NCBI GenBank assembly: GCA_038087875.1
Contig: CM075988.1
Span: forward strand, 4,216,001-4,280,000
Direction of reading: 5' to 3'
DNA length: 64,000 bases
Origin: Malacoraja senta
Taxonomy: Eukaryota
Below, in pieces: positions 1-64,000 of the stretch (the stretch's first letter is position 1; each line of letters starts with the position of its first letter). The notes under the pieces are model-generated. The model saw only the letters and a program-made list of their open reading frames with translations. It did not search any database and was not told where the DNA came from. Both the position numbers and the translations under genes were made by a program.

Positions 1-92
1 GACACAAAATGCTGGAGTAACTCAGTGGGACAGGCAGCATCTCTGGAGAGAAAGAATGGGTGACGTTTTGGGTCGAGACATTTCTTCAGACT
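1..92 (-). mobile_element. Penelope-like element (PLE) terminal-repeat fragment with degenerate minimal hammerhead motif
   Basis: Reverse complement reads agtCTGAAGAaatgtctcgacccaAAACGTCacccattc...gagttactccagcattttgtgtc, the same tail that follows the GIY-YIG C-terminus at 47239-47720. Confidence 0.7.
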
Positions 93-344
93 GATCTGAC
101 CTATATCATCTGGTTCTTATTTCCCCTGCTCTTGTGCATTTACGCTATCTATTCCTCTTATGATCATGTGCACCTCTATATATAATCACCCCTCATCTTC
201 CTCCTCTACACATCCAAGCTACATAACCACAGACCCAGAATAAAAAACACATAGCCAGCAAAACATATTTAATACTTCCAATGATGACAGAACTCACTCA
301 CCAACGAAGCACCCTGGACAATCATTGTTGGACATGTGCCATTC

Positions 345-1125
345 CTTAGGTCATAATGTCATAAGGTCATAAGTGATAGGAGCAGAATTAGGCCATTTGG
401 CCCATCAAGTCTACGCCATTCAATCATGACTGATCTATCTGTCCCTCCTAACCCCATTCTCCTGTCTTCTCCCCATAACACCTGACACCCATACTAATCA
501 AGAATCTATCTATCTCTGCCTTTAAAATATCCATTGACTTGGCCTCCACAGTCTTCTGTTGCAAACAATTCTACAGATTCACCACCCTCTGACTAAAAAA
601 ATCATCCTCATCTCCTTCCTAAAGGTACATCATAGAGTGAAAGAGTGTAGAAATCGACCCTTCAGCCCAGCTTGCCCACACTGGCCAATATGTGCCAGCT
701 ACACTGGTCCCACCTGCCCGCGTTTGGTCCATATCCCTCCAAACCCGTCTTATCCATGTACCTGTCGAACTGTTTCTTAAATGTTGGGATAGTCCCTGCC
801 TCAACTACCTCCTCTGGCAGCTTGTTCCATACACCCACCACCCTACGTGTGAAAAAGTTACCCCTCAGATTTCTATTAAATCTTTTCCCCTTATCCTTGA
901 ACCTATGTCCTCTGGTACTCGATTCACCTACTCTGGGCACGTGACTGTGTGCATCTAATGTCCTTTAATTCTGAGGCTGTGACCTCTGGTCCTAGACTCT
1001 CCAACTAGTGGAAACATCGTCTCTACATCCACTCTATCCAAGTCTTTCACTATTCGGTAAGTATCAATGAGGTCACCGTCACCCTTGTAAACTCCAGCGA
1101 ATATGGGCCCAGTGTTGTCAAACGC
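345..1125 (-). mobile_element. CR1-type (HER1-like) LINE 3' fragments, two subfamilies nested
   Basis: Minus-strand translations with CR1 ORF2 C-terminal motifs (TRGHSL/TRGHRF, NFFTRRVVGVWNKLPEEVV) and a short-repeat tail at about 345-375. Confidence 0.85.
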
Positions 1126-1378
1126 TCCAGAGGACACCCAGACAGTCACAGGGAGAATGTGCACATTTCTCACAGACAGTACCGGAGGTCAGAATTGAAC
1201 CCGAGTCTCTGGTGCTGTGAGGCAGCAGCTCTACCAAGTGCCTCCAGCTGTTGTTATATATTTTAAGGTTCCATATATCACTGGGAAGGCTCTCATTTAA
1301 TGCTATTCCCATTGCCCTTGAGAAGATGGTGGTAAATCACCTTTGGAATCATTGCAGTCATTAGGAGAAGGTGCTTTA

Positions 1379-1947
1379 AGGACCTCTCCCACTTAGGCGA
1401 TTTTTTAGGTGACTACAGGCGACTAGGCTGTCGCCAGATTGTCGCCGGGTTGTTGCCTGTATGGTCTCCTCAGTCGCCCAAAGAGTCGTACCTTTTCCTG
1501 GTGGCCGGTGGATTTTGAAATGTCTAAAACCTTTCGGCGACGGTCGCCGCCCGTGGGCTTGACGCCAACGATCGTTAGCCTGACGTAGTGCTATCGCCAG
1601 GATGACGTGGGTTGTCGCCGGTGGTGACTTCAGCAAATTCCATTGGAGACTGCCGACATCAACCGGCGACAGGTACCGGCGACTGAATTGTTTTATCTTA
1701 TCGTAGCTTATCGCGGATGGATGTAGGTTGTCGTAAGTCTGGTCGTAGGTGGATGTCCTAATGGGTCGCCGGTTGTCGGTAGCTTTGGGCGACTGAGGAG
1801 ACCATACAGGCATGACGTCAACGACGTGGTAGGTTTTTGTAAAGATTGTCATAGACATTGTCGTAGGGGGGTCCAGTTGCCGGTTTTTGAGCAACCTGCT
1901 ACGACTATGACAGTCGCTGAAAAAATCGCCTAAGTGGGACAGGCCCA
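1379..1947. mobile_element. PIF/Harbinger-type MITE (non-autonomous DNA transposon)
   Basis: About 28-bp terminal inverted repeats (aggacctctcccacttaggcgatttttt / aaaaaatcgcctaagtgggacaggccca), TTA duplicated at 1376-1378 and 1948-1950, interior built of gtcgcc/gtcgtagg motifs, no transposase. Confidence 0.85.
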
Positions 1948-2064
1948 TTAATATGATACTGATTAGAAGCCCTGGGGAATGTAAAATTGTAGGTGCATCT
2001 AAAAGCACAGAGTGTTCTAACTCAGTGGCCTGCGATTTTAGCGTCCTTGGAGTGTGGGCTTCAG

Positions 2065-2554
2065 TGAAGTTTAGTTCCGTTTATTATTGTCATGTGTTCC
2101 AAGGTACAGTGAAAAGTTTTTTGTTGCTTGCTGTCCAGTCAGTGGAAAGACTATACATGATTACAATCAAGCTGTCCACAGTGTACAGATACAAGATAAA
2201 TGGTTTAATGCAAGATAAAATCCAGTAAAGTCCGATTGAAGATTGTTGGAAGGTCTCCAATGAGGTAAATGGGAGGTCTGGACTGCTTTCTCAGTGTTGG
2301 TAAGATGGTTCAGTTGCCTGTTAACAGCTTGGAAAAAACTGTCCCTGAATCTGGAGGTGTGGATTTCCAAACATCTGTACCTCTTGCCTGATGTCCAAAA
2401 AGCCTCCAACATTATAAAGGACTCCTCCCACCCCTCCCATGGACTCTTTGCCCCTCTGCATGAGGTACCGGAGCATCAAGGCCAGCACCACCAGGATGTG
2501 CAACAGCTTCTTCCCCCTGGCTGTTAGAATGATGAACATCCTGCCCTCCCCCCA

Positions 2555-2606
<52 letters not shown>

Positions 2607-2830
2607 CTCACCTAAAACACACGCATGCGCTACACTGACACTTTATATCAATATAAACCACCATGCACCTTGCACCTCAGCCCCGTGACCAACGACATTT
2701 CGTTCAAATCTATACCTGTATGTTCGAATGACAAATACCTAATTATTAAAACATTTTTTTTTTAATGGGAGAAGGAAGAAGAGGGAATGACCGGGGTGAG
2801 ATTTGTCACTGATTATGCTGGTGGCCTGGA
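2065..2830. mobile_element. Rex-Babar-type LINE 3' fragments (minus copy interrupted by a plus copy carrying (CA)n)
   Basis: GKRYRCLEIHTSRFRDSFFQAVNRQLN on minus; KASNIIKDSSHPSHGLFAPL on plus; (CA)n at about 2555-2603. Confidence 0.75.
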
Positions 2831-2869
2831 GGTAGCATAAAGTCAGAATGTTTTACATCCGTATCAGAG

Positions 2870-4375
2870 GGATGTAATGTTGAGGCTCTATAATGCGCTG
2901 GTCAGGCAGCATTTGGAATATTGTGAGCAATATTAGGCACCATATCTGAGGAAGGATGTGCCGACTCTGGAGGGGGTCCAGAGGAGGTTTACAAGAATTA
3001 TCCCAGGAATGAGTTGTTTAACCTATGATGAGCGTTTGTGTGCACTGGGCCTGTACTTGCTGGAGTTTAGAAGAATGAGGGGAGACCGCATTGAAAGGCT
3101 TGGATAGAGTGGATGCGGAGGGGATGTTTCCACTAGTGGGAGTATCTGTAATTATGCTCCTACAGCTTACCCCCTTAGTCGAGTTCAGTAAAGCACTGAG
3201 TCAAGCACTGGATTAACTAACTCTTTATTCTCACTCACAAATGAACTTCCTATACGATACCTAACCAACACCGCGGGTCCGATCTTTGTCTCTACTCGTC
3301 CAAGCACTTCAGCCTCGTGTGAATAGACACCTCCAGACAGTCAACACAGTCCCAAGTGCACGTCCAGAAGATCGGCTCCTATCCATGTGGTGTCTCCTCT
3401 TTTATATTGTATCAGGCACGTGGCGCGAAAATACATGGGGGCGGGGGGGGGGGGTGTGGCAGCCCCTACAAGCCAATCACAAATAAAGATCATATAATAC
3501 ATTTATTGACAGCTCCCTAACCCAATCACAAAGTACCCCATTATATTGTTTCCACAGAAGGTTCTAGTTGGAAGACAGTTCACCAAAGTAAAGAAACATT
3601 TCCCCAGGTTGTATAAACAATTTGAACAAGGCTCCATACTTTAACCAATCACAAGATAACAGCACAAACACTCTGCAACATAATTAACAATACTTTTTAC
3701 ACCCCATCCTATAACCAATCCTAATCCTGCATTTGCAACCCTGCTCAGCTCTTTATGCAAAACCCTCATACATATTAACAATAGGGAGGACATCTGGACC
3801 TCACCTTATCCTCAACTTCCTCCCAGGATCCAGACTCCTTGGAGCCATGACTCATAGCCCTTTTGCAGAAAGAGGACAAGAAGGCTTTGCAAATGCAGAG
3901 ATTCTCCATTTTGTGACATGTTTTACTTGGCCAATATTATCAAATCTAGGACGTTTGTTTTGTTTTGTAGTCAATGCCTACTATGTTCTGTTGTGCTGAA
4001 GCAAAGCAAGAATTTCATTGTCCTATCAGGGATACATGACAATAAACTCACTTGAACTTGAACTTGAACTAGAGGTCATAGCCTCAGGATGTTTTTTTAG
4101 GAAGAAGACGTGGAGAATTTTCTTTAATCAGAGGGTGGTGAATCTGTGGAATTCTTTGCCACTGAAGGCTGTGGAGGCCAAGTCAATTGATATTTTTAAG
4201 GCAGAGATAGACAGATTCTTGATTAGTACATGTGTCAGGGGTTATGGGGAGAAGGCAGGAGAATGGGGTTAGGATGGAGAGATAGATCAGCCGTGATTGA
4301 ATGGCGGAGTAGACTTGATTGGCCGAATGGCCTAATTCTACTCCTATCACTTATGTCCTTACGACCTTACGACCT
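2870..4375 (+). mobile_element. CR1 LINE 3' region interrupted by a solo LTR and a short LINE tail
   Basis: CR1 motifs on both sides of the insertions (FFNQRVVNLWNSLPLKAVEAKS), (gacctta)n tail at about 4355-4376. Confidence 0.85.
3147..3942 (-). mobile_element. Solo LTR (ERV or Gypsy-type), 796 bp
   Basis: TG...CA ends with a short inverted repeat (tgtaat / attatca), 4-bp TSD tatc/aatc (1 mismatch), minus-strand TATA (about 3400-3408) upstream of AATAAA (about 3224-3229), four ccaatc boxes; splits a CR1 whose sequence resumes on the far side. Confidence 0.75.
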
Positions 4376-4633
4376 TTAGCACGGTGTCCTGTTTCTATGG
4401 TATTCATACGTGTGAACCTTGTTGAAGTTAGTGTTGGTGACATGATTAAGTAAATTAATTAAATAAAATAAATACTCAAAGATAGTCATGGTATGCCAGT
4501 TAATACACTGCAGATGTGGTGCGTGTGAACTAGTGGAAAACATTGGAATCCTTGGTGACCACATCTGTAACAAGTGGTTATAACATGTAAGATGGTTCAG
4601 TTGCCTGATAACAGCTGGGAACATAAAGAACAT

Positions 4634-5005
4634 AAGTAACCCTTTCCCCCCTTGTCTCTCCCTCCCTCCCCGACCTACAGGTAAGTCGTACCAGCTTCAA
4701 AGTCGTCTTGTTGAGTCTCATTGTTGGTACTTGTATTCACCCAGCCCACAGCTAACAATGGCCTGTTTCCTTTATCATCGTTACTTTTTTACATATCTTT
4801 CATTCATCTGTTTTATATCTCACTACATCACTGTCTATATCTCTCGTTTCCCTTTCCTCTGACTCTCAGTGTGAAGAAGGGTCTCCACTGAAACATCACC
4901 TATTCCTTTTCTCCAGAGATGCTATCTGACCCGCTGAGTTACTCCAGCTTTTTGTGTCTATGTCTATCTTCAGTTTAAACCATCATCTACAGTTCCTTCC
5001 TGCAC
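4634..5005 (+). mobile_element. PLE 3' end / pseudo-LTR with degenerate hammerhead motif
   Basis: Colinear with 47390-47720; gtgaagaagggtctccactgaaacatcacc at about 4871-4900. Confidence 0.75.
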
Positions 5006-5183
5006 GTAATATAAGCCTTCGGGTAGGAATTGATGAGCTGGAGTCTGAGACATGGACATTGCGATGGATGGGAGTGGATGAATGATACCCAGACATGCTA
5101 TTGCATGAGCCAAGCAGATCACTTAGATTAACTATGAAGGAATTTGTCGGTTAGATGGATAGGGCGATTATGTCGATGAGTGA

Positions 5184-5401
5184 AGGTTGAAAAAAATGCT
5201 GGAGAAACTCAGCGGGTGAGGCGGCATCTATGGAGCGAAGGAATAGGTGACGTTTGGGGTCGAGACCCAGTCAGAAGAAGGATCTCAACCTGAAATGCCA
5301 CCTATTCCTTCACTCCATATATGCTGCCTCACCCGCTGACTTTCTCCAGCATTTTTGTCTACCTTCGATTTTTCCAGCATCTGCAGTTCTTTCTTAAACA
5401 A
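5184..5401. mobile_element. PLE-derived inverted (hairpin) mini-element
   Basis: Two inverted copies of the PLE tail; TSD gtcgatgagtga (5172-5183) / gtcgatgtgtga (5402-5413). Confidence 0.8.
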
Positions 5402-6889
5402 GTCGATGTGTGAGGTGGCTATGGAGATCCAGAGGAACTGTTGCAGCACCTTCAGCCCTTATACTTGATCCACACGTGCAAGATAGTTGGCCATCTGTGG
5501 AGACCTTTTCAGAGCCTGCAGGACAATGACCAATGTGACCAGAGCACCAGAGAATGGGACACCAAGCTGAGGGACTGAATAGCAAGGTTACCATAACTGT
5601 AGCGAATACAGTAACAAGGAGCGATAGTCTTCTCTTTCATTATGAGAGCGAGCCCTTAGGGGTGTGTTGACTATTTGGTGCCAAGAGTAAAGACACCACC
5701 TTGGGCCTGTGGAGGAACTTGGAGTATGGGGAGGATCCAGTTGCCATGTGGAAATTAATGATAAAAGATAGACAAGGAAGAAGGTTCTCCTGGAAGAATA
5801 TGAATGGGAAGGTTCAAGTATTAAAGCGGAGCTACTAAGGGTGATGATCTTTGGATTACAACCCAAGCCAAAATTGTGGTATAGTGTCAGGCAGATCAGA
5901 TGACTGGATAGAGACACAACATGCTGGAGTAACTCAGTGGGACAGGCAGCATCACTGGAGAGAAGGAATGGGTGACTTTTTGGATAGAGATCCTTCTTTG
6001 GACCAGTTGGTCTGACTGGATACCAGTTGAAAGTTTGAGGTAGGCGTAATGGTCTCCAATTCATTGGAAGCATGGGCTGTTTCATAGGGACAGGCTTTAC
6101 AAATATCGAGCTGGTTCCAGAGGCAGCAGCTCTCCCAGCGTCACAGTGGGCAGAGCCGCTACCTCATCGCGCCAGAGACCCGGGTTAGATCCTGACCTCG
6201 GGTGCTGTCTGCGTGGAGTTTGCAAGTTTTCCCTGTGCCTGCATGGGACGGGTGCTCCGGTTTCTACCCACATCCCAAAGGCATGCGGGTCTGAGGGGTT
6301 AATTGGCCTCTGTAAATTGTCCCCAGTGTGTAGGGAGTGGATGGAAAAAGTGGGATAACGTAGAACTAGTGTGAACGGATGATCGATGGTCGGTGTGGAC
6401 TCGATGGGCCAAAGGACCTGTTTCCATGCTGTTTATCAAACAGCCAGGATTGTTCACCTCTCGTTTAAACTAAATTGTAGATGTGGTTCCTGGTGACGAG
6501 ACACTTTGTAAATTCATGAGAAAGCACATGTTGTTGGTGTAAGATGGTTTAATGATTGATAACTAAAGTCTGTCAGGAAGCGAGAGAACATACAAACATA
6601 TCTGATTAGAGACAGAGCGGGGAACAATAATAAACAGATGAAATTGCGCTTTACCTGAATGCACACAGCAATTGTAATACGGTACGTGAACTAATGGAAC
6701 AGATAGACGTGAATAGACACAATCTAACAGTTATTACAGAGACATGTTTGCAAAGTGACCATAGCTGGGAATTAAATATCCAGGATATCGAACATTTAGG
6801 ACACAGAGGCAAAATGCACAAGCAATGGATTACGCTTGATTTTTTGGGGTACTACCCATGCCAAAAACACTTATATATGGTCAGGAAAT

Positions 6890-7372
6890 CGCATCCCACA
6901 AGAAATTGCGGCAAATTGTGGACGCAGCCCAGACCATCACACACACTGACCTCCCTTCTATTGACTCCATTTATACCTCAAGCTGCCACGGCAAGGCCAG
7001 TAGCACAATAGATTCGCACCCTGGCCACTCCCCCTTCTCCCCTCTCCAATCGGGCAAAAGTTATAGAAGTGTGAATATGCACACCTCCAGATTCAGGGAC
7101 AGTTTCTTGTTATCAGGCAACTGAATCATCCTACCACACAGCCAGAGAGCAGTGCTGAACTACTATCTACCTCTTTGGTGACCCTCAGACCACACTTGAT
7201 CGGTCTTTGCTGGCTTTACCTTGCACTAAATGTTATTCGTTTATCATGTATCTGTACACTGTAAATGGCTCGATTGTAATCATGTATTGTCTTTCCGCTG
7301 ACTGGACAACATGCAACAAAAGCTTTTCACTGTACCTCGGTACAAGTGACAATAAACTAAACTGAAACTGAA
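6890..7372 (+). mobile_element. Rex-Babar-type LINE 3' end
   Basis: KLRQIVDAAQTITHTDLPSIDSIY...HPGHSPFSPLQSGKSYRSVNMHTSRFRDSF, then gtgacaataaa and a short-repeat tail. Confidence 0.8.
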
Positions 7373-7789
7373 GAAGATCAGATGATGTTCAAAGGTTGAT
7401 GTGGGAGGTATGGTCTCAAGTCATGGGAAGCAGGGGGTGTATCATAGGGACGGGCTTTAAAAGGATACAGCTGATTGCAGAGGCAGCACTGGATGATGTC
7501 AGTAATGATGGACCTTGGCTAAGTAAAGCGAGAAGTAGAATCAATAGGGGTGGATCTAAGAACCAACAAGGAGCAGAAAACATTGGTGGAGTTGACTTCT
7601 GGCCCACAGATATTAATGGCAATTTAGTTGCATTTAACTAGAGTAATACAATTGTTATGGTGTGTTTCAATCTGGATATGGACTGGATAACTAGGTTAGT
7701 AGTTATGGTGTAGTGAGTTAGTTCATGGAATAGGTTAGAGATGATTTTACAGGTCAGTATGATGAGGAGTCAGCAATGTTTAGTATAGT

Positions 7790-8080
7790 TAATTTAGTTT
7801 AGTTTAGAGATACAGGCCCTTTGGCCCACCGAGTCCGCAACGACCAGCGATCCCCACACATTAACACTATCCTGCACACACTAGGGACAATTTACACATA
7901 CACCAAGCCAATTAACATACAAACCTGTACGTGCTTGGAGTGTGGGAGGAAACCGAAAATCTCAGAGAAAAAAAAAGCGGTCATGGGAAGAACGTACAGA
8001 CTCCGTACAGATATAGTCGGGATCGAACCCGGGTCTCCGGTGTTGCAAGGGCTGTAAGGCAGCAACTCTACTGCTGCACA
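7790..8080 (-). mobile_element. HE1-like tRNA-derived SINE
   Basis: B box (gggttcgatccc on minus), conserved central domain, (ctaaa)n tail. Confidence 0.85.
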
Positions 8081-9834
8081 ACAATGGAACAGGCCAAATC
8101 ACCTGCAGTGAGAAAGAGTAATATTAAGATTGAAGGTAAGGAGGCATGAGGTGTGAAGTTGGTGTGGTGGAGGCAGCAAGGAAAGGTTTGACAACAAACT
8201 AACTTCCAAAATATCTAATAAAGAGTTTACAAGTGATATATATCCCTTTGGGCAAATAAATAAAAACATGAAAGGTGATTCAGCCATGGCTACCAATCAA
8301 ATATAAAGGTAGCATTGGATCAAAGAAAAAGAATGCTGGCAGCAAAAGCAGAAAACTGGAGAATTGGAAACACTCAGAGCAGACTGAGCAGAAAAGCAAA
8401 AGGTAGAGGAGGCAAGAGAGGAAGATGAAAATAGATGATGAGAATTCTAAAGATATACGTAAAAAAAGAAAAGATCACAAAGATTAATGTGGGTCCCTAA
8501 AAACCGAGACATTATATCAGTTTAGTGGAGAAACAATGAAAAGTATTATTAAGGAAAAGATAGCGGGTCACTTTCCAATAATAAGATTGGACAAAGTCAA
8601 TGGAGCCAGAGTCAAATCAGAGTCAGATTTCTGAATGGAAAGCTGCATTTTTCATATCATTTGGAGATTTTTTTAGGGGTTGCAGAAAGCAGCATGGATA
8701 ACAGCATGGATAACATCAATGGATTTGGTGTGGTGGAATTTTGACAAGGCTTTCAATAAAATGGAAGAAAAGATAATTAGAGTGATTAGCATTGGGGACA
8801 ATATACTGGTCATAGCGTGGAAACAGGCTTTTAGCCTAACTTGCCCACACCGACCAACATGTCCCATCCACACTAGTCCCACCTATCTGCTTTGGCCCAT
8901 ATCCCTCTAGACCTTACCTATCCATGCACCTGCCTAATTGCTTCTTAAACGTTGTGATAATCCCTTGCCCAACTAACTTCTCCGGCAACTTGTTCCATAC
9001 ACCCACCACCCTTTGTGGAAAAAAAAACGTTACCCCTCAGATTCCTAAAAAACCTTTCCCCCTTCACCTTAAATGTATGCCCTCTGGTTCTTGATTCCCC
9101 TACTCTGGGCAAGAGAATCAGGTGTGCCATGGTATTGGCTAATGGATGGAAAACAGAGAATAGGAAATAAAAAGGGTTAATTTTTTATTTTAAAAAAGGG
9201 TTATAAATACCCTTATAAAAAGGGTTATAAAAAAAGGGTTATAAAAATAAAGAGTTATGGCGTGCCACAGGGGTTGGTGATGGGGCTCCAGCTATTCACC
9301 ATGACTTGGACGAGAAGATTAAGTATAATATATCCAGGATTGCTGACATCACAAAGATGGATGATAGTGTGGACTGTACAGTGGATGCAGAGGAAACTCG
9401 GGGGGGGGGGGGGGCAGTGACAGGCTAAGCAAAGGACTAACAAGATGTCAGATGGAATATTATGTGGAAGATGTGAAGGATTCTTCCTTTGTAGAAACAA
9501 TTAAAAGGTGATTTATTATTAAATAGCAAGGGATTCGGCACGGACTTGAAGGGCTGAGATGGCCTGTTTCCGTGCTGTAATGGTTATATGGACTGAAAGG
9601 CATTGAGTAGCTCAATACCACAACCAACAATCTGTAGCATCCTTTGCTCTGGTATTTTAATTAATTCACATGTTTAATCAATAATGTTTTATTATTAATG
9701 TTTAATGTTCTATGTGTCATTCTTAACTGTCACTATATGTCATATTGTCACTTGTGGGCGGAGCACCAAGGCAAATTCCTTGCATGTGAATACTTGGCCA
9801 ATAAACTTATTCATTCATTCATTCATTCATTCAT

Positions 9835-10680
9835 TTATTCATCCTCATCGCAGCTCACACTGTCACCAAGCTTTGTGTCATCCGCAAACTCGGAGATGTC
9901 ACATTTAATTCCCTCATCTAAATCGTTAATATATATTGTAAATAACTGACGTTCCAGCACTGAGCGTTGTGGCTCCCCAATAATCACTGCCTGCCATTCT
10001 GAAAACGACCCCTTTATTCCTACTCTTTTCTTCCTGTCTGCCAACCAGTTCTCTATCCATGTCAATACCCTACCCCCAATACCATGTGCTCTCATTTTGC
10101 ACACTAATCTCTTGTGTGGGGCCTTGTCAAAGGCTTTTTGAAAGTCTAGATACACCACGTGACTGGCTCGCCCTTATCCATTCTACTTGTTACATCCTCA
10201 TAAAATTCCAGAAGATTAGTCAAGCATGATTTCCCCTTCACAAATCCATGCTGACTTTGAACGATACTGTCTGCTTTCCAAATGCGCTGCTATAACATCT
10301 TTAACAAGCATCTTCCCCACTACCGATGTAAAGCTAACGGATCTATGATTCCCCGTTTTCTCTCTCCCTCCTTTCTTAAAAAGTGGGGTTACATTGTCTA
10401 CCCTCCAGTCCACAGGAACTGATCCAGTCGAGAGAACACTGGAAAATGATCACCGATGCATCCATGATTTCTAGAGCCACCTCCAAAGTGCTGATTTAAC
10501 TGTTCTGCCATTTCTTTGTTTCCCATTATAAATTCACCTGTCTCTGATTGTAAGGGACCTACATTTGTCTTCACTAATTGTTTTCCTTTTTACATATCTA
10601 AAGAAGCTTTTAGAGGAAGTTTTTATATTCCCTGCAAGCTTTCTTTCATACTCTTTTTTCCCCTTAATTAACCCTGTTGA
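9835..10680 (-). mobile_element. CR1 LINE RT fragment
   Basis: DWRVDNVTPLFKKGGREKTGNHRSVSFTSVVGK, YLDFQKAFDK, FTIYINDLD, FADDTKL. Confidence 0.9.
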
Positions 10681-10859
10681 CCTCCTCTGTTGATTATGAG
10701 AGGGTGCTGGATGTCCTTGTTCACAAATACTGGAGGATAACATGGAGCACTTAAAAAGGCAGATCCAATGTTGGCATTTATTGGAGGATTCAAGTACGAG
10801 GAGGGTTATTTTGCTACAAATGCACTGGAATGTACTGCCTTTGAGAAAATGTGAGCTTG

Positions 10860-11160
10860 GGTTTAGTTAAGTTTAGTTTAGTTTCAAGAAACAGCATGGG
10901 AACAGGCCCTTCGGCCTATCGAGTTCACAGCGATCAATGATCACCCGTTCATTAGTTCTATCCTACACACTAGGGACAATTAACCTACAACCCTGTGCAT
11001 CTTTGAAAGATGGGAGGTAACCAGAGCACTCAGAGGAAACCCAAGTGGTCAGTGGGAGAACGTACAAACTCCACATAGACAGCACCGTAGGCCGGATTGA
11101 ACCCGGGTCTCTGACGCTGTAAGGCAGCAGCTCTACCACTGCGCCACCGTGCCGCCCCGG
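10860..11160 (-). mobile_element. HE1-like tRNA-derived SINE
   Basis: Head gggcggcacggtggcgcagtggtagag with A/B boxes on minus, (ctaaa)n tail. Confidence 0.85.
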
Positions 11161-11425
11161 GTCATTGACAGCATTTACGAAATGTCTTGAGGAATATTTG
11201 AATTGCCATGGGCAACATGTGGGCAATAGGAGAGTTGCAGGGATGAATCTTGCCAAATGGCCTGTCTCCTTGCTCTACGATTCTATGAATTTACATTGAT
11301 CGTTGAAAGAAGAACTGGAATATTATATGTAAGAGGGAACTGCAGTTGCTAGTTTACACTGAAGATAGACACAAAAAGCTGGAGTAACTCAGTGGGTCAG
11401 GCAGCATCTCTCGAGAAAAGGAATA

Positions 11426-11458
11426 GGTGACGTTTCGAGTCGAGACCCTTCTTCAGGC
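11426..11458 (-). ncRNA. Minimal type I hammerhead ribozyme motif in a PLE tail
   Basis: Minus strand: gcCTGAAGAagggtctcgactcGAAACGTCacc; host insert 11327-11458 flanked by an aatattat duplication. Confidence 0.55.
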
Positions 11459-11840
11459 AATATTATGTTGAAAATTTGGCATTCTACCTGAGTGACAGAA
11501 TGAAGGGTCTCCAGCTTAACCTGTGTGTTCTTTTGCCTTGTTATGTGAGGCGAGATAAGGGGAATAGGCCAATCCTGCCTGGAGTTTAGAAGAATGATTT
11601 AAGGCTTGGATTGGGTGGATGTGGAGAGGATGTTTCCACTGGTGGGAGAGACTAGGACTAGCGGTCATAGCCTCAGAATTAAAGGACGTTCTTTTAGGAA
11701 GGAGATGAGGAGGAATTTCATGTCAGAAAGTGGTGAACCTGTGGAATTATTTGCCGCAGAAGGTTGTGGAGGCCAAGTCAGTGGATAGTTTTAAGGCAGA
11801 GATAGATAGATTCTTGATTAGTACGGGTGTCAGAGGTTAT

Positions 11841-14800
11841 TTCAAGAAAGGAACGAGAGAGAAAACGTGGAATTACAGACCAGAGAGCCTGACTTCGGTT
11901 GTGGGAAAGATGCTGGAGTCAATTATTAAAGAGGTAATAATGGGGCATTTGGATAGCAGTAAAATGATTAGTCCAAGTCAGCATGGATTTATGAAAGGGA
12001 AATCATGCTTGACTAATCTTCTGGAATTTGAGGATGTGACAAGTAAAATGGATGAAGGGGTGCCAGTGGATGTAGTGTATCTAGACTTTCAGAAAGCCTT
12101 TGATAAGGCCCCGCACGGGAGACTGGTGACTAAAATTAGAGCACATGGCATTGGGGGTAGGGTTTTGACATGGATAGGCAGACCGGAAGCAAAGAGTAGG
12201 AGCGAACGGGTCCTTTTCAGAATGGCAGGCAGTGGCGAGTGGAGTGCCGCAAGGCTCGGTGTTGGGGCCGCAACTGTTTACCATATATATTAATGATTTG
12301 GAAGAGGGAATTAGGAGTAACACTAGCAAGTTTGTGGATGACACAAAGCTGGGTGGCAGTGTGAACTGTGAAGAGGATGATAGGAGGTTACAGGGTGACC
12401 TGGACAGGTTGAGTGAGTGGGCAGATGCGTGGCAGATGCAGTATAATATAGATAACTGTGAGGTTATCCACTTTGGCGGCAAAAACAAGGGGGCAGATTA
12501 TTATCTCAATGGGGTTAGGTTAGGCAAGGGGGAGGTACAGCAAGTCCTGGGCGTCCTTGTACACCGGTCACTGAAAGTTGGCTTGCAGGTACAGCAGGCA
12601 GTGAAGAAAGCTAATGGAATGTTGGCCTTCATAACAAGAGGATTTCAGTATAGGAGTAAAGAGGTTCTTCTGCAGTTGTATAGGGCTCTGGTGAGACCAT
12701 ATCTGGAGTATTGTGTTCAGTTTTGGTCTCCTAATTTGAGGAAGGAATCTGAAATGGAATTCTAAAACGATGCATTATCTTGGTGTAACTATAACCAAAA
12801 CACTTTCCAACTTGTTTGAAACTAATTATAACAAAATTGAAGAAAACATCAAAAAGGATGTTGAGAGGTTGTCTACCCTTCCTCTGGACATCAGTGCCAG
12901 AATACAAATGGTAAAAATGAATATCCTACCTAAACTACTATATTTATTCCAATCTCTCCCAATTAATGTTCCCCAAGACAAATTCATAGCCTGGGATAAG
13001 ATGATCTCTAGATTCATTTGGAATAGCAGAAAAACAAGAATAAAACTAACAACACTTCAACTGCCGAAAAGCAAGGGTGGAATGGCTTTACCAAATCTGA
13101 GGAAATACTTTTATGCAGCTCAACTCAGACCTCTGGCTTGTTGGTGTAGACCTGATTATGAATCTCGATGGAAAGAAATGGAAAGGGAGATACAGGGTTA
13201 CCAGACCCAGATTTTGGTGGGAGACAAATATCTGAGAGGGGCTTTGAGACATGCTATGGATCCAATAGTAGCATTTACGTTAGAAATATGGAATGTTATA
13301 GTGGAAAAATACAAATTAAAAAGAGGGGTTCACACATTGAAGTGGTTCACATATGACTCAAAGTTTAAGCCAGGGGTGTATGATTCAAGATTCAAAGAAT
13401 GGGCACAAAAAGGCATAACGGCAATGTATACAGTTTCAGAAAATGGCGAGTTTATGAGCTTCCAAGATTTAAAGTCTATGAATGGTTTCGAAAACAAAGA
13501 TTTTTTTTAGATACTTGCAATTAAGAGACAACTTTACAAAAGAGATAAGGCCAGAACTAGATGAAATTTCAAAAAATTTGATCAAGGTGATTGTGGATGC
13601 ATACAAACAGAAGGGATCCCGGGTCATCTCTGCTTTCTACCAAGCGCTGGTGGGAAGCGGGGGAGAATCAACGCTCTACATAAAAACAAAATGGGAAGCA
13701 AAATTAAAGATTCAAATAACAGAAGAAGAATGGTATCAAATGTGTGAAACACAATGTTCATCCACAAGCTCACTAGTATGGAGAGAATTTTGCTGGAAGA
13801 ATCTATCTCGCTTTTTTATAACACCCAAAATAAAAAGCAGACAACTTGCTGTCCAACAACACTGTTGGAGGCTGTGTGGGAGTATGGAGGCAGACCACTC
13901 GCATATTTTCTGGAACTGTGCTAAGGCCATACTGGGAAAATGTTAATGCAGCTGTTAAGAATATCTTGGGTTATAAAATCCCAAATACCTGCCCTGTGTT
14001 GTATCTGGGGCACATTAAAGATATTGTAAAGATAGAAGATACATATTTGATTAAAGTTTTGCTTGCAGCAAGTAAGAAGGCCATTACCAGGCAGTGGCTT
14101 AATGAAAAAAGTCCAAAACAGGAACAGTGGTTAGAAATTGTGCGAGACATCTTTACTATGGAGAAATTGACATATTCCTTGAGAGTCAAGGAGAATTATT
14201 TTGAGAAGATCTGGGAAAAAATGGACCATTTATTTGAGCCATGACACCAACTAGATAAATGCCGAGCTAGATATGGGAAGATTCTGTTATATAGAACTAG
14301 ATGGTATGTTTGTGTGAATATTGAAATATTTCCAGATAACTAATCAATGTAACATTTGATTTTTTAATTTGGTAAGTGTACCACATGGTCTCATTCCAAT
14401 TATTTATTTGTTTACTTCTTTTTTTCCCCCTATCTATTTTTTTTTTTTATTTTGATTGTTGTTTTTCTTATTTTGTTTTATTTATGGTGATGGTGTTGCA
14501 CTGTTTTGTATATATCTTTGAAAAATCAATACAAATTTAAGTGAAAAAAAAACTTGAGGAAGGACATCCTTGTGATTGAGGCAGTGCAGCGTAGGTTCAC
14601 GAGATTGATCCCTGGGATGGCGGGACTGTCATATGAGGAAAGATTGAAAAGACTAGACTTGTATCACTGGAGTTTAGAAGGATGAGGGGGAATCTTATAG
14701 AAACAAATAAAATTATAAAAGGACTGGACAAGCTAGATGCAGGAAAAATGTTCCCAATGATGGGCGAGTCCAGAACCAGGGGCCACAGTCTTAGAATAAA

Positions 14801-15090
14801 GGGGAGGTCATTTAAGACTGAGGTGAGAAAAAAGTTTTTCACCCAGAGAGTTGAGAATTTATGGAATTCCCTGCCACAGAGGGCAGTGTAGGCCAAATCA
14901 CTGGATAGATTTAAGAGAGAGTTAGATAGAGCTCTATGGGGCTAGTGGAGTCAAGGGATATGGGGAGAAGGCAGGCACGGGTTATTGATAGGGGATGATC
15001 AGCCATGATCACAATGAATGGCGGTGCTGGCTTGAAGGGCCGAATAGCCTCCTCCTGCACCTATTTTCTATGTTTCTATGTTTCTATGTT
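11841..15090 (+). mobile_element. 5'-truncated CR1 LINE (RT through 3' tail), itself inserted in another CR1 end and interrupted by an L1
   Basis: NYRPESLTSVVGK, QHGFMKGKSCLTNLLEF, YLDFQKAFDK, SGVPQGSVLGP, FVDDTKL, RPYLEYCVQFWSP; resumes at 14551; (tttctatg)n tail at 15065-15090. Confidence 0.92.
12747..14550 (+). mobile_element. 5'-truncated L1 LINE (ORF2 C-terminal part, frameshifted)
   Basis: [39 protein letters not shown]...HIFWNC zinc knuckle, T-rich 3' UTR, poly(A); 14-bp TSD aatttgaggaagga (12733-12746) / aacttgaggaagga (14551-14564). Confidence 0.93.
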
Positions 15091-15324
15091 ATGGGGATAA
15101 GGCAGGAGAATAGGGTTGAAAGGGAGAGATAGATCAGCCATGATTGAATGGTGGAGTAGACTTGATGGGTCAGATGACCTAATTCTACTCCTATTCCTTA
15201 TGACCTTAATGAGAGGTGACTTCATTGATGTTTGCACAATACATAAAAGGTTTGACTAACTAATGATTTCTCTGGCTGTGGTATCTAGAATGAGGTATCA
15301 AGTCTCAAAAGAAGACATTGAACA

Positions 15325-15515
15325 GTACGTGTAGGAAGGAATGTCAGATGCTGGTTTCAATCGAAGATAAACACAAAAAGCTGGAGTAACTCAGCGGGTC
15401 AGACACAATCACTGTCAGACCGAAGAAGGGCCTCGACCCTAAACGTCACCTATTCCTTCTCTCCAAAGATGCTGTCTGACCCGCTGAGTTACTCCAGCAT
15501 TTTGTGTCTATCTTC
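15325..15515. mobile_element. PLE-derived inverted (hairpin) mini-element
   Basis: Inverted PLE tails with a degenerate hammerhead motif at about 15417-15450; perfect 14-bp TSD gaagacattgaaca (15311-15324, 15516-15529). Confidence 0.85.
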
Positions 15516-18500
15516 GAAGACATTGAACATTCAGGATAGAGATGAGAATGAATCTGTTCACCAAAAGGGTCCTGCATTTTGGAATTCAGTTCCAGATTGG
15601 CAGATTTTTTTTAGATGTAAAAGAAATTGAGCAAAATAGAATTAGTGCAGGGAAGGAACACTGAGGTAAAAGAGCAGCAGTGAGCTGATTGAATGGTGGA
15701 GCAGGCAGGAGATGTAGCATTGCAAAATGCCGCTTCTATTTATTTTTTCTTATGTTCTTCAGATAAGAGGTGTGGACAGATTTTAATCAGCACCAGTTTG
15801 TTACCATGGTTTTGTGCTCTCAGTAAACAGCGCAGATTAAATTTCACTGAAATCATTTTGGTAAGGTCATAATACAGATTTTATATACTTCCAGTCCAGG
15901 AATAATTGAGCAATACATTCTCAACAGCCCATTTTTTTGGGATCAATCAATTTTAGACCTTGTGGTCTTCTGTTTGGTAATGCCTTTTGAAAAGTGGCCG
16001 CCTTTCAATGTAAAATGGGTTGAAAAGCTCTAAAACATAAAGCATGCTACAAGGAGCATAAACATCTCATTCAGAATGTCCTTCCTACTTTACAGGGAGT
16101 TAGATAGTTATGAAGTGTAAATTGTTTAAGATTTAGACTTTAGACTTAAGGCTTTAGAGCTACAATGCGGAAAAAAGGCCCTTCAGCCCACCGACTCCGC
16201 GCCGACCAGTGATCACCCCATACTATATAGCACCATCTTACACACTAGGGACTATTAACAATTTCACCAAAGCCAATTAGCCTACAAACCCGTACGTCTT
16301 TGGAGTGTGGGAGGAAATGGGAGCTCCCTCGGAAAACCCACGCAGGTCACGGGGCGAACGTACATACTCCGTACAGACAGCACCCATAGTCAGGATCGAA
16401 CCCGCGTATCTGGCGCTGCTTCACCATGTCATCAAGAGCAAATTTGTATGTGATGCTTCCCACATGTGTATGTCAACTGGATCCCACCAGAATGAGTACC
16501 TTGCCATAGACAGGGACTTGGAAATAGTGTGACCCTATCCATCCGAACTTATCCAACTGCCTATGTAAACATCTGAAGCTTTTGATAACTCAGGAACAGT
16601 GAAAGTTCTTTGGCTTCACAGATACTGTCATAATTGGAACAATCACTGTGAACAACCAGTGAGCCTCCTGTGCCAAGATCTTCAATATTCACAACATAGG
16701 TTTGTTTTCCTTGCATTGGCACATGGTCTTCAGTAGCATTGAACTCACTGGTCCAGAAATTCATCTGAATGGGTGAATTCAACATTCATGCAACATTATC
16801 AAACTATAATGGGAGTTAACTCCAGTTGCTCACCAAGATTTGTGGGTTTTATGTGCTCATGCACCAGCTTGCTGATGATCTCGAGTCATAGAGGCAGAGA
16901 GTGTGGAAACAGGCCCTTTGGCCCAACCTGCCAATAGCGGCCAACATGTCCCAGCTACACTAGTCCCATCTGCCCGCGTTTGGTCCATTTTCCCCCAAAC
17001 CTGTCCTTTCCATGTACCTGCCTAACTTTCTTAAACTCTGGGGGAGACCCAGCCTCAACTACCTCTTCTGGCAGCTTGTTCCATGCACTCACCACCCTTT
17101 GTGTTACCCCTCAGATTCATCTTTTCCCCTTCACCTTCCTCTATGTCCTGAGGTCCTCGATTTCACCCTTTCTGGGCAAGAGACTCAGTGCATCTGCCCA
17201 ATCTATTCCTCTCATGATTTTGTTCTGGGTAACAAATTAAGTTAATATAAGTACAGTGTCCAACATAGAAAATAGAATCGGGGAGGAGGGTGGAGGAAAT
17301 CGGTGACGAAGGCGGATGCTGGAGAAAGGACCATTTTCAAGATGGCGTCCGATGGAGGAGAGGATCTGTGTCGCCATGACAATGGGCCTTCAAGGCCAGG
17401 ATAATATTGTGCTCTTATGAACTCTGAAACTTTGTGGGCACCAGAAATATTGCGACTTTTTGTATCCACTGTCTCGGTGAAATCTACTATTATTTTACAA
17501 CCATTGTAGTTTTGTACTTATCTATGATTGTGCTTATCAAGGGTATTATTTTACTGCAAAACAATGAATTTCACTGTACCTGTGTGCATGGGTACATGGG
17601 ACGATAAAGTAACATCATCATCATCATCTGCAATAGGCTCTATAGCTGACTATGTCTATGCCAACCATGATGCATAGACCAACTCGATCTGTCTACGTAA
17701 CCTATACCCCTCCATTCCCCTTCATATCCATTGTCTATCCAAAGTCTCTTAAATGCCACTATCATATCTGCATCTTCCACCACCCCTGCAGCAAATTCCA
17801 GGCACTCACCACCGTCTATGTAAAAGACTTGCCTAGCTCATCTCCCTTAAACGTTGCCCCTTTCACTTTAAATGTATGTCCTCTAGTAATTTGTATTTCC
17901 ATTCTGAGAAAAAGGTTCAGACTGTCTACCCTATCTATGCCTTTCATAATTGTATATGTCTTATTCAAGTCTCCACTCAACCTTCAGCACCAGAGTAAAC
18001 ACTGCAAGTCTGTCAATCTCTCCCTGTAGCTAATTAGTTCATAAATTCATAATACTCCCTAATCTAGGCATAGCTAATTAGTTCATAAATTCATAATACT
18101 CCCTAATCTTGGTATCATTCTGGTAAACCTTTTCACTCTAACCCACGACAGAAGGGGGAGAAGTTGTACAGTGTGATAGCCACAGGGGATAAAGGATCTC
18201 CTGTGGCATTCTGTGATGCATCTTGGTGGAACCAGTCTGTTGCTGAAAATACTCCTCAGGTTGACCTGTGTCATGGAGGGGGTGAGCTGCATTGTCCAAG
18301 ATACTTTGATAGCCTTCCTCACAGTCCGCAATCTTGGAGTCTTACTGTACCAACATATGGACAGAATTTTTGCGTCTGTGAAAATAACATCAATACGACT
18401 GCAACTGCTCATTTGCGGAGAGAATAATGTAATGATCCTGGATGTTCAGAGTGAAGTACAAAGTCAGATAAGAGATAGATACAAAATTCTGGAGTATCTC

Positions 18501-18535
18501 AGCGGGACAGGCAGCATCCCTGGATAGATGAAATG

Positions 18536-18567
18536 GGTGACGTTTCGGGTCGAGACCCTTCTTCAGA
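18536..18567 (-). ncRNA. Minimal type I hammerhead ribozyme motif (consensus-like core) in a PLE tail
   Basis: Minus strand: atCTGAAGAa-gggt-ctcg-accc-GAAACGTCaccc; host insert flanked by a tcagataag duplication. Confidence 0.6.
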
Positions 18568-20259
18568 TAAGCCTTACCTACATTGACTACATGAGCAAAG
18601 TCAGGGTCATCATCAATGGTACAATGGTGCTTTATTGTTACATGTGCAAATACACAGTTAAATTATTTTCTTACAAGTAGTGCAGCAGAGTATCACTATA
18701 CCATACAGGTTTCTGGGTTAAATGGCTTGGTGTTAATGTAAATTGTCCCTAGTGTGTTGGATGTGCGGGGATCACTGGTCGGTGTGGAGTCGGTGGGCCA
18801 AAGGGCCTGTTTCCACGCTGTATCTCTAAACTAAACTAAAAATAAATTTAGTAGTACAGGACAGAAATGGCCTGCTGAGCCCGCATGCAAGAGGTGCCAT
18901 GTTTTAGCACCATTTTGCGAGTCCAGTCCATGCTCCAGTCATTATGAGCGGTGCCTGATTCAGGCAAATCCCAGGATCCTGTGGCCTCCAGCCTTCACCT
19001 TCCCTTGGTCACTCTCAGAACCCTTGTTTTAGGATTCTTGGAGGCTGTAAGTGGCCAGATACACGACATGGGGGACGGCGGTGCTGTGATAGCCCAAAAC
19101 AGCAGGAACAAGGTAGCTTGGTGTAAATGTAAATTGTCTCTAGTGTGTGTAGGGTAGTGTTAGTGTGTGGTGATCACTGGTCGGCGTGGACTGGGTGGGC
19201 CGAAGGGCCTGTTTCCGTGTTGTATCTCTAAACTAAGAAAAAACAGTAAAAGGAGGAACCTTCCATCTTTAGTGTATTCACCTTTGGAAATGGGCATTTG
19301 GTTGAAGTGCAGCATTCCCTAAAGTGCGGGCACTAAGACAGGACAGAGTAATCATACTAACTCCTCCTTGACAATGTCCTGCTATGTGCCCTACGCTGCC
19401 TGCTGTGTTCAGTTCTCTTCACAAGTCTGTGCAGATATGGAGGACACTGCCAATTCCTCCCGTCATTGGAGCGTACGCTGTTCGTCAGAGCGACCCTTTG
19501 TGGCCTGCTTCCTGCATGCAGAACTGAGGAGAAGTCTTACTAATATTGGAAATTCATTGTTATTCTGCTGTTTCAGGAGGAGAGTGAGCTTATACCAGAA
19601 AGCGGAAAGCACTGTTTTGGAATGGGGCCAACAAATTTTGTAAACCTTGTAAAAAATGGAATTCTAGTCTGTGATTTTAAGGATAGAAATTGGCACATAT
19701 GCAATCCCAAGCTGATAATTCCTCACCAACCATACGCAGTTATCACACTTCACTGACATCTTTATGCATCTTGCATCGTGCAGATTTTTCCCCAGGTCCT
19801 GGGTCAATGTTGATTGGAAACATTGTTTTCTGAGGCAAAGGTGATATCTTCAGGACTCCATTTGCCGTTCCTCAGCCCACTACTCAGCTGATTAAGGACT
19901 AGCTGTAATTCTTGATAATCTTCTTCACTGTTTTCGATACCCTCTATTTTAGTGTTGTCTGCAAACTTACTAATAATGCCTTGTACATTCTCGTCTCAGT
20001 TGTTGATTTAGATGACAAACAGCAATGGCCCAGCACTGACCCAGAAAGTAGACAACTAATCACGGGGCTCTGATGCTAAAAAACACCTCCCACCACCACC
20101 CCCTGCCTCTCACCATGAAGCCATTTAATCTTCCAGAACAGCCTACCTAAAGTATAGAACTTTATCAAAGGCCTTTATGAAGTTCATATAGACTACATCT
20201 TGTTTAGTTTAGTTTAGTTTAGTGTCATTTGTACTGAGGTACCAGTAAAAAGTTTGTTG

Positions 20260-20338
20260 TTGCATGTTGCATGTTGCATGTTGCATGTTGCATGTTGCAT
20301 GTTGCATGTTGCATGTTGCATGTTGCATGTTGCATGTT
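20260..20338. repeat. (TTGCATG)n tandem repeat inside a minus-strand Rex-type LINE end (about 20210-20720)
   Basis: About 11 perfect heptamer copies. Confidence 0.95.
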
Positions 20339-22183
20339 AACTAGGCAGCAGAAAGAATATGCATGGTTACAAATGAGCCAGGATACAGATATAGGATAAA
20401 GGGAATAAAGTTTACTGCTAGAAAAAAGTTCAGTAATATCCGATGATAGTCCAATGGTTTCCAATCAGGTAGATGGTAGGTCAGGACTAGATGTTGGTAG
20501 GATGGTTCAGTTTCCTGATATCAGCTGGGAGAAAACTGTCCCTGAATCTGAAGGTGTGCGTTTTCACACCTCTGTGCCTCTTCCCCAATGGGAGAGGGGA
20601 GAAGAGGTAGTGGCCGGGGTGAGACTGGTCCTTGGTTATGGTGGCAGCCTTACCGAGACAGTGTGAAGTGTAGATAGAGTCAATGGAAGTGAGGTTGCTT
20701 TGTGTGATGGTCTGGGCTGTCCTGCCCCCTATTGCCCTGCCTCTTTTGTTCCTCTTGGTTACGTCTTCAAAATACACACTCAAATTTGTGAGAATTGATC
20801 CCTTGTCCACTGCCATGTCGACCGTATCTAATAAACAGTTGTCTTTCCAAATGCATGTGGTTCTTGGAGAAAACCCACGCAGGTCATGGAGAGAACGTAC
20901 AAACTCCATACAGACAGCACCTGTAGTCAGGATCGAACCCAGATCACTGGCGCTGTAAGGCAGCAACTCAACCGCTGCGCCACCGTGCCGCCCTTGTCGA
21001 TTAACAGAAGTTAACGTGGGTCCCTGTCGAGAAAGATTGGGGAAATCATAATTTGAGAAAGATTGGGGAAATCATCATTCGAAGAGCAGCACAGGTTCAA
21101 TCCTGACCCCAGGTGCTGTCTGTGTAGAGTTTGCACATTCTCCCTTTGTATTTTGAACTGTAATTATCTATCTATGACCTTCAGAATGTTATAAACCTTT
21201 CCCAGGTCGACCTTCAAACTTCTTTGTGCCAAGGAGAATAGTGTCTACCCAGTCTCATCATATAATTCCATTTCTCCAGTAGAGGAAACATATTCATATT
21301 TTTTTCCCCAGCATAATCACATCCTTCCTGCAGTGTGTCGATCAGAACTGCGCACAATACTCGTGGGACTCGGTAGATGGGTGAAGGGAAGTGCAAAGTT
21401 ACAGAACGGCTACACTGAGAGGGGATAAACTGCAGTAAAAGGAGGATGACAAGCATTGAAACCTGGTGCATGGACAAAAAAATCAACTGTAAATTGAATT
21501 ATTTTAAGACGTTTTCAGTGTATGAGAGAGGAAAATATTCTGTAATTGTACAGAAGCTTGGTCAGATTCTAGATAGAGACTTGCATTCATTTTGGGGACT
21601 ACATTGCAGGAAGATATCATTTTGAGAGTCCCCTGTAACCTTCGAGAAGGTCAGAGAGAAATAAACATTAACTTGTGAGCTTGATGCAAGCATATGGATA
21701 GTGGTTGTTCGAGGAGGGATTCATTTAATCTCTGTATTTAAAATCTATTCGCACTGATGGTGCAATAGAGAACAAGAAGGCCTGCTCTTTGATAAGGAAA
21801 GCAAGTAGAGTGAGGTGAAGCCAGGAAGATAGACACAAAAAGCTGGAGTAACTCAACAGGTCAGACATTATCTCTGGAAAAAAGGAATAGAACCTCCTTC
21901 AGACTGAGAGTCAGGGGGAAAGGGAAACGAGAGATATAGACGGTGATATAGAGGTGATGTAGAACAAATGAATGAAAGATATGCAAAAAAGTGACGATGA
22001 TAAAGGAAACAGGCTATTGTTAGCAGTGGAATAGGTGAAAAAGTGTTACAGTCAATGAGACTCAGCAAGCCGGCTGAAGTTAGGAAGTACAGCTTCACAT
22101 AAAGAGCGGCACAGGTTGCAGGGCATGAGGGGCAAATCGTGCAGCAATGGAGATGATATGGTCTAAAGCCCAATTCAATAAAA

Positions 22184-22500
22184 GGCAGCACAGCAGTGCA
22201 GCGGTAGAGTTGCTGCCTTACAGCACCAGAGACCCCGATCGATCCCGACAGTGGGTGCTCATCCGTATGGAGTTTGTCCGTTCTCCCCGTGACCTGCTCG
22301 GGTTTTCTCCGAGTGCTCCGATTTCCTCTCACACTCCAAAGACATTCAGGTTTGTAGGTTAATTGACTTCGGTACAATTGCAAATTGTCCCTAGTGTGTG
22401 TCGGCTAGTGTCAGTGTGCAGGGATCGCTGGTCGGCGCGGACTCGGTGAGCCGACGGGCCTGTTTCTGCGCTGTATCTCTAAACTAAACTATAAACTAAA
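22184..22500 (+). mobile_element. HE1-like tRNA-derived SINE, full length (further copies at about 6140-6430, 16135-16420, 46330-46580, 48582-48894, 51397-51712, 56639-56941, 62520-62840)
   Basis: tRNA-like head, ctccccgtgacc...ggtttgtaggttaattg core, gggcctgtttc..gctgtatctctaaactaaa tail resembling local CR1 3' ends. Confidence 0.88.
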
Positions 22501-22854
22501 GGTGCAGGCTCAATGCTCCTCGAGGATGAATGTAATCTTCCTATTTCCTACGACATTTAATGAACCAAAATCTTTAGGGAAAAGGTCGCAGCAAGGAGGG
22601 CTGTCTGCACTCTATATATTTAAGTGCAAATTAGGGCAAAGCAACTTAAGCCAGTTGAGCAACAAGTAATAGGGTACATCAGTCAACATTTGACATCACT
22701 TTTTAACTGAGACGATTTGATAATAGAAAGCAGTAACCTCTGGAAAGAATGGTTCAGATCCATTAGCCCACTACACCCAATTCTGTCAGTTTCATAATGG
22801 GTATTTTAAAATGAAACTGCTGAGGGGTATCACTAAAAACGAAGCAGAGATACA

Positions 22855-23220
22855 TGTTGATAAGTGATAGGAGCAGCATTAGGCCATTCAGCCCATCAAG
22901 TCTACGCCGCCATTCAATCATGGCTGATCGATCTCTCCCCACTAACACCATTCTCCTGCTTTCTTCCCATAACCCCTGCCACCCATACTAATCAAGAATA
23001 AGTCAATCTCCGATTTAAAAATATCCATTGGCTTGACTTCCACAGCCTTCTGTGGCAATGAATTCCACAGATTCACCAACCTGTGACTAAAGAAATTCCT
23101 CTTCATCTCCTTTCTAAAGGTGCATCCTTTCATTCTGAGGCTATGCCCTCTAGTCTGAGACTCTCTCACTAGTGGAAACATCCTCTCTACATCCTCTCTA
23201 TTCAAGCATTTCACTGATTG
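22855..23220 (-). mobile_element. CR1 LINE 3' end
   Basis: VERMFPLVRESQTRGHSL...NFFSHRLVNLWNSLPQKAV. Confidence 0.9.
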
Positions 23221-23296
23221 ATCATTTTTCATTATGCCTGATTAATTCCTATAGCACAGAAATCACATTTTTACTACATTGGAGTTGTATCCTGAA

Positions 23297-26200
23297 TTTT
23301 ACTTCGGAGTTACGTGAGTGACTACGTGAAGAACCCCGCCAGTGCGCCTGCGCGTCATTACGTCAAACGCATTGGCGCAAACGGACGCGAGGGGCAGAGC
23401 TCCTCTAGTGGAATTGTAGTTTTTAAACTACAAGGTAAGTATAAACTTTTTTGGAAGTATTTCCGTGTCCGTTTGCTGTGGGTCCGTGGGGATTTTTTCC
23501 ACAGGCGCCATGGAAAAAACGGGCAAGGGGAGGAGGCGAGCGACTCAGCCTGTAGAAAGTTGCGAGATTGCGGTCGGCGACCAGCCACCTCTGACCATGG
23601 TACAGTCGCCAGCAGACAGCATAGCGACTGGGGATATTGGGGCTGAAGTGAATTTAGTCAGCACCAGTGGGGCAAGGCAAAGCCGATAAAAAGCTGCGGG
23701 AATGCGGTCGGTAAAGGACTGCCTCATACCCTACAACAATCGCCGGCTGGGAGAGGGGCGAACTGTGGACTTGTGCATTAAAGAAAAGAACGGAGCCAGC
23801 GTCAGTTGGGTGCTAGGCAACATACAAGTCAGGGCCATGGAGCAAGAGTCAGTTTGGGATTCACCTCCAAGGCTGGATACCACTTTCAGAGTGGATATTC
23901 CAAATGGAGAACCTGTACATAGGTTGCTCCAACAAAACATACTCCAGGAGGAGTGATATCAGAACCAGGCTCCAGAAGCCAGGTCAGCAGCACCTAGTAA
24001 AGGGCTGCTTGATAGCACCCTCATTGATGAGGCGCGTACACAGGGTCAGCAGAATTTCCAAAACAAGCGAAGACGGCAGCTGCCAGATGGGCTATTCCTG
24101 GCAGTACGATTTGCTGCTCTGTGAGAGTTCTGACCCTGAGTCTGACGGTGAGGCCGATACAAGCGAAGACGGCAGCTGCCAGATGTTTTATTCCTGGTAA
24201 TACGATTCGCTGCCCCGTCAGAGTCAGGAGAGCTACTGGAAAGGACGTGGTCTCTGTGATCAACTATTGTGTCTGCCATCAGCTCTAGTAGCTTACGATG
24301 GATGAAAATGCCAAAAAAGCACGAGATCCCAAGGAACTGCGTATTGCTGAAAGTGCTAGCAGTGAACCAAGATAAGGGGTCAGATGGGCGAAGGCATGTA
24401 AGCCGAAGGAAAGTAAACAGCAGAGAATATTGAAGCTGCTGGGTTGATGAACAACTGCAATTTGCAAAACGATCGATGGAGGCCATGGATGGAGATGCAT
24501 CAAGTGGCACTAAGGTTGCTATGTAGCGCCCACTTCAAGATGAATTGTTTCAGGAAGTATGCCATTCGGTCCACCATCAACCCAAAGTTGCAGCAACTCT
24601 GTAAAAGACCAGCAATGTGCAATCATTCAACTTATTCTTCAGAGAAAAAACCTCATGAATCGTGGGAAAGAGTTGGATAATGAGGCAAAAACAGCAAAGT
24701 TGATCACAACATCAATGGTCGTCAAGTCTGCAAAGAGGACGGATCCTTTCAGACATCATACAAAATCCTGGACCGACATCAGGATCAAATCGACCATTGA
24801 AGCAGGTGCGCAGTTGATGTCCTGCAGCAGGAAAATGTAAAAGCGTGGGTTTTGCCTGCCAGGAGCCAGGGACCACAGGTCACTCAGATGACAAAGGAAG
24901 TAGGTGGACCTGGTTCTTATGGGAGCATATTAAGGCAAAAACAGCCAAATATTGGAAGCAAATTACTTCAGTTATTATTCGGAGTATTATAGAAAGGTTT
25001 CTAATTGATTCGATTCAAATACTGGTTTGCCATCCAGCATGTTCCAAGCAGAACACTCCAATTTCACATTAAAATAATTGATGGAGGTTCAAGCTGAATT
25101 GAAAACTTGTTTATAAACAAGTAATTGAAAGGTCGGTTTATCAAAACCACCAAATTGTGTTTAAAATTTCTCAACCTAAAAAGGTGAGGAGTATTTTAGA
25201 TCTGACAAGTCTTTAAAATTTTGTGAAGTATAGACACTTCAAAATAGAGATTTTGAGACTGCCATACAATTTATTTCAAAAAAGATATTTTATGGCACAT
25301 AGATCTGAAAGATGTATATTCTTCTTCTTCTTCTTGTAGGATTCCGGCATTGTAGACAAAGATGTATATTACTTAGTGTTTGTTCATTTATAAGATAAAA
25401 TTATCTAAAGGAACAATTATGGCAATTCAAAGTTTTGTCTAACGGGTTAACTTCAGTCCCTAGAAATTCACTAAATTGGTAAAACCAATTTTGAGGCTAA
25501 TTAGAGTCCAAGGACAGATGTGGATGGCTTAACTGGATGATGTCCTAATTAGGACGAACAAGAGAATTCGTGAGTTATCTCTCTCAAATTATTCAAACCA
25601 CTTTTGAAAGTTGGGTTTAATTCATCCAGAGAGAAATTAAGTTAACGATACTTACAACAATTGATTATTCGATTCAATTGAAAAGGTAGTAATTTACCCA
25701 GGGTAAAGGGTAAAGCTAATTGATGGTTGTATTAAGCAGTTGGAAAAGCAACAATCTTTAATTAAGACAGGTGGCCAGCATGTTAGGAGAATTAGTGTTA
25801 TTTCCAGCAATACAATATGGGCCATTGGACTACGAGCAGCTGCAGACTGCAAAAAGAAAAAAAACTAAGATGCATGATGGCCATTTTTTGATAGGCCATG
25901 CAATTAAACAACAAATGCTGCTTCTGATTGCAGTAGTGGATTTAACATGTCTTCAGTAGTTCAAGCAAGATACGGATTGAACAGTCTTCCATGGTCTTAA
26001 TAGACTGATATCAGTGTACTAGGATTGGTGCCACTGAAAAGGTATCCATCTGTGGACAGATGGAATATGGAAGAAGTATTATTTTACAGACATGGAGAAT
26101 CGACGTTTTAAAGTCTATTGGATGGCTTATGAGGTACAAGCTTGTTGTTAAATACAACTAATCTGCATGTTCAGTTTCAAATTAACAACACTACAGCAAT

Positions 26201-28025
26201 GGCATGTATTAATTGTATGGGTGGAATTTCCATGATAACAAAGAATGGATGTTTAACCTTAAGATTTTTTAATGATATAATAGTCAGATTTGGGAAGCCA
26301 GATATGACTTGTTTCCATCCAGACTCAATCACCAGGTACAGAGATATGTGTTATGGGACTACATCGGGAGACAGTAGCGATGGATGTTTCTCGCTATATT
26401 AGGATGGTAAGTTGTTATAAGCATTTTACTTCATCCTGTCTCATAAATCGGTGTCTGCTTAAAATGAAGCAGTATGCTGCCTCTGGGGTATTCGTGGTAC
26501 CAGACGGATCTATGCAGCCATGGTTCCCTTTGATATTGGAATTTATGACACAGTTTCTGATAAATGTTCCCAAAAGAAGGAAGTTACTGGTGTATTCGAT
26601 AATTGGAGAGTAACATCCGTCATATGCCTGTATGGATGCAGGTATTAAAAAAGAGGATTGTCTGGGCATGCTGGGGACATGCTTACAGCAGTCTGGCGGA
26701 AGAGTACTCAAAAGCAGTACATTTGTGAATCTGAGTTGTGACTCTGTAAATACTGCTTTCCCATTATGTAAAGAATGAGGGGAACAAAATTTCTGTGTAT
26801 AAAAGAATATGGAATGTTGTATGGCACATGTCTCAAATATCTTGGATTGACCTCTATTTAATGGGTTGAGGTATAGTGCGATTTATTCACACAGAAGTAT
26901 ATTATTCCTCGTTTTTATTTGATGAGGTTGGAAAGACATCCTGTTAAGTCTCATTCTTTTATTTCCAGATTAATGAAAGGAATTTTAATTCCAGACCTTC
27001 TAAACCTAGGAGGGAATCTGGAATATAGAATTGTTTTAAGCTACTTCATCAAAGGAGTCTTGGTACGATTCTGATTTGGCCAAGTTCAGCATGAAGGTAG
27101 TCATGTTTATGGCACTTGTAACATTACAAAGTTACAGATACACAGAAGTACCTCAGGATTATGTTATGTTTTACATTTTATGACCTACTCAAATGAAGTA
27201 GGATCAGGTGTGATAGGATTCAAGATTGTTTTATTAACATATTCTATGGATCCATGTCTATATGTTAAGACATATTTATTGCAAAAAATTGAGGCTACAA
27301 AGATCTTATGAATTATGAAAACAAGATTGTTTATCATTCACGAAAAACCATACAAGATAGTGTCAGTTTAGACTATTTTAAGATGGTTAAAAACAAGTTT
27401 TAGTTGCTGCACGTGTGAACATTGATGGTTTTACATTCCATTTTACATTCCATTCAGTTTAGCAGCAACATTGACGACCAGGGCGAAGGAAGTCCCGTCG
27501 ATCATATTCTCACATATTCTGAAGGGGATACTATTAATTCTTTTATTCAAATAAATGAATTACTGCATTTGTAGTACAAATGTTATTATTAATGCATTAT
27601 TGAATATTCTCGTTCCGAGTCAATCAATGCAGTGAGAAGCCGGGATTTGTCTGCGGCATGAAATAACAAAGCTTTAAAATCTTCACGTAGTCACTCACGT
27701 GACTCCGAAGTAAAATAGTAAGATTAAACGAGAACTTACCTAAGTTTGAAGTTTGATCTTTATTTTATGAGGAGTTACGTTGGTGATTACGTGCCCACCA
27801 CGACCCAACCCTCTATCATAAAGGTCAGATGGAAGTTCTTGTATTACTCGTTTTATTATGATACTATATTACTTCGCTTGTTGTTTTTTGTGATTTCACA
27901 CCGCTGCTTCGAAGATTGACGCGCAGGCGCACTGGTGGGGTTCTTCACGTAGTCACCAACGTAACTCCTCATAAAATAAAGATCAAACTTCAAACTTAGG
28001 TAAGTTCTCATTTAATCTTACTATT
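23297..28025 (+). mobile_element. DIRS1-type retrotransposon copy 1, full length, coding regions heavily decayed
   Basis: Left end ttttacttcggag..., ICR 27680-27793 complementary to both ends, right ITR plus extension about 27915-28025; gag (AHFKMNCFRK..I.P), RT (MA*LDDVL), RNaseH (INNTTAMACINCMGG), MT (QPWFP) and YR remnants in order. Confidence 0.93.
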
Positions 28026-28257
28026 ACACAGCACTCTTGCTTTTTACAGAACTTCCTTGCATTTGGTGCAGCATGGTGTGTCTAACTACTTTGATTCATT
28101 TCCAGAGGTCCAACCTCAGATGGGACCACGTGGAAGATAAACAGAAAGGGGCGGCACTGTGGCTCAGCGGTAGAGTTCCTGTCTTACAGCACCAGAGACA
28201 CGGATTCGATCCTGACTATGGGTGCTGTCTGTACGGAGTTTGTACGTTCTCCCTGGG

Positions 28258-29250
28258 AATTGGGAGTGCTGGTGCAGGATTCACAAACATTTCATCTGCT
28301 AGTCGAATCTGTAGTAAAGAAAGCAAACTCAATGCTAGCATTTATTTCAAGAGGGCTTGTATACAAAAACAGGGGTGTAATGTTGAGGCTCTATGAGGGG
28401 CTGGTAAGGCCGCATTTGGAATATTGTGAGCAATTTTGGGCACCATATTGGAGGAAGGCTCTGGAGAGGGTCCAGAGGAGGTTCACAAGAATGATCCCAG
28501 GAATGTGTAGGTTAACCTATGATGAGCGTTTGACGGGAAGGGTTTTGCTGCCTTGTCCTTCATTAGTCAGCGTTTTAATTATAGAAGTTGGGACATTATG
28601 TTACAGCAGTACAAGACGTCGGTGAGGCCTAATTTGGAGTACATTGTCCAGTTTTGGTCACCCTGCTATACAAAGGACTTCATTACATGCAGAGAAGATA
28701 TAGGAGGAGGTTGCCAGGACTCGAGAGCCTGAGCTATAGGGCGAGGTTGGGCAGGTTAGGACTTTATCCCTTAGAGTCCAGGAGGCAGGGGGGTAATTTT
28801 ATTGGGGTGCACAAAATCATGAGTTGAATTGAGAGGGTGAATGCGCAGAGTCTTCTAACCCAGGTTAGGGGAATTTAGAACCAGGGGACATAGATGAGAG
28901 GGTTAAAGTTAATGGGCAATCTGAGGGGCAACTTTGTCACACAGAGGATGGTGGGTATATGGAATAAACTGCCAGAGGAGGTAGTTGAGGTTGACTTTAT
29001 TCCAGCATTTAAAAGACAGCTGGGCAGGTACATAGATAGTCTGAAGAAGGGTCTCGACCTGAAACGTCACCCATTCCTTCTCTCCAGAGATGCTGCCTGT
29101 TACTTCAGCATTTTGGGTCTACATAGATCGGAAAGTTTTCGAGGGTATGGGCCAAATGTGGGAAAATGAGACTAGCTTAATTGGAGCATCTTGGCTGACA
29201 TGGACAAGTTGGGCCGACAGGCCTGTTTCCATGCTGTACGATTCAGTCAC
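28258..29250 (+). mobile_element. CR1 LINE fragments (two subfamilies) with an inserted PLE tail
   Basis: VKKANSMLAFISRG, LVRPHLEYCEQFWAPY, GNFVTQRMVGIWNKLPEEVV. Confidence 0.85.
29038..29071 (+). ncRNA. Minimal type I hammerhead ribozyme motif in a PLE tail
   Basis: agtCTGAAGAagggtctcgacctGAAACGTCacc. Confidence 0.55.
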
Positions 29251-29886
29251 TCTTGCAATACGGACCAATATACCTTTCCCTTCATAAATTACCTTCATGT
29301 TAACTTACAATGATCTGCAAACAACGACCACCAGGACACTCAACACCAACACTTTTTATGTAGGAAGGAACTGCAGGTGCTGGCATTATACCAAAGGTAG
29401 CAACAAAGTGTTGGAGTAACGCAGGGGGTCAGGCAGCATTTCTGAAAAAAAGGAATAAGTGACGTTTGGTCTCGGAACCCTTCTCCACAAACACTTTTTA
29501 GTTCTTCATTAACATTTTTTTTAAACTTTATCTGTGCTTCCACATTTTGTGCCATAGTCAATGACCTCACATATTTCTACCTTATTTTCCTGCTGTCAAA
29601 CCTTTACCCATTCATTTAACCTGCCGGTATGTCCCTGAATCCTTATTTCACAGTGAAAGGAGACTTCAAAGTGGCTGTCTTTGATATTTTCGGAGCAGTG
29701 AATTATCTCATTGTGCAGCAACACGTTGTGCAGGGGAAGGCAGTGAGGAATCATTAAAGATTCAAGTCAAGAGTCTTTTATTGTCATGTGTCCCAAATAG
29801 AACAATGATATTCTCACGCAGCAGCACAACAGAATATGTAAACATAATACACTGTATACAATATAATAAACAAGAAAAAAGGTTCA

Positions 29887-30402
<516 letters not shown>

Positions 30403-32181
30403 GTACACAAGAAAAACAAACAATAATAGTCTATGTAGTTCAGAGCTTATTTGGAGGTTGTAGTGTTTAATAGCCTGATGGCTATTTTGTATGTAAAGTG
30501 AGGAATCATTAAATATTCAAGAGTCAAGAGTCAAGAGTGTTTTATTGTCCTATGTCCCAGATAGAACATCTGAAGACAAATTGCTCAGAGCTTGTTTTTC
30601 TAACTCTTCATTGTAATGAAGTTATTAAGAGGATCCATCTCAATCATCAGATCAAACTTACTGTTGCTTTCCTGCCCATGAGGAGTGTCTCTGAACTGAA
30701 GCAATATGCGTAGTGTTGAGGGCACGGGTATGTCCAGTCATTCAGGATGACTCTTCTATCAGCACCAGGCTAAGCCGTATACCACATCACTAGCATCAGC
30801 TTTAATGGTCTATAATGCATACTCTATTTAAGGATGCAGAGGAGGGTCACGGCCACTCACATTTAGCTATCTACATTTATATAACACTTCGTAAATAGCA
30901 GGATTGCTCTGAGGCTCACAGAAGCTTTGTCAAACTGAATATTTAGCCAATTTAAAAAGCCAGAGATCCAAGCTCTCAGTCAGCTGGGTAGATTGTAAAG
31001 AGCACTGTAATGAGTGGGAGAGAGGCATGAAGGGCTATCTATGCCTGGGTTTCAGTGGTGTTTCAGCCACCAAAGGCATAGCCATCAATGTGTACGAAGG
31101 AACCGCAGATGCTGGTTTAGACCGAAGATAGACACAAAATGCTGGAGTAACTCCGCGGGACAGGCAGCATCTCTGGAGAATGAATATGTGACTTTTCATC
31201 TCGGAGAAAACCCACGCAGGTCACGGGGAGAATATACAAATTCTGCACAGACAGCACCCGTAGTCAGGATCGAACCCGGGTCTCCGGCGCTGTATTCGCT
31301 GTAAGGCAGCAACTCTACCGCTACGCCACCATGCCATCGGACCAGACCTGACATGACCAGAGTTTTGCAAGGGACGTGGGGGTCAGACTCCCTGGGAATA
31401 ACATGGTCATGAATGAAGGTTTCAGCAGCAGATGACTTAGGTGGCCTCAGAGAAGTTATGGATCAGTGGTCCAAATCACAACATGGGATAAATATGGTTA
31501 ATAGTAAGATTAAACGAGAACTTACCAGTTTGAAGTTTGATCTTTATTTTATGAGGAGTTACGATGAGTGATTATGTGAAGAAGAACCCCGCCAGTCCGC
31601 ATGCGTGTCAATCTTCAAAGTAGTGGTGTGAAATCACAGATAACAGTAATTGAAGTAACATAGCAAGATTAGAAACCTAGAACTACTAGATGACCTTTGT
31701 GATATGAGGGTTGAGAGCAGAGGGCACGTAATCGCTCATCGTAACTCCTCATAAAATAAAGATCAAACTTCAAACTGGTAAGTTCTCGTTTAATCTTACT
31801 ATTTTACTTCGGAGTCACGTGAGTGATTCCATGAAGATTTCAAAGCTCTGTGATTTCATGCCGTAGATACAAATCCAGGCATCTCACTGCAGCAATTGAC
31901 TCAATATGAGTGAATAATAAACAATTCATTGAACCATGGCATTAATTTGAATCTGTTAATGGTTTACTTAACAAAGAAAAACAATAGCGACCCCTCTCTC
32001 CCAGGGGGAAGCTATGAAACAGAACTTAAAATAGAATGGGCAGACTTCCAGTGGCGCTATGTTATACTAACAGACGTGCACCTAGCTCCGCTCTCGAAAC
32101 ATTTCGCGATTTTTCACGGTAAAACGTGTCTATAAGTTGGAAATGATTTTAAAAACCTTACCGGAGCTTCTGGTCGCCGGG

Positions 32182-32197
32182 CTGATGACGTCATCAG
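32182..32197. promoter_or_regulatory. 16-bp perfect palindrome containing a full CRE in the L1 5' UTR
   Basis: ctgaTGACGTCAtcag. Confidence 0.5.
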
Positions 32198-32296
32198 TAA
32201 GCGCGATGTTTTACATGGTGGCTTAAAGACTTTTAAATGAGAAAACTGTCTCTAGCCAAGAGCCCTCAGAGAACAGTTAAATAGCTGCTGAAAAAT

Positions 32297-33320
32297 GTGA
32301 AGAATCCTGAAGGAGAAGTTACCTCTGAAGTTTCTGAAATGGTTGCAGAAATGGATACAAGATCTAAGACAGAGCTGGCTAAGGACAAAGAATTTGAGGA
32401 TTGGAAGAAATCAGTGAAAGATATGAAAGCTGAAATTTTGGATGAAAATAAAACTCTGATGGGAAAAATGATGGAAAAAATCGAAAAGATGATGTAGGAT
32501 TCGAATGCTGGTAATCAGAAGGTGGCTGATTCACTGGACACTATAAATAAACAAATTGATGATGTGAAAGATGGACTATCGGGGAGAATTGATAAGATGG
32601 AAAAAGTTACTACGGACAGGTTCACGGCTGTGCTTGAAACAGTGGCTGCTAGTATGGCTACAATTACGGAATTGGAGAAAAATATGGCTAGAGTGGTTGA
32701 AGACATGGTGAAAATGAGGCGAGAACATGATCAAATGAAGCAAGAATATGAGCAAACCTCAGTACAGATGATGACTCAACTGGGGAATGTTTCAGATAAA
32801 TGCCTGGACCTGGAAGCTCGCTCTAGACGCCAGAATTTGAGAATTCTTGGAGTCTCAGAGGGAACTGAGGGAAGGGACATCCGTGAGTTTGCCATGCGCT
32901 GACTTAAACAACTGCTTAATCTCTCCAAAGAACCAAAAATTGAAGTGGCTCATCGTGTTCCAAGATTTAAACCGAGATCTCAAGCTGGAAAAGACCACCC
33001 ACGACATATTATTGTGAAATTTCGTGACATTTCAGAACTGGAAGAGCTGATGAGCAAAATCAAATACGGAGTGCAGCTGAGGACTGAAAATGACATTATC
33101 AAAATATTCAGGGACTATCCGTATGAAATCGTGTAAAAGCGAAATCAATTCGGAAAGGCAAAATAACTTTTAAGAGGGAAACAAGATGTCAGATACGGTG
33201 TTTTTTATCCAGCTAAAATACGCATCTCTCATAATTGGACGTGAAAGATCATTTGTAAAACTGGAGGATGCGTACAAATATGCCCAAAGCATCGTTGAAA
33301 AGTAGAGAACGAATGATATG
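32297..33320 (+). pseudogene. L1 ORF1 (coiled coil + RRM + CTD) with in-frame stops and a frameshift
   Basis: Coiled-coil-like stretch followed by DLEARSRRQNLRILGVSEG, AHRVP, PRHIIVKF, IFRDYP. Confidence 0.9.
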
Positions 33321-34203
33321 AATAAACCCTCTTTTTTTAATTAGAATTCCACAGTTAATGGAGGTTCGGCAGCTCAGAACCATTTCAAGCAGTGTTTTGT
33401 TTAGGATGGCGAGACTGTTATCTGTGGAATTTTAACTCAAGGACATTCTGTGTTCCAAACTAAGTAAACAGCCGAACTGAAGAAAATGGACTATACCAGA
33501 AGCATTAATTGTTTAACAGATTATAATATTAAATCCAATTGTAAGAATTTATCCTATTAACAACTTAACAATTTAACAAGTAATTAATATTAAACTAGAT
33601 TAGTAACGGATGCTAATAAAAATTAAAAAAATAACGAACTAACATAACTAATATAAATTTTTACTAAATCTAAACCTTATCTATAAATGGGAGGAGGGGA
33701 TGAGAAACGAGCACCTGGCTCGGGTCCAGGAGCGCGCTTCATTAACCCCTTCAACCAACAGTTGATTATTATTGAAGCTAAAATCATTTGTTTAATAATT
33801 AGTAGCTAAAATTGCGATATATATATGATATGTTATAATGAAATATATAGGGTAAATTTGTATTATATATCTGAATGTGAGGCCCCGTCCTAATATGTTA
33901 TGTTTAACCAAGGGAGCGGAGTTATTTGTTTAACATCAACAATGGAAGTCGAAACAAGGTTTTCTCCCACCTACAGGTGGGCCACTTGTTACAGTGTCGA
34001 CCATTTTAGACACTGTATTTTCACTTTTTCAATTTAAAAAAAAATAATATTATCACATAAAGTCACATGTTTGTGTTTCGTGTTTAGGGATAAGCGTAAA
34101 AGGGATATGCCAACAAAACTTAGTAATGCAAAGGTTCCCCCAATACCCAAAGACCTGGGACATGGATGCACCGCAAGATTTAAAGGTATTATAATTATTC
34201 AAA

Positions 34204-37200
34204 ATGCAAGATGTTAAACAAAAGAACCTAGGAGGAGTCTCATTCTGCAGTTGGAATATAAGAGGTATTAACGAAGCTATTAAAAGGGGTAAGATACTAG
34301 CTCAGCTGAAACTGTACAATTCTGACATCATCTTCTTACAAGAAACTCATCTAAAATCTCAAGATCAAGCTAGGTTGAGGGCGAAATGGATAGGTCAAAT
34401 ATATCATTCTTCATATACTTCGAAATCTAGAGGTACGTCAATTATTATTAGAAAAGGTATACCATTCAAAGCAAAGAATATCATAACAGACATTGAAGGG
34501 AGATATTTGATAGTTACCGGAGAAATTCATGATACTCCAATTACCTTGGTAAATATATACGCGCCTAACTTTGACAACCCTCATTTTTTCAATAAAATTT
34601 TGAACATAATCGCAGAGTTTAATTATCAAAATGTTATAATAGGAGGAGACTTTAACTGTGTTTTAGATCCGTATTTAGACAAATCAAGCCAAAAACAGAG
34701 AGGGAATACGAAATCTAAAACTAGTGAACTTTTAAATACTTGTATAAACAATACCAATATAGCAGATGTTTGGAGAATTGCTAATCCGACTGGCAGGGAA
34801 TACTCGTTTTATTCAATGGTACACAAAACATACTCACGTATAGATTATTTCCTGGTGGATACAAAATTAATCCCTCACACTGTGAACCCAGCATACCATA
34901 CAAACTCGATTTCAGACCATTCACCACTAACTTTCTTTTTAAAACTGGAAGGAATGTCTAATAATAAATCGTTTTGGAGATTCAATTCTCAAATCCTAAA
35001 AGATCCGCAAGCGAGTATATATTTAAAAGAACAAATGGACGTCTTTTTTGAAATAAATGACACTCCAGATATATCGCCTACTGTATTATGGGAATCTTTT
35101 AAAGCATTTATTAGAGGTGTTATAATCTCATATCAAGCTTTTCAAAATAAAAAGAATAAGAATGAACAAAGACAGTTAGAAGAACTTATTAGACAAATGG
35201 ATATAGATAATGCTAAAGATCCATCAATAGATAAACATAATAAAATAATAATTTTGAAATTTAAATTAAATAAACTATTATCAGCCAAACTTATAAGACT
35301 TTTCCAAATTACAAAACAGGAACACTTTGAATTTGGGGATAAACCGCATAAACTGTTGGCTCGTCAGCTAAAAAAACGAGAAAAAGAACATACGATCCAA
35401 AAGATTAAATCAGATAGAGGGGAATTACTAACCATACCGAAGGATATTAATAAAAGATTTGCGCAATTTTACGAGAATTTGTACACATCTAAAACGACAA
35501 CTGACTCCAATAAAATTACAGAGTTCTTGGATAATTGTAATCTTCCAAAGTTAGTGTTGAAGGAACAAGAGGAATTGGGTGCACAAATTTCAATTAAGGA
35601 ATTAGAAGATACAATAAACTCATTAAAGAATGGAAAAACTCCAGGTCCTGATGGATTTACTAATGAATTTTATAAAAGCTTTTATGACAAAATTATACCA
35701 TGGTTACAAAAAATGTATCAATATGCTTTAAAAAAACAAATATTACCTGATACATTAGCTGAATCAACGATTACACTAATACTTAAAAAAGACAAAGATA
35801 TAGAAGAACCGGGTTCATATAGAGCTATAGCATTGTTAAATACAGATCAAAAAATATTAGCGAAAACATTAGCTAGAAGATTAAGTAAATATATTAGTAA
35901 ATTAATAAACCCAGATCAGACGGGGTTTATCCCTAAGAGATATTCATCTAATAATATGAGACGTCTACTCAATATAATGCACTCACACAAAATTGAAGAT
36001 CCAAGAATTATTAATTATTTCGCTGGACGCTGAAAAAGCATTTGACCAAGTAGAATGGAATTATATGGATAAAGAAAGTATTACAAAAATTCCAACTGGG
36101 AGTGAATTTTATTTTATGGATTAAATTATTATATAATAAACCTACAGCTAGAATATTAACTAATAACATATTATCCTTGAAATTTCAATCAAGGGGAAAT
36201 AGACAAGGATGCTCATTATCACCACAGTTGTTTGCTCTCATAATTGAACAGAATTGCTCTCACAATTGGACAGATGTGTACAGCAATTCATTCTTCCCCC
36301 GCACAATTAAAGCATGGAATAATCTCCACCCTACCATAGTTACCCAACCAGATGCAACTAAATTTAAGGTAGCTCTTTCTTCCCAAAAACCCTTTCTGGC
36401 TTAAGTCCTCCCTCCACCACCTCCAGTTTAAATTCCATTTGGAATATTTTGGAGGACCAAAAAACCAAGAACCAAGAAGAACCTTTAGCAGAAAAAATGA
36501 GAACACATCCAGATATCCATGGGTATAATACTAAATACTCAAATAATAAAATATCCTTATACGCGGATGATATATTATTGTACATTACTAAACCTCAAAT
36601 TACTATACCAAACATATTAAATCTAATTGAGGACTTTGGATCTTTTTCCGGATACAGAATAATTGGAATAAAAGTGAAATGATGTCAATAAAACTGAAAG
36701 ACTCAACACATCTTTTAAAATTCCCTTTTAAAATAGCTACAGAAAAATGTAAATACTTGAGTATTGAAATCACCAGAACATACCAAGGCATGTTCAAAGC
36801 AAATTTTGATCCTTTACTTAATAAATTAAATACACTAATTACATTTTGGAAAACGCTTCCGATGTCTTTAATAGGCCGAATAAATGCAATAAAAATGATT
36901 TGCCTACCACAAATTTTATACCTATTTCAATCGATTCCTATATACCTACCAAAGAAGTTAAAAAAAAAACTGGACTCAGATATTATTAATTTTATATGGG
37001 ACTATAAATCACATAGAATACAAAGAACACACTTGAACAAAGCTAAAGTATTAGGGGGCTTAGCACTCCCTAACTTCATAACCATATAACCATATAACCA
37101 TAACAGCACGGAAACAGGCCATCTCGACCCTTTAAGTCCATGCCAAATTCATGTATTAGTATTGGTCAGTAAATATTAAAAATATGATCCAACTGATGGA

Positions 37201-38341
37201 CAACTCTGCTCAGCAAGTGGACTGGATTGTAATGGAGAGAGAGGACTGCTCCTCTGGAAACATTGGAGCGATCCTCCTCTCACCAATGAAACTGAATAAC
37301 ATAAATTATAATAAAAACCCAATTATACATAGTACAATCAGAACTTGGAAACAAATAAAACAAAATTTAAAATTAAGAAATCTATCGCTTTTATCTCCAA
37401 TAGTTAATAACCCTTTGTTTAATCCCTCTATTACAGACAAATCTTTTATACAATGGGATAGACTAGGAATTAAAATGTTCGGTGATTTGTATGAAACTGG
37501 AAAATTACTATCATTCCAACAACTACAAATAAAATATAAACTGGGAAATAATCAATATTTTAAATATTTTCAAATATGTGACTATCTGAAAAAATATACA
37601 AAAGATCATTATAATATCCCAGCAGATGTATTGGATGAAGCAATGCAGATAAAAGCTGAATCAGCAAACTTAATATCATATTTGTATAATATTATCTTAA
37701 ATGTAGAAATACCATCTACGGAAGGTATTAGAAGAGACTGGGAACAAGAATTAGCTATTAAAATCTCAAAGGAAAGCTGGAATGAACATTTATTAAACGT
37801 GCATAAATGTTCGATTAATGTAAGACACACTTTAATACAATTTAAAATTTTACATAGATTATATTATTAAAAAACTAAAATTAATAACATTTTCCCAAAT
37901 GTATCATCCATTTGTGATAAATGTCAATCTCAAGAAGCTACTATAGCACACTCATTTGTTTTTTGTACAAAAATCCAAACATTTTGGATTGAAATTTTTG
38001 TAATCTTTACAAAATTATTTAAAATAAGACTGATACCAAAAGCATAATGGATTATCTTCAGAACAACGGAAGATAGTCCTGAACTAAATGTGTTTCAAAA
38101 GAAATTAATAGACTATGGATTAATAACTGGAAAAAAGTTAATCCTAAAATTCTGGAAAAATGCTCCAATACCAGCTATAAACATGTGGATTTCAAATATG
38201 TTCGAAACATTACACCTAGAAGAGATAAGACTCCTCCTGGCAGGTAAACCAGATCACTTCCACCTGACATGGTCTGTATTTATAGAATTATTACAAGTAT
38301 ATGGTGCAAAAGTACTTAAAAAAAAAAATGAGGTCAGGTAA
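34204..38341 (+). pseudogene. L1 ORF2 (APE endonuclease + RT + Cys-rich domain), frameshifted after about 36010 and carrying two small inserts
   Basis: SWNIRGI, FLQETH, GGDFN, YSRIDYF, SDHSP, KTPGPDGF, DQTGFI, RQGCSLSP, YADDILL, CDKC..HSF.FC. Confidence 0.95.
36251..36478 (+). mobile_element. Short LINE 3' end inserted in L1 ORF2
   Basis: NSFFPRTIKAWNNL motif and (aaccaag)n tail; L1 LIIE|PLA is split with gaac duplicated. Confidence 0.75.
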
Positions 38342-41300
38342 AGGGGGATGAAAGCTGGAGAGTTGGTATATCCCATTTGCGTGATGCGTATAACAAAGTA
38401 TTTGTTTTTCTCTTTTTCCTCTTTTTATTTTTTCTTGTTCTTTAGGGTCTATCTCTTAATCCTTTCTTTTTAATTTCTTTCTTACAGGGTCTTTGTTCTT
38501 TCTTGTTGTCACGTTTTTACACCTTCACTATTTTCTTTCACTTCTCTTTTTTCTTAATCTTAACCTTTCCTTTTTATTAGTGTAAAAAATGACGGAGTAC
38601 ATTAATTGTAATAATATATACGTGATGAGTATTAATGTAATTGGTTGTAATGTAATGTACTTCTAATAAATAAAAATTAAAATAAAAAAAAATAAAAAAG
38701 AACCAGACCCACCTACCTCCATGGTTACCGGTGGAATTTTCTGTCCCCTGTTTCTGGTGGGAAAGGACATGTTCACCCGTGCCCCTGTTGGAGTGCGCCA
38801 GCTGCGCATATTTGTGAATGGCCGGCTTGGTCCTTGACCTGATCTGGTTTCAGCCAACCGTTTGGAGGGATACTGCCGCCGAAGCGTTCTGCTGGTCATC
38901 GGTGCTTTGATGAGTCCGACCGTTCTTGCCTCGTCGTCCAGCTCCTTGACTCTTTTTGCGAGGTCTTCACCAAACAGCAGATTCGGTGGCTGGATATTGC
39001 TGGGTTTGCACAGAGCGGCGAACTTCGGGTTGATGGTAGGGCGGATGGCACTCTTTCTCAGACAATTTATCTCGAAGTGCACATGAGGGTCAGAGCATCC
39101 TGCTGTACATCAGACAGGTGCCCTCCATCCACCGACCTAGCGAATGCTGTAATGCCCGAGGCGAGCAGCTTCAGCACCCTCTGAAGCCTCATTTCCTGAG
39201 CTCTGATGATCCCAGATGGCATGGTTCACAGCCGGCACTTTGAGCACGACACAATTAGCCGGGGTCTCGTACTTTTAGGACATTTCATCCATAGTAAGTT
39301 CTTGCAGCTGGTGTGAAGCCAAGTAATTAATACTTGCGGCCAACTCTTCACCTAGCGGTTCTCCTGATTCTGTTGGGATGGCAAACCTTGCTGCCAGGAA
39401 CGGTACCTCTGACTCATGCCCTTCATCCCTTGTGGTATGCTCCACAGCTAAACCCACAGACTCGGCGCCAGAATAATACTGACCCCGCATGCTCTCCTCC
39501 TCCAAGAGGGAGACATTAAGCAGCCCTAATTCAGGTGCCGCTGGCGCGGGCTCTCGAAGAGGCCGGCGCTGACACAACTCCTCCTGTTGGAGTGTATCTT
39601 GGTGGAGAATCCTCTCCATTAGGAGCTCTATCCTGGACAACCGTCCAAATATGTTATCCATTACCGGAGGGGAACCCTCCCGGCCCCACTCGTCCGAGTC
39701 AACTGGCCGTGCAGACTTTTTAGAGTCTTTCCGCCCCAAAGGTGCAGCCACGGTGCTCTCTGGCACCAAGTCAGCAGTCGCTGCTCGTACCGCCAGCGAC
39801 TCGGTAGGTGAGCTAGGCGGCCGCCCGCTACCCGCACTCGCACGGGCTTCCATAGCTACTTTCCCGGCGGCTCACCTTGACTTCACCCTCGACGCTTTCT
39901 CCATACTCGAACTTGCTCCTGAAACAAGAATTACCAAGCGCAGAAAATGACCTCCGACTAAGTTTGACACTTACCTGAGGGTTTTTTAAACTTACCGCTG
40001 GAGGAGCACTGCTCCTCCCAGCCGGTCGCTGCGCCATGCGTCAGACGTAATGACACGCATGCAGACTGGCGGGGTCCTTCAGGGAATCACTCACGTGACT
40101 CCGAAGTAAAATTCTGATTTGGGTTAGGTTTCATGCAAGTGCCAGGAATACGAGCAGGAACAACAAGATAGGGGACAGAGTTTGTATTAAAGCATGATGT
40201 TGAAGCACACTCCAATGCATTGCACAGAGATAGATAGATTCTTGATTAGTATGGGTGTCAGGGGTTATGGGCAGACGGCAGGAGTATGGGGCTAGGATGG
40301 AGAGATAGATCAGCCATGATTGAATGGCGGAGTAGACTTAATGGGCCGAATGACCTAATTCTACTCCTATCACTTGTAATCTTATGATCTAATAATGATA
40401 ATAGATCTACCTTGTGCTCCTACCTGGGTTAATAATAATGGTTATTTAATAATGGTTTAACCATCATGGAGTCATAGAAACAGGCCCTTCAGACCAATAT
40501 GCTCCATCTACACATCCCACCTGCCTGCATTTGGCCCATATCCCTCTAAACCTATCCGATCCATTAACCTGCCTAAATGTTTCTTAAATGTTGCGATTGT
40601 ACCTGCCTCAACTACCTCCTCTGGCAGCTCGTTCCATACACCCACCACCCTTTGGTTAAAAGTTACCCCTCAGATTCCTATTAAATCTAACCTCCACCTC
40701 ACCTTAAACTTAAGTCCACTTGTTCTTGATTCCCCTACTCTGGGTAAAAGACTCTGTGCATGTACCCGATCTATTGCTCTCATGATTTTGTACACCTCTA
40801 TAAGATCACCCCTCTGAATAGAGTTCCTGTCTGCTCAACCTCTCCCAATTGCTCAAGGCCTCTAGTCCTGGCGACTTTGTGCAGAACCATTTTCCAGTGC
40901 GCACACCTAAGATGTTTCAATCCTCATTGTGAGCCCAATGACCTACCCACACCCACACAACATGGCCTCGAATGATATGGTGCCTCTGGTGGTGTTGAGG
41001 ATGGGGTCTGCGTGGAAAGAGCTCCACCCACACAACAGCTAAAACAATTGACAGCATAAGCATGTTGGAAGGAACTGCAGATAGACACAAAAAGCTGGAG
41101 TAACTCAGCAGGACAGGCAGCATCTCTGGGTCAAAATGAAATGGGTGATGTTTCTGAGCGAGACCCTTCTTCAGACTGAGAGCATCAGCTAGCTCTCAGA
41201 CACTTCAATCAAAAAACATACTCCATCTCCATTCAAAAGTCAATTAACAAAAAGTTAAAATACTTAAGAACACTTTAAAAAATAAAAACCTTTATGTATA

Positions 41301-41867
41301 TTATTTAATACTTATTTAGTTCACTCACAACAATTCATCTCCATCCAAATGAAAGCAGTTATCCTGACATAACTGTAGGAATAACTATAGCACTAACCTG
41401 TAGTTATGTTGGGACTGAACAGGCACAAGTTCATTTGGTAGAATTAGTGTTGGTTTTTTGTATGATGTTCGTGAGTCACAGAATCATATAACACAGATCC
41501 CTCTGCCCACCGAGTCCACTCTGGCAATAACACCCATCACACTAATCCTACATTGATCCCATTTTATGCTTTCCCCATTCCCATCAACTCCCCGTGGAGA
41601 AAGGCATGGAGGATAGTGAGATCAGTGTGGGGTATATTAACATGTTAGGGCATTTTGTGATCAACAAGAAACTGGTGTTAGTAATCCTGAAGAGCTTTAC
41701 GGTGGATAAGACCCTAGGGCCTGATCAGATTTGTCCCATATTATTTAGAAAGGTAATACAGGAAATCACTGTGGTCTTGATGAACATTTTTAACCTCTCT
41801 AACCATAAATGAGGTCCCAGAGACTGGATTGCCATTAGAATAGATAGAATAGATAGAATAGATTAAT

Positions 41868-42200
41868 AGCACCTCATATTTCACTTGGTCAGCTTACAAC
41901 CTAGAGGAATGTATATTGACTACTCTAACTTTAAATTACTCTTACTTTCCCTCCCTCTCCAACCCTCCCTCATCCTAGTTCCCGGACCAGTCTGACTGTC
42001 CTCCTGATTACATCTTATCTTTGTATGTTTCTTTGTCTTCTTCCCCTAGTTAACAATGGTCTATTCTACATTTTTCTTGATTCTCATCCCCTTTGTTCCC
42101 TCGTTTTCACACCTTACTAATCCATGTCTCTGTGCCTCCCTCTCCCCTGACTCTCAGTCTGAAGAAGAATCTCGACCCGAAATGTCACCCATTCCCTTCC
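41868..42200 (+). mobile_element. PLE 3' end (GIY-YIG last codons + pseudo-LTR + hammerhead motif at 42156-42189)
   Basis: HLIFHLVSLQPRGMYIDYSNFK and agtCTGAAGAagaatctcgacccGAAAtGTCacc. Confidence 0.8.
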
Positions 42201-43042
42201 TCAGACTATCTTCGATCTATTCCTCTCATGATTTTGTACACAAGATGTGGGTTGTGGGAGGAAGTGGGAGCTTCTGGGGAATGGGTGACATTCCCGATCA
42301 CAGAGGGAACGTGCAAGCTCCAGGTATCAGATCGGGAGGCCAGGATTGAAACAATTCACTGGAACCAGGGCCGGCCTTAAGCCAATTGGACCGATTTCTC
42401 CCAATTGGGCCCCGAGCCTAAGGGGGGCCCCGCATTAATTTTCCGTATTTCATACGGAAATACAAATTTGTGAAATAAAATTTTTTATAAAACATTTGCC
42501 ATACGGATTTTTTAACAAAACGAACATGGATAACAACCGCTGCACGGCCATCAGACTCAAATGATTTGTTAACTACTACTGTTAGCACTTGATAACAGCT
42601 AGTAGTTACCAAGCAGTTATACAATGTGTCATCAATGCATTGATCCACATTCCTCAGTAAATGTAATTGTGTTTTGAATAAGTATTAATGACGCTACGTT
42701 CTTTTGAATACAATACACGCGGCGTCATTAATACTGGAACAAAACACAATTACATTTACTGAGGAATGTAGATCGATGCATTGATGAAACATTGAGAATT
42801 TCTTAAAACTCACCATCATGATTGAGGGCTTCTTCTTGGCGAGTTTCTTCTTGGTGTGCCGGTTAGTCATTCAATTTACCTACCGACCCACGTTGTGTCT
42901 CTCTGTCTTTTGCTCTCTCCCTCCCTCTATCTCTCTCACGCTCTCTCTCTCCCGCTCCCCATCTCGTCTCTCTCTAGCTCTCTCACTCCCTCTCCCTCAC
43001 CCTGTTGCCTCAGCATTCCCGGAATAATTGACGTTTTGCGGT

Positions 43043-43246
43043 AGACAAAAATGAGGGAGAAACTCAGCTGGTGAGGCAGCATCTATGGAGTGAAGGAAGT
43101 AGGCAACGTTTCAGGTTGTAACCCTTCCTCAGACCCGGCCCGAAACATTGCCTATTTCCTTCGCTCCATAGATGCTGCCTAACCCGCTGAGTTTCTCCAG
43201 CATTTTTGTCTACCTTCGATTTTCCAGCATCTACAGTTCCTTCTTA
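43043..43246. mobile_element. PLE-derived inverted (hairpin) mini-element nested in the hAT
   Basis: Inverted PLE tails; TSD gacgttttgcggt (43030-43042) / gacattttgcagt (43247-43259), differing only at CpG sites. Confidence 0.8.
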
Positions 43247-43910
43247 GACATTTTGCAGTGACGGCTACATCTGCGGTTCCTTTCTGTTGGGGGGGGGGGG
43301 AGAGTGCTGCCCCGTGGCGGCTCCTGACAAGTGATATGTTCCCTCCGCGGGTGCTGCCTTGCCCGCTGCGTTCCTCCAGCACTCTGTGTTTTTTGTTTGG
43401 ATCTGAAGTTGAAGGTGGACCCCCCTGTGTCTACCTTCAACTCCCTGTCTGTGGTAACTCAGCGGGATAAGCAGGGGCTCTGGGGAGAGGGTTGCGTTTC
43501 TGATTGAGACCCTCCTTCAGACAATCACAAGTACTCTCACCGAAGAGAGTTCAGTTCAGTCTGAAGAAGGGTCTTCTCTCCAGAGTCGCAGTGCTGCCTG
43601 TGCTGCTGAGTTACTGCAGCTTTTGTCTATCCACAATTTCAGAGTTAAATACAATTTCTCATGGGGGGCTTATAGCGTCTAGGCCCCCCCCCCCCCACCC
43701 CCCGCCCCCTTCCTTCCCAACCTCAGCCTCACGGACCTTAGCGAACCGCTAGTTCCTAAAACCCATTTCCATCACTGACCTGGCATATAAATTCATGACA
43801 GTGAGATTTAAAAATCATGTTATATTCTTGTGTGAATGTGATTAGTTTGTTATTTGGATACTTAGGCTATTTTAAAAAAATATCCTTTTCTTAAGAAATG
43901 GAATCTACAG

Positions 43911-44144
43911 GACATTCTTAATGGGAAAGTAGTGGGCAGAAAGGCATGTCATGTGTGGTTTGAAGAGCAAACACTTGCAGTTTACAATGCCAAAATTGAA
44001 AAGTTGAGGAAAAACAAGATGTACAGAGTTGTTTATTGGTTACAATCTGAGGAGTATGATGATGCTACTGATTATGATATGCCAATGTACCAGCCAGCAA
44101 CCGATCTTCTCCATAAAGACCTGGCCTATTGCTTGAAATTGTAA
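43911..44144 (+). pseudogene. Captured coding fragment, probably the C-terminus of a DNA-transposon protein
   Basis: Protein-like open frame DILNGKVVGRKACHVWFEEQ..VYNAKIEK..YRVVYW..YDD..DLLHKDL after a ctacag acceptor; followed by AT-rich sequence ending ...aacattgcta (44639) that resembles a transposon terminus. Confidence 0.45.
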
Positions 44145-46644
44145 TTTATTTACCTCTCTGTTATGGACATACAGCATATAATACAATAATATTAAAGTTC
44201 TGATCTTGAGAATATCACATTTTTGAATTTTCAATGCAGTCTGGGTGTTTATTACTATTTCCGTCACAACGGTCAATTTTGTAATTAGCTACAATTAGGT
44301 AATTAACTAATTATATGCTTTAATTTCAGGTCATTCAAGTAAGATGTTTTATATTTGTTTCAGAATGCTTCAATCTATAATAACTGAAAATGTCATTCAG
44401 TTCTCTTAATTTTTAAGAAAGTTATGGGCTTTTGACTGTCCTCGATCACAGCTTTTGTGTAAATGGAAAAGCAATAGGGAACAAGATGCTAATTTCCAAG
44501 TATGAAAATGGCCATAACGTTTTTAATACGAGATATGAAAGTGAAATTAGGTGTCAAATTAAACTCCTTTTTATGCTTTATCTGATGGGATAAATTGCAG
44601 ACTTGATTTTTAAAATCTCAAAATTTTGTAACATTGCTAGAAAATGTACCTGCACTTGGAGGCCAAAGGTTAGGTTGTTAGCCAAGAAAGATAGACTTTG
44701 TTATCCCTCAGTACAGCAACATCAAAAACGATGTTGCTGTACTGAGGGATAGCCAAGTCTATCCCTCATTGCTAGCAGCTGATGGGAAGCGGCTGTAAAG
44801 TGGGAAGCGGCTGTAAAAGGACAGCGCTGCTGGGGGGGGGGGGGTGGGGAGGAGAGTTCCTTTCACAGCGTGTGGGTAGTCTGGCCAGGGGTAAAGTTGC
44901 GGGGAGGGCAGGAACGTTGAGAAGGAGGGGGTCGGGGATCATGCCAGCATCCAGCTCAAGAGCGGGTCAGCAGGCGATGGATAATAGGACAGCGGGCGGT
45001 GGAGTTTACTCCATGTCAGGGCGAGTAACCTCAATTGATCCCTTGTTTGCGCTGATACAGGAGTAAGCTCCACCGCCCGCTGTGATGTTATCCAACACCC
45101 GCTGACCCACTCCGCTCTATGATCTTTGCTCTTGAGCTGGTCCTCTCACTTCAGATGGAGAGCACTGCCAAAGGTGAACGGGCCGGCAGAAGGCACTGAG
45201 ATGGCGGTCGGTTCCGCTGTCCGGTGATGGCGGCCGCTCGTAGCCACGCGAGCTGCTTCCCTCCCCGGCCACAATGCGGTGGCTCCGCGCCCGGAGCACC
45301 GCGGCAACGGTGAGTGAGTGGGCTACTGGCATGAACTCCGACCCCCTCCTTCTCAATGCTCCTGCCCTCCCCGCAACTTTACCCCTGGCTAGACTTCCCA
45401 CATGCTGTGAAAGGAACTATCCACCCAATTGGTCCCTTGAACTAGTATAGTCATTCAATAAGATGACAACTGATTCAACTTGTCCCGGAGTGCTCACGTT
45501 TTTCCAACCATCTTTCCACCTGCCGTCACCCTCCACCCGCCACCCACCACCCATTCAGTAATTCAGAAAGAAGGAGATTTGGAAGCCTTGGGCAAATTGA
45601 ATTGTTTGCCCAACTTTATTTATTTTTATTTTTTATTTTTACGGAGAGAACAATCTGTGCATGCGCTGTTTAATATATTTTTTAAGCCGACTGACTGTCA
45701 TATTACTCACGACACGTGCCTGAATAGGACTCATTTATAATTATATATTTATATTTCTATGAAAATTGTTCCCAATTGGGCCCCACCCCTCCTAAGGCCG
45801 GCCCTGACTGGAACGGCAAAGCAGCAGCTCCACCCGCTGCAGACATCAGCACCATGTTTGTGGAACAGGAGCCCATGTTCATCATCTTCGTTTTGTCAAG
45901 TAGCAACATTTCAATGAAGTAAAAGTTGGCCTGATGTCAGCCCCGCAGGCTTTCTCAGATGGCAATTTTCAGTCGACATGAAAACTCATCACTAGATACG
46001 TTATGGATATTATTGAGTTCTCTCCAGTCATCACACAGTCAGTATAAGAGTTGTAGAGAGATACAGCACGGAAACAGACCCTTCGCCAACTGACCGTCAA
46101 GCACCCGTTTACTCTAATTCTACCGTATTCTATTCCAACTTTATTCTTTAGACCTTTTTTTAGACTTTTATAGATACGAGGCAGAAACAGGCCCGTTGGC
46201 AAACCTAGTCCGCGCCGACCAGCACTATCCTGAACACTAAGGGCAATTTACTATTTTTTTACCAAAGCCAATTAACCTTAAGTCTTGGGAGTGTGGGGGA
46301 ACCAGAACACCTGGTTCTCTCCATAATATTTTCGACAATATTCTCGCCATATTGTCATCAACAGATTCTACATACTGGAGGCAATTTTACATGGGCCAAT
46401 TAAGCTGCAAACCTGTCAGTGTTTGGGATGTTGGAGGAAACTGGAACACCCGAAGGAAAGCCACATGGACGCAGGGAGAGCATGCTAGCTCCACACAGGC
46501 AGCAACCGAGGTCAGGATCGAACCCCGGTCTCTAGCACTGTGAGGCAGCAGCTCCGCCAGCTGCGCCACTCTGTGCCACCCGTAATACTGGCCAAGCCCT
46601 GTCAAGCACATGCCCAGTTCTAGACTCCCAAAGCAGGCACTCTA

Positions 46645-46880
46645 GTTGCAGCTCCATCGTGGGATGAGATTACCAGACAGACAGATGAAAGGATTCACAG
46701 ATGTTTTAACAGCCTCGTTGAAGAAGGCCTCCATCCTCACTGACCTCTGAGGGATTCTACTTCTTGACCATTCAAAGCGGAGAAGCACTTGGGATGGTAT
46801 CGACAACTTTAAGGGCATGTATTGGGAGCACGCAGAAGCCCTCATATGCAACAGAAGGACCGCACTGCCTCATATACTAA
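46645..46880 (+). mobile_element. RTE-type LINE 3' fragment
   Basis: QMKGFTDVLTASLKKASILTDL.., DHSKRRST.DG, REHAEA-like motifs of the RTE ORF C-terminus. Confidence 0.65.
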
Positions 46881-47182
46881 AAACCCACCTGCCCCCATCA
46901 GTCCTTGCCTTCCCTTTGAAAGACTCTGTAAAATACCTCAAAACCCACCATTCCAGAATAGAAGCAAGTCTTCCTGGATCCCAAGGAACTCCAAAGATGT
47001 ACCGGTCTGAAGCAGGATCTCGACTCGAAATGTCACCCATTCCTTCTCTCCAGAGATGCTGCCTGTCCCGCTGAGTTACTTCAGCATTTCGTGTCTGTCT
47101 TCAGGTTTGTAGGTAAATTGGCTTCTGTAAATTGTAAATTGCTCCTAATGTGTAGGATAGTGCTAGTGTGCTATCACTGGGG

Positions 47183-47720
47183 CAGTGTGTAAGGAGTTAC
47201 TGCAGATGTTGGTTGAAACCAAAGACTGGTTTAAACAGTTTAGCTCCCCTTCCCATTCCCACACTTACCTTTCTGTCCTGAGCCTCCTCCATTGTCCAAA
47301 TGAGGTCAAACGTAAATTGGAGGAACATCACCTCATATTTCGCTTGGGCAGCTCTCAACTCAGCCGTATGCTTATTGATTTCTCTACATTCAAGTAACCA
47401 TTGCATCCCCTCTCTCTCCATCCCTCCCCCACCCTACTCATCATACTAGTTTTACCGTCGTCCTGTTTAGTTCCTCTGTCTGTTTACTGATTGTCATCTA
47501 TCCCACACCCAACAATGGCCTATTGTGTGCCCCATATTTCCTTGATTATCGTTGCTTTTTGCAGATCTTCCATTCATTTCTCCTAGGTACCGTCAACATC
47601 TCTCGTTGCCCTTTCCCCTGACTCTCAGTCCGAAGAAAGGTCTTTCCGTGAAACATCAGCCATTTCTTTTCTCCAGAGATGCTGCCTGACCCACTGAGTT
47701 ACTGCACCACTTTGTGTTTG
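47183..47720 (+). mobile_element. 5'-truncated Penelope-like element with a short inverted head
   Basis: FSSPSHSHTYLSVLSLLHCPNEVKRKLEEHHLIFRLGSSQLSRMLIDFSTFK* (GIY-YIG C-terminus), pseudo-LTR with degenerate hammerhead at about 47628-47660, TSD ctatcactgggg / ccatcactaggg. Confidence 0.85.
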
Positions 47721-49761
47721 CCATCACTAGGGTGATTGCTGCTTGGCGTGGACTCGGTGGGCCGAAGGGCCTGTTTCCGTACTGTATCTCTAAAGTAAAG
47801 TACCAAACTAAAGAGCTGCCTAATTCATACAGTATAGGAAGAAGGCCAATCAGCTGCACTATCCCCACTTCGCCCTGACTTTCTGAGTATTTCCAGCATC
47901 TTCGATCAATGATCCAGAGAAATCCCACGATAGAGCTGCAACTAGGAAGCTGTCTTTGGGAGTCTAGTAATGGGCATGTGCCATGGCATGGTTCGACCGG
48001 TGGCATGGGTGGCATAGAGTGGCACAGCTGGTGGGACTGCTGCCTCACGGTGCCAGAGACCGGGGTTCGATCCTGACCTCGGTTGTGGCCAGTGTACAAA
48101 TCCCATCACGGTTGTTTGAGGTTTTTGAAATCAGGGTGATGTGAAGCAGGTTTTGAGCTGTTATCAAGTGAACTTGCCATGAAGTTGCTGCAATGTCATA
48201 AAATTCTACCTGAGTCGGCGGATTTCACTTTGGGTAGGATCCGGTGTTTGAGTCCCACAGTTTTTAATTGAACGCTTTTTTGTTTGTTTCATCATGTTAT
48301 CAATTGATACTGTGTTTACAGGCTGGTTATGAGGCTGCAAGTTTAAATGTCATTGTTCCACTTTGGTACATATGACAATTCAACGCTCTTGATTCTTGAC
48401 TCCCTCTTGACACTTACCTAAATGGTGCGGCCTCACAATCCACTTGTTCATATCAGTTAGAACAGATCAAGGCAGACAACTAATACTGGCCTTCCCAAAG
48501 AGGGCAGTGTTCCAGGAATACACTTTAAAAATAATAATAAACAGAAAAATACACAGATTGTTTTTTTCTGATGATGCTCTTTAGGTTTAGTTTAGAGATA
48601 CAATGTGGAAACTGGCCTTTCAGCCCACCGAATCCACACCGACCAGCAATCCCTGCAAATTAACACTACCCTGCACAAACTAGGGACACGTTTTACAGTT
48701 ATACCAAGCCAATTAACCTACAAACCTGTATGTCTTTGGAGTGCGGGAGGAAACCAAAGATCTTGAAGAATATCCACGCAGGTCAAGGGGAAAACATACA
48801 AACTCCGTCCAGACAAGTACTCATATTCAGGATCGAACCCGGGTATCTGGCACTGTAACGCAGTAGCTCTGCTGCTGCACCACCGTACCGCCCCGTGTTA
48901 AAGGAATTCCTGACAGAACCTCAAATGGTGCCCAGTTGCAGCGGCAGCGGCGGAGGAGGAGGAGGAGGAGGAGGAGAAGGAGCAGGCCCACGACCCCGTG
49001 GCCGGGCCGGTGGAGAGGAGAGAGGCCCCGGTATCCGGGCGGGGAGACTCAGACTCAGGGCCGGGGAGCGAGGACAGCAAGTTGCCATCGAGCTACAGAG
49101 TTTGTGATCGTCTGTCGACATCATGGCTGAAGGTGGTAACTGGGGAGGTGATTCAGTGGCCTCTACATCAAAGAAACAAAAAGGTTTGTGAGCCTTCTGT
49201 GACATATATATGATGCCCTGACAGTGGGTGTGCACCTGATGCAAGAAATGAGGTTCACACAGAAGTGGGAATAGAGAAGGGGGTGAGCCCCGAGAGTTGA
49301 CATCTACAGGGACAACACCATCACAGGTGGGCGGATGCAGGAATTGTCTGATAAATCAGAACTCTTTTTGGAAACAAATGATTTGAGTTGCTGCAAAAGT
49401 TAAGCCAGAATATCAGAGTCCAGAATCAGATTCTGCGCAGAAATGAGCCTTTGACCCATTTGCCACCTGTCAATTTATTTACACTAATCCTATTTCTGTG
49501 CACTTGGCCTGTCGTCTACTATCCATTTACAGTTTGAATGAAACCCTACAATGTTGTGACAGAGTACCTGCCTCCAACACCACCTCAGACAGTGTGTCCC
49601 TGACTGTAGCCATCACTGCTGAAAGATTCTTCCTGAAAGATCATCCTCTATACCTCATGGTCCCCGCATTAAATGAATGCCCCTACTGTTAACCACCTCT
49701 GCTGTGGAGAAAACAATTTTTGCCATTGACCCTATTTTTCTCATAGTATTCTGTAGTTCGT

Positions 49762-50767
49762 AGGGGGCGCCGTCGAGTATGGCTGCCCAGCAAGCAGCTT
49801 AGTCTTTTCACCCTTTTTTAAATTTTTAGTTAGTTAAAAGTGTTTGTTTTGGAGTTCTTTTAGTCTCTTTATGTGGGGGTTGGGGTGGGGGGGGGAAGGG
49901 GGAAACTATTTTTCTCAGTACCTACCTGGTCGGAGATGCGGCTTTTCTCCGAGCCGTGTTTTTGCCCTTTCCTCGCGGCCTACCAACAGTCTGGAGCGTC
50001 GTTTCCTGCCGGGACCGGCCAGGACTTCAGCTTCGGCGGCGGCACAGCGCTGAAGCACCATCGCGGAGCGGGCGATGCCTTACCCGGGTCGCCGTGCAGT
50101 AAGCTCCGGAGAGCTGTGACCGCCGGCTCCAACATCGCGGAGCTGCGGTCTGTGGTCTGCGGTCTGCGTTCTGTGGAGCTTCCAGCCGCGGGCGGCGCTG
50201 AACCTTAAACACCGCGGAGCCTGGGATCTCACGATGAGGTCGCCAGAGTCGGAGCACCGACCAGCACGGCTCGTGGACTTCGGGAGCCGCGGTTTCCTGG
50301 GAGGAAGCGGCCGCTCCAGACACTCCGGGCCGTTGAGAGTGTTCACCCAACGCCAGAACCCCATCATCCGGCGAGAGGGCCTGAAGCATCGGGCTGCCAT
50401 ATCGGCGACTGCAGAGGCCTCAATAGGCCCCGACTATGGGTGAACTGGGGATGGGACTGGACTTTGCTGCCTTCCCCCTCAGTGGGAACCATTGTGGGGG
50501 GATGCTTTTATGTTTACTGTTAAATTCTTGGATGTTGTGTCTTATCTTTATCTGTGTGCTGCATTGGAAAGTCAAATTTCACTACACCAATTGGTGTGTG
50601 ATAATAAATGTCCTTTGTCCTTTGTCATTTGTCCTTTGTCCTTTGTCCTTTGTCCTTTGTCCTTTGTCCTTTGTCCTTTGTCATTTGTCCTTTGTCCTTT
50701 GTCCTTTGTCCTTTGTCCTTTGTCCTTTGTCCTTTGTCCTGTGTCCTTTGTCCTTTGTCCTTTGTCC
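49762..50767 (+). mobile_element. GC-rich non-autonomous retroelement with a Rex-like 3' end and (GTCCTTT)n tail
   Basis: CpG-rich non-coding body, 3' aatttcact...gtgtgataataaa resembling local Rex ends, about 23 heptamer units at 50609-50767. Confidence 0.6.
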
Positions 50768-51390
50768 AGTCAAGAAGAGTCAAGAGCTAAGAGTGTTTTA
50801 TTGTCATATGTCGCAAAACAGAACAATGAAATTCTTACTTGCAGCAGCACAACAGAATATGTAAACTTAGTACAATGTAAACACCATAGTAAACAAAATA
50901 AATTATGTAGAATAGTGCAATGACAAAACCAATGCCCTCAAGTCAATGTAGTTGAGAGCTTACTTGGCGATTGTAGTGTTGGTTGTTGGGAAGAATCTGC
51001 TCCTGAATCATGGTAATTTGAATTTCACTTTACCTTAATTGGTACATGTGACTATAAACTGACCTTGAAACCTTGACCTTGACATTACAGTTTTCAGGCT
51101 CCTGTACCTTTTTCCCGAAGGCAGGAGTGAAATGAGAGCGAGGCCAGGGTGGTGTGGGTCTCTGTTGACGCTGGTTGCCTTTTTAAGGCAGAGACTCCCG
51201 TAAATCTGTTTGATGTTGGCGAGGTCAGAACCCATGATGGGCTGGGCAGCGTTAACCACTTTTTGCAATCTTTTTCGTTCTTGGGAGGTTAAAATTGCCG
51301 ACCGTGATGCAACCAGTCAGTGTGCTACCCTACAGCTGTGGAAGTTCAAGAGAGTATTCATCGACATGCCGAATCTCCTCAATCTTCTAA
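50768..51390 (-). mobile_element. Rex-Babar-type LINE 3' end with a second short tail nested inside
   Basis: QKVVNAAQPIMGSDL..DPHHPGLALISLLPSGKRYRSLKT. Confidence 0.8.
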
Positions 51391-52207
51391 GGAAGGGCAG
51401 CATGGTGGCACGGTGGTAGAGAGGTAGGGTTGCTGTCTTACAGCGCTTGCAGCGCCAGAGACCTGTGTTCGATTCCGACGACAGATGCTGCCTGTACAGA
51501 GGTTGTACATTCTTCCCATGACCACGTGGGTTTTCTCTGAGATCTTCGGTTACCTCCTACACTCACGTACAGGTTTGTAGGTTAATTGGCTCGGCATAAG
51601 TGTACATTGTCCCTACTGTGCGTAGGATAGTGTTAATGTGCGGTGGTCGGTGCGGATCCGGTGGGTTGAGGAGCCTGTTTTCCGCACTGTATCTCTCAAA
51701 CTAAAAAGCTAAAGTCGAGTTGTTGATGTGCTTCCTTTATGATTGAATATTAATTTTACTTCGGAGTCACGTGAGTGACTACGTGAAGAAGACCCGTCAG
51801 GGCGCATGCGCGTCATTACGTCTGACGCATTGGCGCCCGGCAGCAGGAAGACGGAGCTCCTCCTGCAGGTGAGTAGTTTAGAGCTCAACCAAAGTCGGGG
51901 ATTCTTTGGAGGAGTTAGGAAAAAGTAGAGACATTGTTTCTGTGTGTTTTTTCCCCACATACAGGAACAAGGAAAAGGTGCAGGCTGCTGCCGACAAGGA
52001 GAGAGAGAGTTGCGGGAGCGCAGTCTCTGAAAGGCAGCCTGTCACCTCTGGGGAGTCGCAAGCCGGTAGCGGTGCGGCGACAGACTTGGCAAAGTGCCCA
52101 GCCGGGTACACAGCCAACGCCAGTCGGGCGGTAGGCAAAAGGCAAGTCATCAGGGCCATTGACTCGGCAGAGTCGGGCCAGGAGAGTCCCGTCGGGGACA
52201 GGATACC

Positions 52208-53032
52208 GTGCCCCAGCGGTTATCCAAAAGGAGCAGCTCATACAGGGGCTGCTTCACAAAGCCACACTCCAGGAGGAGTTGTGTGGGCGGGAGGCCGTGG
52301 CGAAGGCTCCGCCGGCAGTGCCTAGTAGAGGCCTGCTTGAAAGCACACTCTTTGCAAGAGGTGAGTGCAGAAGGGCAGATACACTCTGACCCTGAGTCCG
52401 ACGACGACTTCCAAAGGGAGGGCATGCAGCTGCCAGAGCTGACACCGTGTGCAGCACGGTTTGCCATGTCGTCGGACGCTGGTGAGCCTCTGGGTGAGGA
52501 ACTTGCCACCAGCATAAATTACCAAGTCTCACATCAGCTACAGGAGCTGACAATGGAAGAGACAGTAAGGAAGCATGAAGCCCCAATCAACTGTGGCCTG
52601 TTAAAAGTTCCTGTTGGGAACAGGAAGAATTGGGGCAAGATGGGCATACTAATGAGAGCCCAGGAGGATGTGAAGCTCCAGCATATTTTTAAAGTTGCTG
52701 GCATCTGGTATAACGAGCTTTGCCAGGATGATGGATGGAGAGGCCATGACAAATTACAACAAAAGGCGCTATTGTGGAGTGCCCACTTTGAGATCAACTG
52801 CCTCCGCAAGACTGCGATTAGACCAACCATCAATCCTAAATATGCTTCACTCTGCCAGCCTGGCACAGTGCAAACGGCACAGCTGTTTGGCGAGGATTTC
52901 GCACAGCAGGTGAAGGAGCTGGAGGAGGAGGCTAAGACGGCAGCCACATATTCACCAAAGCGGAAGTATCCCTATAAGGGAGCAGACTGGTCCGGGCAAG
53001 GGACGAGTCCAGCTACGAGGCAGCGCAGTTGA
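52208..53032 (+). pseudogene. DIRS gag-like ORF1, longest surviving frame (copy 3)
   Basis: Shares ARFA..GEPLGEELA.SINY..SHQLQELTM and HFEINCLRK.AIRPTINPK with copies 1 and 2; start codon mutated and frameshift upstream. Confidence 0.8.
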
Positions 53033-55552
53033 CGTTCGGCTGTAGCAGCGCCAGGGAAGGTGAGATATCCAGCTCGAGGCCGGGGAAGAATGCCAGGTGG
53101 TAAGGAGGTAAGTGGGTCTGGTTCTCATGTAGACAGATCTAATGTGATACCTCAGATATGTTTATACTGAAGGTTATAGAAGGATATAGAACAAAGCTTA
53201 ATGCAAATTCTGATTTACCCATGCAACATGTTCCAAAAAGGAGTTTGACTTCAGTATCATTGAACAATTGAAAGTTCAGTTGGGACTTGCAAACTTATGT
53301 AATAAAGGTGTAATTGCTAAGGCAGTTTACCAAAGCCATCAGTTTATGTCCAATATCTTTCCCAGACCAAGCAAGGATGGGGGATGCAGAATTGTACTGG
53401 ACCTGAATAGTCTTAACCCTTTTGTATGGTATAGACATTTAAAGATGGAAATGTTTGTGAAGGAGATCTTAAAGAAACGGATTCAGTGTCTGTTCATTTG
53501 GAGGATAGAAGATTTATAATTCAGCTGGATGGGGCAATTATTGCAATACAATGCACTGCCTAATAGTTTGTCTTCAGCTCCTAGAGGGATTACAAAGTTG
53601 TTAAAACCTATTCTAGGCATGATGAGAAGTCGAGGGCATGTACTCGTGGCTTAACTAGATAATATCTTGATTGTAGGACAATCAAAGGAAACAGCTGAAG
53701 CATCAGTGGCAGTTGGTAAAAACCATTTTTAAATTGGGCTTCATAACCTATCCAGATAAATCTAAATTTATACCTGTGACACAAATTGACTAGTTGGGTT
53801 CACAATAGACTTAATCAACATGATTGTGACCTTGCCCAGGCAAAAAAGGTATAGCTAATTAGGAGCTGTATCAAGTTAATTGCTGACACACAGCCTTCAA
53901 TTAGCCAGGTGACAAGTCTGCTGTGGTAATTGCTGGCAGCATTTCCAGCAGTTCAATATGGCCACTTTATTATCTACAATTACAAAGGTCAAAGGAACAA
54001 GCACTGAGGATACATTAGGGTCATTATAACAGACCTATGCTTCTATCAATAGAGGCTGTTGCTGATGTACAATGGGGGATTCAGCATGTGTCCACTAGTA
54101 GTTCCAAAGTGTTATTGGACCAAGCTTCCATGATTTTGCAGACCGATGTCAGAGCACTTGGGTAGGGTGCTACTGATACAAGATCCAGCTGTGGAGACAG
54201 ATGGACATTGCTTCTGCAAACATGGGGAATTAACCAAGAGTATTTTATGGATTCAAGGCTTATGGCACTAACAAAACTAGTTTGCATGTGCAATGCAAAA
54301 TACACAACACTACAGCAGTTGCTTATATGAATCACATGGGTGGAATCAAATCGTTATCACGTGACAGGTTGGCAAATAGAATTGGACCTGGAGTATGGAT
54401 AGAGATATTTGGATTGGAGCTATCTATCTGCCAGGGAAACTTAATGTAGTACCAGATGGCAGGTCACGAAAATTACGTGATAATACAGAGTGGATGTTGA
54501 ACCATGATGTGTTCAAGAACATAGTACTTCTATATTGAAGGCCAAAATATGTTTCATGGGAACCAGATCCAGGGGCAGTGGCAATTGATGCTTTTTCACT
54601 AAATTGGGATGATATGTTTGTGTACATTTTCCCACCATTCTGCCTCATGGTGTTTGAGAAAATCAAGCAGGATGCCGCTTCAGGGGTTTTGGTGATACCA
54701 AATTGCCCGATTCAACCATGGTTCCTTTTCAGGTTACAGATAGTGATCCAACCTCCTTTTGATGATTCCAAACGGTAGGAATTTGCTGGAGCATCCAGTA
54801 ACGCGTTAAGTTCATCTGTTATGTGATCGTATTGATCTGTTAATTTGCAGGTTTGTAAGAATGCCTTACATTGGTCGAGGACTTTCTAGGCCAACGGTGG
54901 ATATACTCACTGCAGCCTGGAGAAAGAGTACTCAAAAGCAGTATATCACTTATGAAAAAAAAAAATTAAAAAATGGGAACAATATTGTGTTCAAAAGAAT
55001 ATTCAATATGATACTGTAGTTATTGAAAATGTGTTAGAGTTTATCAACACTTTATTATGATGAGGGTCTTAGCTATAGTGTTATCAACACAGCTAGAGGT
55101 GCTTTGTCGGCATATCTTGTAATAGGTACATGGACACAAAGTATAGGTTCTCACCCTCTCATATCTAGGTTCATGGAAGGAATCTTTAATTCCAAACCGC
55201 CTAAGCCTAGGTATATGGTAATCTGGGATGTAAGCATTGTTCTTAACATGCTTTGTCATTCGGTCCCTGTCACGTCTGTTAAAATTAACCATGAAATTGG
55301 CTATGCTAATGGCATTGGTGTCAGCACAGAGAGTGCAGACTTTCCAAACACTTCAGTTAGATAGAATGTAAGTGACTACAGAAAATGTTATGTTTTATAT
55401 TTATGACCTGCTCAAACAAAGCAGGCCAGGTGTGACAGGATTTAAAATTGTGTTCTGAACATATCCCACAGCTCCATGTTTATGTGTAAGGACACATTTC
55501 TTACATTACATTGAAGCCACAAGGGCTTTAAGACAAGAAGAAACAGGATCAT

Positions 55553-55837
55553 TTGTCAGTTACAAGAAGCCAACATAAAAGAGTGGCAGTTCAGACTATC
55601 TCAAGGTGGTTAAAGCAAGAGTTGGTTCAGCCAGGTATTAACATTTATGTGTTTACATCTCATTCCACTAGCGCAGTAGCAACATCCGCGGCCAGGGCGA
55701 TGGATGTTCCCATCGACCATATATTAAAAGCCGCAGGTTGGAAAAATGAACTTGTGTTTCAGCAATACTACCATTGGCCGATTGCCGATGGAGGGCTGTT
55801 TGCCACCTCAATATTGAGTGCTGTTGCTAATGTTTAA
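55553..55837 (+). pseudogene. DIRS tyrosine recombinase C-terminal fragment (copy 3)
   Basis: TISRWLK, FTSHSTS (HSTR arginine lost), ILKAAGW, FQQYY. Confidence 0.85.
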
Positions 55838-57515
55838 TGTCTGTTTTCAATACTGTTTAATTCTGTTTCGTTTGTTGCCCTAAATTAAGAGGGTTTATTG
55901 GTTGTTTTATGACCAAAAATAGAACTGTTTTGTTTTTGCACGATATGCAATGTCATGTTTACAGCATTATTGATGATACTCAGTCAATCAATGCAGTGAG
56001 AAGCCGGGATTTTGATCTGCGGCATAAAAATCACAGAGCTTTAAAATCTTCACGTAGTCACTCACGTGACTCCGAAGTAAAATAGTAAGATTAAACGAGA
56101 ACTTACCAGTTTGAAGTTTGATCTTTATTTTATGAGGAGTTACGTTGGTGATTACGTGCCCGCCACGCCCAACCCTCTCTCATAGAAAAAAGGTCATAAT
56201 GGTAGTTCTCACGTTGATCATCTTAATATGTTACTTCAATTATGGTGTTATCTGTGATTTCATACCGCTGCTTTGAAGATTGACGCGCATGCGCCCTGAC
56301 GGGTCTTCTTCACGTAATCACCAACGTAACTCCTCATAAAATAAAGATCAAACTTCAAACTGGTAAGTTCTCGTTTAATCTTACTATTCATATCAGGTAG
56401 AGCAGATCAAGGCAGACAACAAATACTGCCCTTCCCAAGGCGGGTCTGATTCCACGAACAAACTTAAAAGTAAAATGATCAAACAGAAAATTACACAGAT
56501 TGTTTCCATCTGATGATGCTGTTTGAGTAAAGGAAACAGACTGAACCTCAAATGGTGCCACAGTCCAGGAGGTTTTATAAGCTTGCTATGAAACGGTGCA
56601 GCAGGATTGCAACTTTCTATACAGCCTAGATTTCCACAGGGCGGCACAGCAGCGCAGCGGTAGAGTTGCTGCCTTACAGCGCCAGAAACCCAGGTTTGTT
56701 CCCGACTACAGGTGCTGTCTGTACGTAGTTTGTACGTTCTCCCCGTGGCCGCGTGGGTTTTCTCCGAGATCTTCGGTTTCCTCCCACAATCCAAAGACGT
56801 ATAGGTTTGTAGGTTAATTGGCTCGGTGTAAATTGTCCCTAGTGTGTGTAGAATAGTTAATGTGCGAGGATCGCTGGTCGGTGTGGACTCGGTGGGCCGA
56901 AGGACCTGTTTCCGTGCTGTATCTCTGAAACTAAAAACTAAGCTGAAGCTGACAACAGGCCAACATCTGTATTTCATGAACATAGATTCATGGAGCATAG
57001 CATCTTCTGCCTACTGTTAATGCCAACCATTGATCGCCTGTTCACACTAGATCTATGTTATCCCACGTTCTCACTCACTACCTTACACACTAGGGGGGAT
57101 TTACTGAAGCCCAGTAGCACAGCTTGCACATCTTTAGGATGTGGGAGGAAACCGGAGCACCCGGACAAAACCCACATGGTCACAGGGAATATGTGCAAAC
57201 TCCACATTGACAACGCCCAAGGTCAGGACTGAACCTAGGACTCTAATGGCAGCGCCGTTGTATCGCCCCAAAAATAATCAAAGTAAAAGATGCAGGCAAT
57301 ATACAACAAAGAAGGATCTTGACCCGAAACGTCGCCCGATCCTTCTCTCCAGAGATGCTGCCTCACCCGTTGAGTTACTCCAGCATTTTGTATCTACCTA
57401 GGAGTTCATCAACCTTTTTATGAAGAGGGACAATGTTGTTGATTTCTCTTCATGTGTCAGTTACAGTAATCTCAGTATGTTAGGCTGAGTTGTGAGAAGA
57501 AATGGCCGCTAAACC

Positions 57516-60500
57516 ACTTTGGAGTCACGTGAGTGACTACGTGAAGAAGGCCGTCAGCCCGCATGCGCGTCATTACGTCTAGCGCATTGCGCAACGCGCT
57601 GACTGGCAGGCGCGCTGCTCCTACCAGCGGTAAGATTAAACCTGCAGGTAAGTTGTAAACTTCCCAGGTTATGTTTTTTATTACAGGAATCTCTTCTCAC
57701 AGAGTTTTCCTGCTGGATTTCGGGGCAATGTCGGGACGGGCCGCGGGGAAACCTTTATGGACCGCGGGGTAATCCCAGTCATGGACCGTGGGGAATCCCG
57801 GTCATGACCGCGGTGAATCCCGGCCACGGACCGCGGGGAACCAGCTACGGAGACCGCGGAAGTGCGGGCAGCGGGCGGCGGTCAAAATTCGCCTTCCGAG
57901 TCGCTGCCGGTGGAGCCAGCTGCCGGTAGCACCTTGGCAAACCCGCTTGGAGGGTAAAGCCACTAAATGATATCTCCCTCTCTGAGGAGGGGAGAGTAGG
58001 GAAGAGGCCCGTTGACTCAAACGAGTCGGGCCAGGAGGATTCCTGATGGAGAGGATCCCCTCCTTCAATGGGTAGCGTCTTCGGACGGCTAACCCACATG
58101 GAGCACCTGATGGAGAGGTGCTCCACAATGGTATCCTCCAAGGAGGGAGTTATATCACCACGGGTGTCCTCGGGGCCCGCGGCAGCGGCAGCCGCACCCG
58201 TTTACAGGGCTGCACTGTGTCTCCCTCTCTGAGGAGGGGAGCAGTCAGGGTCAGTTCTGTGTGACTCGGAGTTCGGTACCACGAGGCACGAAGGGTATGG
58301 TCGGTGGAGGGGCCATATCAGCGCAGGTCTCCTCGGGGGCCTGCGGCAGCACCTGTTTCAGGGCTGCTTACTATCGCCCTCGCTATGGAGAGGAGTGCGA
58401 GGGGTCAGTGTGTAACTAACTCCAAACTGGGAAATATGTCCGTGGAACATACTGGAGTACGTGTGTGAGGTACAGAAATATCTGTCATGACATCCAGGTT
58501 TGCAACACCCTCGCAAGAGAAGGAGAGCTGCAGGAAGAGTGGTTCCAACCATTGGCAGCAACACCTCACGTCACGTCATAACAGGAACAGGTGACGGCTG
58601 TGATATACCATGCACCTGTAAATTGTTCCTGAAAATGCTGGCAGTGAACAGCGCTATCAGGGGTGAATTTGGAGGGGCATGGAACCCCAGGAAACCAGCC
58701 GCCGAATCTTCTCTTCATGTAAGCCTATTCAACAGGTGGACCTGCATGAGGGAGCTAAAGCTGTTGAACTACGAGACAGTCATCGTTTCGGCAACAACAC
58801 ACCTCACGCCTCCATCGGCAGTAAGCAGTTCACTGAAGCTGGTGGCAGCCAGCAAGCTGGGCAGAGGTCTTTAGGCCTCAGGAAAAAAATGCAATCCACG
58901 TACCCTACCAGTCCTACTCTCCAATCAAGGACGGAAATAGAACCCGCATCAGGGGCCTTTGGGGTTTCCAAAATACCTTACATGAAGGTAGGTGGGTCTG
59001 GTTCTTTCCGAAACATGGGGTATGTGGACCATTTACAAGTTGGTAATATTTACGCTTATTTTTGTACAAATGACAAGTGAACATGTGATTAGTTTATACT
59101 GCACAGTATACAAGGATTCCAAGCAGGCTTGGAATTGTGGCCAGAGTTGTCTTTTGAAGCAGCCTCAGGATTATGGCCAGGTTTGCCTTTTGAGACAGGC
59201 TCGGAAATATGACCAGAGTGTTTTTCTAGGCAGGCTCGTAACTATGGCAGGCATGGCCTGATCATTGTGTAAGATGCAGGATATCCGTTCATCATTGATT
59301 GACTCACATGTGCGGTATAAACATTTCAGCATAGCAAACTTTGTTACTGTCTAACAACTGATTTCCATAGGATCTTTCTGGCATGCATTGATCTCAAAGA
59401 TATCACCGGAGATATTTGAAATTTAGCAGGATGGGGCAATGATAACAGTTAAAACATTGCAAAATATGCTAACCAGTTCCCAGGCTATTTACCAAATTAC
59501 TAAAACCGGTGCTTGGGCTGCTTAGAGCTCAAAAAACACTTGTTATGGCCTTTCTACATGATATTCTAAATGCTGTATTTTGCTAAAATTAAACTGTTTC
59601 GACCGCACACTATATTTGAGAAATAGGGGTTTCTCATCCATCCAGTTAAGTTTGATACCAACTAGAGTTATTGATTATTGGGATTATCTTTAACTCTATT
59701 AATTTACTGTGACTCCGCCCTGCGGCAAGAGATTGGAATTAATAATAGCCTGTAACAACCTTGTTGTTATGAAGCAGCCTCTATTCATCAAGTGTAATTG
59801 GCAATATAGTGGCTGTGTTTCCAGCTGTGCATTTGGACCTTTGCATTATCAGAACTTACAACGTGCAAAGGAGTAACTTCTTCAGTGCCATATAGGTCAT
59901 TATTAACAGACCTATGCTATTACCAGCTGAAGCTATCAAAGTCACAGTGGTGGACAAACAGTATTCAACATTGCTCAGTAACTCTTCAGTTATATTACAA
60001 ACTGATGCTAGTACTCAAAGATGAAAAATTACGAATACCATCTCTAGTTACGCAGGCGGATGGGCTTTGCATGAATTACCATTTTTCAGTTATATGGTAT
60101 CAACTACCTATAAGACACTAGGTGTATTCTATGGGTTAAAAGTTTATTGTGCGAATCTGCATAATCTGCATGCTCAACTCCGAGTTGATACACTATGGTG
60201 GTGGCATATGTTAATCACAAAGGTGCAGTCAAGCTAAATATCCTGTGATAATTTACCTAACCTCATTTGCCACTGGTATATCATCACGTAAAATCTTTGA
60301 CAACACAGAATGGATGTTGTATCACAAAGTATTTAATGACATTGTGGTTCGATGGAACACCGAATATCAAAATGTTTACATCCAGGCTCAATCACCATTG
60401 TAAAAATATGTGGCACAGTGGCAATAGATGTATTCTCGCTACACTGAGGAGGAATGTTCTTTATGTCTTTCCTCCATTTTGCCTCATCAGTCGGGTCTTG

Positions 60501-62176
60501 CACAAAATCCAGCAAGATCTCGCCTCAGGCATTTCGTACTGCCTGACTGGCCTATTCAGCCTTGGTTCCCGCTAAATGTTGGGAATAATATAGGACCGTA
60601 TATGGATATCCTAAACACTAAAATTTGGTGGTTCAACCCCATGACTCGGTAAACCATCCTCTGCATGATAAAATCAATGTATAGACTTGCAGACTCTGAG
60701 AGACTGTTCCAGCGGCTCGGGTTGCAGACTGATCTATGTACGTGCTCACTGCAGAGTGCAGGGATAGCACTGAAAAAGCAGCACATTTTTCCTCATCAGG
60801 AGATGGGAAGTGTTTTGTTTTAATGCCAATGTTACATATAATACGGCACGGATAACTAACGTCTCGGAGTTCATTTTCAGATGGGTCTTTGACAATTAAT
60901 TAAGTTACAGTACCATTACTGTGCCAACGTGCTTTCTCATCATTGTTGCTGCAGCAATCAGGACCCACTCTGTCGGGTCTCATCCTCTCATATCCAGATT
61001 TCTAAAGGATATCTTTAATGCAAATTCTCCCAGGCCCAGGTACTCGGAGATATGGGATGTTAGTAATTGTTCTAAAACTGCTTCGTCAGTAGGGCCCAGC
61101 TACATCTCTAATCCTGGTCAAACCCACTTTCAAAGTGGTTATGCTTATGGCGCCAGTCTCAGCGCTACGGGTCCAGCCACTACTTAAATTGTGACTGGAC
61201 AGGATGGTTACATCTGCTAATAATATAATATTTTATTTTTATGATATAGTTAAGCAGAGCAGACCAGGGGTGTCAGGTCCTAAACAATTTTTCATGGCTT
61301 ACCCCATGGACCTTTGGTTGTCTGTGGTCACACATTTACAACAATACGTCAAGGTCACCTAGAGCCTTAGAGACTCTGCACTAGCAATGTTTGTTAGTTA
61401 CTAAAAACCTCATGAATTTATCAATCCAGAACATCTCCAGGTGGTCAAACGGGTTTTGGCTTATGCAGCAGTAGATACTAATATTTTCTATCTCACTACA
61501 CTAGGGCTGCTACAATATTAGCAGCAAGGATTATGTACGTTCCTCTGGACCACATCCTAGCGGCTGCAGGATGGTCAAACAAACGAACTTTCCAACATTT
61601 TATAATAACCCATTGCCAGACCGTTTTTTTTTTGCCAAATTCCATTTATGTTTTGTTTCATAGTTTCCCCCAGGATGGTAGGGGTCACTATTATTTTCTT
61701 TTAATGATTAAAGCATCAGCATTTCTTAACAAACTATGTCATGGCTGAATGCATTAATCTTTTTCACTCATCCATGGTCAATTGATGCAGTGTGTGATGC
61801 CTGGACTCGTATCTGGCATGAAATCACAGAGCTTTAAAGTCTTCACGTAGTCACTCACGTGACTCCGAAGTAAAATAGTAAGATTAAACAAGAACTTACC
61901 AGTTTGAAGATTGATCTTTATTTTATGAGGAGTTACGATGAGCGATTACGTGCCCACCGCTCCCAACCCTCATATTATAAAGGTCATCTGGTAGTTCTAG
62001 TTCTCTCCAATCTTATTATGTTCAGGTCAACTACTGTTAACTGTGATTTCACACCGCTGCTTTGAAGATTGTCGCGCATGCGGGCTGAAGGCCTTCTTCA
62101 CGTAATCGCTCATCGTAACTTCTCATAAAATAAAGATCAAATTTCAAACTGGTAAGTTCTCGTTTAATCTTACTAT
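57516..62176 (+). mobile_element. DIRS1-type retrotransposon copy 4, full length, decayed
   Basis: Left ITR, ICR about 61840-61952, right ITR/extension about 62070-62176; RT (MAFLHDIL), RH (VAYVNHKG), MT (LYVFPPFCLISRVLHKI, PDWPIQPWFP), YR (HYTRAA, ILAAAGWS) remnants. Confidence 0.92.
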
Positions 62177-63317
62177 CATAAAGCAATGATTAATTATATG
62201 ATGTAGACCAGTGATTTAATTGCGATTCCTACAGCTCAGGGAACATTATCCAGCTGGTAATGTGCAGAATACGCAACTCAGCAGTCGATGATCGACTGAT
62301 AAACACTGGACCTTCATTAAATGTGTATTCAAGGAATAAAGCAAGAAATGTTGGAAACACACAGCAAATAAGACGCCTCAATGGAAATAGAAACCGATTT
62401 TCATGTTCAAAAGCCATTGTCGGATCTGGGAAAGAGAGCAATCATATTATTGGTTGGAAGGAACTGCAGACAAAGTTCTCCTGATGCTTAGCTTCCACCC
62501 CACCAACCTCCAGAGGTTGGGCAGGTCGGTGACGCAGCGGTAGAGTTGCGTCCCTATAGCACTTACAGTGCCAGAGACCCAGGTTTGATCCCAATTACAG
62601 GTGCTGCCTGTGCGGAGTTTGTACGTTCTCTCGGTGACCGCGTGGGGATTTTCCGAGATCTTTGGTTTCCTCCCACACACCAAAGATGTACAGGTTTGTA
62701 GCTAAATTGGCTTGGTATAAGTGTAAATTGTCCATGGTGTGTGTAGGATAGTGTTAATGTGCGGGGATCGCTGGTCGATGTGGACTCGGTGGGCCAAATG
62801 ACGTGTTTCTGCACAGTATCTCTAAACTAAAGTAAATTAAAAGATCATCAATGCAATTAGCGCCAACTCCAACAAGACTCCACCACCAGCCACGTGACCA
62901 CCTCCCTCTCCTTATAAGCGCATCAAAGGGATCAATCCTTTTGTGACACCCTGATCCACTCTACTATTCCCACCAACAACCCTCAGCGCACTTTCTCATA
63001 ATCTTCTCTTAGGAGGGAATTTATGCTCTATTCTTAGCCAGCATCTGGCTTTATTCCGATAGGCACAGACACAAAATAAAACAGCTCGTAGATCAGTGTC
63101 AGGTCCATCGAACAAATCGGTCTATTGAAGGTCTTAACAGTGCGCATTGTCAGACACTCTGAGAGAACCCAAAGTGTTTCAAAGATTCACAGTGCCTACA
63201 GCATTTTATATTCTCATGACACAATGGTTACTTGTGGATTTGAAATGAATCATCATCGATCAATGTCTCTGTAACCTTTCATCTTTGTCTTTCCCTGGAG
63301 TTATCTTTAACCTTATG

Positions 63318-64000
63318 TTTTACTTCGGAGTCACGTGAGTGACTATGTGAAGACCCCGCCAGCCCGCATGCGCATCATATCATCTAATGCATTGCGCAAC
63401 GTCCACTAGCTGCTCCACTAGCGGTCAAACCTGAAGGTAAGTTGTAACTTTTTCCAGGTCTGTTTTCTCCTTGCAGGAAGCTCTTTACAGAGTTCCAGCT
63501 GGAGACATTCCGGGGTCAAAATCCCGGCTTCACCCGGCTCCCTTCTACAGGGACCATGGGGGGGGGGGGGGGGGGATCCCAGCTGCGAAAACTGCGGGGA
63601 TCTGGCTCGGGGGAAGCCCGACCACAGACATCGCGGGGAAGCCCTTCTACAGGGACCGCAGAGGGAATCCCGGCTGCGAAAACCGCGGGGAAAATCCGAC
63701 ATGGACTTCGCGGCGAATCCCTTCTACAGGGACCACGGAGAACCCGCTACGGAGACCGCAGAATGCGGGTAGCGGGTGGCGGTCGAATTCGCCTTTTCGG
63801 GTCGCTGGTGGTGGAGCCAGCGGCTTCAGACTGGTGCCGGTAACACCCAGGCAACCCCGCTTGGAGGGTCAGCGACTTCGACTTGGGCAGCCCAAAGGTA
63901 GGCAACCAAACAAAGTGGGAGAGGCCCGGGCTGGACGAGCCTGGCCAGGACGGTTCCCCTCCGACATTCTAGGGTACGTCCTCAGACGTCTTACCCAGCC
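63318..64000 (+). mobile_element. DIRS1-type retrotransposon copy 5, 5' part (runs off the window)
   Basis: ttttacttcggagtcacgtgagtgactatgtgaaga start; 5' region similar to copy 4. Confidence 0.9.

Follow-up and report, generated by a model that had tools for sequence, protein, structure and literature searches.

A full-length DIRS1-like retrotransposon with matched ends and broken genes, probably from a family spread by borrowed enzymes

The element at 51753-56388 and its coding remnants

The 64-kb window, the whole stretch of DNA analysed, holds five DIRS copies, rather than the three counted in a preliminary description. The third (copy 3; 51753-56388, forward strand, 4636 nt, from ATT to ATT) is, judged by its sequence, a full-length DIRS1-like retrotransposon. 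Its left terminus and ITR occupy 51753-51815 (forward strand), with the first 37 nt complementary to the left ICR and a conserved ITR core at 51780-51815. The ICR lies at 56047-56158 on the same strand, with a left half (56047-56083) and a right half (56081-56158) that overlap in the AAT of the circular junction (56081-56083), and the right ITR with its right extension runs forward from 56281 to 56388, its last 78 nt being complementary to the right ICR. An intron-like 5′ leader (51869-51964, forward strand) has a putative donor, CAG/GTGAGT, after the ITR and a pyrimidine tract ending in ACAG; similar candidate splice signals occur in all five DIRS copies of the window.

DIRS1-like retrotransposons are 4-6 kb in size in the excerpts available of Piednoel et al. 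2011 (PMC3266345) and of a review of DIRS-1 (PMC5633606), and copy 3 resembles the elements described there in its length, its ATT ends, its ITR of conserved and divergent parts, its two ICR halves with a 3-nt overlap (AAT), its right extension, and its order of gag, RT-RNase H-MT (pol) and tyrosine recombinase (YR), present as remnants. Ends of the DIRS1-like type, NTT and mostly ATT without target-site duplication, are found in copies 1, 2 and 3, which have ATT at both ends and unrelated flanks. Membership in Ngaro, PAT or VIPER was rejected because these need split direct repeats and the repeats of copy 3 are inverted.

The coding interior is heavily damaged. The gag remnant (52163-53032, forward strand) is an open 289-aa frame with no start codon upstream and two internal frameshifts relative to distant references; as had been described, its ATG is lost: the ~270 nt that follow the left ITR contain none, although copies 1 and 2 carry ATG-GAR-AAA in that region. 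Alignment to intact relatives places the pol remnant at 53151-54854 (forward strand), with 5-8 stops and 9-10 frameshifts depending on the reference, a deletion of ~42-45 nt at ~53460-53519 that removes the first-aspartate motif of the RT, and a deletion of 14 codons in the MT motif at ~54541. The YR remnant, placed in the same way at 54857-55837 (forward strand), has two stops within its aligned part (55371 and 55458), four frameshifts (54964, 55055, ~55280 and 55573) and a Phage_integrase hint under the cut-off (E = 0.01). Both catalytic lesions of the preliminary description were read again: YLDD is stop-LDN, with the stop codon at 53652-53654, and HSTR is HSTS. Its limit of under 100 aa for the surviving frames was slightly too strict, as stop-to-stop frames in pol and YR reach 101-108 aa. 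In total, about 8-9 stops and 13-14 frameshifts fall in pol and YR besides the RT and MT motif deletions, as placed against references only 45-58% identical, and copy 3 lacks the open pol and YR frames and catalytic residues of an autonomous element. Neutral decay of pol and YR is roughly 7-9%, with d ranging from ~0.074, judged by stops, to 0.086, judged by conserved residues of pol.

No intact helper was found in protein searches, which gave distant relatives only. The closest unbroken RT relative is 58% identical, and full-length relatives are 48-51% identical to copy 3; a first homolog search gave one match at 30% identity, and a related-locus search with P0015 gave three loci at 29-35% identity. 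The ICR motif had 0 matches in metagenome and viral contigs.

Matched ends in copy 3 and its neighbours

The ends of copy 3 are as flawless as first described. The left ICR (56047-56083) pairs with the left end (51753-51789) at 37/37 positions and the right ICR (56081-56158) with the right end (56311-56388) at 78/78, giving 0 mismatches in 115 nt, and the ITR core (51780-51815 against 56281-56316) agrees at 36/36. Over their longer extent (51763-51815 and 56281-56333) the inverted ITRs are 92% identical, and all four differences fall inside the stretch whose sequence the ICR halves determine. The 3′ fold has a z of −22 against 100 shuffles. CpG sites in the ends and ICR are intact, as claimed, with an observed/expected ratio of 1.2-1.7 vs 0.12-0.13 in RT/RNase H and 0.51 in the whole window. 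If all decay had followed insertion (d = 0.08), 0/115 mismatches would have P = 5e-9.

Four further DIRS copies lie around this element. Copy 1 (23296-28025, forward strand) is a full-length member of another lineage with 3 ICR-end mismatches in 117 nt despite worse coding decay, which agrees with the figure of about three given earlier. Copy 2 (31500-40112, reverse strand) consists of about 1.95 kb of DIRS sequence split by a ~6.6-kb LINE; it keeps the ends and part of gag, lacks pol and YR, and has 3/115 mismatches. Copy 4 (57516-62176, forward strand) is a full-length, decayed element of another lineage that has lost the first few nucleotides of its left end and has 5/110 mismatches, and copy 5 (63318-64000, forward strand) is the left end of a further element cut by the window edge. 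Copies 1, 2 and 4 thus share with copy 3 the contrast between well-paired ends and a decayed interior. Copy-specific variants are found in the ICR and again in the end that pairs with it, including two extra nucleotides in copy 1 and a variant block in copies 2 and 4, and one variant in copy 2 is common to the ICR and the distant left end. The ICR of copy 3 is 98, 95 and 96% identical to those of copies 1, 2 and 4, respectively, vs 73, 76 and 76% for the adjoining loop.

These comparisons bear on the possibility that copy 3 is an old, once-intact insertion that decayed in place while conversion within the inverted repeat kept its ICR and ends matched. A close 78-bp inverted stem is a good conversion substrate, and the right ICR and right end form one, 152 nt apart. 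This explanation, named in the preliminary description as the refuting case, is nevertheless highly improbable, as within-copy events cannot explain ICRs that stay 95-98% identical in lineages with loops 73-76% identical, the match to the ICR extends to the left end 4.3 kb off, and most lesions are shared with other family members.

Family size and sharing of lesions

Evidence from public contigs was taken from one deep run (X1) and three dilute runs (X3, X4 and X6); 19 of the 23 runs with matches, and X2, have small shares and were left out, and no RNA run was listed. Counts for X1 are incomplete, and the comparison rests on the 40 of 275 substitution rows, 12 of 33 indel rows, 15 of 587 joint rows and 32 of 118,626 pieces that were listed. 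Contigs of the flanks in X1 have depths of 27.8 and 31.5 with 0 differences, and the element interior has a summed depth of 2.1e5-4.9e5, equal to 7,000-16,000 single-copy units, a value uncorrected for contig overlap that gives an order of magnitude only and not a copy number. The family has thousands of members, dispersed in many copies, with an interior depth about 1e4 times that of the single-copy flanks of copy 3. Multiplication of a dead copy purely as DNA, as part of a segmental duplication or a satellite, would account for shared lesions without a helper, but it is extremely improbable given that both flanks are single-copy in X1, that an X1 contig runs from the last 25 nt of copy 3 into unique DNA at a depth of 31.5, and that the boundaries of the window copies fall precisely at ATT, with unrelated flanking DNA. 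No empty-site joint occurs among the 15 of 587 joints listed; joints near 51590-56827 were rejected as empty sites, being SINE-to-SINE artefacts of two flanking SINE copies.

From the dilute runs, 149-530 contigs matched, with an implied single-copy depth under 0.01 and a SINE-to-interior ratio of 25-78 vs 25 in X1. These depth ratios point to dilute genomic DNA, so each 0.2-1 kb contig of these runs would combine reads of many copies. Their divergence from copy 3 is 3.7-4.7%. Among the 15 frameshift or deletion lesions of copy 3, nine are common to every bridging contig listed, two are mixed, two are unshared (~54649 and ~55280), and the remaining two stand outside the comparison. The frameshift near 53960 is mixed, being absent from one X4 contig pair, and in X1 the extra letter there has 0 of a depth of 324,786 among the matches listed. 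The stop at 53852, the one copy 3 stop whose sharing is readable among the rows listed, is unshared. Contig 13 of X3 (53869-54854) aligns with 6 gap letters where 76 would be needed to undo the lesions, and contig 12 with 16 where 50-52 would be needed; six of the seven coding-region contigs span frameshifts with 0 gaps.

Because most testable lesions are common to family contigs, they predate the insertion of copy 3, and lesions older than the insertion indicate that the family spread in trans. The lesion-sharing check named beforehand therefore came out in favour of the proposed trans spread of a dead family, with most testable breaks shared; the accompanying claims that the family is still moving and has an intact partner were not borne out. 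As to movement, copy 3 bears letters nearly absent from other contigs (by word share, up to about 2%), and no joint listed is an empty site. Part of the damage to copy 3 is private or subfamily-level.

A different reading of the same contigs is that those of X3, X4 and X6 represent the copy 3 locus, its orthologue or a transcript of it, in which case shared lesions would reflect orthology and the high depth in X1 would stem from a family that is largely intact. The three runs are labelled as other organisms, the kind of run is unrecorded, and the X1 contigs listed are too short to bridge lesions, none of them crossing a pol or YR lesion. This reading is very unlikely, as the flanks are nearly uncovered in X3 (depths of 0.5 and 0.2), so few contigs matched from 700-900 million letters, the SINE-to-element ratio is like that of X1, three runs from two studies agree, and the extra letter near 53960 is absent from the X1 matches listed.

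The share of X1 depth carrying the copy 3 letter drops stepwise, from about 30% to 5%, 1.5% and under 0.3%, in a non-random subset of rows that is biased near gaps. Three linked letters of copy 3 at 54726-54732 are each found in about 1.5% of X1 depth, and an internal deletion from 52516 to 52838 has an X1 depth of 5,908. The stepwise shares and deep internal deletions apparently reflect nested amplification of broken forms. A single burst, in which one dead master was mobilised in trans and copies diverged after insertion without granddaughter rounds, fits the small distance of copy 3 from family contigs and needs only one dead parent for the shared lesions. It is nonetheless unlikely: 0/115 ICR-end mismatches would have P = 3e-4 if 3.5% divergence were all post-insertion, the linked letters stand at about 1.5% of X1 depth and others at 5% or 30%, and internal deletions are held in common at depths in the thousands.

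Spread in trans and comparison with known elements

Copy 3 very probably inserted fairly recently and belongs to a non-autonomous, undeleted DIRS1-like family with dead genes, which kept its cis ends and spread in nested rounds by borrowed enzymes, a degree of confidence that applies to this explanation as a whole. In the family ancestor, pol and YR would have ceased to function long ago, with about 7-9% neutral change since, and the only parts kept would have been those read in cis during replication, namely the right extension, the ICR and the CpG-rich left ITR, which is likely a promoter. Following the DIRS1 model, we infer that dead copies were transcribed and their RNA reverse-transcribed by the Gag, RT and RNase H of another, intact DIRS acting as helper; the ICR would template both termini, resetting ICR-end identity at each round, and the resulting circle would be integrated at its ATT junction by the helper's tyrosine recombinase. 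Daughters would then become parents, with interiors drifting neutrally over nested rounds and ends under selection.

Inactivating lesions common to many copies are what marks a family mobilised in trans, and copy 3 differs from typical DIRS1-like elements in having no unbroken enzyme frame and in lesions that, where testable, are mostly spread through the family rather than copy-specific. TOC1 of Chlamydomonas is a non-coding split-direct-repeat (PAT-type) element. TOC1 and SIRE of Trypanosoma cruzi, a short VIPER fragment, appear as non-autonomous members of the DIRS order in excerpts of PMC9940879 and PMC6681497, respectively, and the copy 3 family is likewise non-autonomous and of that order, but undeleted, with ITRs, an ICR and decaying genes. 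Mouse VL30 elements, as presented in part of PMC4859993, are non-autonomous LTR retrotransposons of the LTR/integrase type with 86 full-length copies and MoMLV as a proposed helper; they resemble the present family in being full-length, with many stops in gag and pol, identical ends in young copies and trans-complementation, which here would follow from sequence comparison. Unlike VL30, the copy 3 family belongs to the tyrosine-recombinase elements and numbers thousands of copies, and its helper was not found. Vertebrate ITR/ICR elements are also represented by the DIRS-like Repbase families of Xenopus, in which degenerate ORFs or repeats are given for 36 of 75 family sequences in X. tropicalis and 13 of 20 in X. 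laevis and interpreted as degeneration (PMC9210276, in excerpt); some of these may be the same phenomenon. Literature searches, with Repbase, Dfam and subscription journals outside their scope, found no undeleted DIRS1-type vertebrate family spread with dead genes; those on non-autonomous DIRS gave a mention of TOC1 only, and those on DIRS with skate, shark or elasmobranch gave nothing relevant except a batoid repeat figure. That figure is a Gypsy/DIRS1 fraction of 2.5-3.7% in batoid genomes (10.64898/2026.10.27.761883, in excerpt), part of which the copy 3 family may explain if the host is a batoid, as its SINEs may suggest.

A DIRS family with dead genes isolates the cis requirements of the DIRS machinery. 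Within copies the ICR and the ends vary together, and between lineages the ICR is conserved; this combination offers natural evidence for ICR templating, in a replication model called not fully proven in a review (PMC5633606), and also for DIRS proteins having a weak preference for acting in cis. The age of DIRS insertions is overestimated when judged from coding decay or from the distance to an intact element. Domain-based screens that drop degenerate copies (PMC3266345) overlook families that may occupy tens of megabases.

More tentatively, a whole radiation of DIRS1-like lineages in this genome, to which copies 1-4 with their 95-98% identical ICR and saturated synonymous sites would belong, might have lost their genes independently and persisted for long periods at full length by parasitising a rare helper common to them all, still inserting, with the lineage of copy 3 losing its RT before its YR; this broader reading is possible, if doubtful. 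Conserved residues of copy 3 are gone at 18/76 positions in pol vs 4/61 in YR (Fisher p = 0.009). If the whole radiation were parasitic, the ~110-nt ICR and the ends would mark out, in nature, how little a DIRS replicon needs.

Pairwise dS among the coding parts of the window copies is 1.3-1.7 or saturated, a level at which their dN/dS, 0.34-0.44 where computable, is uninformative. A stop at the YLDD tyrosine is common to copies 1 and 3, and a stop at one tryptophan to copies 3 and 4. With 7-8 stops in each copy and few stop-prone codons, these coincidences may be due to chance, and other lesions are not aligned, so no single dead ancestor is proposed for the lineages of the window.

Ends and coding interior of copy 3

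The DIRS1-like retrotransposon examined here (copy 3, 51753-56388, plus strand) has ATT at its start and at its end. The left half of its internal complementary region (ICR, 56047-56083) pairs with the first 37 nt of the element and the right half (56081-56158) with the last 78 nt, each with 0 mismatches, and the core of the inverted terminal repeat (ITR) is 36/36 identical. This bears out a preliminary description of flawless cis-ends, with 0 mismatches in 115 paired nt. The layout is the DIRS1-like one in the available portion of Piednoel et al. 2011 (PMC3266345), and the CpG observed/expected ratio is 1.2 in the left ITR versus 0.12-0.13 in RT/RH. Every structural test places copy 3 in the DIRS1-like superfamily; copy 3 failed the test for autonomy, namely open pol and YR (tyrosine recombinase) frames with catalytic residues.

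The coding interior is as shattered as the same description had claimed. Lesions were placed by frameshift-aware alignment to intact relatives, the best full-length one being 48-51% identical. The pol gene (RT-RNase H-MT) carries 5-8 stops and 9-10 frameshifts, varying with the reference, plus two motif deletions: one of ~42-45 nt in RT, where the first aspartate motif is gone, and one of 14 codons that takes out an MT motif. The YR gene is interrupted by 2 stops and 4 frameshifts, identical with 3/3 references. Conserved residues were lost at 18/76 positions in pol versus 4/61 in YR (p = 0.009, with differing reference sets), a weak hint that RT may have died before YR. Stops put the decay since function was lost at ~0.074 per site (lower bound 0.028), and conserved pol residues put it at 0.086; the estimates for copies 1 and 4, two other DIRS copies in the window, are 0.11-0.22.

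Were all decay post-insertion, 0 mismatches in 115 paired nt would have P = 5e-9 at d = 0.08; at the 95% bound, ICR-end divergence is at most 2.6%. The mismatch between intact ends and decayed genes is a real discordance. The other copies show 3/117 (copy 1, matching the roughly three claimed), 3/115 (copy 2) and 5/110 (copy 4) ICR-end mismatches.

Age of the lesions relative to insertion

Local gene conversion within each copy, raised earlier as a refuting alternative, would match the two arms but permit drift between copies. It was rejected, since the ICR of copy 3 is 98, 95, and 96% identical to those of copies 1, 2, and 4, versus 73, 76, and 76% in the adjoining loop. Lineage-specific variants occur in the ICR and also in the partner end of the same copy, including a copy 2 variant common to the ICR and the distant left end, and such mirroring is a prediction of ICR templating in the accessible part of PMC5633606.

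Contigs from 4 of 24 listed sequencing runs (X1, X3, X4, and X6) aligned to 51200-56900 at 85% likeness. Two X1 contigs from the flanks, at depths of 27.8 and 31.5, show 0 differences from the window, and X1 may therefore derive from the source sample; segmental amplification is excluded by these single-copy flanks together with the exact ATT boundaries. Summed X1 depth is 2.1e5-4.9e5 in the interior and 1.9-2.1e6 at the 3′ end, values that are not copy numbers and are inflated by overlapping short contigs, and so are readable only as an order of magnitude: the family comprises thousands of similar copies. The 3′ end bins, ~5x deeper than the copy 3 interior, point to about five times as many elements with these ends, so that many other families share them. 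X3, X4, and X6 have interior depths of ~7-9, an almost uncovered unique flank, only 149-530 contigs, and SINE-to-interior depth ratios of 25-78 versus 25 in X1. These depth ratios and coverage point to dilute genomic DNA from which nothing but high-copy repeats would assemble. The contigs of these runs, diverging from copy 3 by 3.7%, 3.9%, and 4.7%, would then be mosaics of many copies. The X6 ICR bin (55975-56165) has a depth of 6,752, whereas the interior is at ~8 and the neighbouring bin at 68, perhaps reflecting a short, very abundant contig.

Lesion sharing was scored from gap letters in 18 listed pol/YR contigs against the gaps that a reversal of each lesion would require, a lesion being counted as bridged when at least 31 nt inside a contig. 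Nine of 15 frameshift or deletion lesions are present in every bridging contig listed (the RT deletion, ~53727, ~53790, ~53850, 54207-54240, ~54380, the MT deletion, 55055, and 55573), with ~54380, 55055, and 55573 kept in three runs. Two are mixed (~53960, with one extra letter in two X4 contigs, and ~54756) and two are not shared (~54649 and ~55280); the remaining two of the 15 are 53243, without a clear call, and 54964, which no listed contig bridges. The stop at 53852, the sole stop among the rows listed, is private to copy 3. The tally draws on 40/275 substitution rows, 12/33 indel rows, 15/587 joints, and 32/118,626 pieces, X1 counts being incomplete and its listed contigs not bridging lesions; an intact minority could lie among the other rows and contigs. 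Family-wide sharing held for most lesions and failed for a few. Probably, as the preliminary description had proposed, the lesions predate insertion and the family spread in trans.

Probable amplification of a gene-dead family

Copy 3 lies ~4% from family contigs. Zero of 115 ICR-end mismatches would have P = 3e-4 at 3.5% were all divergence post-insertion, so copy 3 is too far from these contigs for all differences to be post-insertion. In a non-random sample of 35 element rows, the X1 depth share with the copy 3 letter falls stepwise from >90% via ~30%, ~5%, and ~1.5% to zero, with three linked sites at 54726-54732 each at ~1.5%; nested subfamilies arising from already dead parents would fit. 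Near-private letters (4/35 rows at ≤3 single-copy units, where word share allows up to ~2%) indicate that copy 3 is not brand new. Internal-deletion forms in 52516-52853, 52923-52965, and 53173-53513 reach X1 depths of 646-5,908, the deletion from 52516 to 52838 standing at 5,908; these shortened forms have themselves multiplied.

Under the DIRS1 model, a dead copy would be transcribed from its CpG-rich left ITR, its RNA copied by the Gag and RT of a putative helper, and both ends restored from the ICR; a circle would then form and be integrated at ATT by the helper's YR. Protein searches found no helper, the closest RT being 58% identical and itself reading YLDY, and ICR motif scans of metagenome and viral contigs gave no match. 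As far as the available text of PMC4859993 goes, mouse VL30 is similar in its full-length elements, stop-ridden gag/pol, identical ends, and trans-complementation. Non-autonomous DIRS-order elements include TOC1 (PMC9940879) and SIRE (PMC6681497) which, as described in the portions available, are unlike the copy 3 family in not being undeleted ITR/ICR elements with decaying genes. Degenerate sequences in Xenopus DIRS-like families (36/75 and 13/20 in the accessible part of PMC9210276) are possibly the same phenomenon, unrecognised. The literature searched, which lay outside Repbase, Dfam, and subscription journals, held no description of a comparable vertebrate family.

Neighboring repeats in the window

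Four further DIRS copies accompany copy 3: copy 1 (23296-28025), copy 2 (40112-31500, on the minus strand, where a LINE interrupts ~1.95 kb of DIRS sequence), copy 4 (57516-62176), and copy 5 (from 63318, the start only). They are ~60-75% alike to copy 3 internally with saturated synonymous sites, and on this sequence comparison are different lineages, placing five within 41 kb (23296-64000). A strong splice donor (CAG/GTRAGT or AAG/GTAAGT) follows directly after the left ITR in 5/5 copies (51869-51964 and equivalents), and a pyrimidine tract with AG precedes the gag start in most. Although the element replicates through RNA, its genomic copies, gene-dead lineages included, would thus retain the signals of a putative 5′ leader intron.

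The ~6.6-kb LINE inside copy 2 (32030-38697; endonuclease and RT) sits exactly at the site of the missing pol and YR, with a 612-aa open frame (34195-36033) and a poly-A tail near 38690; no clear target-site duplication was seen, which suggests either that the LINE insertion deleted DIRS sequence or that its target was a 2-kb DIRS derivative already lacking these genes. The window has a second LINE-type RT region, a decayed one, at 11709-14244 (RVT_1 matches at 11709-12765). Two same-orientation copies of one SINE family, ~76-81% alike, flank copy 3 at 51400-51710 and 56640-56940 and cause false "skip" joints across it; the host is an animal, and its SINEs presumably resemble those of skates or rays. 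At 50600-50770, ~1 kb upstream of copy 3, the 7-nt unit TGTCCTT is repeated in tandem.
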